A DNA stretch of 64,000 nucleotides from a virus. Its lineage: Duplodnaviria; Caudoviricetes. The stretch spans positions 96,001 to 160,000 of the IMG/VR virus record IMGVR_UViG_3300028624_000003, one strand, 5' to 3'. Under the pieces are notes generated by a model. The model was not told where the DNA came from and did no database searches. It worked only from the letters and a program-made list of their open reading frames with translations. A program made the position numbers and the translations under genes. Position 1 is the stretch's first letter; each line of letters starts with the position of its first letter. This document shows positions 1 through 64,000 of this stretch, piece after piece.

Positions 1-978
1 GTAGTTGGTGAGAGGACCAAGGATACCGAGATGCTGAGACATGACCAGAGGGATCTGTGTACCCGTAGCGTTTGTTTTGCAGCGCAACACTTTAACTGCG
101 AGTTCGTTTACATCCACACCACTAGTACTACCAGAAGGATACTCTGGTCCCTTATTGGAATCCAGTATGGGCGTAGGTGAAGTCCCTTGCAAAAGTACGT
201 TTGTCAGGAACTCGAATTGAGAACCGACACTTTTCAGACGGTCACCGTGACGAAGGAACTGCAATTGTTTCTGCGATGGCTTTCGAGGATCAATGTCATG
301 TTGATCATCGACGTGAGCCGTCATAAGGAAGTACAGTCCATATTTGGATGCCATCCTCGTGATATCCAGCATGAACTTTCGTTTGACCTTTCCGTCATAC
401 ATGTCATCCATGTTTCGGGAACTGTCTTCTACACCAACCTTTTCAGACTGAAGAGCTTCCTGTACCGTGCGCATACACGAGAAGCTATCGATGTCGATAA
501 GCGTAGGTACCCAGATATGTACTCGTTTACCTTCAAAGTCGGTAAACGGAGACTCTACGATATAATCCTTCTTGTTCTTTTCCTTGTGCATGCAGAGCTT
601 GTGGATACTCTCCATGACTTCAGGGAATGACAACGATGTAGCATTGGTCAAACGGATGCGCTCATGCGCAACCAACTTTCCGTCTGCCATGGTCTCAAAT
701 CTCTTGAGTGAGAATGTCTGTTGTTCCGAGTCATGTTTCCAACACTCGATAAGCGAGTGCCTAAGTAGTATCTGAACGATGATACTATCAGTCACAGTTG
801 ACTTGTAAGTCTGTGCTCGTCCGCATATTGCGGTGATAGGTGCGATACCACCATTGAGTAGCCACTTACGATCGAAGCTTCTTTCGTAGCTACCCAAAGC
901 GATATCGAAAATGAGACCGGTATTGATATAAGGCGCCATTTGTGCGTTCTGAATACCTACGTCGTCGAACAGACTCAT
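1..978 (-). CDS. uvsX: UvsX/RecA-like recombinase (phiKZ gp152-like), runs off the window start; missing from the ORF track
   Basis: Manual translation from ATG 978 (RBS AGGAG): MSLFDDVGIQNAQMAPYINTGLIFDIALGSY...LLNGGIAPITAICGRAQTYKST (Walker A-like); near position 1 reads VLRCKTNATGTQIPLVMSQHLG, matching the jumbo-phage RecA pattern. Both ends read in the same frame. Confidence 0.8.
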   Translation of the reverse strand, partial: MSLFDDVGIQNAQMAPYINTGLIFDIALGSYERSFDRKWLLNGGIAPITAICGRAQTYKSTVTDSIIVQILLRHSLIECWKHDSEQQTFSLKRFETMADGKLVAHERIRLTNATSLSFPEVMESIHKLCMHKEKNKKDYIVESPFTDFEGKRVHIWVPTLIDIDSFSCMRTVQEALQSEKVGVEDSSRNMDDMYDGKVKRKFMLDITRMASKYGLYFLMTAHVDDQHDIDPRKPSQKQLQFLRHGDRLKSVGSQFEFLTNVLLQGTSPTPILDSNKGPEYPSGSTSGVDVNELAVKVLRCKTNATGTQIPLVMSQHLGILGPLTNY

Positions 979-1089
979 ATCGAAACTCCTATCGGGGTGT
1001 TTGTAATAGTAACACATAATAGCTGGAACCAGTGAAAAGAAACATGGTATGGTTACCGGGGGAACCGTAACTATGTCCACGGGGGGCGA

Positions 1090-1722
1090 ATGAAGTACAT
1101 TCCACCAAAAGAGGCCACAGGCCCAAACGATCCTTACCAAGACTACGATAAAGCACGTGGCTTGGCAGGTTCTCGTGTGTTTGCATCAGCGATAGAACAC
1201 CCACAACGGGAGATAATCCAAGCAATTGTCGCAGCAGGGTTGATACCATCGGAGACTAATCTCGCACAGTTAGCAGAAGCAATTCCTATTCTGGGCAAAG
1301 CCGCAGTAGGTGACTTCTGTAACATCATGACTGATACCGTAACTGGGGGTACGATTCCGTCAAAGACGGTTACCACACTTACTGTAAATGCACCATACGT
1401 GGATGGAGAAAACTGGAGACTGAGCTACAATCAGTTCAAATTGCAACTACCCACATCAGGAATATATTTGATATGCGGATCTTTGCTGGTGTATCCTGCA
1501 AATGGGCTGTATGTCGAGTTATCTATCGGTGTGAATGGTGTGAGAACTGCATCGTCTCGTCAGGCCACCAGATCCAGTAAGTACACTGCAGTTCAAGTAT
1601 CCACTGTACTGCAGGGTAACCAAGCCGATCTAATCAGCCTCTTGATGTACTCGGATGGTTCTGGATCAAGGTACTCCACGGACCGGTTGAATACTCAACT
1701 GTATGCGATTCGTCTGAGGTGA
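1090..1722 (+). CDS. Short tail-fibre-like protein (conserved fibre N-terminus plus C1q-like beta-sandwich)
   Basis: N-terminus MKYIPP..GPNDPY..GSRVFASAIEHPQREIIQAIVAAGLIPSETNLAQLAEAI is typical of prophage tail fibres; C-terminal PTSGIYLI...VSTVLQGNQADLISL is beta-rich. Confidence 0.6.
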   Translation: MKYIPPKEATGPNDPYQDYDKARGLAGSRVFASAIEHPQREIIQAIVAAGLIPSETNLAQLAEAIPILGKAAVGDFCNIMTDTVTGGTIPSKTVTTLTVNAPYVDGENWRLSYNQFKLQLPTSGIYLICGSLLVYPANGLYVELSIGVNGVRTASSRQATRSSKYTAVQVSTVLQGNQADLISLLMYSDGSGSRYSTDRLNTQLYAIRLR

Positions 1723-1729
1723 ACCAACT

Positions 1730-2191
1730 ATGCGTTACGAATATTTGCACGAGACGCTAGTCCGTATGTTTCCAGATGTGAATCCTGACACAAGTTGGAC
1801 CCTGTTTTACGATCCTGCAATAAGTGACGAGATAGTGATCCAAGCATGGAATCTGCAGATACCGCAACCGTTACCAGCAGAAATCGATGCGGTTTATGCT
1901 ACTATCGTAATGGAGAAAGAAAGAGAACAAAACTGTCTCTGTGAGGAGACTATCAGAAATGAGCGAGATCGTAGATTCAGAGTCATTTATGATCCGAGTA
2001 TCAGTCAACTTTTTCGCAAAAGAAGACTTACTACGGATTCAGCGGAATTAGATTCAATCACAGCTCAAATTACTCAATGGGATTCTTACGCTAATCAGCT
2101 TGAGAATATCCCTCAGCAACCAGGATTCCCATGGAATGGAAATATAGATTTAGTTCCATGGCCAATTCCACCAGAAAAACAGATCGAGTAA
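1730..2191 (+). CDS. Tail fibre assembly chaperone
   Basis: IRNERDRR...QLENIPQQPGFPW...VPWPIPP chaperone motif; directly follows the fibre gene. Confidence 0.7.
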   Translation: MRYEYLHETLVRMFPDVNPDTSWTLFYDPAISDEIVIQAWNLQIPQPLPAEIDAVYATIVMEKEREQNCLCEETIRNERDRRFRVIYDPSISQLFRKRRLTTDSAELDSITAQITQWDSYANQLENIPQQPGFPWNGNIDLVPWPIPPEKQIE

Positions 2192-2197
2192 TTTGAG

Positions 2198-2227
2198 CTC
2201 ACTAGGACTCACATGAGTCCTAGTGAG
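2198..2227. terminator. Bidirectional hairpin between convergent genes
   Basis: CTCACTAGGACTC-ACAT-GAGTCCTAGTGAG perfect inverted repeat. Confidence 0.7.
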
Positions 2228-2241
2228 TGACACAGTTATGT

Positions 2242-3441
2242 CTATTTCTTTTTCTTACTTTTTCTCTGCTTCTCTTCTTTCGGTTGTACCGGTTCCTCCC
2301 CTATGGCAGGAAGATTTATCGTACGGTACTTGTTCCGAGGATGCTCAAGTATTCTCGGATTGTACTGAGCGTAGATGAGCTGAGCTTCTGGAGGAGTGAT
2401 GAATGGTACTTCTATCATCTCCTGGTTGGGTTTGTACACGATCTTTCCGTATACGGTGAATCGCATCAGCCCTGTCTCCATCTGCGGATTAGCTCCAGGA
2501 TACCACTCCGACACCACCAACTTGATTCCACTGAAGTTGAAGTTTTCTTCTTCTGATGGTTTCAATTCGAGTGACAGTGGAGACAGAAATGTCCAACTAT
2601 CTTCTGACAATTCGAATGGATAGGTTACTTCCACCCATTTACCATCTACGAGACCAAGTACTTGGATCACTTTAGGGCGAGGTACTTGGATAGCAGGTGC
2701 ATTGGTGGGACCTACTCTGGCTATGAGTTCCATTCTTTCAAGATTGAATTTGATTCTTTTGAAAACATAGCCAATGGTCTGTGCAGCTTTCAAATCCGAA
2801 TTACCGGTAAGCCACTGCTCTTGGAAATTGATTTCGGCGGGAGGAGGGAGAGTACCCTGCAGTGCGTTAGCTACTGGTCCACCAAGAATGGACATTTCCG
2901 AGACGAGAATGTCACCGTCTGACGTTGACATCTTCATTTGTTTAGGAATGAGACTGACCACCTCATCTCTCTGAACATCTCGTCCGTGGAACATGTTTTC
3001 TTTGTAGTACTTGAGACTTTCCGGAATTTGGTTAGGCTCAAGATGCATGGGTTGACCGTCGTAAATGATCATCACTTCTCGGCGAGATCCTACATGCTGC
3101 AGATGGTACAGACCCACTACATGTAGTGTATGTTCATCTGGTGCAAGAAATCCGACATGTTCACATTTGGAATTCAGAATCCAGTCGTTTTGATCTGACT
3201 GATTCGAACTCAACAGACGGAGATAAATGAGTTCGGATTTTTCCATAGACTTGAAGACATCGCGTACCTGATCCTTTGTACCTTCTTTGGGTATCTGCAC
3301 ATCGATGATCACTTCTCGATCTACTCGTATGATTTCCTGTATGAGATCACTGACGTACTTTCGATCTGTGGCGAACTCATAAGGAACACCAAAAAGAAAC
3401 GACTGTGAAAACAGTCTCGACGGTACTTGAAAAGATGTCAT
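2242..3441 (-). CDS. Hypothetical protein (399 aa, basic C-terminal tail)
   Basis: Long ORF with AGGAG RBS; no recognisable motif. Confidence 0.7.
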   Translation of the reverse strand: MTSFQVPSRLFSQSFLFGVPYEFATDRKYVSDLIQEIIRVDREVIIDVQIPKEGTKDQVRDVFKSMEKSELIYLRLLSSNQSDQNDWILNSKCEHVGFLAPDEHTLHVVGLYHLQHVGSRREVMIIYDGQPMHLEPNQIPESLKYYKENMFHGRDVQRDEVVSLIPKQMKMSTSDGDILVSEMSILGGPVANALQGTLPPPAEINFQEQWLTGNSDLKAAQTIGYVFKRIKFNLERMELIARVGPTNAPAIQVPRPKVIQVLGLVDGKWVEVTYPFELSEDSWTFLSPLSLELKPSEEENFNFSGIKLVVSEWYPGANPQMETGLMRFTVYGKIVYKPNQEMIEVPFITPPEAQLIYAQYNPRILEHPRNKYRTINLPAIGEEPVQPKEEKQRKSKKKK

Positions 3442-3490
3442 CTGTTTACTCCTGATTGTAGACTATACAAATAGCATGGGTTGCGTAAGT

Positions 3491-4018
3491 TTACACAGGC
3501 TCTCGGCATATTTGGTAATATGCATTACCATTTTGATCCCGAAACATAAAAGTACCTTTATAATACTTATACCCATTAACGGTAGTAGTATCAAATGGTC
3601 CAACAATATACGACCCGTTGTTAAGTATCGTCCCCCAGAATAAAAGATGGAATCCTCCGCCTATAGCCCAATAATACTGCGGGCCCGATCCGTTATTAAT
3701 ATACTGACATGTTCCTACAGGTTGACATGCTTGTGTATTACAGACTTGAGAGGTGACGGGTTTACTTCCACAGAGTGAGTCTTCTACAGTTTTTCCGTCA
3801 TTACGAACACAGGTAACTACCCGAGACTGTGTACCACCGCCACAGGATACGGAACACGCAGACCATGCACCGATACTCCAGGAATATGAGTAGCTAGGTT
3901 TCCACTGTCCACTGACCTTCGTGAACACATTAGAAACTTTTCGCCATGCGCCACCTATCTTGATATAAAGCTGATCCACATTACGCCAAGTAGAACCTAT
4001 TTTTACGGATACCGACAT
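3491..4018 (-). CDS. Tail-fibre-tip-like protein with a thrombospondin type-1 repeat (TSR)
   Basis: Probable start ATG 4018; VKIGSTWR/IKIGGAWR/TKVSGQWK repeats followed by WSIGAWSACSVSCGGGTQSRVVTC...LC...KP...QVCNTQAC. Confidence 0.75.
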   Translation of the reverse strand: MSVSVKIGSTWRNVDQLYIKIGGAWRKVSNVFTKVSGQWKPSYSYSWSIGAWSACSVSCGGGTQSRVVTCVRNDGKTVEDSLCGSKPVTSQVCNTQACQPVGTCQYINNGSGPQYYWAIGGGFHLLFWGTILNNGSYIVGPFDTTTVNGYKYYKGTFMFRDQNGNAYYQICREPV

Positions 4019-4082
4019 GATGTACTCTCTTTTGTTTAAGATTCTCATGTGGTCCAGTTGGACCACATGAGATATCGTCGAA

Positions 4083-5006
4083 CTACATGGATCGCAATTC
4101 TTCCAAAAGTGCATCGAGCGTCTGTAGGTCGGCGACCTTAGCTCGATCAAGATAGTTCCATTGTTCTGCGCTTACTTCTGCCATTACCTGTTTGAACTGT
4201 GCAGAGTTGTCGCAGATTTCCTGACAGAGAGTACGTTTGTCCACTTTCAGGAGTCGGAGTGACATAAACGTGTCTATGTAAGGAGTGGGGTAGGTGGGAT
4301 CTTTCAGCCAACCGACTGCTTCTTCCAATTGCAGCGACCATGTCGACTGATCGAATTGCGGCACGTATTTTCCCCACCGATTCCATCTGGTTCCTTCGAA
4401 TTTGTTTCGAATTTCCAGCATCGCAGACTTACGAAACTCTTCGACATTTCTAGGATCGTACCACTCTGATTTGACTACGTCCCATGTACTGTAAGGATTC
4501 GGACGAGGAGGAAGTTTAGCGAATTCTTCCTCGCTGAATACAATCAACTCGTCACCCGTTACAGTACCAGGCCATTCGACGAATCGCATGTTCTTTTCAT
4601 ATACTGCTGCGCGTATACGCTCAGGTGCGGATGCACCATCGACCAACATGTATGCACCGCCAGCCATCTCTTTGCTATAGCTGATGTCACACCACGTCCA
4701 GTCTGTGGGAAGATTCTTTTTGAGCATCACGCCGCTATAAATGCGATATGTGTCAAACGCGCACACTTCATACAACCCGCGTTCGTACGCGAGTTTGAGA
4801 TAAGCAAGGATTGCCTGTACCTTATCTTCGGGTAGAGGAACAATTTGTGCACTGTCACCGAGATAATGCGCTTCTACTATTTCACCATCGAGCATCGTGA
4901 CGACTGTACTCGACGGAACATCAGGACAAGGGACAAGATCCACCAAGATAGTATCTTGGTAGACGTACCGATTTTCTCTCGGTATGTAGGTAGTCATCTT
5001 CGACAC
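4083..5006 (-). CDS. Tail-fibre-associated protein (chaperone-like C-terminus)
   Basis: PPRPNPYSTWD...W and QSTWSLQLEEAVGWLKDPTYPTPYID motifs resemble fibre-assembly proteins; lies between two fibre genes. Confidence 0.5.
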   Translation of the reverse strand: MSKMTTYIPRENRYVYQDTILVDLVPCPDVPSSTVVTMLDGEIVEAHYLGDSAQIVPLPEDKVQAILAYLKLAYERGLYEVCAFDTYRIYSGVMLKKNLPTDWTWCDISYSKEMAGGAYMLVDGASAPERIRAAVYEKNMRFVEWPGTVTGDELIVFSEEEFAKLPPRPNPYSTWDVVKSEWYDPRNVEEFRKSAMLEIRNKFEGTRWNRWGKYVPQFDQSTWSLQLEEAVGWLKDPTYPTPYIDTFMSLRLLKVDKRTLCQEICDNSAQFKQVMAEVSAEQWNYLDRAKVADLQTLDALLEELRSM

Positions 5007-5020
5007 AACAACACCCTCAC

Positions 5021-6061
5021 TTAGATGTAGGTTATGTGTACATCCCCGTCAACACCACCAGTTGGTGCAGCTGCGGATTTGGTAATGGTCGGGCAACCCA
5101 CTTGCGCAGGTGTGTGAGTATGGACTACAGGAGCTGCGCCTGCTTGTTCTGGTGTGTGCGTGTGTGCCGTAGGTGCAGCTCCACACTGATCAGGTGTGTG
5201 AGTATGGACTACAGGAGCGGCGCCTGCTTGCGCAGGTGTGTGAGTATGACCAATATCTGACTTTCCCGCCAAGGAGTCATTTACAGTCTTCACTGCTTTG
5301 GACGTAGCAAGTGTTCCAGTAGAGTCAAAATTAACTGCGTCACTTTTGGCATTGGGAAGATTACCTAGTCCCACCTGTCCCGGGGTGTGCGTGTGTGCCG
5401 TAGGTGCAGCTCCACACTGATCAGGTGTGTGAGTATGGACTACAGGAGCGGCGCCTGCTTGCGCAGGTGTGTGGGTATGTACAGTATCAGCTTTTGTGGC
5501 AATTTCTGCGGTCAGAGTCGATACAGCAGCATTGACCGTAGTTTCGTCTACAAGAATCTTCCATGCAGACCATACTCCATCAAGCTGGCTACGCACAGCT
5601 ATTTTGACCGGATTTATAGCCACGTATTCTTGGATAGGCATGGGACCATGGTTTCTGGTGACGAGTATACCTTTGCTGAATCCGTTAGGACGTCCTGGCT
5701 GGTTACCATTTACAGCATAGTTGCTGATATGAGTCACTGAGTCCAAGTGAGTTGCAGCAGGGAGTACAGGATAGATGCTATTTACCAGACCACGAGCTGT
5801 AGCAGATGAACCGTCGGCCAACTCGATATCTGTGATAGCATCACGAGCACCTGGTGCATGTGTATCCTTGTGAGGACCTACTACACTACCGTCAGTATTT
5901 GCAGGAAGATCTCTCCAGAGATGTACTCCATCGCCCCGACGAAGTTCTCGAGTATCTGTGGAGTATGCGCCATCCCCAGGCATCAGTAAGGGATTTTCTG
6001 CGTACCATTCTGCGTGTGTCTTGGACCTCACGACAAGTGACGCAATGAGTTTTTTGGACAT
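5021..6061 (-). CDS. Tail fibre protein with hyaluronidase/Mtd-type N-terminal domain and HTHTP repeats
   Basis: EWYAENPLLMPGDGAYSTDTRELRRGDGVHLWRDLP N-terminal motif; seven HTHTPxQxG units; ends APTGGVDGDVHITY. Confidence 0.75.
   Translation of the reverse strand: MSKKLIASLVVRSKTHAEWYAENPLLMPGDGAYSTDTRELRRGDGVHLWRDLPANTDGSVVGPHKDTHAPGARDAITDIELADGSSATARGLVNSIYPVLPAATHLDSVTHISNYAVNGNQPGRPNGFSKGILVTRNHGPMPIQEYVAINPVKIAVRSQLDGVWSAWKILVDETTVNAAVSTLTAEIATKADTVHTHTPAQAGAAPVVHTHTPDQCGAAPTAHTHTPGQVGLGNLPNAKSDAVNFDSTGTLATSKAVKTVNDSLAGKSDIGHTHTPAQAGAAPVVHTHTPDQCGAAPTAHTHTPEQAGAAPVVHTHTPAQVGCPTITKSAAAPTGGVDGDVHITYI
5154..5473. repeat. Exact 89-bp direct repeat (5154-5242 and 5385-5473) built from 42-bp units
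   Basis: GTGTGCGTGTGTGCCGTAGG...GCGCAGGTGTGTG is present twice and encodes 14-aa HTHTPAQAGAAPVV-type units. Confidence 0.9.
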
Positions 6062-6069
6062 GACTACTC

Positions 6070-6885
6070 CTATTCAATTTTGCTCAGGTAGACTTTGAGC
6101 TGGTCATCGATCTCCGGATGATACGTGATGATCTCCGAGAGATTCCAGAACAGCACATCCATCGGGAATATACCATTCATCGGATCGAGTATCGGCAATT
6201 CACCCATCGCGGTACGAGTGATACACTCGTCTGCTATGTCCAAACACTCAAGGATCGTAGACCCGACGTAGTCTCGATCATACTTCAACATGGATACCAC
6301 AGTCTCTTTCGTGATCTGGTCCATACGGAAAAGTACGGGAGATTCGTTATGGAACCCCATTTTGGAGATCACACCAGAAACCTTCTCTCTGGTAACTTGA
6401 CGAGGCTGGATGTCGCCCGTGATAAGACGATAGAATCGAGTGAGCGCCATACTGGATCGTGCTACAGCATGCGCGAGATGGTCTATCCCGCTATCTTCGA
6501 GTATGTTACCGTGGCGGTAGTTGATGAAATGACGGTTGCATGCATCCAGTGACATCTCGAGAGAGGAATCACTTTGAAGAGGAATGTTTTGCCATGAGTA
6601 GAATGAGTATTTGTGATTCCCGAATTCGAGAATAGTGTAGATCGCTCGCAGTGCTCGTTCGAAATACGGATAATTCCTTACTGCCGAATACTTCTTGTTG
6701 AATTTTCCGGTGTATACCCCTGCACATTTACGGAAGAAGTATTTCTCTTCGTACGGGGTAAGTTCAGTACATCTGGACTCTAGTTCAAGTTGTATGACAT
6801 CCTTGTCTTCGGACGATTTTTCCAATTCATTTACCGTGGGATCGTTCTCTGCGGCAGAAGGGGGAAACACACCAAGTGACTTCAT
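6070..6885 (-). CDS. DUF5664-like dATP/dGTP diphosphohydrolase domain protein
   Basis: EFGNHKYSFYSW...SLDACNRHF...GNILEDSGIDHLAHAVAR matches the G-x-x-KY...W...DA..RH...ESG..HLAHA family pattern. Confidence 0.65.
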   Translation of the reverse strand: MKSLGVFPPSAAENDPTVNELEKSSEDKDVIQLELESRCTELTPYEEKYFFRKCAGVYTGKFNKKYSAVRNYPYFERALRAIYTILEFGNHKYSFYSWQNIPLQSDSSLEMSLDACNRHFINYRHGNILEDSGIDHLAHAVARSSMALTRFYRLITGDIQPRQVTREKVSGVISKMGFHNESPVLFRMDQITKETVVSMLKYDRDYVGSTILECLDIADECITRTAMGELPILDPMNGIFPMDVLFWNLSEIITYHPEIDDQLKVYLSKIE

Positions 6886-6965
6886 TATCGTTCTCCTTCG
6901 ATACTAGTCGATTTCTTACATGATATGCGATTTGGTTCTAAATATACAACGTACATTGGGGGCTG

Positions 6966-8504
6966 ATGATGCCAACGATCTACTCCGTCATACCAGAAAT
7001 GACGGAACATATTCACGATGTTATTGCCCGTCAGCTGACGCATAAAATCATAAACGACCTCAATCCGCTCACACCAATTGCGGACAAGATCTATATTGAT
7101 ACGGGGCACACTGCACCACAGCAAGCATCAGATGGCTCACACAATGCTGTACTTCGTAACAATAAAGTAATTGCACGTGCGCTTCCTGTGACAAATCCTA
7201 CCTCTCTTAAGTGGGATTCGCTCAATATGAGCCATACGACTGGTCAGTACATTGACAAACGTGATTTGGGTACCAAGTATCCTTACGTATTTGTCGATCC
7301 TGTCGCAGAAGTGCGTCTGCTCGAAATGTCCATACCTACACACATGGCAATCGAGATCGAGATCGAACTGGTCAGTCGTGATCAGGCGTACGAAATACCT
7401 GTGCAGCTTTGGAGAAGATTTGCAGGTGGTCACGTGTACACCGAAACGGTAGTGTACGACTATCCTCTACCTCAGGATATCATCATCTATCTGTACAGCA
7501 TCTACAAGATGCGCAAGTTCGATAAAGCAATGACGTTTGCACAATATCTGAAGAAAGGATCCAATGATCTCATTACTGCAAACGTACCTCGCGCAGCGAA
7601 CAGTCAGGACGTAGAACTGATTATTCCCAAGACAAATGTGTACTGCAACGTCCAACTGGATTATAACGAGGACAAGCCGGAAGAAATTAAGGTAGGTAGA
7701 TCTGCCAACGCATACCAGACCAAGTTCGTCTTGAATGTACAATACACCAGAGCGGACATGATGGTCATTCAGTTTCCTGCGGTGATCGATAATCAGATTA
7801 TACCTGAGATCATGGTCCCCAAAAGAAGTACCGACATTCCCTTCCGCAATCTCGATGCAGGATACCCTGGCGATGAAGTAGATAAGGGGTCGCGAGCATT
7901 CGCTATCAAACCATCTGCTACCCCGATCGTACTTCCCTACTACGACGACTGGATGATTCCGCGAGGGTTGACTTACAGTCGGTCATACAGGGAATTCCTT
8001 ATAGCAGGTACACTAGTCGAAGGTCCTGCTATGCTGTCTGAGATTCCTCTTGGTGGACTAATTGACGAGGACGGGGAGTACAAACTCCACGATGTAGTAG
8101 TAAAGATATTGAAGAAGCAGAAGCAAGAGTCCTTCAAAACGGACTGCATCTTCAATATCGAAGTGTATGCAAACGATGTACCAATAGAACCCACTCATCT
8201 GGAACTCACCGATGATCTGGTTCTAAAATTCCCTGGTTTCAATTTGAGCAAACGATATCGGCTAGTTTTGTCAGAAATCACAGATGTCAAGTACCTCAAT
8301 CCAAAGTGGTACCCAGATATTCTTGAGAACTGGCCGTTCTTTACCATCTCAAAACAAATAGCGGATCTGATCAACTCTGGCCACATAGTGGTCAAAGATG
8401 GTACACTGATAGATCCTAACCACGACACACTTGGAGGTCTCGATGGCTCTTATAGGCCGCTCCGGAAAATCATCGGCGACATCGTCCCAAGTAGACGGTC
8501 CTAA
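6966..8504 (+). CDS. Putative virion structural protein (phiKZ-like conserved)
   Basis: 512 aa; first gene of a four-gene overlapping operon; product inferred from context. Confidence 0.5.
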   Translation: MMPTIYSVIPEMTEHIHDVIARQLTHKIINDLNPLTPIADKIYIDTGHTAPQQASDGSHNAVLRNNKVIARALPVTNPTSLKWDSLNMSHTTGQYIDKRDLGTKYPYVFVDPVAEVRLLEMSIPTHMAIEIEIELVSRDQAYEIPVQLWRRFAGGHVYTETVVYDYPLPQDIIIYLYSIYKMRKFDKAMTFAQYLKKGSNDLITANVPRAANSQDVELIIPKTNVYCNVQLDYNEDKPEEIKVGRSANAYQTKFVLNVQYTRADMMVIQFPAVIDNQIIPEIMVPKRSTDIPFRNLDAGYPGDEVDKGSRAFAIKPSATPIVLPYYDDWMIPRGLTYSRSYREFLIAGTLVEGPAMLSEIPLGGLIDEDGEYKLHDVVVKILKKQKQESFKTDCIFNIEVYANDVPIEPTHLELTDDLVLKFPGFNLSKRYRLVLSEITDVKYLNPKWYPDILENWPFFTISKQIADLINSGHIVVKDGTLIDPNHDTLGGLDGSYRPLRKIIGDIVPSRRS

Positions 8505-9738
8505 TCCCGATCTGAAAGAAACTGATCGAATCATCCCCAATAACGACAATGCAGCTACCGATCTGGATGTAGTGGGACTCGCGCACATCCGAGATACTTT
8601 TACGACAAATACTGCCATAGCACCTGAGAGATATTCGGAAGCTTATGGTGGATTGATGCTGTACGTGGAGGGTATTCCGGTAACGGTTACTTACTACCAC
8701 ACAAATTTACCACAGATTGATATTCGTACAGGTAGCGCGGATATTCAACCGATGGGACATTCAGTCCATAAGGACTTTACCAAGATCCTGCACATGGAGA
8801 TGAAGTTGCAGGATAACATCCGCCCAGATTTTGTAACGGAAGATAACAGTTTCGACATAACTGGAGAAGCTGTCATGTATCCGGGGTTTGAGCCGAATAT
8901 CGGTGACGAGTTTCTGCTGGACATGGGCAACGGAAAGATAGGTGAGTTTAAAGTCAACGACAAGACTCGCATGTCTTACCGCCAAGGTGCATGTTACAAG
9001 ATCTCGTTCGAGATTCTTAATTTCTTAGATGATACGATTCTCACCAGACTCGAGTCTGGTGTAAGAGAAACATTCATCTTCGATAAGAGATCCTACCCCG
9101 GAGATGGCGACTGGACTTTCCTGACTCAGGATAAGTTCGTTACTCTGACCACACTGGAAAAAGTACGTCGAGATATCATTGCTCGATACATGAAGCATTT
9201 CTACAGCAGAGACTGGAATAGCTTCATGCGTCCTGACGGAATGTATGATCCCTACGTGTGCGAGTTTCTCAAGAAGAAGTTGGAGTACAAGGAGATAAAG
9301 AGATATCCGCTTCAACTATTCCGCCGACTCGAAGATTACGAATATTCGTTCTGGTCTCTATTTACCAGCGAATATCCTGATCTGAGATTTATCTCACCAC
9401 GATGCTCGTCAGAGTATTTGAAAGCTGACGCACTGGCGATTGATCATAACCCTCTGGTCAACCGACACTACTTAGCATTGACTGATGAAGATGCGACAAA
9501 CTGTCCATTCTACGTCATGTCCGAGAATTTCTATATTGGTGCAGGAGATAAACTCACCGATGTAGAAAAGATAGTGTACACGTATCTATTTGACAGGAAG
9601 ATCGATCCTGCAAAGGTACTGGAGGTAGTACAGAACAATCGGCATATGGACCTAGTGGATATGTTCTATCAGTTTCCGATATATCTGGAGCTGATTGACG
9701 TAGCGATCGGGACTCTTCGTGGGGTGGTGAAAAAATGA
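8443..9738 (+). CDS. Putative virion structural protein (phiKZ-like conserved)
   Basis: ATG 8443 after GGAGG; LYVEG..VTVTYY and GEAVMYPGFEPNIGDEFLLDMGNGKIGEFKV resemble jumbo-phage virion proteins. Confidence 0.55.
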   Translation: MALIGRSGKSSATSSQVDGPNPDLKETDRIIPNNDNAATDLDVVGLAHIRDTFTTNTAIAPERYSEAYGGLMLYVEGIPVTVTYYHTNLPQIDIRTGSADIQPMGHSVHKDFTKILHMEMKLQDNIRPDFVTEDNSFDITGEAVMYPGFEPNIGDEFLLDMGNGKIGEFKVNDKTRMSYRQGACYKISFEILNFLDDTILTRLESGVRETFIFDKRSYPGDGDWTFLTQDKFVTLTTLEKVRRDIIARYMKHFYSRDWNSFMRPDGMYDPYVCEFLKKKLEYKEIKRYPLQLFRRLEDYEYSFWSLFTSEYPDLRFISPRCSSEYLKADALAIDHNPLVNRHYLALTDEDATNCPFYVMSENFYIGAGDKLTDVEKIVYTYLFDRKIDPAKVLEVVQNNRHMDLVDMFYQFPIYLELIDVAIGTLRGVVKK

Positions 9739-10178
9739 GTTTCCTCTCGATAATCGATCACGTACTCTATCGTGGGTACTTGCTACAAGACGTCCCCGTG
9801 AATTACGGTATACAGTCGCCGTACGTATTCATGCAGGACACCGCAGGACCTATCTATCATCCACACGACGGTGAGACCGGAAGAGGTGTCTACGCAATAG
9901 TTCACATGGTGGACATGCGGTTCAACAAGATACCCTTCACGGTTGAACTTCCGGGTGACTTGTTGGACATTCACTCCAATCTCGTCTATTTTGGAAAGCA
10001 CTGCGCAGTTGACGATACTGCAATGAAAAATCGAGAGTTTCGTGAGTTTCACAAAAGAGCCATGGAATTCAAGAAAGAAATCGAACCTAACGTCGAACGT
10101 ATTCGAAGCATATACCCCAGGCATCAGTTGAAGACATCCCCAGTGATATCCCTACTCAAGGATCTTGCAGGATGTTGA
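9735..10178 (+). CDS. Hypothetical protein
   Basis: ATGA overlap with the upstream gene. Confidence 0.65.
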   Translation: MSFLSIIDHVLYRGYLLQDVPVNYGIQSPYVFMQDTAGPIYHPHDGETGRGVYAIVHMVDMRFNKIPFTVELPGDLLDIHSNLVYFGKHCAVDDTAMKNREFREFHKRAMEFKKEIEPNVERIRSIYPRHQLKTSPVISLLKDLAGC

Positions 10179-11509
10179 CGAGTATAAACGAAACCCTGAA
10201 GCGTACTGTTGAGGATATCCTCAAGAAAGTAAAATCTGGGTACTTTACATTGGACTGTGTGTTCTACTCACCGCTGAACCAAACCGTAAAGGTCACACCC
10301 AGATACGTGAATAGTGTAGTACACAACCAGAGGTTTACAGAAAACTTCACAGATGAGATTCAGTTGACAGTGGAGCTAATGGCACAAGAAGCAATAACTC
10401 TGCTCAGTAACTATCAGAATCTCCTGTGCACTTTGACGTACACCAGATTGGACCACAGAGAGCTGCAACCGATACCAGATGAGCCACAAATCATTCTGAC
10501 CTATCGGGTAGCTATCGCAAACGCAGGTGATCTGCTAAAGCAGTATACCAAATCAGCAATCCTCCCATCAGAAAATGGATTTACTCCAGAATCTGTACAC
10601 AGTAGAACAATCTCTCTGAACGTGCAGTTGATAGAGAAGGATGTCTACGATCTTCGCAAGAAGCAAGTTAACGGACTGCTTAGAAATGCCACGGTGGAAC
10701 AAGCAATCTACTTTGTACTGAATTCTTTGGGTATAAAGAACATTCGCATGGTTCCACCTCACAATAAGAAAGTCTGGAGTAAGATAGACATTCCCCCAAT
10801 GCAGGATATCACCACAGTGTTCGATTTCCTGCAGAAAAACTATGGTGTGTACAGTAAGGGTCTCGCTTACTACTACACACAGGGAATCTTTTATCTGTAT
10901 CCGGCATACGAGACTTCTTCCGATAAACGCATTCAGAAAGAAGTGACACACATCTACAATGTACCTAGCACGTCGTATGCGGGCATGCACGGTTATCATT
11001 TCGTGGATGGAGATGTCACACATCTAGTAAACAACGCCGACGTGAGTACTCGAGACATGGCCACTGTGGGTGCAGAATTGTTCGGCAACTATCGTTTAAC
11101 GATGCGGACAGACACCTCACTTGACCTAGGAAGAAAAGTCAGCGGCAAATCAGGAAAGTTTTCTGATGACAATGTTTTGGGTTGTGGATCACGTGCAAAC
11201 CGAGGCATGGTCAATCAGTCACAAGGTGCAAGATACGAGACTGCATCGAACAACGCGTATGTGATGGCTAGCGAGATGGCTGAGTACGACTGCACTCTAG
11301 CAGCCAGTAGCTGGCAAATGGCTGAACTTTACTCACTCAAGCCAGGAGAAAGAGTGTACTACCATTTCGATGGAGAATCAGTGCATGATGCTACTGAGGG
11401 TGTAGTTGATTCAGTTCGCTATGTCACACAAATAGCAGACAGAAAGAGTAAGTACATCTACACCATAGGTGCTGCTTACGGACTGCGATTGGCACCTGAA
11501 AATATCTAA
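10172..11509 (+). CDS. Putative virion/baseplate protein
   Basis: 445 aa; IPP...VFDFLQKNYGVYSKGLAYYY resembles jumbo-phage baseplate hub-type proteins. Confidence 0.5.
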   Translation: MLTSINETLKRTVEDILKKVKSGYFTLDCVFYSPLNQTVKVTPRYVNSVVHNQRFTENFTDEIQLTVELMAQEAITLLSNYQNLLCTLTYTRLDHRELQPIPDEPQIILTYRVAIANAGDLLKQYTKSAILPSENGFTPESVHSRTISLNVQLIEKDVYDLRKKQVNGLLRNATVEQAIYFVLNSLGIKNIRMVPPHNKKVWSKIDIPPMQDITTVFDFLQKNYGVYSKGLAYYYTQGIFYLYPAYETSSDKRIQKEVTHIYNVPSTSYAGMHGYHFVDGDVTHLVNNADVSTRDMATVGAELFGNYRLTMRTDTSLDLGRKVSGKSGKFSDDNVLGCGSRANRGMVNQSQGARYETASNNAYVMASEMAEYDCTLAASSWQMAELYSLKPGERVYYHFDGESVHDATEGVVDSVRYVTQIADRKSKYIYTIGAAYGLRLAPENI

Positions 11510-11575
11510 AATTAACCAAAGAGTGGGTGTAGCAGGAGTTGACTACACCCACTCTAATTTGCAGGAGTAACGTCG

Positions 11576-12640
11576 ATGCGCTATGTACTAAAACTCGATA
11601 ATGCTGGAGATGCACTAGAGAACCAATTTCGACAAAACCTCGTCAATGCAGAAAGTATTTTCAAATTTCCTTCACCTACTGACTCGTTCATGTCTGTAGG
11701 TATTACAGCAGTCGATGAGTTCGATTCTGAATTGGACGGTGATCCAGTAATACGATCGTTTAGGTCAATGACAATCGGAGAGGGGCATATTGTACGACCT
11801 AAGAATAGATGTAAGGGTATGTACCTGTATATCTCCGGAGATCTGGTAGTTAATGGATTACTCACAATGACTGCGCGTGGAGCTAAAGCGCAAGGAAAAT
11901 ATGTCGGAATAGATCCTAAATCTTTGGTAGTGTACCACCATCCGTCAGATATATTTCAAGGAGTATGTCCTGATGTAATTGGACCAAAAGGTGGACCTGG
12001 TGGAGCAGCTACGTACAACAAGAGTGGTACGACCACTAGCGACGGATATTCTCAAAAGTACACACATGGTTTACCTGGTATAAATGGCGCATGTGGTGGC
12101 GGAGGTAGTGGAATTGCCGGAGCTTCTTGGGGCGGTTCTTGCTATTCTGGGAGTGGTGCAGACGGCACATCATTCTCAGGTGGATCCGGAGGAGGTGGAG
12201 TATCTATAGGTCGAGCTACCGGTGTCAACGGTGGGGCTGCACAACCTGACGGTGGCGCCGGAGGTGCAGCCGCTGCCAGTAAAGGATCTACCACTACCAT
12301 CAGCGCAAGAACTGCTGGAGGGGGAGCTGGTAATCCTGGGGGAGCAGGAGCTGCAGTGGGAGGAGGTTCAGGTGGGATAGGTCAATCAGGTACTGGCGGA
12401 CTATTGATCCTCGTAGTTAAGGGTTCCATCATTTTTGGACCGAACGGACGAATAGAGTCGTGCGGTTCATTGGGTGGAATTGACTCAAGAGCAATTGGAC
12501 AAGGAGGAGGTTCGGGTGGTGGAGCTATTCACATCTTTACTTCCAATCCTGAAAATATTGATCAGAGTAAAATATCCGTGGCGGGTGGAGGACCTCTCAG
12601 TAGAGGAGGAAATGGATCGATTGTGATTATGGAGATTTAA
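11576..12640 (+). CDS. Glycine-rich protein (paralog of 44108-45175), possible adhesin
   Basis: GHIVRPKNRCKG...MTARGA N-domain followed by GGGGSG/GGAGNPGG repeats. Confidence 0.7.
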   Translation: MRYVLKLDNAGDALENQFRQNLVNAESIFKFPSPTDSFMSVGITAVDEFDSELDGDPVIRSFRSMTIGEGHIVRPKNRCKGMYLYISGDLVVNGLLTMTARGAKAQGKYVGIDPKSLVVYHHPSDIFQGVCPDVIGPKGGPGGAATYNKSGTTTSDGYSQKYTHGLPGINGACGGGGSGIAGASWGGSCYSGSGADGTSFSGGSGGGGVSIGRATGVNGGAAQPDGGAGGAAAASKGSTTTISARTAGGGAGNPGGAGAAVGGGSGGIGQSGTGGLLILVVKGSIIFGPNGRIESCGSLGGIDSRAIGQGGGSGGGAIHIFTSNPENIDQSKISVAGGGPLSRGGNGSIVIMEI

Positions 12641-12657
12641 TCAAATGATACAATTCA

Positions 12658-12689
12658 CTAGATGGCTCCCTAGAAAGGGAGCCATCTAG
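12658..12689. terminator. 14-bp stem hairpin
   Basis: CTAGATGGCTCCCT-AGAA-AGGGAGCCATCTAG. Confidence 0.7.
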
Positions 12690-12711
12690 ATATAACCGAC
12701 TGTATTCCAAG

Positions 12712-12729
12712 TATATATCACTACTGTGA
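12712..12729 (+). promoter_or_regulatory. Putative early promoter
   Basis: TATATATCAC-TACTG-TGA; one of 12 copies of TATAYATYAC-N5-TGA. Confidence 0.7.
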
Positions 12730-12763
12730 ATGATACCATCGCTAAATCATTGTGAGGTGACAT

Positions 12764-13348
12764 ATGGCAACTCTATTCGGTTCAAATGTCGGTAACGTGT
12801 GGTTACAACTTTCGTCGAACAAACCGCCGCACAGAGCATATCGTACAGTACAAAAGCCGCATAAACACGAAGTGTATCAGTACTTCGGGATACCTCCTCT
12901 GGATGACAACGAGCAGGTACTCTACTGCGTCTTAAGTTCACTCTATTCATCAGACTGGAGCGCAGAGAAGGGAGAACTATCCTCAATATTTGCTAACCTC
13001 GACGGCATGCCGTCGAAGGTGTGTAACCTATACAAAGCAAACCAACCGAAAATACGGATCCCGGCAGAAATGATTACCGACGAGTTTCCGTGTTACATAC
13101 CAGCTCACTACTTCAAAGGTGTCCGCGAAGAAACGGAATTTGATCTGGGTCCACTTAAAGGAATTATAGCCTCACAGATATCAGTACCGACGTATCACTT
13201 TCATGGATGCCGGATGATTTACAAAATCGACGAGCGGACACGTTATCGTCTGTTGCCGTTTCATGACAAATTTGAGCAGCTTACGAAAGGATACAACCAC
13301 ACCACTGATAAAGGTGTAGCATATCTTCCACGATGGACTACGCAGTAA
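12764..13348 (+). CDS. Hypothetical early protein
   Basis: GAGGTG RBS; downstream of the promoter motif. Confidence 0.7.
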   Translation: MATLFGSNVGNVWLQLSSNKPPHRAYRTVQKPHKHEVYQYFGIPPLDDNEQVLYCVLSSLYSSDWSAEKGELSSIFANLDGMPSKVCNLYKANQPKIRIPAEMITDEFPCYIPAHYFKGVREETEFDLGPLKGIIASQISVPTYHFHGCRMIYKIDERTRYRLLPFHDKFEQLTKGYNHTTDKGVAYLPRWTTQ

Positions 13349-13373
13349 ACATTCTTACACTGAGGATTCTACA

Positions 13374-13652
13374 ATGAAAATCATCGCTCATGCTGGGGTA
13401 GGAAGAATAGGTGATCTCAGAACTATTGACACTGAGAATAACCAAGAAGCAAAGATGCGTAAACTACTCGACATCGTAAAAGTTCGAGTAAACTCCGGTT
13501 CCCCACACTGCAACATACACGGCGCGCAGAATACCTTGATATTTGGCTACAAGTATATCCGCGTGGTACTTGATCAGACTCACTCTTGCATAACCGCCGA
13601 AGTGTACGACAACGACAACTTGGTGGCTATTGCTGAATTTGAAAAAATATAA
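13374..13652 (+). CDS. Small hypothetical protein (paralog family, copy 1)
   Basis: GAGG RBS; C-terminus AEVYDNDNLVAIAEF. Confidence 0.65.
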   Translation: MKIIAHAGVGRIGDLRTIDTENNQEAKMRKLLDIVKVRVNSGSPHCNIHGAQNTLIFGYKYIRVVLDQTHSCITAEVYDNDNLVAIAEFEKI

Positions 13653-13667
13653 ACGGGAGTATCTCTG

Positions 13668-13982
13668 ATGAAGGTAGTGGTACCAAACAACACGGATCGT
13701 AGAGGAATCCGGGAACTCTACTCGTGCGAGATCCTGCACGAACCGGAACACAAAGAAACGATCAATCTCATTCGCATGGTGATAAGGGATTGTCAGCGTG
13801 TAGAATACGTACGCGATCGTGGTGTTAACGGGATGATCGTGTACCACGATGACTATCTACCTGACGTAGAAATCGAACTTCGTGGTAAGTACTTTGAACA
13901 CATTCGTGGAAGGACGATCGAGGTTACTATCTACGAACGTGGTAAAGTCATCGGGCTGGCAGAAATTCCTGAATCTGCATAA
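13668..13982 (+). CDS. Small hypothetical protein (paralog family, copy 2)
   Basis: GGGAG RBS; C-terminus VTIYERGKVIGLAEI. Confidence 0.65.
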   Translation: MKVVVPNNTDRRGIRELYSCEILHEPEHKETINLIRMVIRDCQRVEYVRDRGVNGMIVYHDDYLPDVEIELRGKYFEHIRGRTIEVTIYERGKVIGLAEIPESA

Positions 13983-13997
13983 CTTCCGGAGTAGTAC

Positions 13998-14309
13998 ATG
14001 GAAATCTTTGCGAATCACACCCGGGCACTTCGGGCGATCAAGGATCTGAAGGATCCTGATCTTGAGATTGTCGCAGAAAAAGAATACCAACAATGTATCA
14101 CAAATATCATTGCCGGGTTGCATCGTGCAATGGACGCAGATCGAGTCAGCACAAGATACTGCCAGTCCAACGGGTCTTACGTGTTGTACACTCCTGGATT
14201 CAATGGCGATAGCATCAATCTGGACTATGACAAGAAAGATGGTAGTGTATTCGTAACATTCATGTTCTGCGGAAAGTTAGTTGGAATGGCTACTATACGC
14301 GATGAGTGA
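13998..14309 (+). CDS. Small hypothetical protein (paralog family, copy 3)
   Basis: GGAG RBS; C-terminus VTFMFCGKLVGMATI. Confidence 0.65.
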   Translation: MEIFANHTRALRAIKDLKDPDLEIVAEKEYQQCITNIIAGLHRAMDADRVSTRYCQSNGSYVLYTPGFNGDSINLDYDKKDGSVFVTFMFCGKLVGMATIRDE

Positions 14310-14671
14310 GAGAGTGCCCCTACTAGGGCACTCTCCATTGAGAGCGATTATCAGTGTTGTATTTTTTTACATGCACAATTATAAAATGTAACAAACTCTT
14401 CTTCTCTTAAGAAGAAGAACCCTGTGGCAGACGAAGTCTGCATTCTCTTAGAGGAGAGTACGTAGTACTCGACATCCTTATTTCCTCTTACTACAGGTAG
14501 TACTGTATTGGTGGGAGAGGATGGAAGTAGTGCTAGGAATGGGTGGGGAGAATAACTAACCAAAGTGAATGATAAACAAATGAGAGGATACCTCACGGTA
14601 TCCTCTCCTCAAAGTGTATGAATTCAATACTCTGTATTATCCTGTACTAAACCAGAATGGGAGAGTGCAGT

Positions 14672-15175
14672 ATGCACATCGTTGTCGGAGACGTATTCGA
14701 ATTGCTTTATGCCAAAGATAGTCAGTACGATGTACTGGTCCACGGATGCAACTGTTTTCGTAACTTTGGTGCAGGATTTGCTAAGAGACTTAGGGAAGAG
14801 ATTCCTATTGCTTACTCTGCAGATCAGTTCACTGAGTACGGGTCACTCAAGAAACTTGGTACGTACAGTTATGCACACACCAAGATAGACGATAGATCAG
14901 TGATGATCATCAATGCCTACACGCAGTATGGATTCGGATACATGTACTACGCTTCGGATAATTTAGCAGACCCAGATAATCCATATCGTAAGAATAAGGT
15001 ACAGCTCCACTACTCTTCACTCCGTAGAGTACTCAATGCCATTTCTTTGCTGGAGAGTGATCACATTCTGATGCCTGCCATCGGTTGTGGTCATGCGGGT
15101 GGTGATTGGCCTACAGTGAAGAACATGATCGATAAGATCCTCGGAGATCGTGTCACCGTGGTTCTGCTCCAGTAA
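14672..15175 (+). CDS. Macro domain (ADP-ribose-processing) protein
   Basis: VGDVF...LVHGCNCFRNFGAGFAK...INAYTQY...MPAIGCGHAGGDW macro motifs. Confidence 0.85.
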   Translation: MHIVVGDVFELLYAKDSQYDVLVHGCNCFRNFGAGFAKRLREEIPIAYSADQFTEYGSLKKLGTYSYAHTKIDDRSVMIINAYTQYGFGYMYYASDNLADPDNPYRKNKVQLHYSSLRRVLNAISLLESDHILMPAIGCGHAGGDWPTVKNMIDKILGDRVTVVLLQ

Positions 15176-15193
15176 ATACAACATAGCTGCATA

Positions 15194-15217
15194 GAGAGGA
15201 GTCTCACGACTCCTCTC
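15194..15217. terminator. Hairpin between convergent genes, TCAC loop
   Basis: GAGAGGAGTC-TCAC-GACTCCTCTC. Confidence 0.7.
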
Positions 15218-15235
15218 CATACATTGCAATTTGTA

Positions 15236-16402
15236 TCAGTCCATACTGAGAGATTCTTCTGTACGAGTCATCCAGTCTTCTACTAGTAGTCGGATGGATG
15301 AATCATAGATACGTTCCCAGCATCTACCTCGTTTGACTCTACGCAACTCCACGAGGATGTCTCGTCTCATTGTGCGATACATGGCCATATCTGGACGCCA
15401 TGCATACATTCTCGTCATGAGATCGATGGTAGGGATATCTCGCATGAGCACTACTGGCATGTACTGGAATGTATCAGGGATATCCAAGTAAGTGTTCATG
15501 TAGTTGATTCTGTCGAGAATTGATCCATTCGGTAGAAGTTGGGCAGATAGAATCGAATTGACTCTGACTGATCCTTCTTTTACCTGAATCATCGCTTTGT
15601 AGAGTTCTTCCATAGCTTCGCCGTAGCGTCCCCCTACATAGCCAAATTGTCTATCTGACATAGGTGAAATGTTCACTAGACTGCGAACAGATTCGCCCTC
15701 TTCTGCTAGTTTGGAGATATAGTTGATACGATTGAACAACCATACCTCTAGCAGATCATCCATCAAGTGTACCAACACATGACGATGAATGAAGTCGTGC
15801 ATGGTCTTTATCGTTTCACCTGTGATGTCCATTGTCATGTACTTGTAGTACTTGAACATCAATGCTACTGCATCAATACAAATGATGGAGTATGTCGGGG
15901 GATTGTATTTTGTGACTATCCCGCCGCTAAATATGTTCAGAGTGTATTCTTCAGTGTCGTGATGCCAGAGATGTACTGGTTTTACTTTCTCCCAGTCATC
16001 CCAAGACTTATCGAGCGGTAATGTCTTTAGGTGATCCACGTCCGGTACAGGACAGAGATATTCGGTAGTAGCAAATAAGCCTTTCTTGTAGAAGGCTTTT
16101 CTGTAAGCCTTACCAGTTCTAGCTGGTGCGAAGGTATCGTAAGTGGATTGTGCCACTTCTTTGAAGTAGTTCAGATAGCGACTGAAGTCGTTTTGCTGGA
16201 GCATCAAGTACTCCATATCTCGTTCCATAGTTTTCAGTAGATGCTTCAAGATGTGAAAACATCTGGCTTCGTACACGTCGGAATTGAGATAACGCTTCTT
16301 CAACACTTTCTTCTGAAGCTTGAGATAGTCGACGTATTGCGTCCATTTCGGAAAGACTTTAGGCGATGCTGGATGGAAATGATCAGTGAGCCTGGAAAGC
16401 AT
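15236..16402 (-). CDS. Conserved hypothetical protein divergent from chimallin
   Basis: ATG 16402 after AGGAGG; 388 aa. Confidence 0.7.
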   Translation of the reverse strand: MLSRLTDHFHPASPKVFPKWTQYVDYLKLQKKVLKKRYLNSDVYEARCFHILKHLLKTMERDMEYLMLQQNDFSRYLNYFKEVAQSTYDTFAPARTGKAYRKAFYKKGLFATTEYLCPVPDVDHLKTLPLDKSWDDWEKVKPVHLWHHDTEEYTLNIFSGGIVTKYNPPTYSIICIDAVALMFKYYKYMTMDITGETIKTMHDFIHRHVLVHLMDDLLEVWLFNRINYISKLAEEGESVRSLVNISPMSDRQFGYVGGRYGEAMEELYKAMIQVKEGSVRVNSILSAQLLPNGSILDRINYMNTYLDIPDTFQYMPVVLMRDIPTIDLMTRMYAWRPDMAMYRTMRRDILVELRRVKRGRCWERIYDSSIRLLVEDWMTRTEESLSMD

Positions 16403-16503
16403 ACATCGACCTCCTGAACAATAATAAAAATCACCACACTCGGTGGAGTTATTTCCTACACGCAATGGCATATCATGTGCTCAGATCCCAACGGATTTGT
16501 GCA

Positions 16504-16521
16504 TATATATCACTATTGTGA
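16504..16521 (+). promoter_or_regulatory. Putative early promoter of chimallin
   Basis: TATATATCAC-TATTG-TGA. Confidence 0.7.
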
Positions 16522-16609
16522 ACCCTGCTCTGATTGTTTGTGCAATTGGAGTAAAAACACTAACCAAGTTCTTGGCCAAGAGAACAAAACACAGTTACGG
16601 AGAGTTACC

Positions 16610-18238
16610 ATGGGTATCAAATTTGACGGCATCGACGACGACACCGTTGCTCAGGAATCCCAGCAGAACGTTGGTGGCGTCCATGACAACGTCAGCGCTC
16701 CTCGTCGTGACCTGGGTGCCGAACGTGCTGCTCGCAGCACGGCTACTGCAGGCCGCGGGTTCGAGCAGCTCATGTATTCGCTGCAGTCCTCGAACAAGCT
16801 CACCGAGACCGCAACCGGTTTCCTTGAAAGTGTGCGCAAGCAGGTCAGCAATCAGAACAAGAAGATTCAGTTCTTCGATCTTCCGAAGACCTGCACCTCC
16901 TTCTTCGTGGATGGTGCTGAATGCGTCGGCTTCGTCTTCGAAGAAGCGCTTCGTGAATCCCAGCTCCGCAAGGGTTCGGACACGATCCTCATGGAAGTCA
17001 TGAAGGACTTCGAGACTGCCACCATCGACAAGAAGGGTGCCGAGAAGATCCTCGACATCGTGATCGTCACCTCCGACAGCTACGGTAAGAGCAACGTCTG
17101 GTCCAATTTCGTCGTGAACACTCTTCGTTCGGACGACTACGCCAGCCTGAAGTTCACCAACATGAACGCCAACAACGTGCGGTACTCCCTCGTGAGCGAC
17201 CTTCGTCAGGTGAAGGAAATGTTCTCCGACATGTCTCCTCACGCGACACCGGCGCGCATCGACTTCGGTTGCTCGGTCACCATGGAAGTGATGCCCGACG
17301 ATCGCCGCGACTACACTCGCGAAGATCATGACGAAATCCCCATCGGTGTTATCGGCGGCTACACCCGCTTCTACCTGATCGATGACCTGCAGGATGTCAA
17401 GTTCCAGCCTGTCATCTGCATCAGTGACATCCAGTCGAACATCCGGAACCATCGTGTTCTGCCCATCCTGCTTGCCAGCTTCCTTGACTACGCGGTCAAT
17501 GCGAAGGGCTGGCTTTCCCCGTACAGCCAGTTCGGTCCCAACAACCCGAACCTCGGCAACCTCTGGATCGATCCCGAAACTGACCAGCCGGTTGAGCTGG
17601 AATCTCTGGATCGTCTCGACCGCTTCGTGCGTGCCAAGTTCCTCGAACCCGTGGTCGTCTGCGAAATCCAGCCTGGCCGTGCGGGTATCCCGTCGCTGTG
17701 GCGCTACGCCGATCCGAAGCAGCAGGGCTTCATGCTTCAGGATCTCGCAGAATACCTGAACGCTCCTCAGATCGCAGATCTCGGCGAGCTCTTCGTGCCT
17801 CACTACGAACATCTGTCGTACTCCGGCTACGTTCAGGACCGTGGGGTCTGGATCGATACCCGCGAAATCGACTACTTCCGTGCCATCGGCATCACCCGTG
17901 ATCGTGATCTGCGTGATCGGTTCATCATCCCCGAAGACGACATGTCCGCAGAAATCGACAACATCAAGGAACTCGGTTTCAAGGAAGTCCGTCGCATCTG
18001 GACCACGTACCCCTGCAGCATCGCTACCAACAGCCTCGAACAGATCCTTGTTCACATGGGTGCTGGTGGTGGTCTCGCGCTTCGTACCGACTACAAGCAG
18101 CGCATGACGGTGAGTGTTTCCAGCTACACCGACCTCGGTCGCGGCATGCGCGACATCCTGCAGCGCAACCAGGTTACCAACCGGTTCCCGCTGATGGAAC
18201 GTGGTCGACGCAGCCTGCGAAACCTCAGCGGTCGCTAG
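16610..18238 (+). CDS. chmA: Probable chimallin (phage nuclear shell protein)
   Basis: ATG 16610, 542 aa; immediately upstream of the nvRNAP catalytic beta-prime gene, as phiKZ gp54-gp55; strong C-ending codon bias; own promoter and terminator; PARIDF...IGGYTRF...FQPVICISDI...W...NLGNL resembles recalled ChmA motifs. Confidence 0.7.
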   Translation: MGIKFDGIDDDTVAQESQQNVGGVHDNVSAPRRDLGAERAARSTATAGRGFEQLMYSLQSSNKLTETATGFLESVRKQVSNQNKKIQFFDLPKTCTSFFVDGAECVGFVFEEALRESQLRKGSDTILMEVMKDFETATIDKKGAEKILDIVIVTSDSYGKSNVWSNFVVNTLRSDDYASLKFTNMNANNVRYSLVSDLRQVKEMFSDMSPHATPARIDFGCSVTMEVMPDDRRDYTREDHDEIPIGVIGGYTRFYLIDDLQDVKFQPVICISDIQSNIRNHRVLPILLASFLDYAVNAKGWLSPYSQFGPNNPNLGNLWIDPETDQPVELESLDRLDRFVRAKFLEPVVVCEIQPGRAGIPSLWRYADPKQQGFMLQDLAEYLNAPQIADLGELFVPHYEHLSYSGYVQDRGVWIDTREIDYFRAIGITRDRDLRDRFIIPEDDMSAEIDNIKELGFKEVRRIWTTYPCSIATNSLEQILVHMGAGGGLALRTDYKQRMTVSVSSYTDLGRGMRDILQRNQVTNRFPLMERGRRSLRNLSGR

Positions 18239-18249
18239 GCTGATTCATT

Positions 18250-18287
18250 AGAGAGGAGAGGATCCCCACTAGGATCCTCTCCTCTCT
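18250..18287 (+). terminator. 16-bp stem hairpin after chmA
   Basis: AGAGAGGAGAGGATCC-CCACTA-GGATCCTCTCCTCTCT. Confidence 0.75.
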
Positions 18288-18329
18288 CTATTTATCTACC
18301 CACGGTCTTAATTTTTCAGGGGGATAAAG

Positions 18330-21300
18330 TTGAAGAAGTCCAGCGTGTTCAGTAAGAAGAATCTGATCAGACTGATCGATTTCGATAAACTGCATGCCGA
18401 TTCTCCTGGGGCAAGAGCACTCAATGACTCTGACTTAACAGGACGAAAACAAGCAGCAGAACGAATAAGTCAGGCGTTCTACGACATTGAAGCAGAACTA
18501 GGGTTTGTAGCTTCTTGTCAATGCAAAGAGTATCGAGGCAACTACTACGCGGGACATGTCTGCAAGATCTGTGGTACTGTGGTATCTACTGAATTTGCAG
18601 AAAATATCGAGCACGTGAATTGGCTGATCCTACCAGATCACGTCCCGCCTGTCATGCACCCGGTATTCTTTGCTGCACTGAACTCATTCCTGGGAAAAGT
18701 CAAAGTCAACGACGCAAAGCTGGGGAAGAAAAGTATCCCACTTCTGCAGTCTATACTGGATCCCAGTGAAGAACTATTCGAGCCAGTAAAGACACACATC
18801 AGAGCGCAAGGCTTCCGGTACTTCTACAAGCACTGCAAAGAAATCATGAACTTCTTCTTTGAAGTCTATCCAAAGACAAAAAGTAAGAAGGACGTCATAC
18901 ACATCCGTGCTCTTTATGAAGAGTACAAAGACAGGATGTGGGTCAAAAAGATACCGGCACTACATCCTACACTCACGCCACAGGCCAAAGAGTGCAGGGT
19001 ACGTACAATCGACCATGCTGCCGGTTACATCATGTCAGCAGCTGCTGACCTCTCTGCTCTATCCTACGAATCCAAGCGATGTATTACTGATTCGAAGTAT
19101 GTCGACCGTCAGCTATGGAAGATGTACGTCAACGTCATCAAGTACACTGAACAGATTCTCGAGAAGAAGTTCGGTGACAAATATGCACACGCTAGACGCC
19201 ACGTCATGGGCGCACGGATTCATTTTTCTGCCAGATCCGTCATCGTACCTATCGTAGAGCCTCACATGGGTGATGAGATTCATCTCCCATGGAAGATCGC
19301 ACTAGGTGGCCTCAAACTCGAGATTCTGAACATCTTGACCACTCGCAGTGTGATAGATGTAGAAGATGAACATGGCGAGCGTGTAAAGAGACCGCACACA
19401 ATCGCCGAGGCCACAGCCAAATATATGCGGGCACTCGTCGTATACGACGAAGACATCAAGAAGGTCATCGATCTCTTGATCAAAGAGTGTCCGTGTAAGG
19501 GTCTACCAATACTTTGCGGGCGCAACCCGACGCTCGTACTGGGTGCAATTCAGCTTCTGTACTTTACCAAGGTAAAGACGGATATGGCAGATGAAACCAT
19601 CGCCATATCTCCTCGAATCTGCAAAGCACCCAATGCTAAATACAACTCCTCGTTGCACATCGCCCCTAGCAGGAGGCGTACATGCAGCAGTTCGTCAATT
19701 TACCTGGAAAATACTCAGGATATTCAATATCCGCGGACGGTAGAATTCTCGACAACTCTACCGGACAGTTGGTAGTTCCTACCAAAGGTAAAAATACTCC
19801 GTACTACGGGGTCACAATGCGTCTAGTTGGTGATGCTCGAAGTACTACACAACTAGTGCATCGACTGATCGCATTGGCCTTTGTTCCAAATGAAACAGGA
19901 ATATCAGCAGACGAGTTACAGGTCAATCACATCAATGGGAACAAACTCGACAACCGTCCATGTAATCTTGAGTGGGTCACTCAGCAACAAAATTGCGCGC
20001 ATGCGTATCGAACAGGTTTGCGAAACGACAATAAACCTATTCGCATGGTTGCAGAGAATACAGGTGAGACTAGTATAGTCTACAGCTTATCCGAAGCTGC
20101 TAGACTGCTAGGTGTGCACCCTGCCTCACTTCATGAGCACATGAACACAGAACGTCGACAATGTTTACCATATCGTGGATACTACGTAACTTATCACGAC
20201 GATCGTCTAGATCGTTTTCAGAATAGGGTACGGCGTATGTGCGAAGGGAGTTGGTAAATTGGCTCGCGCAGAAGTAATTCTGTGACGATAATCTCCTTAA
20301 TTGCTGGGAACCCCTTAGAGCTCTCGTAGCTACAACGTAAGGATGAAATATGCCTAAGCGTGACAGCTCAAAAATACGAGAGATTGGGCAATCAGCAGCC
20401 AAGCTCCGAATAGGAGAAGGTTCAACGACTATTCCTGAAATGGAAGTACAGACTAAGCAGTCTGGGAATAGGAGACACCCTACTGGGGTGAAGATATAGT
20501 CTCATCTTTAGTGAAAGCTAAAGCTGCAGGTAATGCTGCGAGTACCATCTAGCGAATGGTACTGAAGATAATGGATTTCGATTCACAGGTCGAAATAAAA
20601 TCCCGGAATAAAGCAGGGACGGTCTGCTCGACCCAATCTGAACCGAAGGCTACTAGGGATAGTAGTCAGGGGCAACGCGTAGTCTCAGGGCTAGAACAGC
20701 TATCAGGGACCACGAGGCCGGGACATTCGAGAGTATTCGCACTGAGGAGAACTAGTGGAGAATACTGTGGAAATTCCTGGGTATCCAGGATACCGAGCAT
20801 CACGAGACGGACACGTCTGGAGTACATACAGCAATAAGTGGTTGTGCGAGATGCTGCACCGGCGAGGATACCCTCAGGTGTTGCTGAAAATCGACAAATC
20901 GACCTACAGATTGCGGTATGTTCATCGGTTAGTAGCACTGGCATTTATCCCAAATCCAAAACTGATGACTCAGGTCAATCATATCGATGGCAATAAACAG
21001 AACAATTGCGTCGATAATTTGGAGTGGGTAGATAACCTAGAGAATGCGCGACATGCGATGGCTCATGGGCTGATGCCACATGCAAAAATCGATGAGCCGA
21101 CAGCTCACGTCATTTGTCAGAGATTGGAGAATGGCGAAAAAGTGGTGGATATTGCAAGGGACTTAAATGTACCCTACTATACCGTACACGCCATTCGGCT
21201 AGGTAGAAACTGGAAAGAAGTATCTACTCAGTACACAATCCCTGGGAAAAGAAAACGTAGAGTTGTCTTTACACCAGAAGAAGTCAGACACATCTATTAC

Positions 21301-21744
21301 AACGCGGTTGTGAAGGGGTATCCAATTGGAACTCTAGCGGAGCAATACCAGGTGGATCCAGAGCTTATACGCAGGATTGCTTCTGGTAAAAACTACCGAA
21401 AAATAACCCGAGAGATGTGCGATGCTTTCGAATGAAAACGTACGCTGAGCTGCGCTTATACGAGCTCCTACCGAAAGTAGGACCCAGAAATGGGAAGGCG
21501 CAGAACTATCGGATAAAAAGCCGGTAGGGTAACATAACTGGGTGACGAAATGTACATCATCTTCATCAAGGAGATGGGTATGGTTCCGTTTCTACAAACA
21601 CTACACCCACGGATGACGATGATTTCTAAGTCGGACTTGTCGGTAGGCGAACTGGTCATGCCTACAAGTCAGGCTACGGTACATCTCAACTCATTCCTCA
21701 ACATGGGGTTGGATGCACCGAGATCGCAGAGATTCGAACTATAA
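18330..21744 (+). CDS. nvRNAP catalytic beta-prime N-terminal subunit (phiKZ gp55-like), spliced: 18330-19637 + 20574-20582 + 21541-21744 (506 aa)
   Basis: Zn finger CQC...CKIC; GARIHFSARSVI; GRNPTL; the joined exons read APNA-DFD-GDEMY, restoring NADFDGD. Confidence 0.9.
19638..20573 (+). ncRNA. Group I intron 1 (HNH gene in the extended P1 loop)
   Basis: 5' exon ends in U; guide AAATTGGC 20256-20263; core elements AATTGCTGGGAA, AATCAGCAGCC, GTTCAACGACTA, AAGATATAGTC; terminal G at 20573. Confidence 0.9.
19682..20257 (+). CDS. Intron-encoded NUMOD4-HNH homing endonuclease
   Basis: YSISADGRI; VHRLIALAFVPN...VNHINGNKLDNRPCNLEWVTQQQN; C-terminal HTH-like segment; AGGAGG RBS. Confidence 0.9.
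   Translation: MQQFVNLPGKYSGYSISADGRILDNSTGQLVVPTKGKNTPYYGVTMRLVGDARSTTQLVHRLIALAFVPNETGISADELQVNHINGNKLDNRPCNLEWVTQQQNCAHAYRTGLRNDNKPIRMVAENTGETSIVYSLSEAARLLGVHPASLHEHMNTERRQCLPYRGYYVTYHDDRLDRFQNRVRRMCEGSW
20583..21540 (+). ncRNA. Group I intron 2 (HNH gene in the P8 loop)
   Basis: P1 ATTTCGAT/GTCGAAAT with a U-G splice pair; P3 TCCCGG/CCGGGA; P7 GCGTA/TACGC; P8 CATTCGAGAGTATTCGCAC/GTGCGATGCTTTCGAATG flanks the HNH gene; terminal G at 21540. Confidence 0.85.
20755..21435 (+). CDS. Intron-encoded NUMOD4-HNH homing endonuclease with HTH repeats
   Basis: IPGYPGYRASRDGHV; VHRLVALAFIPN...VNHIDGNKQNNCVDNLEWV; GAGGAG RBS before GTG. Confidence 0.9.
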   Translation: MENTVEIPGYPGYRASRDGHVWSTYSNKWLCEMLHRRGYPQVLLKIDKSTYRLRYVHRLVALAFIPNPKLMTQVNHIDGNKQNNCVDNLEWVDNLENARHAMAHGLMPHAKIDEPTAHVICQRLENGEKVVDIARDLNVPYYTVHAIRLGRNWKEVSTQYTIPGKRKRRVVFTPEEVRHIYYNAVVKGYPIGTLAEQYQVDPELIRRIASGKNYRKITREMCDAFE

Positions 21745-21746
21745 CC

Positions 21747-21778
21747 AGTAGAGAGGGATCTCACGATCCCTCTCTACT
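21747..21778 (+). terminator. Terminator hairpin, TCAC loop, T-tract
   Basis: AGTAGAGAGGGATC-TCAC-GATCCCTCTCTACT followed by TTT. Confidence 0.8.
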
Positions 21779-21894
21779 TTTCAATAAAGGAGATGTGAAC
21801 AGTATGGACAAAGAACAAACGGTTGAAGTAGTACTTGATTAGTTACTCTGATTCTGAATATATGTACTTTTGTTTAACTGAGAGGGTAGAAGAA

Positions 21895-22587
21895 ATGACA
21901 TGCAAAGAAAATGACAGTCAGGACAAAAAGATAGACCGTGAACTAGCCGCGCTCATGAAGCGACTCCATGATGCAATTTCGAGAATCTACGACGATGCTG
22001 AAAAAGATAAAGTCTTAGCTGGATATCTGGAAAAGTATATCAAATTGACTACCACAGATTTCCAGCGTATGAACTATGATGAAGTTAAGAACCAGAGGTT
22101 TCTCGAGTCTGCGATATTGGCGCCGGCGTTTGCTTCATTTCGTGAAGTTTATGGTGAAGGAAATATGACTTGTAGGGATGCCCACAATACATGGAACCGT
22201 ATTTTGGAAGTACTACAAACAAAAGAGCGTAGCGCTTATGTGAAGTATCTTTACTCGCTCGTACCGCAAAACGGGGAACCTTACATAAAAGAAAATCGTG
22301 AAAAACTTGCACGCTTAGTGAAGAGATATTTAGAAGTGATACGCGCAGAAATTGAGTATGCTGAAGAATATGCGGAAGAACTGCTCAGTGAAACGCAACT
22401 GAGTACTATTGCAGCACGCCCCAAATTCGGTGTCGCTAAGTTCAATGGTGCTATCTACAGATGGCTCGTGTCAATGAACAGTGGTCGTACACCATGTAGA
22501 CCAACTGAATTTTGGCTTGACCGTGTGTCTGCATTCGTTGTATTTTTGGTTTGTTTTGCCATAATCTTACTGACAGTAATCTATTAA
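21895..22587 (+). CDS. Hypothetical protein with C-terminal transmembrane helix
   Basis: Ends VSAFVVFLVCFAIILLTVIY; start site uncertain. Confidence 0.65.
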   Translation: MTCKENDSQDKKIDRELAALMKRLHDAISRIYDDAEKDKVLAGYLEKYIKLTTTDFQRMNYDEVKNQRFLESAILAPAFASFREVYGEGNMTCRDAHNTWNRILEVLQTKERSAYVKYLYSLVPQNGEPYIKENREKLARLVKRYLEVIRAEIEYAEEYAEELLSETQLSTIAARPKFGVAKFNGAIYRWLVSMNSGRTPCRPTEFWLDRVSAFVVFLVCFAIILLTVIY

Positions 22588-22588
22588 A

Positions 22589-22891
22589 ATGGGGCAGATG
22601 ACCATGATTCAACGTGAACAAATAACGAAGCAATTTCGAGAAGTACTCGATGCTTCGTACATGCTCAAACCAGAAGATTTTGATCTTCGAGATCACGTAG
22701 AACTCAAATGCAAACTGGACAAGATGGAGTACGCCACGATGACGTACATCTACACTCTTCCCAGATGCATGTGGGTACATGCTCTGTATGTGTGGTTCGA
22801 TGATAAATACGTCACTACGCTGAGTCGCGAGATATTTGAAAATCGTACCCGCCAGTGGTATCATAAGGTCCGTTGGCGTAGCGTTTTTTAA
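22589..22891 (+). CDS. Hypothetical protein
   Basis: Abuts the upstream gene. Confidence 0.55.
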   Translation: MGQMTMIQREQITKQFREVLDASYMLKPEDFDLRDHVELKCKLDKMEYATMTYIYTLPRCMWVHALYVWFDDKYVTTLSREIFENRTRQWYHKVRWRSVF

Positions 22892-23035
22892 GTTTGGTAA
22901 TGTGTACCTAAGAGAATGTACCCACATTCAGTATATTTTCCGGTATACATTATTGAATTGATACATCGGCTAAGTTAACTGGCATTTAACATCTTACTGG
23001 TAAGGACAGTGATCCTTACGAAGGAAGTAAACGAC

Positions 23036-23896
23036 ATGAATTCTACTTACGCTGAGATGCTCGAAGAGTACATGGACATCATGATGAAGTGTTCTCGTGT
23101 TATCCGTCGGAATTCCGATGGAGAACCCACAGTCGACGATTCGTTGTTCGCCCCCGAGTTGCTACCGACTTACGGGATATTCGCAAAGTACTTCGCCACG
23201 GTGGAAACCATTGGTAAGGCGATGATCGACATCATCGGGTGGTGGCCTGACTCTCCTGTCGGACAATTCAATCTCGATTCGAGAGTCAGACACGAAGAAT
23301 CTGCATGCTACGCAGATATAGTGGGGACACTTTCGCTTCCTACTATGGGTCTCAGTAAGGACATGTGGCTCCAACTCATCGCAGACATCCGTACGAATCA
23401 GCAACTGGTACAACCGCAACATGTGCTAGTACATAGCACGGCACCCAAGCAGCTGAGAGAACGCGACACTGCTTTTGAAGATTACAAACAATTGCATGCA
23501 AGCGTTGCGGACATTGACGAACTGTGGCTTCTGCCAGTAGAGATCAAGAGGGATGTAGAGAGTCACTACTCGTCGATGGGTGCAAATGCGTGGTGCGAGA
23601 TTTCTTGCTTTCTTCGTGATGACCGGGTTCTTCTCCGTTGGTTCATGACCGAGGTTCCTCTGTATACACACATTGGTCGCGTCTCGTGTGTTCTTGCTGG
23701 TGCGTGCCAGAACAAAATTCGCAAGCTGAAAGAACACAACCACACGGGAATGCTCACCCATCGCAAGGAGATCATCCTGGACAATTTGCAGTATCCGGCA
23801 TTCAAGAACTCGAAGCTCTACTCGGATGCGGCACACAAGCAGATTCATTCGATTGAGGCGGCATTGACTGATGTTGTATATCGTCGGCGAAAGTAG
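23036..23896 (+). CDS. Hypothetical early protein
   Basis: Promoter variant TATACATTAT-TGAAT-TGA at 22944-22961; hairpin at 23908-23933 downstream. Confidence 0.7.
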   Translation: MNSTYAEMLEEYMDIMMKCSRVIRRNSDGEPTVDDSLFAPELLPTYGIFAKYFATVETIGKAMIDIIGWWPDSPVGQFNLDSRVRHEESACYADIVGTLSLPTMGLSKDMWLQLIADIRTNQQLVQPQHVLVHSTAPKQLRERDTAFEDYKQLHASVADIDELWLLPVEIKRDVESHYSSMGANAWCEISCFLRDDRVLLRWFMTEVPLYTHIGRVSCVLAGACQNKIRKLKEHNHTGMLTHRKEIILDNLQYPAFKNSKLYSDAAHKQIHSIEAALTDVVYRRRK

Positions 23897-23954
23897 CTGA
23901 AGATCACGGATGGGGCGAACTCTCGCCCCATCCTTACTTTTTTAAGGAGGATCT

Positions 23955-24578
23955 ATGAATCTCTTAGACCAGCTGTGCGTACCGGGCGGGTACAAGATAG
24001 TCACAGATACCGAAGAAAATTGGAACGCAGTCAATCCTGTCGTACCTAGCACAACAGTTTGTGTGTCAGTTGACTCGGGACATACAAATCTTCATTCGGT
24101 TGTAGTTGGCGACAACAAGTCACACTGGAAAGATCTGGTACGTACTAACAATATACTGCCGGGAGCTCCGTGTTCTACAGTTATGCTTCCTGTGTATATC
24201 GAGTTGGCAAAAGCCAAGAAAAATGAACAGATACTACTCGAAGCGTATCTTAAAGAAAGTCACAAATGTCAAAGTTGTACTAAACAACAAAGCACTGGAA
24301 GTATATGTCAGGAACCTGATGAGTTCCTCTTCGGTCCTGTAAGAAAAGAAGATGCTGCTTCGTTGATGGATCCTGCCAAGTATCCAGAATGGTTTCGAGA
24401 CGCCATCTACGAAGGAAAAGTTTCGACAGGTATGGATACACTTGGAACCATTGACGGTATGAAATGTGTGTGTCTGTACCACACCCCAGAGTGCAGATAC
24501 ATGTCATGCATTGTGAGGAAAACCGTCACCGGTGTGACACTACTGCCCATATACGACTACGTAAAGACTCAGTCGTGA
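23955..24578 (+). CDS. Hypothetical protein with a degenerate hyaluronidase/Mtd-type N-terminal motif
   Basis: AAGGAGG RBS; DTEENWNAVNPVV...VGDNKSHWKDL. Confidence 0.6.
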   Translation: MNLLDQLCVPGGYKIVTDTEENWNAVNPVVPSTTVCVSVDSGHTNLHSVVVGDNKSHWKDLVRTNNILPGAPCSTVMLPVYIELAKAKKNEQILLEAYLKESHKCQSCTKQQSTGSICQEPDEFLFGPVRKEDAASLMDPAKYPEWFRDAIYEGKVSTGMDTLGTIDGMKCVCLYHTPECRYMSCIVRKTVTGVTLLPIYDYVKTQS

Positions 24579-24634
24579 TGTACAGATATATTACTTAAAT
24601 GAACGACATTTACCACTGAAGCGAGAGGAGTTCA

Positions 24635-25303
24635 ATGTTGAGTAATCTTTCTGAGCTGGAAGCAATTCCATCGATGTCCAGCCTCCTCGGTTCACGAGGA
24701 GACCAAGCACTCTTGCGACAAATCAACAGCAGGACTGGATCGTCTTACTTCGGTTCTGATTCTGACAGGTACAGAAAACAGTACGAGACCTTCAAGGAAC
24801 GTATCATCGAACCGATTCGTCGAGCTAACCGTGAGGTGTGGGCACTCTCGTCCAAACTCATGAAAGTAGACGAGATCAGAGAACTTGGTACGATCGAAGA
24901 TCTCAGAGACATTCCGCCATGTATGATAGTACCGGCGATCACGACTGAACCAGTGTTCAACCTCCTGCGACAAGGTCGAATTTCAGCATACGGGTATACC
25001 GCAGAAGAACTTGAAGCTGAGAAGGTCATGTACGATCGACTCATCGATCGCAACGGTACGATACATCTGGACGATCCTGAACAGTTCTATACTGATGAAG
25101 ATCGTGAACTGAGAAAACGTCTATCCGAGGACTGGGAAAAGCCTGAAGAAGACATCCTCATCTTCAGTATCACCGATGACCATGATGACCCTGAACTCAC
25201 GCCAGAAGAACTGTACATGCTTTCACGTGCTCGCCGACTGATGGAAGATGTGGTAGACACCACGTATCTCGACCCCACGGATATCGACAATCTTCGTGGG
25301 TAG
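24635..25303 (+). CDS. Conserved hypothetical protein (jumbo-phage core block)
   Basis: Promoter motif at 24585-24602; GAGGAG RBS; ends DPTDIDNLRG. Confidence 0.7.
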   Translation: MLSNLSELEAIPSMSSLLGSRGDQALLRQINSRTGSSYFGSDSDRYRKQYETFKERIIEPIRRANREVWALSSKLMKVDEIRELGTIEDLRDIPPCMIVPAITTEPVFNLLRQGRISAYGYTAEELEAEKVMYDRLIDRNGTIHLDDPEQFYTDEDRELRKRLSEDWEKPEEDILIFSITDDHDDPELTPEELYMLSRARRLMEDVVDTTYLDPTDIDNLRG

Positions 25304-25383
25304 TCATGGTAGATTGAGGGGACCTCACTGGTCCCCTCGATTCTATAGTCTTCCATCACCATTAATTTTTTGTGAGGGTGAAC

Positions 25384-25803
25384 ATGTCACAGACACCTTG
25401 TATTCCGACACTGGACGCATCTGTAGGGATAATCACATCCGTCCAGGATATCGTCGCATATGTCATACGTCACATACTTTCACAGCCAGTAGGAGCTACC
25501 AATCTCTTTACTGCAAGCTGCGTGTCATTTCGTGAGTTGTATGCCAAGTACCATCACGACAAAGATGCACTGGCTGCAAGACTGCAAAATGAACTCGGCA
25601 ATGTGTTTTCAAGGTACTTTCCCAACAACAGCACCAGAGTCGAAGTCACCGCTACCGAAGTGGTGAATGCCGTCTATAATCTCGAAATTCGAGTATACGT
25701 GACCGATGAAGAGAATTCAGGTAAACTGGTTCTCACTGAGTCCAAAGTAAAGATCGGCGACAATGGTGTAATGGATATCGCATTCACAGGAGCTAAGATA
25801 TGA
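25384..25803 (+). CDS. Conserved hypothetical protein
   Basis: ATG 25384 after GAGGGTG. Confidence 0.65.
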   Translation: MSQTPCIPTLDASVGIITSVQDIVAYVIRHILSQPVGATNLFTASCVSFRELYAKYHHDKDALAARLQNELGNVFSRYFPNNSTRVEVTATEVVNAVYNLEIRVYVTDEENSGKLVLTESKVKIGDNGVMDIAFTGAKI

Positions 25804-26438
25804 GTACTCCCAAAAATATGAGCCCAGAAATGATGGCAAAGATGGAACAATTCGTAGAAGGGCTGGATCAGCTTGAGTCTATGAAATCCAAAGTGTACCT
25901 CAGTGAATTTCGCAGGTATGCTCCTCTGTTCCGGAAGATTGAAGATATCAAAGATATCGGAGAAGAAGAAAAGCGAGTACTGCAACAACTCTCGTACGAG
26001 TATGAGCAGCGATTCGATTACTACCAGTGCATTACCGTTTTCAAAGACGGTCATCCCATGGATTCTTCCAATCAGGACAACATCGCGTTCATCGTCCCTC
26101 CTGCAAGAATGAATACCGAAGTCATCATGAATGACGAAGCTTCCAGTCTGGAATATCTGCACATCCAGAAAGAACACGAAACGAAGCAGGAAATAGACAC
26201 TGCATACGGTCTACTTAGCCGGGATTTCGTTCAGACCCAGAACAAGTCCATTTCTGGTCAAAAACTGGCATTGGTCAGACTGGGTGTGCTTCAGCTAGGT
26301 ACTGACATGCTCCGCAAAACCAACCCTGAATTTGCCGCTGCTTTGGCAAAGGCGAAAGCAGGATCTGCAGAAGCTACAGTATCTGACGATACTCCTGTAC
26401 TTTCCGAACCACTCGGTGAAGTGGAGGATGACGACTAA
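25800..26438 (+). CDS. Hypothetical protein
   Basis: ATGA overlap; acidic C-terminus. Confidence 0.65.
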   Translation: MSTPKNMSPEMMAKMEQFVEGLDQLESMKSKVYLSEFRRYAPLFRKIEDIKDIGEEEKRVLQQLSYEYEQRFDYYQCITVFKDGHPMDSSNQDNIAFIVPPARMNTEVIMNDEASSLEYLHIQKEHETKQEIDTAYGLLSRDFVQTQNKSISGQKLALVRLGVLQLGTDMLRKTNPEFAAALAKAKAGSAEATVSDDTPVLSEPLGEVEDDD

Positions 26439-26440
26439 TC

Positions 26441-27577
26441 ATGAAAGTGATCGTTCTTGCTGACTTACATCTAGGTCATGCCAGAGTACTGGCAGAAAAG
26501 ATCCGAATGGATTTGAAGCAAGTGCATGAGAGATTACACGAAGTCGATCTACTCATAATCGCAGGTGACGTATGGGACAAACTTCTTCTTATTGACAATC
26601 GACAGACACAAGAAGCACTGAGTGCTATTATCGAGCTGTTGCAAGTTGCCAAGGAGAATAATGTCGCAGTGCGGATCATTCGTGGTACATGGACACACGA
26701 CAGGAATCAATTGGTAGTTCTGGAAACTATCAATGATACTGGCAAAGACTTGCGAGCAGACCTAAGATGTATCAGTCAAGTATCGATCGAGTATCTCGAT
26801 GATCTTGACCTCAGGTTACTTTATCTGCCTGATACTGACAATCTACCTTACAAAGATAGCGATGAGCTGATGAGGGTAGTGCACGAGTTGTTAGATTCTG
26901 CAGGTTGGGATTACGTAGATCTGGTAATCGGTCATGGATATTTCGACCATGTATTTCCTCCGATGGCAAAAACTGCGAATACGTTTCTCCTTCGCTCAAA
27001 TCAGTTTAAAGGGTGGGTGCGGGGCTCTGTCCTCATGGGGCATGTTCACACTCATTCAACGAAAGAAAACGTCACATACGTAGGCAGTTTTGACCGGTTA
27101 AATCATGGTGAAGAAGAATCGAAAGGTTTTCTGGAGCTTGAGCGAATAGACGGGAAATGGACGAAAACATTTATCGTCAACAAAGATGCAACAAAGTTCG
27201 TTACCATATATCCGACAGCAGCCGAAACTACAGTAGACGCACTGTTGGAGAATGTGTACGAGCAGCTAGACCATAAGTTTGGCAGTGCTGTTAACGGACA
27301 CCTTCGTATCGCTCTGGATGACCCCGATCTGCGGCAGATGATCATCCACTGCTTGCAGCAAAAATTCGGTTCTGATCTCGTAGTCACTGGAATAACGACA
27401 AAGAAAGACAGTAAGCCTAAACTGCAGATAAAAACCGGGTATGAACTTGGTGCAGGTATGACTGAGCTACGAGTGAGTGAAGAAAACTTACCAGAGCACG
27501 CATTCCTTCATCTTCAAGAGATGCACGGTACATCACCACTGAGCATTGAAAAATTGCGCGAGCTTCTAGGCGAATAG
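26441..27577 (+). CDS. sbcD: SbcD/Mre11-like metallophosphoesterase nuclease
   Basis: ADLHLG, AGDVWD, RGTWTHD, GHGYF, MGHVH, YVGSFDRLNHGEEESKGF motifs. Confidence 0.9.
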   Translation: MKVIVLADLHLGHARVLAEKIRMDLKQVHERLHEVDLLIIAGDVWDKLLLIDNRQTQEALSAIIELLQVAKENNVAVRIIRGTWTHDRNQLVVLETINDTGKDLRADLRCISQVSIEYLDDLDLRLLYLPDTDNLPYKDSDELMRVVHELLDSAGWDYVDLVIGHGYFDHVFPPMAKTANTFLLRSNQFKGWVRGSVLMGHVHTHSTKENVTYVGSFDRLNHGEEESKGFLELERIDGKWTKTFIVNKDATKFVTIYPTAAETTVDALLENVYEQLDHKFGSAVNGHLRIALDDPDLRQMIIHCLQQKFGSDLVVTGITTKKDSKPKLQIKTGYELGAGMTELRVSEENLPEHAFLHLQEMHGTSPLSIEKLRELLGE

Positions 27578-27579
27578 GA

Positions 27580-28473
27580 GTGGGTATGTTCATATCTACC
27601 GAACAAGCCGAAATCCGTGGTATGGGTACGTACAAGATACTCGAAATGTTATCTGGTATGTCCAACAAACGGGTACCTACGTGGGATGTGATGTTAGTCA
27701 ATGTACTGACACTCATCAGAAATAATCTGGGTAAAAATACCAGAGACGATGAAGTAGCCAAATGGACCTACGACGACATTGACAACATCGTGAGCGCATA
27801 CGCTAATCACAATGCCAATCAGTCAAAGCCTGCAGATCACCCGCACTTCGTAGTTTATTTTCCGAATTATGAAGCTCTTCCTATGTTGCACAGACGTAAA
27901 CCGAACGCTACAACTGTTCGGCTTTACAAGATCATGGAAGAGATAATCAAAAAGCATCATCCTAGGACTATCAAAGGTCCGCAAAAAGATCAGTCGGTTA
28001 GTGGGGTAGAGTGTTACGTCACGCATGCAGGTGATAAGTACACTTACCCTCATCAGGTTCTATCGACGTTCATCATGAAAACTCTGCAGCAACAAAGACT
28101 GAGCATCTCTCGTTTGTTCGGTGTAGTTGACTGCAGGGTCGGAATGATCAGCCACTGTCCGATTGATCTCCACATGTCGAGATACTTGAAAAAGTTCTCG
28201 CTTATCGAAAGTTTCACTGGAGAAGTAAAGTCACTGGATTCGTTCGGAACAAAGATCTTCAAGAAAGATTTTCTTCCGTTCAATTCAGTGACTCATTTGC
28301 TGTTTGGTGATTCGGTTCAGATAGAACCAATGGCAAAAAACAAAACTAAGGCGTTACTACTCGAACGGGCACAACAGCATCGTTGGATTAGCCGTTCCGA
28401 GGCCTCTATAATCGACGATGTGGTGGTATCTGGGCTGATCCCCAAGCCGCTACTAACTACCGTCAAATTTTAA
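27580..28473 (+). CDS. Conserved protein (phiKZ gp66-like, possible nuclease fold)
   Basis: NVLTLIRN...SHCPIDL...LIESFTG...LPFNSVTHLLFGD; position after sbcD. Confidence 0.55.
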   Translation: MGMFISTEQAEIRGMGTYKILEMLSGMSNKRVPTWDVMLVNVLTLIRNNLGKNTRDDEVAKWTYDDIDNIVSAYANHNANQSKPADHPHFVVYFPNYEALPMLHRRKPNATTVRLYKIMEEIIKKHHPRTIKGPQKDQSVSGVECYVTHAGDKYTYPHQVLSTFIMKTLQQQRLSISRLFGVVDCRVGMISHCPIDLHMSRYLKKFSLIESFTGEVKSLDSFGTKIFKKDFLPFNSVTHLLFGDSVQIEPMAKNKTKALLLERAQQHRWISRSEASIIDDVVVSGLIPKPLLTTVKF

Positions 28474-28483
28474 GGAGAACTTC

Positions 28484-29083
28484 ATGTCTGACGATTTCAA
28501 TCCCGGTGGTATGCGGAAGCTGAAGAGTGCCAGTGGTCAGACTCAACTTGACTTCGGTGCATTCAACGGTAAGGGTACCATTACCATCTTCAGTGGTCAG
28601 GGTATCCGTCCGAAGAATCTCACGATTCCTCCCGAAGGACGTCTCATGCTGGTGGACATGTTCACCGCAGCACAGAAAGGTGCACCTGGTGCACGCAGCT
28701 CTCTCACTCTCAGCGAGTGGGATCGAAACATGCAGCCCCGCCCTGGCTACAAGCGTGTGGCCAACATCGTCGTTGGTCTCGATGATACCGGTATCGGCTA
28801 CATCGAAGTCACATTCGAAGGAAGTGCTCCTGAAACATACCCGATCAAGGGTACACGTGCTGTCGAAAGTTCGCTCCACGAAAACACCCCGGTCGAACTC
28901 AGCAAGCGTGCACTTCGTGAACTTACGAAGTGGCTGTCTCTTAGCTGGGAGATGATCATCATCAAGACGAACAAGAAGAATACTCGTCCTGGTGGAGCAC
29001 GTCCTCAAGCTGCCGCATCGCAAGCTGCGCCTGCTCAGCCCTCGATGCCCAGTCCTGCGAATATCGACGAAGAGATCTACTAG
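28484..29083 (+). CDS. Probable ChmC-like RNA/ssDNA-binding protein (phiKZ gp67 position)
   Basis: Synteny (immediately before the gp68-like gene); compact domain plus disordered A/P/Q-rich tail ending DEEIY; high-expression codon bias. Confidence 0.5.
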   Translation: MSDDFNPGGMRKLKSASGQTQLDFGAFNGKGTITIFSGQGIRPKNLTIPPEGRLMLVDMFTAAQKGAPGARSSLTLSEWDRNMQPRPGYKRVANIVVGLDDTGIGYIEVTFEGSAPETYPIKGTRAVESSLHENTPVELSKRALRELTKWLSLSWEMIIIKTNKKNTRPGGARPQAAASQAAPAQPSMPSPANIDEEIY

Positions 29084-29137
29084 CTCACCGATTCGAGAGA
29101 GACTCCTTCACGGAGTCTCTCTCATCGTTAGTTAAGA

Positions 29138-29155
29138 TATATATTACTAAAGTGA
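29138..29155 (+). promoter_or_regulatory. Putative early promoter
   Basis: TATATATTAC-TAAAG-TGA after hairpin 29095-29123. Confidence 0.7.
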
Positions 29156-29234
29156 ATCCGTGTAATTTCAGAAAAGGTAACCTTATCATCTAAGGTAAAC
29201 TCCGTCTCATTGAGGGACGTGGTAGATGTGAGGA

Positions 29235-30827
29235 GTGGACATGCTGTACTTCAAGCCGGTTGAGGAATTTAGCTCACAGAACCCTTTCATCGAAATGGTG
29301 TATTCGGGATTTGAAATACCCGGGGCCAGTTCGATCCCACATCTCTTCAGATTCAACGTCAAGACATTCTCGTCGTTCTTTACACGTCAGAATGATCGTG
29401 GTCTTACCGGGGAACTAGGTACTCCCCCATCTGTCGCGTACGATCCAGTGAATCAGTTTCTTACGTTGTTCACAGATGAAGAACAGAAAGAAATCGCCAT
29501 GGCGTTTCTGTCTGCTCATGCAATCATCGTGAGCGGAGAAGATGATGCGTCTGATATCGAACAGGTAGAAGACAAAATCGGTGATCTTCTCGATGCGCTC
29601 GACCTTAAGCTGAACATATGCAAACGCACTGAAGAATACGTAGCTAAGTACATCCGGGTAGCTGGAATGGAAGAGGCAGGTACTCAACCTCAGCACACAC
29701 CTGAGATGACGTTCTACCATGATGAAGCAGTAGTCGTGACAGCGATAGCTGTATTCATGAAACTCATTTCTCCGATTACTGGCGCATTTATCCATAAGTA
29801 CTCCAAGGTCATTGCTAATGAGTACAAGGAATCTCACGCCAGAGCCATTCTGGTCAAGCTGCACAGCAGAACGTACAAACCTCTGCTGCTCAAGCTGAAC
29901 AACTACATGACCAAACTGGTCAGCAGCCATCACAAAGATGACCCTACTGCCATGTACAATGGCAATACCCTGACCAGCGCAGCACGTCATGCTGTCGATA
30001 CTGCAGTAGTCAAAAGACTTGTGTGTGTCTCTCTTCACAAAGAAGACGGGAACATCATTAAGTATCTGGCATGTTGCGGAACAGGTACGGCAGATTCTCA
30101 GCAAAAGAACATGGCCGCAAATTCGGCAGCAAAGATCATCGCAGACCCTGTCGACAACGACCGTGACGAAGGTAATACTTCGCGTATGGAATCCGAGTCG
30201 AGGTACACTGCAAAGACTGCGGATACTCCGATAATCATCGCAGTGTATGCTGACAGAACTTGGCGAAAATGCGCAGAGCAAGAAGGAATAGACCCCGAAG
30301 AGCTTGAGCTGGCTCGTGCGTACTATAGCGCAAATCCTGTTATGGTACACGACATCACTTTGTACTTGCTTTGCATGTATTACGGTGAACACATCGGTGG
30401 AGGAAGTGGTATTCGGATGCTCAAGTCGAGTATCATCAATGACATGGTCGCGACACTACAGCTCATTCTGGTGAAGGAAAATCGGCACGTACTGGCACAT
30501 GCGATCACTGCAAATCTCACTGAGCATCCTCGCACCATTCAGCCCAATGACTCGCTGTTCCACAACATGTGGACAAGCTGTGCAGAATACGCAGCATGTA
30601 AGCGAGTCCTTCCTCCTGGATTTGGTGATCGTGAGTGGAACTCGATGCTACGGAAGATTGCCAACATGCTAATGACCAGAACTATGCTTTACAACACCGC
30701 TCCTGTGGTGTGGGACAAAACGGATCCATTGGGAAAGAATGGCGTACCGCTCACTGAATTTGCTAGCATCATGCAGCACATCATGCAGTATGTCAAATCC
30801 ACCTACGAGAGAGGAAAAATCGAATGA
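29235..30827 (+). CDS. Probable nvRNAP promoter-specificity subunit (phiKZ gp68-like)
   Basis: 530 aa, helical; synteny sbcD-gp66-gp67-gp68-gp69-gp70. Confidence 0.6.
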   Translation: MDMLYFKPVEEFSSQNPFIEMVYSGFEIPGASSIPHLFRFNVKTFSSFFTRQNDRGLTGELGTPPSVAYDPVNQFLTLFTDEEQKEIAMAFLSAHAIIVSGEDDASDIEQVEDKIGDLLDALDLKLNICKRTEEYVAKYIRVAGMEEAGTQPQHTPEMTFYHDEAVVVTAIAVFMKLISPITGAFIHKYSKVIANEYKESHARAILVKLHSRTYKPLLLKLNNYMTKLVSSHHKDDPTAMYNGNTLTSAARHAVDTAVVKRLVCVSLHKEDGNIIKYLACCGTGTADSQQKNMAANSAAKIIADPVDNDRDEGNTSRMESESRYTAKTADTPIIIAVYADRTWRKCAEQEGIDPEELELARAYYSANPVMVHDITLYLLCMYYGEHIGGGSGIRMLKSSIINDMVATLQLILVKENRHVLAHAITANLTEHPRTIQPNDSLFHNMWTSCAEYAACKRVLPPGFGDREWNSMLRKIANMLMTRTMLYNTAPVVWDKTDPLGKNGVPLTEFASIMQHIMQYVKSTYERGKIE

Positions 30828-32029
30828 TACTAGTGAAGAAAACGCCAGTATTTTTCGAAGGTGAGCTTGTCATCGATACGTACGCACATCGGTGGCATCA
30901 GTTCTCGCATAGCAACGAAGTCGACATGATCATAGGGACTCAGTTCGCTACGTCACGAGATCTCGAAAAGATTTCTCTATTGTACCGCACTCGCGAAGAT
31001 TTTATTCGCCATCTCCTTATATCGGATACACACGAAACAGGTCCGAATAAGAAGATGTTCCCTATTCTGACGATAGTCAATCCATTGAAGAATTTCACAT
31101 CCAGATGTGCAGCGTTCCTCAATGTAAACGGGATCAATGCTGCGCACCGTGAATTTTCCAGTACGTGGGGTGGCGGTCGACTAGTTCCTCAGATAGAGTT
31201 CATGTATAGTGCGATTGCAAATGCGCTCATGGACACTTACCCTCTTTTGGTAATCGAACCATATCCTTCGGGAATGCCGATACTGGAAGATAGAGCTGCG
31301 TGTTCTACGATCCATCCTGGAACGGAAGTAGAAATCCGTGACTACATCATTGGGGGAATGCTCCGCAACGATGTGTTCTCGCAAGATGCAGACATGGAAG
31401 GATTGATGGATGTCGCAGTCACGGTACCTAAAGAGTACGACCATGACGTACTGTTTCAGCTCTGTTCTGCAATAGACACCATTACCGCCGGAGAATTCGA
31501 CAAGAAGTTTCAGGGTGAACTCATCGTTAACACGGTGAAACATCCGTTAGAAGAACTGATGGAACAACGAAAGCAACAGTCTTCGTTTACCTCCAGTAAC
31601 ATATCGGAATACCCGGGGATGATCGAGATTTATGATTACATCATCCATTCTGGGTTGACTGAAGTACTGCTCTCTTTTTCTTTCAGAAATTTCGAATGGA
31701 GCGAGAATAAAGAGAAACGTATCTTAGCTAATTCACGCGTCGATACTGAGCTAACCGAAACGGAGCTGGAAATGCATTTGGGTAATCTCGGTCAGCTCAT
31801 TACTGATAACGAGGTGCTCGAAGGTACACTGGAAGATATCATATTCGAGGTGTACTCGGACGAAGTGGACGCAGGAGCTGCGGCACTGGAAATCGCTGGA
31901 GCTGAGCTACTCGTTGCAAATGACGAGATGATTCTTTCTGTGCATACAGACATCGCACCGTACTCGATTCACGTCGACTTCGCGATGGTTGCATTGACTT
32001 CCCAGACTCTAATGGAAAGCAAACAATAA
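30824..32029 (+). CDS. Probable PicA/Imp1 nuclear import factor (phiKZ gp69 position)
   Basis: Synteny and size only (401 aa, acidic). Confidence 0.45.
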   Translation: MILVKKTPVFFEGELVIDTYAHRWHQFSHSNEVDMIIGTQFATSRDLEKISLLYRTREDFIRHLLISDTHETGPNKKMFPILTIVNPLKNFTSRCAAFLNVNGINAAHREFSSTWGGGRLVPQIEFMYSAIANALMDTYPLLVIEPYPSGMPILEDRAACSTIHPGTEVEIRDYIIGGMLRNDVFSQDADMEGLMDVAVTVPKEYDHDVLFQLCSAIDTITAGEFDKKFQGELIVNTVKHPLEELMEQRKQQSSFTSSNISEYPGMIEIYDYIIHSGLTEVLLSFSFRNFEWSENKEKRILANSRVDTELTETELEMHLGNLGQLITDNEVLEGTLEDIIFEVYSDEVDAGAAALEIAGAELLVANDEMILSVHTDIAPYSIHVDFAMVALTSQTLMESKQ

Positions 32030-32061
32030 TTACAATTGTGACCAAATAGGAGGACTTTGGC

Positions 32062-33594
32062 ATGTTTGGAAACCGAGACCTTGGTATGAGTCGTACTGTA
32101 GGAGGTATGACTTATCGTACTGCAGATCAGAATGCGGTACTGTACCTTTTCCCGAGCCAGCAGTATCATGACGTAAACGTGCGTCCTTCTCTGTTCGAAT
32201 TTTCCGGTCAGTTTGTAGAAGATATACAGACTCGACTGGAAGATGACTTATATCAGCGTGAACGCAGCATCAGCGGATACGTTGAGCCGAATTCTGTTCG
32301 AACGATCCCCGGGCTGTCGTCGACTATCCGTCCGTCAGCCACCGCGAATTTGATCAGGACCCGGCACTTTGAAGATCTGTGGACTTTCCTTCTGGTAATC
32401 GACAATCCGCAAATACGTGGATCTCGAGTACATGGCAGTTCCGCAAATGCACGTCTGGTATATGTAGGTTACGTTCTGTCTGATAGCCCCGTGGTTAATA
32501 ACTACGGTCGTCAGGTGATAGACGAAAATGCAGTACTGATGCCCATGCATGAGCTCACTGGTACGATCAGATCATTTGCGGGTCCTGGGGGATCAAGAAA
32601 CTCAATCATGATCGCCAAAGACACGGACCTCATCGTACCTGATGTACTTCTGCGTACGGTTGACGATAGTCCGTATCTTCTCGATCCCGCATCACTCATC
32701 AGCGGGTACGGATCAGATGGTGACGGTGTTTCAGTGGAGACGGATTTCTACAGCCGTATCGAAGGAAGAGATCTGATCAAAACTGACCGTGAACTCAGAC
32801 TTCCGACCAGGCAACTGGATGGACTCTACCGAGGTCTGAGACATCTTCATAACGTCAACAGCGGCGGAAGTAGCGCAAACGACATGCGCGATAGATTCCG
32901 GATGAGCACCGGCGATACTGATCGTGCGCTGGTAAGAAGTGCAATGGAACGAAAGTCTGCTGATCTGGCAATAGGTCTCGAACTCAATCGCCAGATCACG
33001 CTCGGATCTTTGTTTGAATCGTATCCTTCACTGAGGAGAAATACCGAGGTCATGCAGATTCCTTCAGGGATCAACGTCGATCTTCAAGACCTCACGAACC
33101 CCACGATGACCAACATCTGGACGAACTTCGTGGAGTTCAACATTCCTCCGATTCTCACCAGCTACGGATTCTGCGATGCAGTATTTCGCTACTGCTCGTG
33201 CAATCCCCTGGCAACGAGTCATCTCGATGATAAACCAATTCTCGAGATCAGTGATCTGGGTACGTACATCGAAGAAACCAGCGACAGTATTCGTGCGAAG
33301 TGGGATACTTGCTACGATGCACTTGAGCGTGACATATTCTCAATCGTTCGTGAAGTCTGCGGCGAATTCGATTTGACCGTCAGACACTCGGCAAATAACT
33401 ACAGCTACTTCCAGCTACAACTGCTCGATGAGCCGACTCCTCGTGACGGCTATGCAGTTCATCATGGTGCCATGTCACCGCTGCTGACTCCTCTGATCGG
33501 CAACAGCAGACACCGTGAACACAATGGAAGGCAACTGGACACACTGATTCAATGCGTCTCCGTGATCGGTGACGACAACATATGGCGACGCTAG
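32062..33594 (+). CDS. Conserved protein (phiKZ gp70-like)
   Basis: 510 aa; AGGAGG RBS; synteny. Confidence 0.5.
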   Translation: MFGNRDLGMSRTVGGMTYRTADQNAVLYLFPSQQYHDVNVRPSLFEFSGQFVEDIQTRLEDDLYQRERSISGYVEPNSVRTIPGLSSTIRPSATANLIRTRHFEDLWTFLLVIDNPQIRGSRVHGSSANARLVYVGYVLSDSPVVNNYGRQVIDENAVLMPMHELTGTIRSFAGPGGSRNSIMIAKDTDLIVPDVLLRTVDDSPYLLDPASLISGYGSDGDGVSVETDFYSRIEGRDLIKTDRELRLPTRQLDGLYRGLRHLHNVNSGGSSANDMRDRFRMSTGDTDRALVRSAMERKSADLAIGLELNRQITLGSLFESYPSLRRNTEVMQIPSGINVDLQDLTNPTMTNIWTNFVEFNIPPILTSYGFCDAVFRYCSCNPLATSHLDDKPILEISDLGTYIEETSDSIRAKWDTCYDALERDIFSIVREVCGEFDLTVRHSANNYSYFQLQLLDEPTPRDGYAVHHGAMSPLLTPLIGNSRHREHNGRQLDTLIQCVSVIGDDNIWRR

Positions 33595-33604
33595 AGGAGT
33601 AAAC

Positions 33605-34939
33605 ATGCCTGAGTACACACAGAAAGACGTGCAGGCGATGATCACTGGGATGATCGAGTTCGGTGACCATCTGACTGTGGACGTGGATGGACAGGTTCAT
33701 TGGGTCTCATCCCCCAAGGAACCTATCAGTGTACCTGTATCGGATGGTGCCACGGGCATCATCTATACGTACACAACCAATCCGGGACATCCGGATGCAA
33801 TCATCATCAACCCGTTCGCCGAGGGTATCACTGCATCCGTGGACCGTAACTGGTTCTATCGGGTACAAAACGTGATACTCTCGCAGACGTTCGGGGAGAC
33901 CATGAAGTTCATCGTGGCTATGGCTGCGAACAAAGAACAGGTCTGCCCGTATCCGGAAATCCTTCCGTACACCAAAGCAATCGCGGACGGTGTGGACGAC
34001 AAGTCGGTGGGAGAAATCCAGTACATCCTCGAGAAGTGCAATGATGGGTTCTGCTCCATCTTCTACAACTCGACCAGCAAAGAATCGAAACTCATCCTCG
34101 GTATCGAAGATGAATCCAGGACGTACCAAAAGAGCGTACCGACGAGCAAAGTTCGCAAGAAGACTTGGACGATGCTGCAGAATCTCGTACGGGCAATCTT
34201 CGGTACCGAAGGACCTGTACCGGATACCTACAAGTCGGCTACGGCCGAACTGGTTTGCCCGCATTTCCGTACGTTCTGCGACGTGTGGTATCGTACATGG
34301 AAAGCGTTGGCACCCGCTGCAGATGTCATGTACCTTCACATAGCCGAAAACAGAGAACTCGATCTGGTGGGTGATCTGAAGAGACTGGAACCGCATTTCT
34401 CGAGGATCGATATCTACCACAAAATGTGCCAGTGGTCTTCTTCGGTCAGTCTCGGGAAGTCGGTGAAAGATGCGGTGGCCAAGCCTGTGGCTGTTCGTCA
34501 CACCGCACCCCCTCCACGTGATGCGCTTGAACGTGACGATCCACGAGAAACCGATCGTCTCGACGATCGTGATCGCGGACGTGATCGCTACGACGATCGA
34601 CGTGGGCGCGGATACGATGACCGAGATCGCGACTGGGATCGCGGCAATTATCGCAGAGACGTTTGGAGCAGTCGTGGCTCCTCTCCGCGTAACCGTGATG
34701 ACGAACCGTACCTCACGGAAGAAGAACGGCGGAGACTTGACTACGAAGATCGTCAAAGCCGATACGACTATGCTGACCGGTATGACAGAAATCGCAACGA
34801 CTACCGTGGTGGTCGCAGCGGGTATATTCGCGGCGATCGCGGCAGTGTCATGTCGGGAAGTGCCGATCCTTGGGATCAAGGTTACGGCGCAGCACGTGGC
34901 GGCCGACGTTCTGCTGGCTATCGTGGCGGGTACCGGTAA
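33605..34939 (+). CDS. Protein with an R/D/G/Y-rich low-complexity C-terminal tail
   Basis: ATG 33605 after GAGGAG; tail DRDRGRDRYDDRRGRGYDDRDRD...RGGRSG...YRGGYR. Confidence 0.75.
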   Translation: MPEYTQKDVQAMITGMIEFGDHLTVDVDGQVHWVSSPKEPISVPVSDGATGIIYTYTTNPGHPDAIIINPFAEGITASVDRNWFYRVQNVILSQTFGETMKFIVAMAANKEQVCPYPEILPYTKAIADGVDDKSVGEIQYILEKCNDGFCSIFYNSTSKESKLILGIEDESRTYQKSVPTSKVRKKTWTMLQNLVRAIFGTEGPVPDTYKSATAELVCPHFRTFCDVWYRTWKALAPAADVMYLHIAENRELDLVGDLKRLEPHFSRIDIYHKMCQWSSSVSLGKSVKDAVAKPVAVRHTAPPPRDALERDDPRETDRLDDRDRGRDRYDDRRGRGYDDRDRDWDRGNYRRDVWSSRGSSPRNRDDEPYLTEEERRRLDYEDRQSRYDYADRYDRNRNDYRGGRSGYIRGDRGSVMSGSADPWDQGYGAARGGRRSAGYRGGYR

Positions 34940-34951
34940 GGTACATATGGC

Positions 34952-34977
34952 GGGAGAGTCTCCGATGAGACTCTCCC
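34952..34977 (+). terminator. Intrinsic terminator
   Basis: GGGAGAGTCTC-CGAT-GAGACTCTCCC followed by a T-rich tract. Confidence 0.75.
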
Positions 34978-35026
34978 TGCCTTTTCTTTTTGTTTAGGGT
35001 AAACATCCTGTGAAAGGAGAAACAAC

Positions 35027-36157
35027 ATGCCAGGATATAACTCACCGGATGGTAACCAGTTCTCGGAATTTGTAGGTATTGTTGTAGCGGACAAACCTAC
35101 TGATTCCAGAATCATCAAAGTCTATCTCAAAGAACTTATACCTTTTGTGACGGGAAATGTCGCTGCAGTAGAAAAGAAGAAACAAGTAGGATCTGATCTT
35201 ACTGGTACCGTAGCGGTAGTGACCACGTCCAATTACGTAGAAGCTAAATACATTGGATCTCCTAACCGGAGGTACCCTCCAGACGTACGAAAAAATGAAC
35301 AAGTTAGAGTCTGGAAATACGCAGACGCTGATGAGTATTACTGGGATTCTCTCGGACGTGACGATAATCTGCGTGGACCTGAAAGATTGAATTTTTCTGT
35401 AAGTGGTGCAGCAGGACCAGTAGAAGCACTCACAGATGAGAATACATATTTCCTTGAACTGGATACTTTGCATAAGCGAAGAATTCTACTCAGGACCAGC
35501 AAAGCAAATGGCGAAAAGTATGCATATCTGATCATGCTCAATGCAGACAACAGCAAATTGGTAGTCTGTGACGACGCAGATAACGAGATACTGATTGAGT
35601 CTGAACTACCTCGCGTACGTCTTCGCAATCGTGACGGTAGTCTCATAGATCTCGCAGCTAAAAATATTCTATCTTCTGCACCAGAAGACTACTTGGTCTC
35701 TGCAGGACGACAAGTAGTGTACCAAACGCCACTGGTTAGCATGGCCAACAAAGGTGGCGATGGCGCAATGGTGTGGGATGCTAAGAACATGGCGATGAAC
35801 CTCTCTGATACTTTCACGGTAAATTCGCCGTGTATCGGCTTGAATGGTGCAGCACATACTGACACACTAGTAGCCACACATGTACAATCCAGTGGGTATT
35901 CCACAGGAAATCCTGGGAGTCCTTACGAATCCACAGAAATCGATGTGGAGCAAGGTACTGGTACAGTCCCAGGGAATAGTCCTAACCGCGGTGGAGGTGG
36001 TGCAGATAACAGACACTGTGCCGCCTGGGAGCAAGTGAGTGAAGCTCTATTTCTGATCGCGGAGTGCTTGGAGAACTCGCAAGAAGGATGTCCCAATGCT
36101 GTAGCGATTCGCTCATTGGCAACTGCATCCAAAATGATGAAGAACCGAGGTGAATAG
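35027..36157 (+). CDS. Baseplate central spike / tail tip protein (phiKZ gp164-like)
   Basis: OB-fold-like VGIVVADK...NRRYPPDVRKNEQVRVWKYADADEYYW followed by beta-helix-like strands. Confidence 0.65.
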   Translation: MPGYNSPDGNQFSEFVGIVVADKPTDSRIIKVYLKELIPFVTGNVAAVEKKKQVGSDLTGTVAVVTTSNYVEAKYIGSPNRRYPPDVRKNEQVRVWKYADADEYYWDSLGRDDNLRGPERLNFSVSGAAGPVEALTDENTYFLELDTLHKRRILLRTSKANGEKYAYLIMLNADNSKLVVCDDADNEILIESELPRVRLRNRDGSLIDLAAKNILSSAPEDYLVSAGRQVVYQTPLVSMANKGGDGAMVWDAKNMAMNLSDTFTVNSPCIGLNGAAHTDTLVATHVQSSGYSTGNPGSPYESTEIDVEQGTGTVPGNSPNRGGGGADNRHCAAWEQVSEALFLIAECLENSQEGCPNAVAIRSLATASKMMKNRGE

Positions 36158-36158
36158 C

Positions 36159-36752
36159 ATGTCTGAATTGAATATCGATGGAGTATCCCGAATATTTGAA
36201 ATAGTTACCAAAAATGAACCATCTGATTCATTTTTCGGGAATCTGTTTTCAGAAAAACAGTCAGTCAAGTATAGTGCACCACTGAACTACCCTCAGTACA
36301 CTCACGCCTATTACTTGGAAGAACTCCTACTCGTGAAAGAACAACTGACTTCGTTCGCTGGAAAAGAAATGAAGATTGCTGAGGCGATTGATTCTCCGAT
36401 GTTTTTTAGCGAAGTAGAAAAGATGCTTGTGTCCGAATTACTCAAAGGAGACAACATCGAACTGACACACAGACTACTTCGAAACATCGAGATCTTTGGC
36501 ATCTCCAATCGATTTGAAGCGTTACTCGGTCGTCTGACCGTCACCATAGATCCGCAGATGCTTAAAATCGTTCGTGGTCGGATATACTACACAGTGTGCG
36601 AATTGTCTACGCTGTACAAAGTTGTACCTGTCACTAACTTCAAAAAGAAAGAAGTGCGGTACCAGGTAGAATGTCCGATACTGTTGGAACTTATCGAGAT
36701 GTATCCGTATCTTTGGCTTTTTTACATGCTGGTGATTCTACTGGACGAATAA
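36159..36752 (+). CDS. Hypothetical protein
   Basis: ORF adjacent to the spike gene; hairpin 36758-36787 follows. Confidence 0.6.
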   Translation: MSELNIDGVSRIFEIVTKNEPSDSFFGNLFSEKQSVKYSAPLNYPQYTHAYYLEELLLVKEQLTSFAGKEMKIAEAIDSPMFFSEVEKMLVSELLKGDNIELTHRLLRNIEIFGISNRFEALLGRLTVTIDPQMLKIVRGRIYYTVCELSTLYKVVPVTNFKKKEVRYQVECPILLELIEMYPYLWLFYMLVILLDE

Positions 36753-36798
36753 GGATAGACTGGAGACACCCTGCGGTGTCTCCAGTCATACGCTTGAG

Positions 36799-37146
36799 CT
36801 AAAGCGAGTTCTGCGCAAGGACCTGTCGGTATGTCTTGAACTGTTCCCGAAGAAACGAGATAGTTTTTACTTCTGGAAAGATCATTTTCGACGCAGGTAT
36901 GAAATCCTCGTCACCAAAAATTCCATTCAACCAGAGGAATATCCAAGATAGACTTCTGGGGTACCGCATGCGCTCGAGGAGGTCTTCTGATCTATTTTCA
37001 TACATCACGATGATATCATCTGTAAGTTCAAGAATTGAGGCTTCGGACAATATGGCAGCGCGATGATCTTCCAGGAATAATGCCCACTCAGGATCAGTAT
37101 CTTCAAATTCTGGGAAATCCCGGTTGATTAGGTCGATAACGGTCAT
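36799..37146 (-). CDS. Small conserved protein (possible baseplate component)
   Basis: ATG 37146 after AGGGG; WIFLWLNGI motif. Confidence 0.55.
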   Translation of the reverse strand: MTVIDLINRDFPEFEDTDPEWALFLEDHRAAILSEASILELTDDIIVMYENRSEDLLERMRYPRSLSWIFLWLNGIFGDEDFIPASKMIFPEVKTISFLREQFKTYRQVLAQNSL

Positions 37147-37234
37147 GTTAGTCCCCTTTACGCCCAGCAAATGTGTGGGCATATATTACTAATTTGCAGA
37201 CCCATAGTATCAACTTCTACGATAGGAGAAGAAG

Positions 37235-39406
37235 ATGTCTTACGGTGAAATACCCAAGCCGGAATATTGGGAAGAAGCGGTAAAACAATATCCGCTTCTG
37301 AAAGATCTATCACTGGATCCCCGGCTTCTGGGCACCAAAGCAAATTTGTGCCCATTTCCCCAGCACAACACATCTCAGCGCATGTCGATGTTCTCCAGTA
37401 ACATCGTACAGGCTCCCATTCCTGAAGGAGCGGAAATTCCCGCAGTATGCTCCGGTTTTGAGCGGCACTTCATGGACTATACGTTCAATGACACGAGAAT
37501 GACTCAGGCTGGTACTACCATTGCCTACATCCAGAAGTATCGTACTCACGTAGGACAAGATCCTATCAAGTTTTCTCCGTCTGCTGTACTGGTATACATC
37601 GGTGATGAAGACGGTCTCGTCCACTGCATGGAAATTACCAGATATACGAAATGCTCGGACGGTTTTGGTTATCCGAACGTAGTCAAGGAACAATTGCTCC
37701 GGGAAGGTATCGGGATTCCTGCAGGAACTGTGATTGCGCATTCTCCTGCGGTACAGAACTCGAAGTATTGCCTCGGGGTAAACGCTAACGTCTGCTACAT
37801 GTCTGCAAAGGAGACAGTAGAAGACGCATTCGTCATCTCTGACGAATTAGCACGGAAGTTCAAATCCACTGGCATACGTACGCTGGTGATAGATATTGAC
37901 AAAAACATGGTTCCCCTGAACCTGTACTCCGAAGACAATATCGACTACAAGTTCATGCCAGATCTGCACGAACGTGTACGTGACGATGGAATCATTTGCG
38001 CATTCCGTACAGTGGATGATGCATCGATGATCGGTGACATGACAGATCGTGCACTGTGCCAGCCACAACATCCGCACGACGAAGTCAAGTTTGCAGAAGC
38101 TGGAGCGGTCATCATCGACATTGATGTATTCCGCAACGGAAGTGGCAGATCTCCTCAGTACAAGACACCTCCGCACATGTTCGCTCAGCTTGACAAGTAC
38201 ATCTCGAATGGTCTCGACTTCCATCGCAAGGTGGTTGACGTATATCACTCGGAATGCGTCAAGAAAGGACGCGATCCTGCACCTGAGTTTGTATCTCTGG
38301 TCACCAGATCGATGAGCATACTGGCTGCCGCAGGTAACTCTGAAGACAGATCCAGGACTCCTCTGCGAACTGCACCCAAGTTCTCCTTTAAAGGAGAACA
38401 GATCAAGTTTATCCGCATGGTGATCACTTACAAGTATGACAACACTGTATCTCTCGGCCACAAGACTTCTGGACGAGAAGGCGCCAAAGGCGTCATCAGT
38501 GCAATCGTACCGAAGAAGCACATGCCGGTGGATGGGTACGGTAACGTAGCAGATATCGTGATCTCTTCGGAGACACCTATCAACCGTATGAACTACGGTC
38601 AGCTCTACGAACAGCACATCAACTTCATCGCCAATCGGGTACTGGCAAAGTACTCACGTGAAGCGTATGAAGAGCGTCAGCGCATGGATGGACTGATCGA
38701 GTTCTATGCTGACGTCAACCCGTCATTCGCTGACATCGTTGCAAATAACGTAGAGACTCCTCGTAGGGTATATACGTATCTTCGTGAGCTGGATCGTCGT
38801 GGGTGGCCGGTAATCGTGGCACCTCCTGGACTAGATCGATTGCGTCCTAGCTGGGTACTATTCATGCAGAATAAGTATCAGGCAATACCCACTCCTGTCA
38901 GCTTCGATCTGTTGAGATTCAGAAGTGGTGGTGATCCTGAAGTTATTCGTCGGGTGCACACATATCGCCCGGTGATGATTGCCAAAAAGTATATCTACAT
39001 CCTCTGCAAAATTCCGCATGCCAGATCGTGTGGTATGACTTACGTCAACCAGATCGGGGCACCCGTACGATCGAAAGCAAAGGCGCAATCTCCTCTTGGT
39101 CTGGTACCTATCAGGATAGGAGAAGACGAAAATCGAAATCTTGCTATGGCGCTCGGTAATAAGCTGGCATACCGGCTTCTGTCGCTTTATGCTAACTCTC
39201 CGACCGCAACAGACGAACTGGCTTTTCAACTTCTCACGTCATCCAAACCTACAAGGTTGGATTGGCTAGACATGAATGATGAGTTGATCTCACGACACAA
39301 CGTCATGGGTACAATATCTCGTCACATGCTAGCCACTTGCGGTATCGATATTTCTCCGGAAAACACGATGCTCCGTAAGGACGAAGAAGCGAGGTTCCGC
39401 AGATGA
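37235..39406 (+). CDS. nvRNAP beta subunit C-terminal part (phiKZ gp71-73-like), no intron
   Basis: HNTSQRMSMFSS; GVNANVCYMS...EDAFVIS; GHKTSGREGAKGVI; NRMNYGQLYE; PIRIGEDE; promoter variant at 37180. Confidence 0.9.
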   Translation: MSYGEIPKPEYWEEAVKQYPLLKDLSLDPRLLGTKANLCPFPQHNTSQRMSMFSSNIVQAPIPEGAEIPAVCSGFERHFMDYTFNDTRMTQAGTTIAYIQKYRTHVGQDPIKFSPSAVLVYIGDEDGLVHCMEITRYTKCSDGFGYPNVVKEQLLREGIGIPAGTVIAHSPAVQNSKYCLGVNANVCYMSAKETVEDAFVISDELARKFKSTGIRTLVIDIDKNMVPLNLYSEDNIDYKFMPDLHERVRDDGIICAFRTVDDASMIGDMTDRALCQPQHPHDEVKFAEAGAVIIDIDVFRNGSGRSPQYKTPPHMFAQLDKYISNGLDFHRKVVDVYHSECVKKGRDPAPEFVSLVTRSMSILAAAGNSEDRSRTPLRTAPKFSFKGEQIKFIRMVITYKYDNTVSLGHKTSGREGAKGVISAIVPKKHMPVDGYGNVADIVISSETPINRMNYGQLYEQHINFIANRVLAKYSREAYEERQRMDGLIEFYADVNPSFADIVANNVETPRRVYTYLRELDRRGWPVIVAPPGLDRLRPSWVLFMQNKYQAIPTPVSFDLLRFRSGGDPEVIRRVHTYRPVMIAKKYIYILCKIPHARSCGMTYVNQIGAPVRSKAKAQSPLGLVPIRIGEDENRNLAMALGNKLAYRLLSLYANSPTATDELAFQLLTSSKPTRLDWLDMNDELISRHNVMGTISRHMLATCGIDISPENTMLRKDEEARFRR

Positions 39407-41388
39407 TTATTCGTCAAGAAGACATGACGTACGAGATGGCTAAACGCATAGTCGAACGCGACAGAAACCCTCAAGGATGGGTTGATGTAGATTTCGTCGA
39501 TGGCGTACGTGACCACCTCGTTCAGCAAGTAGTCATACATCTCCCCATTTGGGAAATCTACCGTAAACTGGGAATACCAGTAAGACAAGCGCACTTTTTC
39601 GACTTCAAGTCGTTTAGCAAAAGTGTTTGGCAGCACCTACTCACCATGGTGTATACCGAATACTATCTGACAGCACCAGATACTGAACTGGACACATTCG
39701 CTCAGTATATTTGGGAAGCTACGAACTACATCGACGAGTTTGGTACAACCGAACTCGCAGAGCATCAGTGCAGCATATCCATCGTGGACTTGGCTGAGAT
39801 CATCGATGATCCAGTAGTCAAGACCATAATCGATGGAGTCAATCTGGACACGAGGTTCGGTACCAACTTGGTTGAGCAGAGCATCACCTCCGCTCGAGAC
39901 AAGTTATGCAAAGTACTTAGTACCAGAGGAGCTGTCAAAAATCAGGCACTCCTCTACTGGCAGCAGGCAGGATTGTTGAATCCTAACCAGCTCCAACAAA
40001 GTCTACTTGCGCTTGGTCTTCGTACAGAAATCAACGACCGAGTAATCCAGCGTCCAGTCTACGGATCTGCAGCCTCAGGTATGCGAGATATCGTAGACAT
40101 GGCGATCGAGCAGCAAGCAGGTAGAAAAGCTGCATCGATGAACCACGAAGCTATCCAGACTTCACAGTACTGGGGACGCAAAGCACACATTCTCGTATCC
40201 GCATTGCGCAAAACGTACTACACCGATTGTGGTGCACACAAGACGATTGTGCAGCACATCTCAGCCAGTAACGCTAAGAACTATATCGGCAAGTTCATCC
40301 GTCAGAACGATGGAAGTTTTGTGCCTCTCACACACAGGAACATCGGCCAGTTCGTCGACAGTAATGTCGATATGGTGACAGTCGGTGGATGCCGTCACAC
40401 AGATGGAGTATGTGCAGTATGCGGTGGCTTGCTGCTCAGAAACATTTCGGTCAGTGGCTTCACTGTGAAGTATCCTAAGTTCTTGTGTGGTTTCGACTAT
40501 GACGAGAGTGATGGTATCAACATCGGCATCAACTCTGCAGCTGAAACAGTCTCGCAGATTTCGCAGATGATCCTGTCCACCAAGCACCTGATTCGAACTT
40601 TGTCGCAGGTATATGTCGTACCTAACGAAGCCCTGCATTTGTTCGTCAGGACCGCACACGGAATAAACCTAACTCCTCAGTTCAGAAAGAGTGGAAATTG
40701 GAAACTCGGTGTGTACACCGAAGACATGTATGGAGCGCAGACAGACCTACTCGAGCTTACCGAAGAGACTACAATCTCTGAGGAACGATTCAGTAGTATC
40801 TCTTCGCTTCTCGTGAAAGATGCAGAAGGAATAATTTCCGAGGTTCCGCTCGTAGTCGAAGGCCAAAAGCCATTCTTCTCGATGGAGTTCCTCCTGTACA
40901 TGAAGGATCATTACACCGAACTTGAACTCGATGATAACGTGCTCTGGATCCCCATGGAGGGTATTCCCGATCTACCAGTTCTTCGAGCTGCGATCGTGAA
41001 TGACTCCACGTATGCGTACGTTTTGTCGATCATCAAGTTCCTTGAGAGCAAAATCCTCTCCAACTATACTTCGTTCGATAAAGCGCTCAATCACTTTGCC
41101 GAACTGGTATGGTCGAAGGTACCCAAAGTCAATATCATGCATCTCGAGATCATGTTGCGTGCTCACATGGTCGGTGGAGTAGATGACTGGGACATACCTG
41201 TGGTCGATGATTTGAATCGCGTAACTTTTGCCAGTTCAAAAGACGTGATACATAATCGCAACTACTCGGGTCAGTTCTCATTCGAAGAGCACAAACGTAG
41301 ATTCGCAGACCCCAAGATGTATCTCATCCCGAGATCTCAAGGTGTGTTTGACAGAAACTACGGTATATGTGGTGACTGGAAACGATAG
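39403..41388 (+). CDS. nvRNAP beta-prime C-terminal subunit (phiKZ gp74-like)
   Basis: TDCG...C...GVCAVCGG Zn site; NIGINSAAETVSQISQMILSTKH; NIMHLEIMLRA. Confidence 0.85.
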   Translation: MIIRQEDMTYEMAKRIVERDRNPQGWVDVDFVDGVRDHLVQQVVIHLPIWEIYRKLGIPVRQAHFFDFKSFSKSVWQHLLTMVYTEYYLTAPDTELDTFAQYIWEATNYIDEFGTTELAEHQCSISIVDLAEIIDDPVVKTIIDGVNLDTRFGTNLVEQSITSARDKLCKVLSTRGAVKNQALLYWQQAGLLNPNQLQQSLLALGLRTEINDRVIQRPVYGSAASGMRDIVDMAIEQQAGRKAASMNHEAIQTSQYWGRKAHILVSALRKTYYTDCGAHKTIVQHISASNAKNYIGKFIRQNDGSFVPLTHRNIGQFVDSNVDMVTVGGCRHTDGVCAVCGGLLLRNISVSGFTVKYPKFLCGFDYDESDGINIGINSAAETVSQISQMILSTKHLIRTLSQVYVVPNEALHLFVRTAHGINLTPQFRKSGNWKLGVYTEDMYGAQTDLLELTEETTISEERFSSISSLLVKDAEGIISEVPLVVEGQKPFFSMEFLLYMKDHYTELELDDNVLWIPMEGIPDLPVLRAAIVNDSTYAYVLSIIKFLESKILSNYTSFDKALNHFAELVWSKVPKVNIMHLEIMLRAHMVGGVDDWDIPVVDDLNRVTFASSKDVIHNRNYSGQFSFEEHKRRFADPKMYLIPRSQGVFDRNYGICGDWKR

Positions 41389-41441
41389 TTAACATGGAGG
41401 GGTAAACCACTTACCCCTCCTTAATCGAAGGAGATTCTGCC

Positions 41442-41903
41442 ATGTCCAAAAAGTATTGTCTCGGTGTCAATCTCGTGGTGATGGAACCCAAGAACCACCC
41501 CACCTCAGGTGCCGAGGGTTTTTCTGTCACCTACCCTGATGGCTATGTGTCATGGATCCCCAAAGAAGCAAAGGAGTCCAGATACATCGAACTGGAGACG
41601 ACTCCGGAAGAAGCCGAACGTGATGAACTCGGTATTCGCCACGCAGATATCGAGAACTTCATTCTCGATGAATCTTCCGAGCTGAAGCAGGTTACGTACA
41701 ATGGGGAACATGTGAAGCGCAATCTGGTATCGACTGCGGTTCTCGCCAACGGATTCGTCATCACAAATGGCTCCACCAGCGTGAACGATCGTAAGTTTGA
41801 CGAAGAGATCGGTCGAGTGGTCTGCCACGAAGCCGCGCTCAATAAGGTGTGGGAATATCTTGGATTTCTTCTCCAGTGGGGCGTAAACGGTCTCAAGAGG
41901 TAG
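41442..41903 (+). CDS. Phage Gp49/DUF2829-like protein
   Basis: EGFSVTYPDGYVSWIPK...LANGFVI...FDEEIGR...KVWEYLGFLLQW. Confidence 0.7.
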   Translation: MSKKYCLGVNLVVMEPKNHPTSGAEGFSVTYPDGYVSWIPKEAKESRYIELETTPEEAERDELGIRHADIENFILDESSELKQVTYNGEHVKRNLVSTAVLANGFVITNGSTSVNDRKFDEEIGRVVCHEAALNKVWEYLGFLLQWGVNGLKR

Positions 41904-41909
41904 AACGTC

Positions 41910-42461
41910 ATGCCGTACACGCTTCAGTTCGAAGAGCTTGATGAAAACGGTGAAGTTATCAAGCCTGACACTCAGCCAAGTGACAATTTGGCAGATCTTG
42001 AACTCACCGATCTGGAGTTGATCCCGGGAATGACAATTCACACAGGTCCTTCCGGGGACTTGCTCAATGATCCTATCACGGATCCTCGTACCGGTGTTTA
42101 TCACGGGGTTCGGTGGAACGAGGATGTGCAGGCGACCGACGAAGAACTTAAGGAAGCCGGCATCGTGGATGAGACTGCAACCGGTCCTGTGACGATGCAA
42201 CTAGGACTTCGGATATACGAGATACCTGCTCAGCTCTATCCGATCTCCTCGAATATACCGATGCCGGAAATGACCGAAGCAGAAATGCTTGAGTTCTCGC
42301 AACTCTCCACGCAATGGAATACGTACGTCAGCTATCGTAAAAGAGGACTGGCTACGCACGATGGTGCGGTCCATCCTTATTTTTCGATACAGACAGTCAC
42401 CGAGCTGCTCGACAGAATATCCGAGCTACTCGATGTTGTTGTTCCTAGCCGACCCATCTGA
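41910..42461 (+). CDS. Hypothetical acidic protein
   Basis: GAGG RBS; hairpin follows. Confidence 0.6.
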   Translation: MPYTLQFEELDENGEVIKPDTQPSDNLADLELTDLELIPGMTIHTGPSGDLLNDPITDPRTGVYHGVRWNEDVQATDEELKEAGIVDETATGPVTMQLGLRIYEIPAQLYPISSNIPMPEMTEAEMLEFSQLSTQWNTYVSYRKRGLATHDGAVHPYFSIQTVTELLDRISELLDVVVPSRPI

Positions 42462-42563
42462 TTCAAACTGAGGGTAGACCCCACTCAGGGCCTACCCTCG
42501 GTATATGTTCACACGGTATATAAATCATATAACACAAAAACCCTCTGAACCTGAGGATTTCTA

Positions 42564-44030
42564 ATGGAGTCTCTGCGCATTGCTGTGTGTCCCACATATA
42601 TCGCAATCCCTTGTAACCATTACGGGGATCTGAGCGGTGGCGGGGATATACGTCGAGTCTTAGACAAATTTCGTGAGATGGAGTTTGAGTACCATTCACG
42701 CAAATGGCTTCTACGAAACCGCTACTACATCTTCGATCGATTGAACCAGGAAATGAGACTACCTCGCAATGCACTATCGTTAGTAACGGATACGTTGAGT
42801 GCACAAAGAATACCGTGTGAGGTAGTCAAAGGAGAGACAGTTACACCTAGAAGTATTGACATCGCGCTTGCTGATGGGTGGGAAGTTCGAGATTATCAGA
42901 AGAGGATTGTAGACCATCTGAGTGATACAACCAAACACATGCGTGGATCTGACTTGCAGACCGGTAAGGGTAAGACATTCTGCGCTAGTGCGACTATCAG
43001 TCGGTTAAAGCAATGCTCTATGGTGATTGCAGACGGTCTCCTCGAGCAGTGGGAATCTGCAGTAAAAGAACAACTGGCACTCACTGACGATGAAGTATAT
43101 ACACTGAAAGGATCTGGTTCGGTTATTCGAATCATGGGGTCCGAGATCAAGCCCAAAGTTTTTATCGCATCGCTCGACACACTGAGAGTATTTGCACTTG
43201 GTGGAGATACGTACACCAACTGCCCCACTTGGCTCGATTTTCAACGCTACTTTGGTATTGGTGTCAAGTTATTTGACGAGTACCATCGTAGTTTCCATGC
43301 GCTGAATACAATAGACCTGATGTCAAATATACAGAACAATCTGTATCTGTCGGCTACCCCGAAAAGAAATAAAAAGAGCGAACAAGCAATATTTGAGCTT
43401 GTCTATCCTGCTGACATGACTATCGGTGGTGAAGAATACGAAAAGTATGTAAACATCACAGGATATGCATACGGTATGGATATACCGAGGGAGTCCATGT
43501 TTAACACCTTCAAAGGTTACTCCCAAGCAAAGTACGAGCTGTATTTGTCGAACAATCCACGTGTTCGTCAGCGGTTCATACGAGAAGTGTTGCAGCCGAT
43601 CATACAGCAGCATTATTTGAAGTTGAAAGATCCTGGAGAGAAGTTGCTCATCTTTTGCGCCACAGTAAAACTGTGCGAACTTCTCAGAGACTATTTGCGT
43701 CACGAATATCCAGATATGGTAGTCAACACTGCGGTCGGTAAAGATCCTGAGTCCAACAAGTACGAGTCTGACATCATAGTCAGTACTCCAAAGTCATGTG
43801 GAACAGGTACTGACATTCCTCTTCTACGGACTGCCATCCGACTCGACTCAGACAGTAGCGAACCAGAGACAGAACAGAGACTTGGCCGACTCAGAAAGCT
43901 CGCAAGTGGAAATACACCCGAGTTCGTTGATGCGTATAATGGATGCCTGAGCAGACATAATGCACACTTCGCTACTCGCGCCAAGATATACAGCAGAAAA
44001 GGTCTACAATTCGTGAGAAGAACCTTATGA
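42564..44030 (+). CDS. SF2 DExH helicase (phiKZ gp75-like)
   Basis: RDYQ, QTGKGKT, DEYH, SATP, GTGTDIP, QRLGRLR motifs. Confidence 0.9.
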   Translation: MESLRIAVCPTYIAIPCNHYGDLSGGGDIRRVLDKFREMEFEYHSRKWLLRNRYYIFDRLNQEMRLPRNALSLVTDTLSAQRIPCEVVKGETVTPRSIDIALADGWEVRDYQKRIVDHLSDTTKHMRGSDLQTGKGKTFCASATISRLKQCSMVIADGLLEQWESAVKEQLALTDDEVYTLKGSGSVIRIMGSEIKPKVFIASLDTLRVFALGGDTYTNCPTWLDFQRYFGIGVKLFDEYHRSFHALNTIDLMSNIQNNLYLSATPKRNKKSEQAIFELVYPADMTIGGEEYEKYVNITGYAYGMDIPRESMFNTFKGYSQAKYELYLSNNPRVRQRFIREVLQPIIQQHYLKLKDPGEKLLIFCATVKLCELLRDYLRHEYPDMVVNTAVGKDPESNKYESDIIVSTPKSCGTGTDIPLLRTAIRLDSDSSEPETEQRLGRLRKLASGNTPEFVDAYNGCLSRHNAHFATRAKIYSRKGLQFVRRTL

Positions 44031-44062
44031 AAATGAGGGTACCTTTCGGGGTACCCTCATTT
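44031..44062. terminator. Hairpin
   Basis: AAATGAGGGTACC-TTTCGG-GGTACCCTCATTT. Confidence 0.7.
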
Positions 44063-44107
44063 CAATCATATGGACGTGCGATTCATTTTTCTTAAAGGAG
44101 TATCACT

Positions 44108-45175
44108 ATGCTGCTGATGGAGTTACCGGATGCCGGAAGAAAGATTATTGAGGAAGTCAGGTATCCCGATCTTTCACAAGCAGAAAGAGTATTTTCTTTT
44201 CCGGAACCTACTGCACACTTTGTATCTACCGGTGTCACTAGTAACGACGAGTTTTCTTCTATCATCGACGGAGACCCTGTTGTAAAATCTTTTCTATCGA
44301 TGAAGATAAATCTGGGGCACATCGTACGTCCTACAAACCGGTGCAAAGGACTCTTCCTTTATGTAAAAGGAGATCTCACTGTAGAAGGTACCCTCTCCAT
44401 GACTGCCAGAGGCTGTCAAGGAAGTGGTAAATACGTAGGAATCGATAAGTACAAAAGATCTGTATTTTTCGATGAGACTGACATCTTCTCCAGATATCGG
44501 AATATCCTAACCATCTCGAAGATTGGTGGATTAGGAGGTGCTGCGAGAATTGCTACCACAAGCGGTACTGGCAAGTATCAAATTCTTCCGGGTAATAATG
44601 GTGAAAGTATTCTCAATGGTTCCGGAGGTGGAGGTTCTGGTTGTGCGTTTTCTTCACATGGTGGTACCGTTACGTCAGGAAGAGGTGCATCTGGTACATC
44701 TTTCTCTGGTGGGGCTGGAGGCGGCGGATGCTGTAACGTAACCAACTCTGTGAATGGGTACAACGCAGCAGAAGAAGGTGGCGCCGGTGGTGCTGGTAGA
44801 GTATCGATACCTAGCGGAAATGGATTGACTCGTGCATCTGGTGGCGGTGCTGGTAACCCTGGAGGCGCGCCTCATTCCGTCAACGGAGGTACAGGTGTCA
44901 GTGGGTCTATTGGTACTGGCGGACTACTGATCTTATTTGTAGAAGGCAATATTCTCATCGGTAATTCCGGAGCGATTGAATCTTGTGGCTGTTCCGGCGG
45001 TCGAGGAGAAACTGCTTCTGGTGGAGGATCAGGAGGCGGGATTGTCGTTATCGCATGCGGTGGACAATTATTCAATCCGGACCGCGTCAGTGTGGCAGGA
45101 GGAGCTGGTGGGATAAACGGCCAGTACAACGGCGGAGCAGGTGGAGATGGTTCCAAGATTATAACTGCGATGTAA
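44108..45175 (+). CDS. Glycine-rich protein (paralog of 11576-12640), possible adhesin
   Basis: Shares DEF.S..DGDPV..SF.SM.I..GHIVRP.NRCKG and the Gly repeats. Confidence 0.7.
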   Translation: MLLMELPDAGRKIIEEVRYPDLSQAERVFSFPEPTAHFVSTGVTSNDEFSSIIDGDPVVKSFLSMKINLGHIVRPTNRCKGLFLYVKGDLTVEGTLSMTARGCQGSGKYVGIDKYKRSVFFDETDIFSRYRNILTISKIGGLGGAARIATTSGTGKYQILPGNNGESILNGSGGGGSGCAFSSHGGTVTSGRGASGTSFSGGAGGGGCCNVTNSVNGYNAAEEGGAGGAGRVSIPSGNGLTRASGGGAGNPGGAPHSVNGGTGVSGSIGTGGLLILFVEGNILIGNSGAIESCGCSGGRGETASGGGSGGGIVVIACGGQLFNPDRVSVAGGAGGINGQYNGGAGGDGSKIITAM

Positions 45176-45178
45176 AGC

Positions 45179-45206
45179 CAGAGAGAAGCCCTGCGGCTTC
45201 TCTCTG
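45179..45206 (+). terminator. Intrinsic terminator
   Basis: CAGAGAGAAGCC-CTGC-GGCTTCTCTCTG followed by TATATTTTTTT. Confidence 0.75.
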
Positions 45207-45275
45207 TATATTTTTTTGCGTATGTGCATTATGTCATAGCACTAAAGAACATTAATCGTTTGGAGTTTAAATCTC

Positions 45276-45866
45276 ATGAAAATTCACCTGTTCAACGACT
45301 CCGAAAACTTGAAAATATATCGACAACAGATGGTGGCTTGTACCGGTCACCGATTTGTAAAAAACGAAGAGTTTTCCAATCTTCAAGAAGGTGATATCGA
45401 GTACAACATTCGCAGGATGCTGAGGGACGCAATAGACGTAGCCCACCGCCGCTACGGGAAGAACATATTCATTTCCGGTGGAGCTACTGGTACAGATCAG
45501 TGGTTTGCACTGGAAGTACTGAAACTTAAAGAACTCGTTGATGATGTCATGCTGATCATCGCGAAACCATTCCCTTCGCAGGATATCCGTTGGCCGCTAG
45601 CTATTCGCGAGAAATTCCATTGGCTTTGTAGTCAAGCAGATCTCATCGTAGATGTTAATCCAGATCCATACGCAGCATGGAAGATGCATGCCAGAAATGC
45701 GTGGATGGTGGATCACTCATCAATGCTGATCGCGATGCACTGCGATGGGGTGGATGTCGGAGGGACTGCAGCTTGCCTTAGTTATGCCCACAAAAAGAGA
45801 GCATTCATTTACGAAATAGATCCCGCCAATCAAGGCTCAATCAGACTCTATAATGAACCGGAGTAG
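45276..45866 (+). CDS. SLOG-family (YspA/DUF1273-like) protein
   Basis: ACTGHR, FISGGATGTDQW, PFPSQDIRW, RNAWMVDHS, GGTA motifs. Confidence 0.85.
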   Translation: MKIHLFNDSENLKIYRQQMVACTGHRFVKNEEFSNLQEGDIEYNIRRMLRDAIDVAHRRYGKNIFISGGATGTDQWFALEVLKLKELVDDVMLIIAKPFPSQDIRWPLAIREKFHWLCSQADLIVDVNPDPYAAWKMHARNAWMVDHSSMLIAMHCDGVDVGGTAACLSYAHKKRAFIYEIDPANQGSIRLYNEPE

Positions 45867-46254
45867 TAACGTGCTCAAAATCTTTTCTAAGTTCAGTGAC
45901 CATGGCCGTAATCTGCTGTCGAAATATCGTCAGTTCACCAAAACCACGTCAGTGTACGACAAAGACCACACACTGGAATATCTGTCACTCGGACTTGTGA
46001 GTGAAGCTGGCGAGGTCGCAGGTGCAATAAAACGTGTGTTTCGTGGTGATAAGAAAAAGTACTCAGGAATAGACCAGATTCATCCTGAAGATAAAGAAAA
46101 AATCTTCAAGGAAATGGGTGATGTACTTTGGTATTTAACCGCGCTGGCTGATCAGTTAGGTACTACCGTAGATGACCTCATTGAGAACAATATGGACAAG
46201 CTCACTGACAGAAAGAAGCGCGACGTTCTCAAAGGTAACGGAGATGATCGGTAA
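45853..46254 (+). CDS. MazG-like nucleoside triphosphate pyrophosphohydrolase
   Basis: LGLVSEAGEVAGAIKR...KEMGDVLWYL...NMDKLTDRKKRDVLKGNGDDR. Confidence 0.9.
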   Translation: MNRSSNVLKIFSKFSDHGRNLLSKYRQFTKTTSVYDKDHTLEYLSLGLVSEAGEVAGAIKRVFRGDKKKYSGIDQIHPEDKEKIFKEMGDVLWYLTALADQLGTTVDDLIENNMDKLTDRKKRDVLKGNGDDR

Positions 46255-46281
46255 TTTGTATCTCTCTTAAAGGAGTGGCTC

Positions 46282-47568
46282 ATGTACCCTCTTGTACTTC
46301 TTCAGATTGTGGTGGTGATGCTGATAGATGCAATATTTCTTCAGCCGATCAAAATACTTATCGGACTAGTATCACGGTTTCTTTGGTGGCCCAGTGTCAA
46401 AGATACTGTAGTCAAGGAAAAGTGTACTGAGTTTGCTAAGAATGGTGTAACTCTCACCGAAAACCGAGTGAAAGACATTGTCTGTTCGTATGACTACACC
46501 AAGATAGTCAACGATGGCGACGCATTTAAGTGGCTCGGACTACTGTATGCATCTATCAGTCGTAATTGGACACTTCTCTGGACTTCTACTGGATACAGTG
46601 TTACCCCATCCAGAACATTTGAGTCAATTGCTGACTATCTGAAGAAATTGCACACACATATCGAGAGTTACGTAGGTGAAAATGGGTGCATTGGACGGTT
46701 TCCTGTAGGACACCCCGAAAGACACAATACAGTCGCGTTTTCTGGTGACATGCTTGTAGGATTCAACGCTTGGCTGTACCATTATTTAGCGAGAGAAGGG
46801 ACATCGATTTGTCCCTGCTTCCGAGAAAAACTTCGAGCGTTGTACAACACGACTGCGTTCAGTGTAAAAGGACCTAATGGTAGTAAGAAACGCTGGATGC
46901 AATTTGCGAACGCTAAATGGGAAACACATGACGTGACACCCAAAGAAGCTCGTGGATATGTGTACAGCATGTTTGGATTTTCCGGTGAAATGATGCGGTA
47001 CATCACGTGGCTGCATCTGGGCTACGCAGTGACAAACCAGAAAGTCTACAAATATCTTGCTCTGTTCGCGAGAGTCATCTTCGCACCGATGCTGATACTC
47101 AACCCTGCGGATGTTTCGATTTTCCCCGGACGAGTTTGTCTTGTCTCGTGGTTCACGATTCATAGCAACTTCTGTTCCGCATTGCTATACTCGAAGATAT
47201 TCAGGTCTTTTTCTGCAAAGAAAGCAGCAGCTGCGGTTCTCGAGCGTAACAAATGGAATACCGGTATGGTTACCATGTGGTACGCAATGACCGGTGCACC
47301 ATGTAGCAGCAAGAACAAATCCAAGTTACTTGGGTTTATCAACCTTCTCTCCCAGAAAGGTAGTAAACCATACACAGGTAATCTGAAGAAATTCTTCTCA
47401 CTCAAATCATTCAGTACGCAAATACTGGCTGAAGAGATTCCGACACCCGATCAGTTAGGTCACAAATATGCAGCGGAGAACAACCAGTTCAAACCGCAAA
47501 CGTGTGACGAAATTCGGAGAGAGTGGTTCAGGATCGAATCGGTGATATGCTACGCAAACATTTACTAA
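46282..47568 (+). CDS. Hypothetical membrane-anchored protein
   Basis: Hydrophobic N-terminus; AAGGAG RBS. Confidence 0.65.
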   Translation: MYPLVLLQIVVVMLIDAIFLQPIKILIGLVSRFLWWPSVKDTVVKEKCTEFAKNGVTLTENRVKDIVCSYDYTKIVNDGDAFKWLGLLYASISRNWTLLWTSTGYSVTPSRTFESIADYLKKLHTHIESYVGENGCIGRFPVGHPERHNTVAFSGDMLVGFNAWLYHYLAREGTSICPCFREKLRALYNTTAFSVKGPNGSKKRWMQFANAKWETHDVTPKEARGYVYSMFGFSGEMMRYITWLHLGYAVTNQKVYKYLALFARVIFAPMLILNPADVSIFPGRVCLVSWFTIHSNFCSALLYSKIFRSFSAKKAAAAVLERNKWNTGMVTMWYAMTGAPCSSKNKSKLLGFINLLSQKGSKPYTGNLKKFFSLKSFSTQILAEEIPTPDQLGHKYAAENNQFKPQTCDEIRREWFRIESVICYANIY

Positions 47569-47654
47569 AAAGAAGATGGGGCTCTTCGGGGCCTCATCTT
47601 CTTCGGATCATCACATGTGTAGGACTTTATTCACTTTTGGGAGATACACTACTC

Positions 47655-48206
47655 ATGTTCGAAATGTTCCTACTCTCTGGGGTCTGTGTCGTACTTATCT
47701 TATTTGGTGCATTCAGTTACAAAGTTTTACCTGGGAAAGGATCATCTATGCTAGATATAAAAGGAAGTAATGATGACCAGTACTACGTAATGCTGGAAGG
47801 TATGGCGTGGTACGATAACGCAATCGAACAAGAAATGACAGAATTAAGAACAATGATTGTCAGTAATCGTTGTCAGTCAGAACAAGAACAAAGAATAAAA
47901 CGTATCGCATCTTTCCGTGCAAAGAGATGCTGCCACATTCTGTCATGGAATGAAAGTCAGGTAGGCGTAAAGAATCCCAGACTACTTCCTACAAATGACA
48001 CTACTGTAACGGAAATGCGTGATGAAATAGAAAAGCTAGAGGATCAGTACGAGACACTTAGAAAACATAAGTGTCGAGCTACTGAAGACACAGCCAGACT
48101 GCACCAAATAGATATACAAATGAGATACACTGAAGCGAAGATCAGAATAACAAAAACACTCCGTGCGGTACTCATCAAGTATTTCCAGTCACAACACTCA
48201 GAGTAG
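47655..48206 (+). CDS. Hypothetical membrane-anchored coiled-coil protein
   Basis: N-terminal hydrophobic MFEMFLLSGVCVVLILFG. Confidence 0.6.
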   Translation: MFEMFLLSGVCVVLILFGAFSYKVLPGKGSSMLDIKGSNDDQYYVMLEGMAWYDNAIEQEMTELRTMIVSNRCQSEQEQRIKRIASFRAKRCCHILSWNESQVGVKNPRLLPTNDTTVTEMRDEIEKLEDQYETLRKHKCRATEDTARLHQIDIQMRYTEAKIRITKTLRAVLIKYFQSQHSE

Positions 48207-48301
48207 GGCAAATGCCCTACTCTGAGATATGTCATTCATTCTAATTCGCATATACATTACTTCTGTGAATCACCACAAACAAACTTCACAGGAGTCGAAT
48301 C

Positions 48302-48604
48302 ATGTACCGCGCTATCAATCGCATTTTCAGCCGCATGGCTTCTCAGGTTCTGGACGCTGCTTATCGGGCAGCCAATCGCGTTATCACTTACACCGCTCGG
48401 GTCGTCCGGCAGGCTGGCCAGTACGTGGTCACCATCGTCATCGATGGCCGCATGTACTCGGAAATACTTACGCAGGAAGAAGCTCGCCAGCTGCTGTCCT
48501 ACACCACTTGCCGCATCGCGCAAGTGTGCGGTGCGTATCATCGTACCGCTAATGTCGAAACTGCCGCCACTTTCGTAGAGTGGCAGGGTGAACTTTCTTG
48601 GTAA
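48302..48604 (+). CDS. Hypothetical early protein (monocistronic)
   Basis: Promoter motif 48251-48268, AGGAG RBS, hairpin right after the stop. Confidence 0.7.
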   Translation: MYRAINRIFSRMASQVLDAAYRAANRVITYTARVVRQAGQYVVTIVIDGRMYSEILTQEEARQLLSYTTCRIAQVCGAYHRTANVETAATFVEWQGELSW

Positions 48605-48840
48605 GGGATAGGAGGGAAACCTTCTATCCCTACCAAGGGATTTACAAATGCGGACATATTTTTTTGTAGGTGGGGTCCAACGCGGACCCCACCCAGTACG
48701 GAGAACTCCACTTCCACACGCCACAACGATGAGGACCCACCCATCGTCTTTCCACCCAGCCAAGGATGTGCGTCATAGTATTTCAGTGTATTCGTGTGTC
48801 AATGAAGTATATATTACTACATTGATAAACCTATTCAAAA

Positions 48841-49173
48841 TTGGAGGCAAACATTAATTCACTCACAGATGTACTACGTGACTTGAACCGCACTGCGGCG
48901 ATAGTCACGCAAACTACCAGCAAGGAGAAACTCAGACTGGTATTCGTTAAGGGATCAGCACAACCATTTCAGCATCACCTCGATCTCCTCGGACAAGATG
49001 GTCACATCTACGCCTCGATTGATATTCCTTCTCATGTAGGCTTCTCGACCATCACCAAAATGATTACTGCCATGTCTCTCAATGCTTTGATTCTACTAGA
49101 GATAGAAGAAAAGATATTCTATCTCGGTGCACGAAATGGACGTGTGCGCGCGGTACAAAGTAGGCGCATGTAA
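48841..49173 (+). CDS. Hypothetical early protein (start uncertain)
   Basis: Promoter motif 48808-48825 upstream. Confidence 0.5.
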   Translation: MEANINSLTDVLRDLNRTAAIVTQTTSKEKLRLVFVKGSAQPFQHHLDLLGQDGHIYASIDIPSHVGFSTITKMITAMSLNALILLEIEEKIFYLGARNGRVRAVQSRRM

Positions 49174-49352
49174 CAAAACGTCTATTGCTACTGCCACTAG
49201 CAATGGATGAAAATAACAACGAGTGGTACCTAGACCCACTAGGTACCACTCACTAAAATTCGAGGTATTATTTATTTTTTGGTAAGATATAAAATCGACG
49301 TGTATGGTATGTCCGTAAGGATATCTATCAGAAAATCATAATGGAGTTATTC

Positions 49353-52300
49353 ATGCACACACTCATTTGTACGGTAAAGCGTGATGGTAAAACTGAAGTA
49401 CCTTTTGATGCAAACAAAATCTCTGTGGCCATTTCCAAGGCCGCACATGCATCCGGTGAACCGGTTGATGCCGCGTCATGTACCGCCAAAGTGCTGCTCG
49501 CTCTGTCGGAAGCATCCGTTGATGGTAAGGTAGGAGTCGAAACGATTCAGGACGAAGTCGAACGAGTTCTGATGATGAATGATCACTACCTGACAGCAAA
49601 GAAGTACATCATTTACCGTCAGCATCGTGCCGACGGTCGTGCGTTCAAAATCTCCACTTTGACCGACCTCGTAGATGAATATCTTGGAAAGTGCGAATGG
49701 TCCATCAAAGAAAACTCAAACATGGACTTCTCTCTTCAGGGTCTTAACCAGTATGTGACAGCCAAGGCGATGAGTGCGTATTGGTTGGCAAAGATATTCC
49801 CGCCTGATGTGCGTGAAGCTCATAATAAGGGTACGATCCACGTACATGACCTCAATCTTCTTGCACCGTACTGCTGCGGCTGGGATTTGAGACAACTTCT
49901 CCTTGTCGGATTCAGCGGGGTCGAAGGATCCAATGACTCCAAGCCAGCAAAGCATTTCCAACAGATACTGGGACAGTGCTGGAACTTCCTTTTCACACTT
50001 CAAGGAGAAGCTGCGGGTGCACAGGCATTCAGTAACTTCGATACCTACCTCGCTCCGTTCATCAGGTTTGACAAGCTTTCGTACCGTGAAGTGAAGAAAG
50101 CTCTTCAGACATTTTTCCACAACATGACTACCAAAACACGTGTCGGATTCCAGTGCGTACCTGATACATACACGTGTCTCACTCCTGAAGGTTGGAAGTA
50201 CCATCACGAACTGCAGCCAGGTGACGAAATTTACGTCTTTGATGTGAATACTGGGCAGATCCGGTTGGATGTACTTACTCACGTGAATACGTACGAGTAT
50301 CGTGGGGAGATGATCCAGTTTACTGGTCGTAAGTTGAAGATGATGACGACCCCCAATCACAGGACGATCCGTCGCAAGTTCAACTCCAACAAATACGTGA
50401 TCGAGACTTCTGGTGATATATACGAGAAGTACGACACTCCAATCGATATTCCTCTGGCGGGTCACGTGAATCGTCAAGGCGTGGACATGACAGATGATGA
50501 GATCCGTCTGCTCGGTTGGGCGCTTACTGATGCTCACATGGACAATCATGGCACACGCATTCGTATCTATCAATCTCCCAAAAAGTACGCTCACGAAATT
50601 GCTCGTCTACTTACCAGACTCAATGCCGATTGGTATGCAGCTCCTGCTGGTGGTGGTGGCTATGGAGATGAAGTGTACAGATTTGACGTCAAGGGTGATC
50701 TTGCCCGAATGATACTCGACTACACTGCCGGATGTCGTGAGGCAATTCCGCTGCACTTCATGAACAACGCATCAGTGGATCAGATTCATGTGTTGCTGGA
50801 TACAATGATTCTTGCCGACGGCACGATCGAAGAAAGTGGACGTATTCGGATAGCCAAGAAAAATGACTACATGGCAGAATGCATACAAACTCTGCTGGTG
50901 CTGTCTGGATACGGTTCTACAAGAAATCGTCGTCTGTCTTGTACCGACACAGTGTCTGTATACAAGAAGCCGATCGCTACGACAAGAACAGAAGTCGTGG
51001 ATTATGAGGGTGTGGTTTGGTGTCCTACGACGGATACTGGCACATTCATCTGCAGAGCTGAAGACGGTACACCGTTCATCACGGGAAACTCTCCGTTTAC
51101 AAATATCACAATGGACTTGACTGTACCTCGGTACATGAAAGATGAACCAGTCATTCGTGGTGGTGAATTTACCGACTACACTTACGGTGAGTTCCAAGAA
51201 GAAATGAATATTTTCAATCGTGCACTTTGCGAAGTCATGATTGAAGGCGATGCATCTGGGCGCCAGTTCTCTTTCCCCATTCCTACATACAGCATCACCA
51301 AGGATTTCGACTGGGACAACGAAGTTCTCGAACCTCTTTGGAAGCTGACTGCGATGTACGGGGCACCCTACTTTACCAACTACGTGAATTCGGATCTCAA
51401 TCCGGAAGACGTACGGTCCATGTGTCCGCTTCACCCCGAAGAAAAGATTCATGTCAAGATAAATGGTTCATGGATGAACATGACCATCTACGCAGTGTAC
51501 TCCTTCTTAGCGAACAAGATGGATAAGTCCGAAGTGTACGTGATGCACAAGGGTAAAGAGATACCTGTGACTGGCGTTTCTGTACATGCTGCGGAGACGT
51601 TTGTACGTATCAGGACTGTACTCGATCCTGATGGAGTCATATTCGAGGGCGGCCATCACCAACCGTTCCGTACTGACGGTCTTGGACCTATGAAAAAGTC
51701 CACAGCTCGGTCGTTGAGAGTCGGGGAATACCTGCCTTACAGTGAATCTACTCGGGAAAACGTGGGATGTCCTGACGACTGCTTTGCTCAGGATGGTTAC
51801 GTGTTTGCAAAGATCACCCACAAGGAAATTCTGGGCAAGATTCATCCTTACGCTTACTGCATCGAAGTTGGTACGGAAGACCACTTGTTCGATCTGGAGC
51901 CCGGTGGTCTCGTGACGCACAACTGCAGACTGCAACTCGATCTTACGACGTTACGTCGTCGTGGTGGTGGTCAATTTGGTGCCAATCCTTTGACTGGTTC
52001 CATCGGTGTCGTCACTCTCAACCTGCCTGCCATGGCTTACAACGCAAAGGGTGACAAATCCAAGTTCTTCGAAGCAATCATCGATGGAATGGAAATGGCC
52101 CGAGAGATCTTGACTCTGAAGCGAGAGTTTGTCGAGAAGAACGTGACCCTTGGGCTGTACCCCTACACCAGACGGTATCTTGAAGATGTCGCGATGGTGG
52201 CTGAGAATGTCAAGGGAAAGAAAGAGTACATGTACAACCACTTCTCTACCATTGGGATAGTCGGTGGTAACGAGGCATGTCTCAACCTTCTTGGCAAGTC

Positions 52301-52922
52301 CATCATGGATGATGAAGGGAAGGATCTCATGATCGAAGTACTGACGATGATGCGCGAGCGTTGCCAGAAGTACGCAGAAGAGACAGGGTATCCGTTCAAC
52401 CTCGAAGCTACTCCTGCAGAAGGTGTAAGCTATCGTTTGGCTAAGCTTGATCAGGACCAATACCCTGACATTATCACGGCATCCAGTTGTGTATGCGGTG
52501 CAGATCCTTTCTACACCAACTCCACACAGGTTCCTGTCAATGCGACCACGGATATCGTGGAAGTCTGCGACAACCAAGACGATTTGCAGACACTGTACAC
52601 TGGCGGTACCGTGATGCACGTCATGCTCGGAGAAGCCGTAAAGGATCCTACTGTTGTGAAGAACTTGGTACGAAAGCTCTGCTCCAGCTATCGTATCCCG
52701 TACTTCACGATCTCTCCCAACTATTCCGTGTGTGCCAATCACGGATATCTGAAGGGAGTACAGGATTCGTGTCCCAAATGCGGTGGAGATACTGAGATCT
52801 ACTCTCGTGTGGTAGGTTTCTATACTCCTGTCAGTAGATGGAACAAGGGCAAGGTTCAGGAGTTCTCGATGCGTAACACGTACGAGACCAGCGCAGTCCC
52901 GCTTGGCGAAGAAGATAAGTAA
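49353..52922 (+). CDS. nrdD: Anaerobic (class III) ribonucleotide reductase with ATP cone and two inteins
   Basis: ATP cone VKRDG..FDANKI; HVHDL..PYCCGW; GEAAGAQAF; EATPAEG; YTGGT; CxxH...CPKC; YSRVVGF glycyl-radical loop. Confidence 0.95.
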   Translation: MHTLICTVKRDGKTEVPFDANKISVAISKAAHASGEPVDAASCTAKVLLALSEASVDGKVGVETIQDEVERVLMMNDHYLTAKKYIIYRQHRADGRAFKISTLTDLVDEYLGKCEWSIKENSNMDFSLQGLNQYVTAKAMSAYWLAKIFPPDVREAHNKGTIHVHDLNLLAPYCCGWDLRQLLLVGFSGVEGSNDSKPAKHFQQILGQCWNFLFTLQGEAAGAQAFSNFDTYLAPFIRFDKLSYREVKKALQTFFHNMTTKTRVGFQCVPDTYTCLTPEGWKYHHELQPGDEIYVFDVNTGQIRLDVLTHVNTYEYRGEMIQFTGRKLKMMTTPNHRTIRRKFNSNKYVIETSGDIYEKYDTPIDIPLAGHVNRQGVDMTDDEIRLLGWALTDAHMDNHGTRIRIYQSPKKYAHEIARLLTRLNADWYAAPAGGGGYGDEVYRFDVKGDLARMILDYTAGCREAIPLHFMNNASVDQIHVLLDTMILADGTIEESGRIRIAKKNDYMAECIQTLLVLSGYGSTRNRRLSCTDTVSVYKKPIATTRTEVVDYEGVVWCPTTDTGTFICRAEDGTPFITGNSPFTNITMDLTVPRYMKDEPVIRGGEFTDYTYGEFQEEMNIFNRALCEVMIEGDASGRQFSFPIPTYSITKDFDWDNEVLEPLWKLTAMYGAPYFTNYVNSDLNPEDVRSMCPLHPEEKIHVKINGSWMNMTIYAVYSFLANKMDKSEVYVMHKGKEIPVTGVSVHAAETFVRIRTVLDPDGVIFEGGHHQPFRTDGLGPMKKSTARSLRVGEYLPYSESTRENVGCPDDCFAQDGYVFAKITHKEILGKIHPYAYCIEVGTEDHLFDLEPGGLVTHNCRLQLDLTTLRRRGGGQFGANPLTGSIGVVTLNLPAMAYNAKGDKSKFFEAIIDGMEMAREILTLKREFVEKNVTLGLYPYTRRYLEDVAMVAENVKGKKEYMYNHFSTIGIVGGNEACLNLLGKSIMDDEGKDLMIEVLTMMRERCQKYAEETGYPFNLEATPAEGVSYRLAKLDQDQYPDIITASSCVCGADPFYTNSTQVPVNATTDIVEVCDNQDDLQTLYTGGTVMHVMLGEAVKDPTVVKNLVRKLCSSYRIPYFTISPNYSVCANHGYLKGVQDSCPKCGGDTEIYSRVVGFYTPVSRWNKGKVQEFSMRNTYETSAVPLGEEDK
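50154..51089 (+). mobile_element. Intein 1 in NrdD with LAGLIDADG endonuclease (312 aa)
   Basis: GFQ|CVPDTYTCLTPEGWK...TTPNHR...LLGWALTDAH...LLDTMILADGT...VWCPTT...FITGN|SPFTN. Confidence 0.9.
51426..51923 (+). mobile_element. Mini-intein 2 in NrdD (166 aa if Pro-1; starts at 51423 if Cys-1)
   Basis: DVRSMC|PLHPEEKIHVK...AYCIEV...LVTHN|CRLQLD. Confidence 0.85.
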
Positions 52923-52934
52923 ACACACGACATT

Positions 52935-52964
52935 TCTCCAGGGTACCATGTGGTACCCTGGAGA
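52935..52964. terminator. Hairpin after nrdD
   Basis: TCTCCAGGGTACCA-TG-TGGTACCCTGGAGA. Confidence 0.7.
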
Positions 52965-53052
52965 TTAATAACTCAGTATAGATTCATGTATATATTACGA
53001 CTTTGATGTGTGCTCTTCATCCTGAGTACATCATCTCGGAGGGATTTTAATC

Positions 53053-53448
53053 ATGTTGAAAGTTATAGGTCACACGTCCACGCTTTTCTCCAGTGTGATA
53101 CGTGAATTTCTGACTACATTCTACAGTATGGAGTACTGTGAATATAATCTCTTAGTAATTTTTCGTGGAGAGTGCACTAAGTTACCAGAAGAAATACTAG
53201 AAAAGATCAGAACTGAAATCGTCGAAAAGATACCAGCGTCTGCATTGCGAATATATTTGGAGTATACTGATGTTGTAGATAGTGTTGCAAAATACAAAGT
53301 CTGGACATTCGGTGAAGCTTCTAAGTATCTACCAATGCATCTGGATATGGATCCATCGCGATTCCGTGTATGGTCCGCGGAATTTACCAGATGCGCACTA
53401 CGTGCGGATGGCCCTGTAGACTTAGTCCATGTAACTGGTGAGGAGTAA
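53053..53448 (+). CDS. Hypothetical early protein
   Basis: Promoter motif 52989-53006; GGAGG RBS. Confidence 0.65.
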   Translation: MLKVIGHTSTLFSSVIREFLTTFYSMEYCEYNLLVIFRGECTKLPEEILEKIRTEIVEKIPASALRIYLEYTDVVDSVAKYKVWTFGEASKYLPMHLDMDPSRFRVWSAEFTRCALRADGPVDLVHVTGEE

Positions 53449-53451
53449 ATC

Positions 53452-54207
53452 ATGGGTTCGCGTTTTCTTGTTCGTGTGTACTATACTTCCAATCACAAAC
53501 ACGACATGGTCATGCGTCAGTTCCTGTGGCGGTACAAAGATCGTACAGTAGCTCACAGTACAACAGACGGTATCGAATACTACGATTTCGATATCTGCAA
53601 TGACGACTTCAACATCGATTCGATGCAACAAGACTGCGAACGAGTCACGCACTCCTCGAAGTGGGTCAAGGGTATTGATCTGAAAAATCTCCTGATCACG
53701 GTTCATACGGAACAAGGGAAAGCTGTCTTCACGTTCGGGAATCTCCCACAAGAATCCATCCCTGTCGAATTCCGGTTCACGCCTCCTCGTACGGTATCAG
53801 AACAGCATGAGGCGAATCTCATCGAGCAGTTCGACCTGCTGGTACGCAACCGGCTGGAAATGACCGATCTCCTTGACAACAATCCGAATCCGGTCGTACT
53901 GCTCTGCGGGTCCACCAAGTACTACGAAGACTTCGACCTCATTGAGAAGTGCCTTACACTCAATGGAGTGATCACTCTCAGTACAGGTCGAGTGTTCGGA
54001 CATCGTGGCGACATCGACATGTCCGGACCGGTTAAGAAGAGTCTCGATCGGCTTCACTTCAAGAAGATCGAACTGTGCGATGCTGTGTTTATCGTCAACC
54101 CCGAGCTCCGCATCGGCCTGTCGACATGTGATGAACTGCACTACGCAAAAGCACTCGGAAAACGAGTCATGTACATGATTAACCCGGTGGAATGCACTGA
54201 AGATTAG
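53452..54207 (+). CDS. Protein with a C-terminal nucleoside deoxyribosyltransferase-like domain
   Basis: VVLLCGSTKY...LDRLHFKKIELCDAVFIVN...IGLSTCDELHYAKALGKRVMY. Confidence 0.7.
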   Translation: MGSRFLVRVYYTSNHKHDMVMRQFLWRYKDRTVAHSTTDGIEYYDFDICNDDFNIDSMQQDCERVTHSSKWVKGIDLKNLLITVHTEQGKAVFTFGNLPQESIPVEFRFTPPRTVSEQHEANLIEQFDLLVRNRLEMTDLLDNNPNPVVLLCGSTKYYEDFDLIEKCLTLNGVITLSTGRVFGHRGDIDMSGPVKKSLDRLHFKKIELCDAVFIVNPELRIGLSTCDELHYAKALGKRVMYMINPVECTED

Positions 54208-54229
54208 TTCAATATAGAGAGGTACTCAA

Positions 54230-54499
54230 ATGCTCGACGACGGAAAAACCGAAGAAAATCTGACCGCAAGCGATTTCCCTGCTGTCCACATCTACACCAA
54301 GCACAGCGACGGAAATGTGCTAGATGCGGTGTACACCCACCCCGACGGAGATCGTACCACGTACGTCCAATACGTAACCGACCCTGACGATGGAGACTCT
54401 GTGATGATGAGTGAATCCATCGTCCAGCTCATCGAATCACTCGGGTACACCGAGTGTGACGAAGTGAACTCCGAAGAAATCTTCGTAGAAGAAGACTAA
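54230..54499 (+). CDS. Small, highly acidic protein
   Basis: GAGGT RBS; D/E-rich with very few K/R. Confidence 0.7.
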   Translation: MLDDGKTEENLTASDFPAVHIYTKHSDGNVLDAVYTHPDGDRTTYVQYVTDPDDGDSVMMSESIVQLIESLGYTECDEVNSEEIFVEED

Positions 54500-54578
54500 C
54501 TGAAAGCTGACACCCAGTGACGAGGTACTCTCAAGGTACCTCGTCACTATTTGTAACCCTAACTATACGGAGAACAAA

Positions 54579-56909
54579 ATGTTTAACAATTTCGAGTGGA
54601 GTGATGCGCTGGACTGTCTCGTGTGGGTACTGGGGAAGAATTCTGATCTGGTCGTGTTTGATGAAGCCACAGTCTTTCGTGTGGCTTTGAGAAACAGTGA
54701 CGGATCTATTTCTTCAAAAGACGCGCATATGGTGACTTTTCCCATGACCCTTCCGTGGTGCGGAGAATGCATCATCGCAGTGGGTACAGACAACACGTTG
54801 TACATCGGTCTATGTGACGGAAATGGCATCAAATCATACATAGCTCCACTCCCACAAGAGCACTGGATGCGGTATATGCGCGAAACCACGTGGAATAACC
54901 GCAATGCTGCGAATGTCGCGATCAGTCTGTTGCAACAGATCGGTGAGCGCACTCGTAAGTACGAAGCCAGGACCGACCAAGAAAAGTACGATTCCGTCAC
55001 CAACGACGAACGGGTGCGGAAGGGTATTTTCGAACGCGCAGTAGATGCATTCGTTCAGCAGTTTTACGAGCACAGCTTGCTTGACGGCATATGGATCGGC
55101 TACACGACGCTCTCAGCCCATACTGCGTCTGGCATGCACAGATCACCGTCGCCACAACCTGCCATCAAATATCAGGACGTACGTACCGGTGAAATGTTTA
55201 CAGTGTCTCAGGCTGGAGGTTGTACGTATGTGGGTATTTCGATGAATGACGATGCTCCCCACTCGCACGAGGTCATCTCGCAGCGCGATGTCGAGGATTA
55301 CTTCGATCGCATCATCACGGACGACAATTGTCTTGCTATCCGTATGTTCAAACGCGTGTCCGGCTACGGACGAAACTTGTTCGATTGCATTATGGAGGAT
55401 GACGAAGGACTTCTGCGACTCTACTTCGAGCAGTGCGAAAAGACGGGCACCGTGCATGACACCGATCTGTCCCGTTACTTCTCCCCCTGTCATACTCGTA
55501 GAAATAGTAGACCCAGCGATTGTTGTAGCAAACTGATTTGCGTAAACGGACGCGAATTCGTTGTGGCAGTCGACAAGTACACGCTCGATGCGTCTATATA
55601 TCTACTTGAATCTTACGGGGGTAGGAAATATTCGAGTAGTGCGTGCACTATCCGAATATACAGGAAAGACTTCCTGAACTATCTTGACACGTATCGCAGG
55701 CAGAACCCCGGCACGCTCCTGCATTTCGAGGATCGGATCAGAACGCATGACAAAGCTGACCGCGACTTCGATCCCAGAATAGATCGCAGTGCATTTGGGT
55801 TGTACGACCATACGCCGACCCAGAACAACAAGAACTCCGGTCTGGACACGATCGTCGAGATGATTGATGATCTGCAGAAAACTGTGGACAACTTCGAAAG
55901 GATGCCGATAAGCATATTCCGGTCAATACTCGGTGCACTACGGTGCATCTTGGCTAGCAAGACTACAGAGGCTAACGTCAAAACACTTGAACGCAGCCTC
56001 GTTGCTTTGTATGACTCGGTGATGCGCAAAGTCGATCCACTCACTCGACTCGAAGCGAAAGAAGTACTCGATTCGATCGGTACAGTATTTCCGCGCCGTC
56101 AAGTAAACGAGCAGATACGAGCCAAGCTGCAACGCAAATACTGCAAAGTTGAATCGAATCCGCTCGTACTGACGATGCTCACGCTCTGCGACCTGACAGC
56201 GTCGTTCACGCAAGATCGTGCGGAGTCGAGTTCTCTGGACACGACTATACAGTATCTCGCTAACCTGGACGTGCTTCTGGCGAGCGTAGCCAAAATAATG
56301 TCCACACCCAACTGCAGTACCGTATTCGAACTGGTCATTATGAACATGAGGGAACTCGTCGTAACGATGCCGATCGAAACGGACAGAGACTTCGATAAGG
56401 TAGACGACTGGCAGAAGTTCATTCAGTTCAAGCCGCTACTCCGCGCAGTACGTTACAGGCTGCGCGATTATGCGGATGAGCATGGTGACAAGAACGTACG
56501 GAAGTTTCGTAGGGTGAAACCTGAAGCAGAAACTGCAGCAGAAACTGTCGCACAGAAGATCGCAGACCTCCCGACCATTCCCTTGGATCAGGATAGCCAG
56601 AAAGATGAAGAGAATGCTACGTCCGAACCCACCAAGTTCGTTACGATGGTCGAGGCGTTGAAAGAAGTCAGTTCCAGAAATCCGAAAGACATCTCGATTC
56701 TGGATACTATCCGAGCTCTCGACTTGAAGGAGTTGCGGAACAAGAAACACTACACTGCGAAATACCTTCGCGAAAAGGGCATCACGTCTGCTGCACAGTG
56801 GGCGGAGCTCTCCGAGCCGGATGCGGTGTACCTTCTGGGACGGTCCAAGTACTACGCGAAGATGAAGCAAGCCTTCCACAATCGCGGTATTCTGTGGCCC
56901 AGCGCGTAA
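54579..56909 (+). CDS. Large hypothetical protein (776 aa)
   Basis: Long ORF with GGAG RBS, flanked by hairpins. Confidence 0.75.
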   Translation: MFNNFEWSDALDCLVWVLGKNSDLVVFDEATVFRVALRNSDGSISSKDAHMVTFPMTLPWCGECIIAVGTDNTLYIGLCDGNGIKSYIAPLPQEHWMRYMRETTWNNRNAANVAISLLQQIGERTRKYEARTDQEKYDSVTNDERVRKGIFERAVDAFVQQFYEHSLLDGIWIGYTTLSAHTASGMHRSPSPQPAIKYQDVRTGEMFTVSQAGGCTYVGISMNDDAPHSHEVISQRDVEDYFDRIITDDNCLAIRMFKRVSGYGRNLFDCIMEDDEGLLRLYFEQCEKTGTVHDTDLSRYFSPCHTRRNSRPSDCCSKLICVNGREFVVAVDKYTLDASIYLLESYGGRKYSSSACTIRIYRKDFLNYLDTYRRQNPGTLLHFEDRIRTHDKADRDFDPRIDRSAFGLYDHTPTQNNKNSGLDTIVEMIDDLQKTVDNFERMPISIFRSILGALRCILASKTTEANVKTLERSLVALYDSVMRKVDPLTRLEAKEVLDSIGTVFPRRQVNEQIRAKLQRKYCKVESNPLVLTMLTLCDLTASFTQDRAESSSLDTTIQYLANLDVLLASVAKIMSTPNCSTVFELVIMNMRELVVTMPIETDRDFDKVDDWQKFIQFKPLLRAVRYRLRDYADEHGDKNVRKFRRVKPEAETAAETVAQKIADLPTIPLDQDSQKDEENATSEPTKFVTMVEALKEVSSRNPKDISILDTIRALDLKELRNKKHYTAKYLREKGITSAAQWAELSEPDAVYLLGRSKYYAKMKQAFHNRGILWPSA

Positions 56910-56918
56910 ACAATTAAT

Positions 56919-56948
56919 CGTAGGTGGGGTCATATGACCCCACCTACG
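56919..56948. terminator. Perfect 30-bp palindrome
   Basis: CGTAGGTGGGGTCAT|ATGACCCCACCTACG. Confidence 0.7.
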
Positions 56949-56964
56949 TCACATAGGAGTAATC

Positions 56965-57540
56965 ATGCTGATTGACATTTTTGTAAATCTTCCCAATTAT
57001 GAACGAGCTTATGCCAGTGAAATGGTCAAAAAGACATTACAAGAAGCTCATGCCATTCGTGAACATACTCCCAATGTGATAGAGCTTGAACTGTGGTACA
57101 CCAACAATCGCGGAATGCTCGGGAATAGGAAACCTAACCCGATGGTCAGATGCGTCTACATTCCGCACGATGCCACAGGTATTCCTCTCAGTGAACATAT
57201 CGTAGGACAGTACTACGGTACTTACGAGTACAAGTTCACTCCGAGGTTCCAGAACGAGCTACGCCGCACTTTCAAGATCAGTTCACCCGATAGCATCGCT
57301 CGGCTCCATCCGGGTACTGAAGGTCCTGATGGTCGCAGGTACATGTACATGCCACAGATGTCCATGAACCCAAATGCGTACATTTTCATTCCGTATCAGA
57401 ATCCCAAACATCTACTGACGCAGTCAGTACTGTGCATGAGCCGGTACGATAAAGCGCGCACGGCGCTGGATGCTATCTATGAAGATCATGGCGAACCAGT
57501 CAAGTATGCGACGTTTTCTTTCATGTACATGCAACAATAA
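56965..57540 (+). CDS. Hypothetical protein
   Basis: AGGAG RBS. Confidence 0.7.
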   Translation: MLIDIFVNLPNYERAYASEMVKKTLQEAHAIREHTPNVIELELWYTNNRGMLGNRKPNPMVRCVYIPHDATGIPLSEHIVGQYYGTYEYKFTPRFQNELRRTFKISSPDSIARLHPGTEGPDGRRYMYMPQMSMNPNAYIFIPYQNPKHLLTQSVLCMSRYDKARTALDAIYEDHGEPVKYATFSFMYMQQ

Positions 57541-57568
57541 GTTGCTAAAAACAAAAAAGGAGCGATAC

Positions 57569-58126
57569 GTGGAAGATACAAGATACACAAGAAGACTTCC
57601 GCGAGTCTTGAATAAGAAAGAAGTACCGAGACTCATGGAGAATATGGTCTACATCGGTAGACCATCTAAATGGGGTAACCCATTCCGAGTTCAGTACAAA
57701 AACGGGGTAGAAGTACCTTTTTCGCGCATGTCTTCTATCATTCAGTATGAAGAGTATCTGCAGATGAGTCATTCCCCGAAAGACTATCTGCACGAGTTAC
57801 GTGGCAAAGATTTGGTATGTTTTTGTGCGCCTCTCGCGTGTCACGGCGACATACTGATCAGATACGCCAATCGTGTGTACTGTCCGCACTGCAATAGTCT
57901 GGAAATAGGGTACACTACGTCCAGTCCCGAATACCTCGCAGAGTTTGGCGAAGAAGTTACCACCTATGCGCTACAGGGGTTCGACGGTAACTGGAATTAC
58001 ATAAGCGAACGCTACGACTCGTGGAGTTGGCTAAACTCTGCATCTGGTACGATGCACTGCATGACTTGCGGCCTATCGATAAACGTCGAAGACTATTACA
58101 ATTCGAATTTTAACATGGAGAAATAG
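57569..58126 (+). CDS. DUF4326 domain protein with C-terminal CxxC pairs
   Basis: VYIGRPSKWGNPF...ELRGKDLVCFCAPLACHGDIL. Confidence 0.85.
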   Translation: MEDTRYTRRLPRVLNKKEVPRLMENMVYIGRPSKWGNPFRVQYKNGVEVPFSRMSSIIQYEEYLQMSHSPKDYLHELRGKDLVCFCAPLACHGDILIRYANRVYCPHCNSLEIGYTTSSPEYLAEFGEEVTTYALQGFDGNWNYISERYDSWSWLNSASGTMHCMTCGLSINVEDYYNSNFNMEK

Positions 58127-58137
58127 AGGAGCTCAAG

Positions 58138-58494
58138 ATGGCTGACAAGAGTGACAAATGGTTCTGGTTCATGCTTCCTCTTATCCCTATCACAATCGTA
58201 CTCTACGATATATCGATGACCAGACATTCTTCGAGTACCGAAGTCTCTGCAGTGGTACAGCAGAAGGTATCTCAGCAAGTAAACGAAACCATTCCCGGGT
58301 ACCGTGTGGTAAGCTACAGAAAAGAACTCAGCAGTCCGTGCGCAATGAACGAACGTGGTATGACGTTTGTCGCTGCGCAAGAAACTGAAGATGGGATCTT
58401 CATGAAAGATCATATCGTACTCGGCATCGCATGTCTCAAAGACAGTGCAACAGACGTGTCTTCTGTGTATATCGACACGAATATCAGACGATGA
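58138..58494 (+). CDS. Hypothetical membrane-anchored protein
   Basis: N-terminal WFWFMLPLIPITIVLY; GAGGAG RBS. Confidence 0.6.
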   Translation: MADKSDKWFWFMLPLIPITIVLYDISMTRHSSSTEVSAVVQQKVSQQVNETIPGYRVVSYRKELSSPCAMNERGMTFVAAQETEDGIFMKDHIVLGIACLKDSATDVSSVYIDTNIRR

Positions 58495-58532
58495 GAATAG
58501 GAGTAGGAGGTCCTCACGGGCCTCCTCTCCAT

Positions 58533-59765
58533 TTATTTTTTGTTAAGCCACCACTCGAGAGACTTCTTCAGTCGAATATGTTCTTCTAGACATTTTCTCA
58601 GTTCAGTATTACCCGCCGAAGTGATATGATTTCTCTTCATCAGCGAATCACTATTCATTGCGTAGAGATCGTCTATGTTCTCTACACAAAAACGAATCCA
58701 CTGTTCTGTCTTTTCTTTGCTGACTAATGGAGCTAGAATTGCGTATGGGCTAGGACACTCATGAATCTGTTCGGGAAGAGGACCCAGTCCAATGTAGTCA
58801 GGAAGTCGATCTTTGTGTGTCAGTCCGAGATCAATGAGAGAATCTACGTAGTTCACAAAATTCATGAACACATGAGTAGGTTCTATTAGTCGAATCGCTT
58901 CGAGATACTGTCTCTTGGAAAACGTAGCAATACGCATTACTCTCTTTGTGACTGTCGTATATTCCTTTTCTACTCCGAGATCTTCGAATGTGATTTCTTC
59001 GGAGTCATCGAAGAATGGCCCAGAGTTACCTACTTCAATCCCATCACGTGTAGGGTTGCCCACACGAATAGGAAACGTACGGAAACTGAGGATGACATTA
59101 CCACAGTACTTGGGATGTAATCCCAGTTCACCGAGTATTGTCGCAGGAAGTACCGATCTCGATGTGCAGTGAGGATAGTTCAGACCATGGTTTAGATCCA
59201 GTCCCAATCCTTGACCAGTTTCTACCATTACACGGTAACCAGGGATCTCTTGAATATCACGACGAATGTCGTACTTACGAACGTACTCAGTGAGTCTAGG
59301 GTCGTGCTCTGCTACTAATCCAGTACGCATTATCTTGGCAGCTCTAGCTGCTCCAGATCCGGATTGAGTAGATGCTATTTTCTCGATGCCACCATGCGCA
59401 GCTTCTACTTCTTTGTCTTTCTGTGTGATGATGGCAGCACGAGGATGAATAAATACTCTGCCGTCGTCGATGTTGAACTCATCCATCTCCTTCATCAGTA
59501 GATCATAATCGATGACTGAATCTGCTGAGAAGTATACCCCGCATCTGTCATGAATTATGGCTGCCACTGGAATGAGATGGGTGACGTGTTTCTTGCCATT
59601 CCAGTAAAAGGTATGTCCTGCATTTGGAGAAGTAGTGCTACATGCCAGATGTACGATAGGAGCATCCATAGCTATTCTACAAGCAAGAGCTCCTTTACCT
59701 GTACTACCGAACGATCCATCGATGATCATGTTGACTTTATTAGGAAGAAGAAATGATTCGAACAT
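58533..59765 (-). CDS. purZ: PurZ-type N6-succino-2-amino-dAMP synthetase (adenylosuccinate synthetase paralog)
   Basis: DGSFGSTGKG (Ser where PurA has GDEGKG); SPNAGHT; ASTQSGSG; YPHCTSR; RTFPIRVGN; SGPFFDDSEE; EYTTVTK; FMNFVNY in place of PurA TKLD; GGAGG RBS. Confidence 0.85.
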   Translation of the reverse strand: MFESFLLPNKVNMIIDGSFGSTGKGALACRIAMDAPIVHLACSTTSPNAGHTFYWNGKKHVTHLIPVAAIIHDRCGVYFSADSVIDYDLLMKEMDEFNIDDGRVFIHPRAAIITQKDKEVEAAHGGIEKIASTQSGSGAARAAKIMRTGLVAEHDPRLTEYVRKYDIRRDIQEIPGYRVMVETGQGLGLDLNHGLNYPHCTSRSVLPATILGELGLHPKYCGNVILSFRTFPIRVGNPTRDGIEVGNSGPFFDDSEEITFEDLGVEKEYTTVTKRVMRIATFSKRQYLEAIRLIEPTHVFMNFVNYVDSLIDLGLTHKDRLPDYIGLGPLPEQIHECPSPYAILAPLVSKEKTEQWIRFCVENIDDLYAMNSDSLMKRNHITSAGNTELRKCLEEHIRLKKSLEWWLNKK

Positions 59766-59846
59766 ATCGAAGTCCTCCGAAATACTGTGTGTATTATTGC
59801 TACTTCTCGTAAGAATTGATTTCTACGTACTGGACAAAAATACACA

Positions 59847-59864
59847 AATATATTACTAAACTGA
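59847..59864 (+). promoter_or_regulatory. Putative early promoter
   Basis: AATATATTAC-TAAAC-TGA. Confidence 0.65.
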
Positions 59865-59916
59865 TAGACCTTACGTAATTTTGATCTACACGTGTATTTC
59901 AAAGGAGGTGAGCCAT

Positions 59917-60036
59917 GTGGAGCCAATATTTTACATTATTGCAGTCATTCTAATGACTATCATTATTCTGGTTAAGATCGTAAAGCCGTCAGAGATTTCT
60001 CTTAAGATTAATCTCGCTAAGCCGCGGTGGAATTAA
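59917..60036 (+). CDS. 39-aa membrane peptide (not in the ORF track)
   Basis: AAGGAGGTGA RBS; GTG start; MEPIFYIIAVILMTIIILVKIVKPSEISLKINLAKPRWN; hairpin at about 60075-60102. Confidence 0.6.
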   Translation: MEPIFYIIAVILMTIIILVKIVKPSEISLKINLAKPRWN

Positions 60037-60147
60037 AACTCAAATCCAATTCAAAGTCCAAATAACATTCAAATGGAGAGTGTCCTTTGCTGGACACTCT
60101 CCGGATTGCTTTCATTTTTGTTTAAAGTAAAATCTGCCGGAGGTTCT

Positions 60148-60927
60148 ATGGAACGTAAATATCTGTGGGGCTGTCTAGGTGGCATGTACCTGCATATATC
60201 TGAACGCATGGACGAAGTCACCGATTCTGTGGCCATGTATACCACAGATCACCCACGAATCGATGCGCTGATGATAACGAGAGCAGGAGAGGTCACGACT
60301 GTAAACGTAAGTTCAAACATACGTGACATGGTCGAAGACGTCTTACTCAGTGGTCGTACAGACCAATTGATTCATAGCCAATTTACTAACAGAACGGGAG
60401 AAGTGGAAAACGTCGAGTTTATTGTCCGAGACCGTAAGCTTCACATCGTACTGAATGGGGTAACACTCATTTCGTTCGACCTCATGTATACCACAATCTC
60501 AGGACGTAACAGATTGGTCGGTAATCGCGGAGACTACGCAGCCATCACAATGTCGTGTGTCGAAGCTACCGCAGCAGCGATGACTGCAGGGTGCGGTGGT
60601 AGAATACAGTCCAGAGTATTCCGGATATTTCCAGAGTTTGTGGATGAGATAGGCATCAGCTATCTCGACATCTGGAATCTGGATGAAGATACGAAATGGT
60701 CGTACTACCCGAAAGCAAATTTCAATGACATGTACGGCCAAGAGTTGAAAGAAGCCATCGAAGACACGGTACACGACCCGAGACTGTTGGTTGTAGCCAT
60801 AGGGCCTTCATCAGCATGTCCCCTGATTGAGCTGACCGGTGTAAATTATACGGAGCTATATCGGACGACCATGTCAAACATCATTCATCTGGAACGAGCG
60901 TTCCGGGTGGGTATATTCAAACCATAA
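60148..60927 (+). CDS. Hypothetical protein
   Basis: ATG 60148 after GGAGG. Confidence 0.65.
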   Translation: MERKYLWGCLGGMYLHISERMDEVTDSVAMYTTDHPRIDALMITRAGEVTTVNVSSNIRDMVEDVLLSGRTDQLIHSQFTNRTGEVENVEFIVRDRKLHIVLNGVTLISFDLMYTTISGRNRLVGNRGDYAAITMSCVEATAAAMTAGCGGRIQSRVFRIFPEFVDEIGISYLDIWNLDEDTKWSYYPKANFNDMYGQELKEAIEDTVHDPRLLVVAIGPSSACPLIELTGVNYTELYRTTMSNIIHLERAFRVGIFKP

Positions 60928-61077
60928 CTACGGCGAGTGGAGGAGAGAATACCTCCACTCGTTTTAAATCTAAAAGGATGAACAAATGCAAACGATCCCT
61001 ATTGACATCGAAGTACTCGGCAAAGAAATCACACGACAAGTACAACAACATCCTGAACTCAATACAAAAAAGAGACA

Positions 61078-61893
61078 ATGGATGTGAGTAATACAGAAGG
61101 AGCATTGTTCGTACAAAATGGAGATACTTCGATCATGCTGTCACTGATATGCAAAGAAAGTAATGATCTGTACAAAGAACCAATCACGATACCTAACGGT
61201 ACTGTGGCCGTGTTTACTGACGGGAAGATGGCTGTTGTCATAAATCGTACGCTACTCACGGTATTGCAGACTATCGTAACAGAAGCTGAGCATGCGTTAA
61301 TCGAAGATGTCGAACTCGTATTAGATCCACATAAGGCTGAAGAAGTACTGACCGTGTTTGGTGTACTCGCACATGAACTTGGACACGTTCTTTCAGGACG
61401 CCCGACCAAGGACAACATGTCTCCTATTGATAACTGGAGCGACATGTGCGAAGATGAAACCATGGATGACTACCACCGCAGACTCGCTACAGAAATATCG
61501 AACGGTAGGTATCTAGAAATAGAACATGAAGCAGACGTATTTGCAGCAGCACTACTTCGCAGTAAGTATCCGCTGTACCGAGGTCACTTTGAGTTTCTTC
61601 ACCGAAAGTACTTACTAATCGATGCGTATTTTTGCAAGATCAATCAGATCCGAGCTCTGCGAGATGCTAACACACCCAAATACGCAAAGGTGACGTATAA
61701 CGGCAAGACTATTGAAGGTGATCCCAATACATTTACCTGGGGAATATGTCTTGTGAAAGAGACCGAAACGGAGCTCAAGTTCTTCAATCTGTCCTGTAGT
61801 GGGGATGAGGTGACTATCACTCTGATTAGTACGCTGGATAAATCGAAACTCAAACTCAATGAAAAGGATGAAGGTGAATCACATGCTGCGTAA
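61078..61893 (+). CDS. HExxH zinc metallopeptidase-like protein
   Basis: VLAHELGHV...EHEADVFAAALL. Confidence 0.7.
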   Translation: MDVSNTEGALFVQNGDTSIMLSLICKESNDLYKEPITIPNGTVAVFTDGKMAVVINRTLLTVLQTIVTEAEHALIEDVELVLDPHKAEEVLTVFGVLAHELGHVLSGRPTKDNMSPIDNWSDMCEDETMDDYHRRLATEISNGRYLEIEHEADVFAAALLRSKYPLYRGHFEFLHRKYLLIDAYFCKINQIRALRDANTPKYAKVTYNGKTIEGDPNTFTWGICLVKETETELKFFNLSCSGDEVTITLISTLDKSKLKLNEKDEGESHAA

Positions 61894-62461
61894 AGTATAT
61901 ACCGTTCTGACGTGCATCGGGTGGGCTATTCGTACTACCATTCATGCCAGGATTTTGGAACCTCGGAAGTTGCACCTGCGTGAACTCTTGGTACAGTTAA
62001 TTGCACAATTTCAGTGCATTTACAAACTACGTACGGATGGACTCAGTTGCTACACTTGGCCAGAAGGTACCACTCCAGTAATACCTGCATGGTGGATATT
62101 TGCATCCGACATCGTGGTTTACTTGATATCCGGATACCGAGAAATTCCGTGTGCTGCAGTTCACAGTGTGCTGATTTATGACGACGAAAACAAACCGCAG
62201 TTTGTGGTGGCTATTTTTCTGAATACCGCAAATGCATGCGCACCACACGATCTCACGACAGCTCTAGTGTATCATGAATTGGGTCACGTATTAGGTGCCA
62301 CCGACAGTGAACTGGACGCCGATTCCTACGCAGCGGACAATGGATACGCAGAGCCGCTGTATCATTGGCTTAGATCTATTGACTACGTCAATAACAAAGA
62401 AAGGTGCGATGCTTTGTATGATAGAATGCAGCTAGAAAAGAATGTCACTCAAGAAAATTGA
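61883..62461 (+). CDS. HExxH zinc metallopeptidase-like protein
   Basis: LVYHELGHV...ELDADSYAADNGY. Confidence 0.7.
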   Translation: MLRKVYTVLTCIGWAIRTTIHARILEPRKLHLRELLVQLIAQFQCIYKLRTDGLSCYTWPEGTTPVIPAWWIFASDIVVYLISGYREIPCAAVHSVLIYDDENKPQFVVAIFLNTANACAPHDLTTALVYHELGHVLGATDSELDADSYAADNGYAEPLYHWLRSIDYVNNKERCDALYDRMQLEKNVTQEN

Positions 62462-62511
62462 GGTATACATTACTTTCATGATGTACCCTACTCAAACAAA
62501 GGAGTTCGTTC

Positions 62512-62649
62512 ATGCCCGGATACCGTAAGCACAGTTGGCTAAAGCCATACCTCGCTCTGATCATCGTGATTTCGGTCTTGGTTGGTTGGGGGCAGTGGTA
62601 TGTCGCTTACCAGCCTTCCTCAATCATTTACGATCGAGTTCAGAGGTAG
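62512..62649 (+). CDS. 45-aa membrane peptide (not in the ORF track)
   Basis: Promoter motif 62464-62481; AAGGAG RBS; MPGYRKHSWLKPYLALIIVISVLVGWGQWYVAYQPSSIIYDRVQR. Confidence 0.6.
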   Translation: MPGYRKHSWLKPYLALIIVISVLVGWGQWYVAYQPSSIIYDRVQR

Positions 62650-62691
62650 TAGCAAAAATCTCCAATTTAACCGTTCGTAAGGAGTTACGAA

Positions 62692-62952
62692 ATGTCAAGT
62701 AAAGTTATCAAACACCTCGTGGCGATGATGGAAGACCCTACCACGACACGTGAGGATCTCAGACTCCTCAATGAACAAATCAGCAAAGGTTGGGCGCAAA
62801 ATAAGCAGCGCCCGAATGAAATATATACGAGGCCTACCAAAAAGGCCAAAAAGATGGATGCCGATGAAGAGACCGAAGAACTCGGTCAGACCGAGTACTA
62901 TCGGTGCACGACACGCCAACCTCTCTTCGTTGAAGGGGGACTGCGTCAATAA
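62692..62952 (+). CDS. Hypothetical protein
   Basis: AAGGAG RBS; terminator follows. Confidence 0.6.
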   Translation: MSSKVIKHLVAMMEDPTTTREDLRLLNEQISKGWAQNKQRPNEIYTRPTKKAKKMDADEETEELGQTEYYRCTTRQPLFVEGGLRQ

Positions 62953-62956
62953 CACG

Positions 62957-62985
62957 AAAGGGACCTTCGGGTCCCTTTATTTTTG
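62957..62985 (+). terminator. Intrinsic terminator with cUUCGg loop
   Basis: AAAGGGACC-TTCG-GGTCCCTTT-ATTTTTG. Confidence 0.85.
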
Positions 62986-63009
62986 TCACATCTGATCAGG
63001 AGAATTGTC

Positions 63010-63711
63010 ATGCAATTTGCAGAAAAAGTGCAACTATCTACAATTGACTACCCTCAACAAACATGCTCCGTGATTTATACTCTGGGGTGTAATCTGAGGT
63101 GCCCGTATTGCCACAACATCGGACTGGCCAAAGGTACTGAACCTTCCGTGGATCTAGATAAGATCATAAAGAAGCTCAAAAAGAATAGGAAAATCACGGA
63201 TTTCGTCTGCATCACAGGCGGAGAACCTACTTTGCAGAATGGGCTTGTACCATTCGTGAGATTCCTGAGAGACGAAGGATTCTTCGTCAAGCTGGATACC
63301 AACGGAACCCGTAGCGATATTCTCAAAATGCTACTGGACCAAAATCTCCTGACTTACGTGGCGATGGATATCAAATTCCACAGCAATGAGCACGCACAGA
63401 ACTTCGGTACCAACGAGAAGTACTTGGAGCAAGTGTACAAGTCGATCAAACTACTCTATGAAAGCTCATGTCAATTCGAGTTACGTACGACTCCGATCCG
63501 AGATGTCAACAGCATGGAGTTCTTCTCCACCGTCAGCAAGCTGGTCGATTCTTTGGCAAAGGAGTATCGTCACTATGCTCCGTGGTACATCAATACCACA
63601 AAGCCTGCGTATAACGTAGACGAGCGCGATATTCTGAGCGAAGATGACCTCAACAAGATGATCGATTCCACTAACAGCAAATGCACCGGTGTTAGAATCA
63701 CCGTACGGTAA
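63010..63711 (+). CDS. nrdG: Anaerobic RNR activating enzyme (radical SAM)
   Basis: STIDYP; GCNLRCPYCHN (CxxxCxxC); ITGGEPTLQ; KLDTNGT; AMDIK; ELRTT. Confidence 0.9.
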   Translation: MQFAEKVQLSTIDYPQQTCSVIYTLGCNLRCPYCHNIGLAKGTEPSVDLDKIIKKLKKNRKITDFVCITGGEPTLQNGLVPFVRFLRDEGFFVKLDTNGTRSDILKMLLDQNLLTYVAMDIKFHSNEHAQNFGTNEKYLEQVYKSIKLLYESSCQFELRTTPIRDVNSMEFFSTVSKLVDSLAKEYRHYAPWYINTTKPAYNVDERDILSEDDLNKMIDSTNSKCTGVRITVR

Positions 63712-63857
63712 TAAAGATGCGGAGATGGGTAAAACACCATCTCCGTGTCTATTTGCACAAATGTGCAACTATATTACAGACCCTGCTCGTTCGTCGGTAA
63801 TTGAAATATACATTACTAACATGACGAGCCTCATTAACTTTAACAGGAGGATAGGGT

Positions 63858-64000
63858 ATGCTTTGGAGTAACTTCATCACCGCAATCGTGACTGCTGTAA
63901 TGATCTTTCTTTCTCCTTCGGAAGGAAATGTTGCAGTGCGTCATGAAGCTACGGCAGATGCAGCTACTCGTACAGAATTTCGTGCACCCATATCGCGCAC
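63858..64000 (+). CDS. Partial gene with a signal-peptide-like N-terminus
   Basis: Promoter motif 63807-63824; AGGAGG RBS; MLWSNFITAIVTAVMIFLSP. Confidence 0.55.
   Translation, partial: MLWSNFITAIVTAVMIFLSPSEGNVAVRHEATADAATRTEFRAPISR

Follow-up and report, generated by a model that had tools for sequence, protein, structure and literature searches.

A polymerase gene in three exons

The window, that is the whole stretch of 64,000 nucleotides analysed here, contains on its plus strand a phiKZ gp55-like non-virion RNA polymerase (nvRNAP) beta'-N gene, which is interrupted twice within the codons of its catalytic motif. All features of the window described below are located on that strand. Exon 1 (18330..19637, 436 codons) ends with AAA GCA CCC AAT GCT (CCCAATGCT at 19629-19637), and the start codon is possibly situated a few codons downstream of 18330. 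Exon 1 is 26% identical to PHIKZ055 with 97% coverage (tblastn) and matches phrog_2987, 'RNA polymerase beta subunit', with 235.6 bits at profile positions 6-417 of 478; to the intronless homolog P0006 it is 68% identical. It is followed by intron 1 (19638..20573, 936 nt), whose terminal G20573 directly precedes the microexon GATTTCGAT (GAT TTC GAT, Asp-Phe-Asp; 20574..20582). Intron 2 (20583..21540, 958 nt) ends with G21540 directly before GGTGACGAAATG (21541-21552). Exon 3 (21541..21744, 67 codons and a stop codon) opens with GGT GAC GAA ATG and encodes GDEMYIIFIKEMGMVPFLQT through to RFEL.

Exon 1, DFD and exon 3 together give 506 amino acids which are collinear with an intronless homolog of 507 amino acids (P0006, 68% identity; E = 1e-30 against PDB 7OGP chain A). 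Exon 3 is 70% identical to residues 434-507 of P0006 and could also be aligned by eye to P0006 and two further intronless homologs, P0007 and P0008. The three intronless proteins are collinear with the three exons and have an uninterrupted NADFDGDE(M/L)Y at this very position; across the motif P0006 reads KAPNADFDGDEMYILFIKEMGMVPFLQ. The exon ends, the microexon and the intron ends (19637, 20573, 20574-20582 and 21540) of the original prediction were all reproduced, and so was its statement that only double splicing restores NADFDGD. Two of the three catalytic Asp are indeed encoded by the microexon. The motif is present only after the predicted splicing, and no alternative choice of splice sites keeps both frame and motif. 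The doubly spliced mRNA is predicted to contain the junctions AATGCT/GATTTCGAT/GGTGAC, and the peptide predicted across them spans APNADFDGDEMY (full peptide APNADFDGDEMYIIFIK). Full-length homology, the catalytic NADFDGD and a genomic position like that of phiKZ gene 55 assign the protein to the gp55-type nvRNAP beta'-N subunits.

The gene belongs to a complete phage genome of 220,982 bp with direct terminal repeats, in which it is single-copy. When this genome was searched with P0006, exon 1 (query residues 4-441) and exon 3 (434-507) were hit and nothing else, so that no second, uninterrupted gp55 homolog was found. For the ORF upstream of the gene a chimallin identity was supported neither by BLASTP nor by Pfam or PHROG. 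Near-identical DNA was not found among the GenBank phages, nor were close relatives found in IMG/VR via peptide patterns; the relatives used for comparison were drawn from the protein collection.

Structure of the two introns

Intron 1 is a predicted group I intron, and the intron already known from phiKZ gp55/gp56 is a homolog of it. It matches RF00028 with 84.4 bits (gathering score 50) over all 253 model positions at 20242-20523 (Rfam). Its core and 3' tail are homologous to the phiKZ intron (L001, 75.6 bits) and to an ORF-less intron of a related phage (L014:4580-4942, 85.2 bits), and G20573 aligns with the terminal G of both. The internal guide (20256..20263) comprises UUGGC (20259-20263), which pairs with GCU/AA (19635..19639) in a 5-bp P1 with the splice-site wobble U19637.G20261, and AAAUU (20256-20260), which, as originally predicted, can form P10 with the first five microexon bases, GATTT (20574-20578). 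P1 includes only three exon base pairs; minimum-energy folding of three homologs (the window, L007 and L014) gave this P1 each time. An extension of P1 is formed by CAACUCC (19643..19649) and GGAGUUG (20247-20253), and this stem covaries, with CCAACUCU/AGAGUUGG in L007 and UCAAUUC/GGAUUGA in L014. P1, its extension and P2 recur in the folds of all three homologs with compensatory changes. GGAGUUGG (20247-20254) was also considered as the guide of intron 1. It can pair with the exon sequence CCAAUGCU with one mismatch and competes for the strand of the P1 extension. This candidate was rejected, as in the three homologs the strand forms the covarying stem with 19643-19649, and as L014 does not allow the pairing.

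The ORFs of both introns encode HNH_3 domain proteins, which are predicted homing endonucleases and are located in intron loops, in the P1 extension of intron 1 and in P8 of intron 2. The gene in the loop of the P1-extension stem (19682..20257, 191 aa) is preceded by AGGAGG 7 nt 5' of its ATG, and its stop codon overlaps the P10 guide. The protein matches PF13392 with 42.4 bits (cutoff 24.8) and phrog_59 with 132.7 bits, and in the HNH region it shares 46% identity with phiKZ gp56. In L007, a 99%-identical relative, this gene is internally deleted.

Intron 2 has no match to RF00028 even with each half searched at E up to 10, and there was no RF00028 match in the relatives L003, L004, L006, L008 and L009 either. 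RF00028 is a single model which is known to miss some group I subgroups. Because Rfam does not recognise intron 2, its assignment to group I is based on the structure and covariation analysis done here. The original claim of two tandem group I introns is supported by the Rfam model for intron 1 and by a covarying core for intron 2.

The family of intron 2 comprises at least 99 IMG/VR loci. A group I topology of 12 helices and 48 pairs is 93.6% paired in 71 ORF-less members, compared with 32-40% in slid-partner controls. The covariation score is 0.522 versus 0.159, and 0.522 was reached by none of 500 shuffles. Double changes occur in 35 of the 48 pairs, P7, in which A-U is exchanged for G-C, is 100% paired in 67 sequences, and an independent pair count was also run on the family structure. 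The core is arranged as P3-(P4-P5-P6)-P7-P3'-P8-P7', and covariation gives strong support to this group I core and its P3/P7 pseudoknot.

All helices of the family structure could be threaded with the window sequence. The 5' part of the core (20601..20723), for which pair statistics were also used, contains P3 (20601-20606/20718-20723), P4, P5 and P6 (within 20613-20672), the P7 5' strand GCGUA (20677-20681) and an extra P7.1-like region (20683-20709); in the family there is one covarying hairpin (helices 8 and 9) between P7 and P3', the place of the additional P7.1/P7.2 of subgroup IA. P8 (20724..21434) is a 10-bp complement of CAUUCGAGAG (20724-20733) and CUUUCGAAUG (21425-21434), which lies at the position of the family P8 (helix 10) and encloses the endonuclease ORF. 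The 3' part (21435..21540) consists of J8/7 and the P7 3' strand (AAAACGUACGC, with UACGC at 21441-21445), P9 (21450-21455/21498-21503), a hairpin with a conserved GAUAAAAAGC loop (21506-21527) and a tail ending with G21540, which falls in the column of the terminal G in the family alignment.

The guide of intron 2, GUCGAAAU (DNA GTCGAAAT; 20589..20596), is complementary to 20575-20582 and forms an 8-bp P1 of -7.9 kcal/mol with the splice-site wobble U20582.G20589, so that eight of the nine microexon bases are paired as had been proposed. Guide and exon wobble base covary, TTC occurring with GUCGAA (window, L008, L009) and TTT with GUCAAA (L012, L014). A P10 of -4.0 kcal/mol can be formed by UCAC (20583-20586) and GUGA (21542-21545). 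The putative endonuclease gene of intron 2 (20755..21435, 226 aa) has a GTG start. Its product matches PF13392 with 36.2 bits (cutoff 24.8) and phrog_59 with 180.8 bits, and its C-terminal part is helix-turn-helix-like. It is 52% identical to the ORF of the L009 intron and, along 115 aa, 38% identical to the endonuclease of intron 1.

Introns in the same motif of other phages

Related phages have none, one, two or three introns in the NADFDGD motif, and at least five insertion points, six with the phage Goslar, fall inside or border on the 21 nt which encode it. Homologs of intron 2 occupy the same site between DFD and G in L008 (ORF-less, 349 nt), L009/L010, L012/L013 and L014; those of L009 and L012 carry ORFs. 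In L012 there are two introns with a microexon of 15 nt, and L014 has three introns, microexons of 6 and 9 nt and two adjacent RF00028 matches. The two-intron layout with a microexon is not unique to the window; comparable layouts are predicted for L012, L014 and Goslar.

Among the closest known systems is phiKZ gp55/gp56, whose one intron near this region had been mentioned in the original prediction. Gene, motif and ribozyme (core blocks and 3' tail) correspond to those of the window and of intron 1, and the phiKZ intron also has its HNH gene upstream of the core; PHIKZ054, annotated as nuclear shell protein, adjoins. However, phiKZ has one intron, which is inserted 3 nt upstream (between N and A) with the guide GUUGGG, whereas in the window another intron, unrelated to the first, follows 9 nt downstream of it, which creates a microexon. 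Chain A of PDB 7OGP ('PHIKZ055 ... PHIKZ056.1') is the joined phiKZ protein of 508 aa with a contiguous NADFDGD, as modelled. Under the conditions of a nanopore transcriptomics study of phiKZ, no spliced reads were seen for its predicted introns (PMC10914365), and despite this the joined protein is modelled in the PDB entry.

Goslar (MK327938), a cultured Escherichia phage, also has two tandem introns in the NADFDGD codons of its nvRNAP beta'-N gene. In its record exon 1 ends with GCC GAC TT, followed by a 13-nt exon, CGACGGTGACGCT, and a last exon which begins with ATG AAC. Unlike in the window, the insertion sites are within the F codon and after GDA. The annotation covers only the first intron (Intron_gpI, 46.9 bits), and a literature search found no paper describing the second one.

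Twort orf142 is presumably a further multi-intron phage gene with short or skipped exons, which are not in a polymerase catalytic motif. Several group I introns within one phage gene are likewise known from rNDPL of phiNIT1 and TerL of SIOphi; for these Bastillevirinae, cDNA sequencing is reported to show exons being skipped as well as a 'small exon between two introns' (PMC11878797). The genes are different ones, and the introns are not in a polymerase catalytic motif. The polr2a and polr2b genes of Bodo saltans virus contain several HNH- or GIY-YIG-bearing group I introns, with splicing confirmed by RT-PCR, and the authors see them as weapons in virus competition; this is a eukaryotic giant virus, and the excerpt of PMC5871332 reports no microexons. 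Exons of a few bases between self-splicing introns are described for placozoan cox1 (1 bp; PMC5436844) and as mini-exons in fungi (PMC10352661). Those are organellar and not phage genes, and gene callers miss them. In PhiPA3, a chimallivirus, the RNA polymerase gene gp210 is interrupted at conserved Asp codons by a group I intron with an HNH gene, and its HNH enzyme nicks the intron-less allele of a co-infecting phage (PMC11620839). In contrast to the window, gp210 encodes a virion polymerase beta subunit and has a single intron.

Order of splicing and probable repeated invasion

The exon structure, the identity of the introns, their RNA structures and their comparative distribution are established here. 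It is very probable that the locus consists of two tandem group I introns and a 9-nt microexon, that double splicing yields a beta'-N subunit with intact NADFDGD, and that this arrangement goes back to repeated HNH-driven invasion. Intron 1 would set its 5' splice site by the short P1 of GCU/AA with UUGGC and host its HNH gene in the P1 extension. Intron 2, whose family may be IA-like and whose HNH gene is situated in P8, would use a P1 wholly inside the microexon. Each ribozyme is expected to remove itself by the usual two transesterifications, in which free guanosine attacks first and the 5' exon then attacks behind the terminal G, and the joined mRNA would encode the 506-aa subunit. The two reactions could take place in either order, with bases 20575-20578 as the sole conflict, between a strong P1 and a weak, optional P10. 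The HNH enzymes probably drove homing into an invariant stretch of DNA, and the pile-up of insertion sites, those of introns 1 and 2 being 9 nt apart within the NADFDGD codons, would be the footprint of repeated independent invasions.

The original prediction went further and suggested that the two ribozymes compete for the microexon and thereby force an order, and that splicing efficiency or skipping is a regulatory gate on the production of the non-virion polymerase. The overlap is real, as bases 20575-20578 serve intron 2 P1 and intron 1 P10 alike, and a 9-nt skip stays in frame and would delete DFD with two catalytic Asp. Exon skipping by a phage group I intron has reportedly been seen in Twort. 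For the SIOphi terminase it is documented in PMC11878797. An obligate order is nevertheless improbable: intron 1 P10 amounts to about -1.0 kcal/mol, compared with -7.9 for intron 2 P1, and it is degraded in two other introns at the same site, those of L007 (guide UAACUGGC) and L014 (UUCAUUGGC). Group I introns can generally do without P10. The complementarity of exon 3 to the intron 1 guide is almost nil (-0.5 kcal/mol). Either order is feasible because none of the guide pairings on the exon side extends beyond its own exon or microexon, and because both introns also occur alone at these sites in relatives, neither needs the prior removal of the other. The occurrence of zero to three introns among relatives resembles selfish invasion rather than a conserved regulatory device. 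With intron 1 P10 weak and not conserved, neither the order nor a gate on the switch to nvRNAP transcription is supported, and no evidence of regulation was found. In a softer and even less probable version, sharing of the microexon biases the order, and some transcripts skip the 9-nt exon and give an in-frame beta'-N lacking two catalytic Asp, possibly a dead polymerase, so that splicing fidelity tunes non-virion transcription. If true, such tuning would act in a compartment in which transcription and translation are not coupled.

It is very unlikely that the gene is dead or split, with at least one insertion left unspliced and the phage making fragments or using another polymerase. Although Rfam does not detect intron 2 and the long-read data of phiKZ lack spliced reads (PMC10914365), the exons are intact and conserved without frameshift (67-70% identity to the intronless homolog), the genome has no second copy, and both introns keep complete, covariation-supported cores, a U at the 5' splice site and a terminal G. 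These layouts are moreover found again in assemblies made independently, namely L012 and L013, which come from different sources, and L014, and in Goslar, a viable cultured phage. Least credible are other splice sites, for instance a phiKZ-like one after AAT guided by CCAAU:GUUGG: GGAGUUGG can pair with CCAAU(GCU), but GGAGUUG is instead held in the covarying intramolecular stem, and the AAT site with the G20573 3' site would give NDFDGD, one residue short of the invariant motif. The site after GCT is fixed because the 6-nt exon AATGCT of L014 is bounded on both sides. Splicing after AAT as in phiKZ was accordingly rejected on frame and motif.

Double splicing of two invading introns, the preferred reading, would mean that an essential active site can be crowded by up to three selfish introns at once, with exons of 6-15 nt left between them. 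The true gene is missed by gene callers and Rfam, and the intron 2 family is invisible to RF00028; the annotation of jumbo-phage polymerase subunits needs splice-aware models. Adjacent natural ribozymes which share a 9-nt exon would also be a compact test system for guide competition, exon skipping and the rivalry of homing endonucleases between co-infecting phages.

Exons of the interrupted polymerase gene

The source record is an IMG/VR virus genome of 220,982 bp with direct terminal repeats, which is estimated to be complete and of which the window covers positions 96001-160000. The first exon of its phiKZ gp55-like non-virion RNA polymerase (nvRNAP) gene is a plus-strand ORF starting at 18330. 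It runs through ...AAA GCA CCC AAT GCT, with T19637 as last nucleotide, and then continues into non-homologous sequence. With this exon PHIKZ055 is matched over 97% of its length (tblastn), and positions 6-417 of the 478 positions of the profile phrog_2987 are covered. The microexon GATTTCGAT (20574-20582) lies on the same strand directly after G20573, between two HNH ORFs (19682-20257, 191 aa, and 20755-21435, both plus strand). Exon 3, also on the plus strand, starts directly after G21540 in the frame GGT GAC GAA ATG TAC... and reaches its stop at 21744. Recomputed from the window, these features agree exactly with the sequence reading and coordinates of the original prediction, which had proposed two tandem introns flanking a microexon. 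Upstream, a plus-strand ORF at 16610-18238 occupies the position of the chimallin gene (gp54) in phiKZ. BLASTP detects no similarity between this ORF and phiKZ gp54 (E = 0.64), and neither Pfam nor PHROG yields a match, so that synteny is the only basis for regarding the ORF as a nuclear-shell protein gene.

A search of 5.8 billion proteins recovered 27 relatives, three of which are uninterrupted (P0006 with 507 aa and 68% identity, P0007 and P0008). The motif region of P0006 reads ...ISARICKAPNADFDGDEMYILFIKEMGMVPFLQNLHPRMT..., and the predicted joined product of the window reads ...ISPRICKAPNA, DFD and GDEMYIIFIKEMGMVPFLQTLHPRMT..., which amounts to 436 + 3 + 67 = 506 residues. P0006 matches PDB 7OGP chain A (E = 1e-30). 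As a query against the phage's own genome it matches just the two exon pieces, and a second gene copy is absent. The collinearity with P0006, the presence of only two pieces in the genome and the 7OGP match together imply that the microexon reading alone gives the invariant catalytic motif NADFDGD, and that a gene without the microexon cannot work. The interpretation as tandem introns with a microexon is very probably correct.

A literature search found no published description of tandem introns that enclose a microexon within NADFDGD. HNH-bearing group I introns are described for the chimallivirus polymerase genes phiKZ gp56, gp72 and gp179, and PhiPA3 gp210 contains a further one (PMC11620839). 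Splicing was not seen in phiKZ long-read data (PMC10914365). Other reports document a small internal exon and exon skipping in multi-intron phage genes (PMC11878797), intron clusters with splicing confirmed by RT-PCR in giant-virus polymerase genes (PMC5871332), and already known microexons between organellar introns (PMC5436844, PMC10352661).

Architecture of the two introns

Intron 1 (19638-20573) matches the Rfam group I model RF00028 at 20242-20523 with 84.4 bits. Its core blocks and 3' tail are homologous to the phiKZ gp55/56 intron (L001, 75.6 bits) and to an intron of metagenomic contig L014 that lacks an ORF and occupies the same NA|D site (85.2 bits). Folds of the 5' region reveal the same architecture in the window, in L014 and in the close relative L007. 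It consists of a P1 of GCU|AA with UUGGC including the wobble U19637.G20261, a P1-extension stem (CAACUCC 19643-19649 with GGAGUUG 20247-20253), and a P2 hairpin with a GNRA loop (20267-20284), all on the plus strand. The extension stem covaries, being CCAACUCU/AGAGUUGG in L007 and UCAAUUC/GGAUUGA in L014, and its loop holds the 191-aa HNH gene. In L007 (Logan ERR7764203 contig, exon 1 99% identical; region 5179-5310) this gene has an internal deletion and exon 1 reads through into the last ~25 codons of the deleted ORF, as is usual when homing endonuclease genes decay. The guide region of L007 differs by 2 nt (UAACUGGC vs UAAAUUGGC), and P10 is weakened.

In phiKZ the insertion point lies 3 nt further upstream (N|A), with a guide to match (GUUGGG). 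PDB 7OGP contains a model of the joined gp55/56 product, a 508-aa chain named 'PHIKZ055 ... PHIKZ056.1'. The phiKZ guide CGUUGGG is also able to form 7 bp with CCCAAUG at the extreme end of the gp56 ORF (L001:5250-5280), possibly a P1 decoy, which would be broken up whenever the ORF is translated.

Intron 2 (20583-21540) has no Rfam match. Weak BLASTN matches pointed to the RNA polymerase gene of Aeromonas phage PS1, which contains an ORF-less intron of 258 nt, and homologs at the same DFD|G site were reached via protein relatives: L008 (ORF-less, 349 nt), L009/L010 (HNH gene 52% identical to that of intron 2), L012/L013 (a different HNH gene in another loop) and L014. By a pattern made from two conserved blocks the family comprises at least 99 IMG/VR loci. 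An RNAalifold consensus, together with the P7 pseudoknot, was imposed on 71 aligned ORF-less members. In its 48 pairs (12 helices) 93.6% of the cells are paired, vs 32-40% when partners are slid by 1-3 columns. Compensatory double changes occur in 35 pairs (shuffled mean 27.6), and the covariation score of 0.522 (shuffled mean 0.159) was matched or beaten by 0 of 500 shuffles. An independent pair count including the window gave the same picture.

The resulting helix order, P3-(P4, P5, P6)-P7-extra hairpin-P3'-P8-P7'-P9 plus further hairpins, is that of a group I core, and the additional hairpin that separates P7 from P3' may point to subgroup IA. In P7 pairing is 100%, and the helix alternates between GCAUA/UAUGC and GCGUA/UACGC, the latter being the form of the window. 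Threading accommodates window intron 2 in every family helix, with the HNH gene inside a 10-bp P8. Its P1 is AUUUCGAU/GUCGAAAU with the splice-site pair U20582.G20589, and guide and exon covary, as L012 and L014 carry exon TTT instead of TTC and guide A instead of G. The HNH proteins of introns 1 and 2 share an N-terminal domain (38% identity); the endonucleases are thus related, in contrast to the ribozymes.

Short unannotated stretches of several Firmicutes phages, among them L005:1801-1833 and other Clostridium/Enterocloster phage records, match the hairpin (loop GATAAAAAGCC) and tail at the 3' end of intron 2. In phiCD211 the match directly adjoins an annotated Intron_gpI, a hint that such introns are cut short in annotations.

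Insertion sites in and beside the motif

Introns were seen at five sites: P|N (L012, L014), N|A (phiKZ), NA|D (window, L007, L014), DFD|G (window, L008, L009, L012, L014) and DFDG|D (Aeromonas PS1, Erwinia pEa_SNUABM_54). In L012 two introns flank a 15-nt exon. L014 (Logan SRR29305601 contig), which terminates within the third intron, carries three tandem group I introns in the motif (4249-5051) with two adjacent RF00028 matches and the microexons AATGCT (6 nt) and GATTTTGAT (9 nt). The alignment is unbroken across the motif in 65 of 231 matching GenBank phage records.

Tandem arrays of the intron 2 family occur in other genes too, and an IMG/VR contig contains three ORF-less copies within ~1.1 kb (L094:1050-2184, minus strand). 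In the cultured Escherichia phage Goslar (MK327938; L117:3378-5185) exon 1 ends ...GCC GAC TT. An annotated Intron_gpI with its HNH gene comes next, then a 13-nt exon, CGACGGTGACGCT; a second group I-like core that lacks annotation (blocks aattgctggga..., cagcagcgaagctcc... and gttcaacgaatac...; no Rfam match at E < 0.01) precedes ATG AAC AAC CAT....

Splicing order and regulation

Two independent self-splicing reactions would be expected. Each guide pairs inside its own exon only, with GCU for intron 1 and with 8 of the 9 microexon bases for intron 2, hence neither intron requires prior removal of the other. The predicted overlap of guide pairings does exist, as 20575-20578 are used by both intron 2 P1 and intron 1 P10. 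The ordered splicing and the gating of nvRNAP transcription that had been proposed are however unsupported, since the pairing energies are very unequal (-7.9 for P1 vs -1.0 kcal/mol for P10) and P10 is degraded in L007 and L014. Intron 1 likely ligates without P10, or after removal of intron 2. Skipping of the microexon would, as was foreseen, keep the frame and delete two catalytic Asp. The intron 1 guide has hardly any complementarity to exon 3 (-0.5 kcal/mol), so that skipping is not positively favoured. Nothing points to regulation by splicing; the scatter of zero to three introns and the endonuclease decay in L007 are marks of selfish homing.

A second RF00028 intron (90.8 bits) is found in the same phage genome outside the window (G000:C1:187384-187684; L114:1501-1801). 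As in intron 1 an HNH ORF, here of 339 aa, lies upstream of the core. The intron splits another large gene that may encode a polymerase beta-type subunit; the flanking ORFs break off at ...LLLPGVTQDD and continue with MRTRTGYERVVAQR....

What the first reader, a model, noticed from the sequence alone, without database searches (positions are those of the whole stretch)
58533..59765. PurZ in a chimallin-encoding jumbo phage: candidate Z-DNA plus nucleus double protection
Seen: PurZ signatures GSTGKG, SPNAGHT, RTFPIRVGN, SGP..DDSEE, TTVTK and NFVNY, in the same window as probable chmA and multisubunit RNAP genes, a DUF5664-like diphosphohydrolase, a MazG-like enzyme and NrdDG. Known: PurZ converts dGMP and Asp to the dZTP precursor, with host PurB and kinases completing the pathway, in S-2L, phiVC8 and SH-Ab 15497, which are small non-nucleus phages. 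I know of no characterised Z-genome nucleus-forming phage. Inference: full or partial A-to-Z substitution protects DNA at stages the shell does not cover, and phage RNAPs and DNA polymerase must handle Z. No DatZ-type HD dATPase or DpoZ is visible in this window.
Basis: partly seen in the sequence, partly recalled or inferred. Interest (0 to 1): 0.92.

Follow-up and report, generated by a model that had tools for sequence, protein, structure and literature searches.

The report
PurZ gene in a nucleus-shell jumbo phage
A complete 221-kb wastewater phage of the phiKZ type, which encodes the protein shell that encloses its DNA in a "phage nucleus", also carries a genuine PurZ, the enzyme small phages use to replace adenine with 2-aminoadenine (Z); whether its DNA really contains Z has not been shown chemically.

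Summary
Observation confirmed. Window 58533-59765(-) is an intact 410-aa PurZ. It has Ser at the E. coli PurA Asp13 position (GSTGKG) and has lost the guanine-specific Asp333 (NFVNY). Its best solved matches are S-2L and phiVC8 PurZ. It nests in the PurZ clade (SH-aLRT 98), apart from PurZ0 and PurA. The contig is a complete 220,982-bp phiKZ-like genome. The 587-aa ORF at 16475-18238 is a very divergent chimallin: sequence searches miss it, but a profile-profile match (98.9%), the AlphaFold/Foldseek result (top nine hits all chimallin, E down to 7e-16) and synteny all agree. Four more IMG/VR records combine PurZ, this chimallin family and a split RNAP beta, and an independent sludge contig spans the gene, so the contig is not chimeric. 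The helper set is unusual. No DatZ, MazZ/DUF550, DpoZ/PolA, PurB or adenosine deaminase was found. Present are a stand-alone DUF5664 protein (a family shown to hydrolyse dATP and dGTP), a generic MazG and a divergent family-B polymerase. Caveat: this genome's allele has Met277 where all 55 other aligned relatives have Arg (E. coli Arg305); its 99%-identical cluster representative and three other environmental strains have Arg. Z in the DNA and double protection remain inference. The scan had already noted PurZ in other jumbo phages, including a 273-kb phiKZ-like one.

The parts
58533..59765 (-). purZ: 2-amino-deoxyadenylosuccinate (dSMP) synthetase, 410 aa. The catalytic core is residues ~10-340, followed by a ~70-aa C-terminal extension shared only with the sister phage.
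   Evidence: PF00709 E=1.6e-24; phrog_1211 E=8e-54; PDB 7odx E=4e-45 and 6fm1 E=5e-38. Ser21 aligns with E. coli Asp13 and Asn305 with Asp333. Inside the PurZ clade, SH-aLRT 98. Met277 stands at a conserved Arg.
6070..6885 (-). Stand-alone DUF5664 (dGTP_diPhyd_N) protein, 271 aa. Candidate dATP/dGTP diphosphohydrolase that would remove dATP and supply dGMP.
   Evidence: PF18909 E=2.3e-13 over residues 75-149, with no PF04447 domain. phrog_801 'dATP/dGTP pyrophosphohydrolase' E=1.6e-6. BLASTP E=1e-4 to the N-terminal domain of the SH-Ab 15497 protein next to PurZ. Full-length ortholog in G010 (44.5% identity over 229 aa) and a PF18909 hit in G003. Activity of the family is taken from PMC12884076.
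45853..46254 (+). MazG-type nucleoside triphosphate pyrophosphohydrolase, 133 aa. A generic PF03819 lineage, not MazZ.
   Evidence: PF03819 E=1.2e-11; phrog_229 E=8.7e-31. S-2L MazZ itself matches PF04447, which finds nothing in this genome. Found only in G000 among the five PurZ+chimallin genomes.
16475..18238 (+). Divergent chimallin (ChmA, phage-nucleus shell protein). The true start is probably near 16610, because the cluster representative covers residues 46-587.
   Evidence: phmmer, BLAST and a 9-sequence chimallin HMM all fail. The family has 326 metagenomic relatives. hhalign of that family against a chimallin alignment gives probability 98.9%, E=2.8e-17 over 436 columns; reversed controls give 0.3%. 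AF2 model pLDDT 87, pTM 0.82. Foldseek PDB top 9 hits are all chimallin, E=6.6e-16 to 3.6e-11, TM 0.56-0.63; the next hit is E=0.055.
15236..16471 (-). Conserved, divergently transcribed neighbour of chimallin (phrog_3938, function unknown).
   Evidence: phrog_3938 E=2.7e-13. A gene of ~360-380 aa sits in the same position and orientation in Ea35-70, Goslar, RP12, Proteus phage 10 and RSL2.
18330..19775 (+). phiKZ gp55-like RNA polymerase beta-prime-type subunit, directly downstream of chimallin. First part of the gene: other scan notes say it continues through introns to about 21744.
   Evidence: phrog_2987 E=3.8e-70. The order chimallin then RNAP subunit is shared with PhiPA3, phiKZ, Ea35-70, Goslar, RP12, Proteus phage 10 and RSL2.
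37235..39406 (+). Split RNA polymerase beta subunit (C-terminal part type).
   Evidence: PF00562 E=1.7e-15; phrog_3295 E=9e-128. About 28% identity to PhiPA3, phiKZ-like, Xanthomonas, Serratia and Erwinia jumbo phages.
39403..41388 (+). Second split RNA polymerase subunit.
   Evidence: phrog_3015 E=2.6e-78.
49341..52922 (+). Anaerobic ribonucleotide reductase NrdD with ATP-cone and an intein-type LAGLIDADG insertion.
   Evidence: PF13597 E=2e-171, PF03477 E=8e-17, PF14528 E=5.5e-5.
53452..54207 (+). Probable NrdG activase (radical SAM).
   Evidence: One Radical_SAM (E=1.9e-20) plus Fer4_12 protein occurs among the window's genes. Assigning it to this ORF, which lies just downstream of NrdD, is inference from position and size.

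Best explanation
The ORF encodes a true PurZ. By homology it condenses dGMP with aspartate, using ATP or dATP as phosphate donor, to give N6-succino-2-amino-2'-deoxyadenylate. No phage PurB or nucleotide kinases were found, so host PurB and host kinases would finish the route to dZTP, as in S-2L and phiVC8. The gene sits in a complete 221-kb phiKZ-like phage that builds its replication compartment from a very divergent chimallin, transcribes with split multisubunit RNA polymerases and replicates with a divergent family-B polymerase. The most likely mechanism has four steps. (1) The stand-alone DUF5664 enzyme, perhaps helped by the generic MazG, hydrolyses dGTP to dGMP to feed PurZ, and hydrolyses dATP to dAMP. 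(2) PurZ also consumes dATP as its phosphate donor. (3) dZTP made in the cytoplasm crosses the shell. (4) A non-selective family-B polymerase inserts Z opposite T, as the S-2L PrimPol does. The DNA would then be at least partly Z-substituted. Shown here: enzyme family, diagnostic residues, clade placement, chimallin fold, genome completeness, recurrence of the gene combination, and presence or absence of helpers. Inferred: enzyme activity, Z in the DNA, degree of substitution, the role of DUF5664, and the benefit alongside the nucleus.
For: PurZ identity; Asp13 to Ser and loss of Asp333; placement in the PurZ clade at SH-aLRT 98, separate from PurZ0 (99) and from Asp13-type PurA (100). Catalytic residues equivalent to Lys16, Asn38, His41, Thr129, Arg143, Gln224, Thr239, Thr301 and Arg303 are retained. 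Chimallin: plus synteny. phiKZ backbone: PhiKZ_MCP, phiKZ_IP, PhiKZ_VTX, Peptidase_S80, divDNApol and split RNAP. The genome is complete and circularly assembled. The combination of PurZ, this chimallin family and split RNAP beta recurs in G001, G003, G004 and G010, whose RNAP beta is 36-64% identical to the query, and PurZ-type motifs are intact in G001, G003 and G004. An independent 16.8-kb sludge contig spans PurZ and its flanks, and the DNA occurs in 10 or more studies. Of 15 listed strain substitutions inside PurZ, 9 are synonymous. The DUF5664 partner is present and conserved in three of the five genomes. A stand-alone DUF5664 enzyme hydrolyses dATP, dGTP and dUTP to dNMPs, with kcat about 10-fold higher for dATP (PMC12884076). 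S-2L PurZ uses dATP as donor, and the S-2L polymerase is non-selective (PMC8342488).
Against: There is no chemical evidence for Z. DatZ was not found with PF01966, PF12917, PF13023 or a local DatZ HMM over six frames. PF04447 (MazZ/DUF550) was not found. PolA/DpoZ was not found. According to PMC12884076, PurZ phages mostly carry DatZ plus MazZ-2 or DUF550, so complete dATP exclusion is not assured here. DUF5664 is missing from G004, which is complete, and from G001, which is 73% complete. The window's allele has Met277 where 55 of 56 aligned family members have Arg (E. coli Arg305), which may cripple aspartate binding in this particular genome. PurZ is absent from the more distant chimallin-family genomes G014-G016. 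The chimallin phages' PurZ genes are interleaved in the tree with those of non-chimallin large phages, so the gene is mobile and not a fixed trait of the shell-forming lineage.
Confidence: 0.6

Rival explanations
1. PurZ is active, but without DatZ or a Z-selective polymerase the DNA is only partly or conditionally Z-substituted. The phage would make a mixed A/Z genome whose Z fraction depends on host dATP levels, as a supplement to the shell and not a full base replacement.
For: No DatZ, MazZ/DUF550, DpoZ or adenosine deaminase in any of the five genomes. In E. coli the full datZ-mazZ-purZ triad was the set used to obtain substantial conversion (PMC8342488). The Wayne DUF5664 enzyme is slower than the Dut-type dATPases. 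DUF5664 is absent from the complete genome G004.
Against: PurZ-type enzymes consume dATP themselves, and DUF5664 prefers dATP. Every PurZ phage whose DNA has been analysed so far is reported as fully substituted (from memory of the S-2L, phiVC8 and SH-Ab 15497 papers). An uncharacterised dATPase could hide among the many genes of unknown function.
Confidence: 0.25
2. In this particular genome PurZ is a crippled allele or a consensus error, because of Met277 at the Arg305 position. The sequenced variant would make little or no Z, while the phage population at large carries the functional Arg allele.
For: Met at a column that is Arg in 55 of 56 aligned PurA, PurZ0 and PurZ sequences, and 'RR' in all 82 homologs where the motif could be read. 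The 99%-identical cluster representative P0002 has Arg277. Runs X2, X3 and X7 all read Arg (AGA or AGG) at this codon. From memory, E. coli Arg303-Arg305 form the aspartate-binding loop.
Against: The reading frame and all other catalytic residues are intact. One nucleotide separates ATG from AGG, so this may be a rare polymorphism or a sequencing error with no bearing on the lineage. The effect of Arg to Met in a PurZ has not been measured.
Confidence: 0.1
3. The enzyme is a PurA-like auxiliary metabolic gene that boosts ordinary purine (AMP/dAMP) supply, or acts on another substrate, and has nothing to do with Z.
For: Large phages do carry real PurA-type genes: the homologs in the 735-kb uncultured phage and the 283-kb Staphylococcus phage have GDEGKG and keep the Asp333-type motif.
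Against: The query has Ser at the Asp13 position, which is conserved in 99% of the PurA-group sequences and replaced by Ser in 100% of 147 phage PurZ/PurZ0 sequences (PMC12884076). It lacks the guanine-binding Asp333. It nests deep inside the PurZ clade, far from the PurA-type phage genes.
Confidence: 0.04
4. The contig is a chimera of a small Z-phage and a jumbo phage.
For: None found.
Against: The assembly closes on a 127-bp terminal overlap and CheckV rates it 100% complete. Four other records carry the same combination of genes. An independent 16.8-kb contig at 95-99% identity spans PurZ and both flanks. GC content is unremarkable across the region.
Confidence: 0.01

Closest known systems
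[quoted passage not shown]
   Same: Same enzyme family and the same diagnostic residues: GSTGKG with Ser in place of Asp13, and NFxNY in place of the guanine-binding TKLD. Identity is 32-37% over ~330 residues. Same dependence on host PurB, since no phage PurB was found.
   Different: Those are 39-45-kb sipho- and podoviruses with a compact Z-cluster (DatZ, MazZ or DUF550, often DpoZ) next to purZ. Here purZ stands alone on the opposite strand in a 221-kb chimallin phage, with no DatZ, MazZ or DpoZ. The DUF5664 and MazG genes lie 52 kb and 12 kb away. The protein also has an extra ~70-aa C-terminal extension.
PurZ of Ochrobactrum phage vB_OspP_OH (41 kb) and Flavobacterium phage MaF61 (168 kb)
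   Same: These are the closest named relatives in the tree. They share a sub-clade (SH-aLRT 96) with the query's metagenomic 'large-phage' group. MaF61 even has the identical FMNFVNYV motif.
   Different: Identity is 36-37%. Neither is a chimallin phage as far as annotated. MaF61 has GSSGKG and sits on a very long branch.
PurZ0 (Gordonia phage Archimedes, PDB 7VF6; Arthrobacter and Microbacterium phages)
   Same: Ser in place of Asp13 and the same overall fold. PurZ0 phages of the Wayne type use a stand-alone DUF5664 enzyme, as proposed here.
   Different: PurZ0 has GSEAKG and keeps the Asp of the guanine-binding motif. It forms a separate clade (SH-aLRT 99) and comes with DutZ, DmtZ and DpoZ-1, none of which was seen here.
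Chimalliviridae (phiKZ, PhiPA3, 201phi2-1, Goslar, RSL2 and others)
   Same: Chimallin fold, the gene order chimallin then RNAP subunit, split virion and non-virion type RNAP subunits, phiKZ-type capsid, internal head proteins, S80 protease and divergent family-B polymerase.
   Different: This chimallin is only ~10-12% identical to the solved ones and cannot be found by BLAST, phmmer or a chimallin HMM. RNAP beta is ~28% identical. No tubulin was detected with PF00091. No published member is reported to carry PurZ, in the library searched.
Stand-alone DUF5664 dNTP diphosphohydrolase of Arthrobacter phage Wayne (PMC12884076)
   Same: A DUF5664 domain without a fused DUF550, in a genome that has a PurZ-type gene. 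The characterised enzyme converts dATP, dGTP and dUTP to dNMPs.
   Different: The protein here is 271 aa, with ~70 N-terminal and ~120 C-terminal residues of unknown function. It sits beside tail-fibre genes. Its activity and its lineage (DUF5664-1 or DUF5664-2) were not determined.
AR9/PBS1-type jumbo phages (dU-DNA with multisubunit RNAPs)
   Same: A jumbo phage with phiKZ-type split RNAPs whose polymerases must copy a non-canonical base (from memory; PBS1 dU-DNA is mentioned in PMC12697855).
   Different: The replaced base is T to U, not A to Z. Those phages are not known to encode chimallin (from memory).

Membership tests
PurZ (2-amino-deoxyadenylosuccinate synthetase) | Homology to the adenylosuccinate synthetase fold (PF00709) | tested here: met
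   PF00709 E=1.6e-24; phrog_1211 E=8e-54; PDB 7odx E=4e-45
PurZ (2-amino-deoxyadenylosuccinate synthetase) | Catalytic Asp13 of PurA replaced by Ser (100% of 147 phage PurZ/PurZ0 sequences, PMC12884076) | tested here: met
   Ser21 aligns with E. coli Asp13; motif GSTGKG
PurZ (2-amino-deoxyadenylosuccinate synthetase) | Placement inside the PurZ clade, separate from PurZ0 and PurA | tested here: met
   Quick ML tree: PurZ-type clade SH-aLRT 98, PurZ0 99, PurA outgroup 100. The careful bootstrap run did not finish, and no archaeal PurA outgroup was available.
PurZ (2-amino-deoxyadenylosuccinate synthetase) | Loss of the guanine-specific (N/T)KxD Asp, consistent with an ATP/dATP donor | tested here: met
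   NFVNY; Asn305 aligns with E. coli Asp333. PurZ0 keeps the Asp.
PurZ (2-amino-deoxyadenylosuccinate synthetase) | All other catalytic and substrate-binding residues intact | tested here: inconclusive
   Equivalents of Lys16, Asn38, His41, Thr129, Arg143, Gln224, Thr239, Thr301 and Arg303 are present. The Arg305 equivalent is Met277 in this allele, but Arg in P0002 and in strains X2, X3 and X7.
PurZ (2-amino-deoxyadenylosuccinate synthetase) | Activity on dGMP + Asp, and Z present in virion DNA | not testable with these tools
   Needs an enzyme assay and LC-MS of virion nucleosides.
Canonical Z-cluster (purZ + datZ + mazZ/DUF550, with or without dpoZ) | DatZ-type HD dATP triphosphohydrolase | tested here: not met
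   PF01966, PF12917, PF13023 and a local DatZ HMM over six frames are all negative. S-2L DatZ itself matches these Pfam models.
Canonical Z-cluster (purZ + datZ + mazZ/DUF550, with or without dpoZ) | MazZ/DUF550 (PF04447) (d)GTP diphosphohydrolase | tested here: not met
   PF04447 finds nothing in G000 or its relatives, although it does match S-2L MazZ and the SH-Ab 15497 protein. Only a PF03819 MazG and a DUF5664-only protein are present.
Canonical Z-cluster (purZ + datZ + mazZ/DUF550, with or without dpoZ) | DpoZ (family A polymerase) | tested here: not met
   PF00476 is negative in all six genomes searched. The polymerase is PF20286 divergent family B, E=1.2e-116.
PurZ0 | GSEAKG P-loop and a retained guanine-binding Asp | tested here: not met
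PurA | Asp13 general base and the NKxD guanine motif | tested here: not met
Chimallin / nucleus-forming phiKZ-like phages (Chimalliviridae) | A protein with the chimallin fold | tested here: met
   AF2 model pLDDT 87; Foldseek top 9 hits are all chimallin, E=6.6e-16 to 3.6e-11, TM 0.56-0.63, ~520-570 aligned columns
Chimallin / nucleus-forming phiKZ-like phages (Chimalliviridae) | Sequence homology to known chimallins | tested here: met
   Only at profile-profile level: hhalign 98.9%, E=2.8e-17, against 0.3% for the controls. phmmer, BLAST and the chimallin HMM are negative.
Chimallin / nucleus-forming phiKZ-like phages (Chimalliviridae) | Split multisubunit RNAP genes and phiKZ-type structural core | tested here: met
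   phrog_2987, phrog_3295 and phrog_3015; PhiKZ_MCP, phiKZ_IP, PhiKZ_VTX, Peptidase_S80
Chimallin / nucleus-forming phiKZ-like phages (Chimalliviridae) | PhuZ tubulin | tested here: inconclusive
   PF00091 gives no match. PhuZ is divergent and is not universal in the family (from memory).
Chimallin / nucleus-forming phiKZ-like phages (Chimalliviridae) | A DNA-enclosing compartment seen in infected cells | not testable with these tools
   Needs a cultured host and microscopy.

The most novel reading that the evidence does not exclude
A sub-clade of nucleus-forming jumbo phages replaces most or all of its adenine with 2-aminoadenine using a minimal kit, PurZ with or without a stand-alone DUF5664 dATP/dGTP diphosphohydrolase, and without DatZ, MazZ or DpoZ. 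In that case a divergent family-B replicase and two multisubunit phage RNA polymerases copy and transcribe Z-DNA inside a chimallin shell through which cytoplasm-made dZTP must pass. Base chemistry and compartmentalisation would then be stacked as two independent anti-defence layers.
Probability: 0.35. Interest if true: 0.85.

Novelty: new variant of a known kind. Interest (0 to 1): 0.7.

Why it matters
All Z-DNA phages with published chemistry are small sipho- or podoviruses with a compact Z-cluster. Nucleus-forming phages are thought to rely on the chimallin shell, not on base modification, to evade DNA-targeting defences. A PurZ retained across five diverged chimallin genomes suggests the two strategies can be combined. 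Several questions then become testable. What does the shell fail to protect against: injected DNA before the shell closes, or DNA during packaging? Can phiKZ-type multisubunit RNAPs and the divergent family-B polymerase use Z templates? How is dATP excluded without DatZ? Does dZTP cross the shell? The work also brings to light a large chimallin family (326 metagenomic relatives) that ordinary sequence searches do not recognise, so nucleus-forming phages are likely under-counted in metagenomes. The phage is common in wastewater and activated sludge, which makes sampling feasible.

Tried and rejected
- Chimallin by phmmer against the PDB, tblastn against phages, BLASTP against PhiPA3 gp053, a PhiPA3 gp053 search of the genome, and a 9-sequence chimallin HMM: all negative. 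The word-indexed homolog search returned only the protein's own cluster. A PDB search with the A1 profile was also empty. Only profile-profile and fold comparison worked.
- ORFs 54579-56909 and 32062-33594 as alternative chimallin candidates: no PDB hits.
- S-2L DatZ and MazZ as single queries against the genome: nothing.
With RNAP beta alone: no usable patterns.
- An archaeal PurA outgroup could not be fetched. The careful bootstrap tree did not finish in time, so the quick SH-aLRT trees are reported.
- Sigma-70 promoter scan around purZ: 5 sites against 4.9 expected, so uninformative; phiKZ-type promoters are not covered by the tool.
- Metatranscriptome run X18: five short contigs at 100% identity, two of them inside purZ. 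DNA carry-over cannot be excluded, so this is not counted as expression.
- Adenosine-deaminase substitute for DatZ, a lead from earlier scan notes: PF00962 absent. Phage PurB: PF00206 absent. Tubulin: PF00091 absent.
- G002, the 264-kb contig binned as Clostridium sp.: it has a PurZ of the same clade but no close split RNAP beta and no chimallin hit, so it is a different kind of large phage.
- Complex prediction was not used. The second structure job, for PurZ, was judged redundant.
Full report
**1. The observation**

Window 58533-59765 (minus strand) is an intact 410-aa ORF with an ATG start. The protein matches Pfam PF00709 (E=1.6e-24) and PHROG 1211, '2-aminooxy adenylosuccinate synthetase' (E=8e-54). 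Among solved structures it matches best the PurZ of cyanophage S-2L (7odx, E=4e-45) and of Vibrio phage phiVC8 (6fm1 and related entries, E=5e-38). Next come archaeal PurA (5k7x, E=7e-29) and 7vf6 (E=5e-28), which PMC12884076 identifies as the PurZ0 of Gordonia phage Archimedes. Bacterial PurA scores far lower.

**2. PurZ, PurZ0 or PurA?**

I aligned the protein with S-2L, phiVC8 and SH-Ab 15497 PurZ, four PurZ0 proteins and E. coli PurA, and mapped residues onto E. coli numbering. Ser21 stands at Asp13. PMC12884076 reports Asp13 conserved in 99% of the PurA-group sequences and replaced by Ser in 100% of 147 phage PurZ/PurZ0 sequences.

- The P-loop is GSTGKG, as in PurZ. PurZ0 has GSEAKG and PurA has GDEGKG.
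- The guanine-binding TKLD of PurA (Asp333) reads NFVNY, as in PurZ. PurZ0 keeps the Asp.
- The equivalents of Lys16, Asn38, His41, Thr129, Arg143, Gln224, Thr239, Thr301 and Arg303 are all present.

A maximum-likelihood tree of 55 sequences (quick search, LG+C20, SH-aLRT) was rooted on Asp13-type PurA. PurZ0 forms its own clade (99). The query sits inside the PurZ-type clade (98), in a sub-clade (96) with Ochrobactrum phage vB_OspP_OH, Flavobacterium phage MaF61 and a large set of metagenomic sequences. That sub-clade is sister to the group holding phiVC8, S-2L, SH-Ab 15497, PMBT28 and Bm1. The weak homologs in a 735-kb uncultured phage and a 283-kb Staphylococcus phage are ordinary PurA types with GDEGKG. 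Membership in PurZ is therefore well supported.

**3. A caveat in this allele**

Codon 277 is Met. That column is Arg in 55 of 56 aligned PurA, PurZ0 and PurZ sequences. The pair at this position reads 'RR' in all 82 metagenomic homologs where the motif could be read. It aligns with E. coli Arg305, which from memory belongs to the aspartate-binding Arg loop. The 99%-identical cluster representative P0002 has Arg277. Contigs from three independent environmental runs read AGA or AGG (Arg) at this codon. The lineage allele is therefore Arg. The window's Met is a rare variant, a hypomorph or a consensus error.

**4. The genome**

The window is bases 96001-160000 of a single 220,982-bp IMG/VR contig. 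Its ends overlap by 127 bp, and CheckV rates it 100% complete. No record in the phage collection matches it at the DNA level. Pfam and PHROG scans of the predicted proteins of 70 aa or more give a phiKZ-type backbone:

- split RNAP subunits (phrog_2987, 3295 and 3015);
- PhiKZ major capsid protein, phiKZ internal head proteins, PhiKZ vertex protein and the S80 prohead protease;
- a divergent family-B DNA polymerase (PF20286, E=1e-116) and a divergent DnaB;
- ThyX, dCMP deaminase, NrdD with an intein, a radical-SAM activase, NAD-dependent ligase and a type II topoisomerase.

RNAP beta is only ~28% identical to its homologs in PhiPA3, the phiKZ-likes and jumbo phages of Xanthomonas, Serratia and Erwinia.

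**5. Chimallin**

The 587-aa ORF at 16475-18238 sits directly upstream of the phiKZ gp55-type RNAP subunit and next to a divergently transcribed gene of ~400 aa. That is the chimallin position in PhiPA3, phiKZ, Ea35-70, Goslar, RP12, Proteus phage 10 and RSL2. Direct sequence searches fail. phmmer against the PDB, tblastn against phages, BLASTP against PhiPA3 gp053 and an HMM built from nine chimallins all give nothing.

An exhaustive HMMER search found 326 metagenomic relatives of 500-590 aa. A 77-sequence alignment of them matches the chimallin alignment by hhalign at probability 98.9%, E=2.8e-17, over 436 columns. Reversed-sequence controls give 0.3%. An AlphaFold2 model (pLDDT 87, pTM 0.82) retrieves chimallin as its top nine PDB matches (Goslar, 201phi2-1 and PhiPA3 PhuN), with E from 6.6e-16 to 3.6e-11, TM 0.56-0.63 and ~520-570 aligned columns. 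The tenth hit is at E=0.055. The phage therefore encodes a very divergent chimallin. Whether a nucleus forms in infected cells cannot be tested here. No tubulin was detected with PF00091.

**6. Not a chimera, and not a one-off**

IMG/VR holds 453 PurZ-type loci. Among the largest contigs, four besides this genome carry PurZ together with the same chimallin family and a split RNAP beta:

| Record | Size | CheckV completeness | RNAP beta identity to query |
|---|---|---|---|
| G001 | 200 kb | 73% | 64% |
| G010 | 87 kb | 33% (fragment) | 47% |
| G003 | 254 kb | 93% | 41% |
| G004 | 287 kb | 100% | 36% |

 PurZ in G001, G003 and G004 has GSTGKG and the NFxNY-type motif. Three more distant chimallin-family genomes (G014-G016, 237-302 kb, 88-100% complete) lack PF00709.

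In the PurZ tree the chimallin-phage genes fall in one 'large-phage' clade but are interleaved with genes from contigs that lack chimallin. G004, for example, groups with a 146-kb non-chimallin phage at SH-aLRT 97. The gene has therefore probably moved among large phages.

The DNA of the window recurs in activated-sludge, wastewater and digester metagenomes from at least ten studies. A 16.8-kb contig from an independent sludge sample spans purZ and both flanks at 95-99% identity. Of the 15 listed strain substitutions inside purZ, 9 are synonymous.

**7. Helper genes**

The canonical partners are missing.

- DatZ was not found with PF01966, PF12917, PF13023 or a local DatZ HMM over all six frames. 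S-2L DatZ does match those Pfam models, so the search works.
- PF04447, the family of S-2L MazZ and of DUF550, finds nothing.
- No family-A polymerase, no PurB and no adenosine deaminase were found.

What is present:

- A 271-aa protein at 6070-6885 whose residues 75-149 match PF18909 (DUF5664, E=2.3e-13). It aligns with the N-terminal domain of the SH-Ab 15497 DUF5664-DUF550 protein. It has a full-length ortholog in G010 and a PF18909 hit in G003, but none in G001 or G004.
- A generic PF03819 MazG at 45853-46254, found only in this genome among the five.

PMC12884076 shows that a stand-alone DUF5664 enzyme (phage Wayne) hydrolyses dATP, dGTP and dUTP to dNMPs, with kcat about ten-fold higher for dATP. 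PMC8342488 shows that S-2L PurZ itself consumes dATP, and that the S-2L polymerase is non-selective, so specificity comes from the nucleotide pool.

**8. Most likely mechanism**

DUF5664, perhaps with MazG, turns dGTP into dGMP and removes dATP. PurZ condenses dGMP with aspartate at the expense of ATP or dATP. Host PurB and host kinases finish dZTP. The divergent family-B polymerase inserts Z opposite T inside the chimallin compartment. I put the PurZ assignment at about 0.9 and any substantial Z content in the DNA at about 0.6. Full replacement is less certain because there is no DatZ. The idea that Z protects the DNA at stages the shell does not cover is reasonable, but it is pure inference.

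**9. Novelty**

Searches of the paper library for PurZ with jumbo phage, diaminopurine with chimallin, 2-aminoadenine with jumbo, and Chimalliviridae with adenylosuccinate found no report of this combination. The most recent survey describes seven groups of Z-phages and mentions neither jumbo phages nor phage nuclei. Earlier notes of this same scan, which are AI notes and not independent evidence, recorded PurZ in other jumbo phages, among them a 273-kb phiKZ-like one. I class the finding as a new variant of a known kind: a known enzyme in a new genomic and cell-biological setting with a non-canonical helper set.

Noticed in passing
window 58935-58937 (codon 277 of purZ, minus strand): Met in the window's allele at a position that is Arg in every other PurA, PurZ0 and PurZ sequence examined (E. 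coli Arg305). Three independent environmental strains and the 99%-identical cluster representative have Arg.
   Followed up: yes
window 16475-18238, and 326 metagenomic relatives (P0122-P0271 and further hits): A large chimallin family that BLAST, phmmer and a chimallin HMM cannot detect. Nucleus-forming phages may be much more widespread in metagenomes than sequence-based surveys show.
   Followed up: partly
window 49341-52922: The NrdD gene is 1193 aa. A LAGLIDADG-type insertion around residues 486-531 lies between the ATP-cone and the C-terminal catalytic part, consistent with an intein.
   Followed up: no
window 58533-58740 (purZ residues ~340-410): A ~70-aa C-terminal extension is shared only with the sister phage (L007, P0003). 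It has no Pfam match, and the other ~350-aa PurZ proteins lack it.
   Followed up: no
L120 and L121 (IMG/VR records G010 and G009): Only the C-terminal half of PurZ (a 168-aa frame, 58% identical to residues 185-334) lies in one ORF. The gene may be split by an intron or insertion, or truncated, in these relatives.
   Followed up: no
window 58487-58500 and 59903-60036: Strain differences in independent assemblies. A 361-nt replacement lies just downstream of purZ in run X3. A 123-132-nt deletion lies in the intergenic region upstream of purZ (removing the small ORF at 59881-60036) in runs X2 and X3.
   Followed up: no
window 57470-58126: A DUF4326 protein (E=2.9e-18) lies near purZ. The sister fragment L006 also has DUF4326 next to a NADAR-domain gene, and dUTPase and thymidylate kinase genes close to its purZ.
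   Followed up: no
L048 (CAZHOE010000001.1, 1,000,106-bp contig binned as Micavibrio sp.): A PurZ-type gene (GSTGKG, NFVNY, 42% identical) lies inside a 1-Mb contig. It could be a prophage, a very large phage or a cellular PurZ.
   Followed up: no
L041 (Flavobacterium phage MaF61, PQ858689.1, 118051-119394): A cultured 168-kb phage carries a PurZ-type gene (GSSGKG, FMNFVNYV) between the prohead scaffold and terminase genes. It is a ready experimental system for Z-DNA in a large phage.
   Followed up: partly
G000 outside the window (gene groups g001-g053 and g054-g108): Thrombospondin type 1 repeat domains (PF19030, E ~1e-14; PF00090) occur in two phage proteins. This is unusual for a bacteriophage.
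   Followed up: no
L003/L046 (GCA_964369695.1, 263,784-bp contig binned as Clostridium sp.): A 264-kb phage-like contig sits in a bacterial MAG. It has a PurZ of the same clade but no chimallin and no close split RNAP. It is probably a different jumbo phage that was mis-binned.
   Followed up: partly
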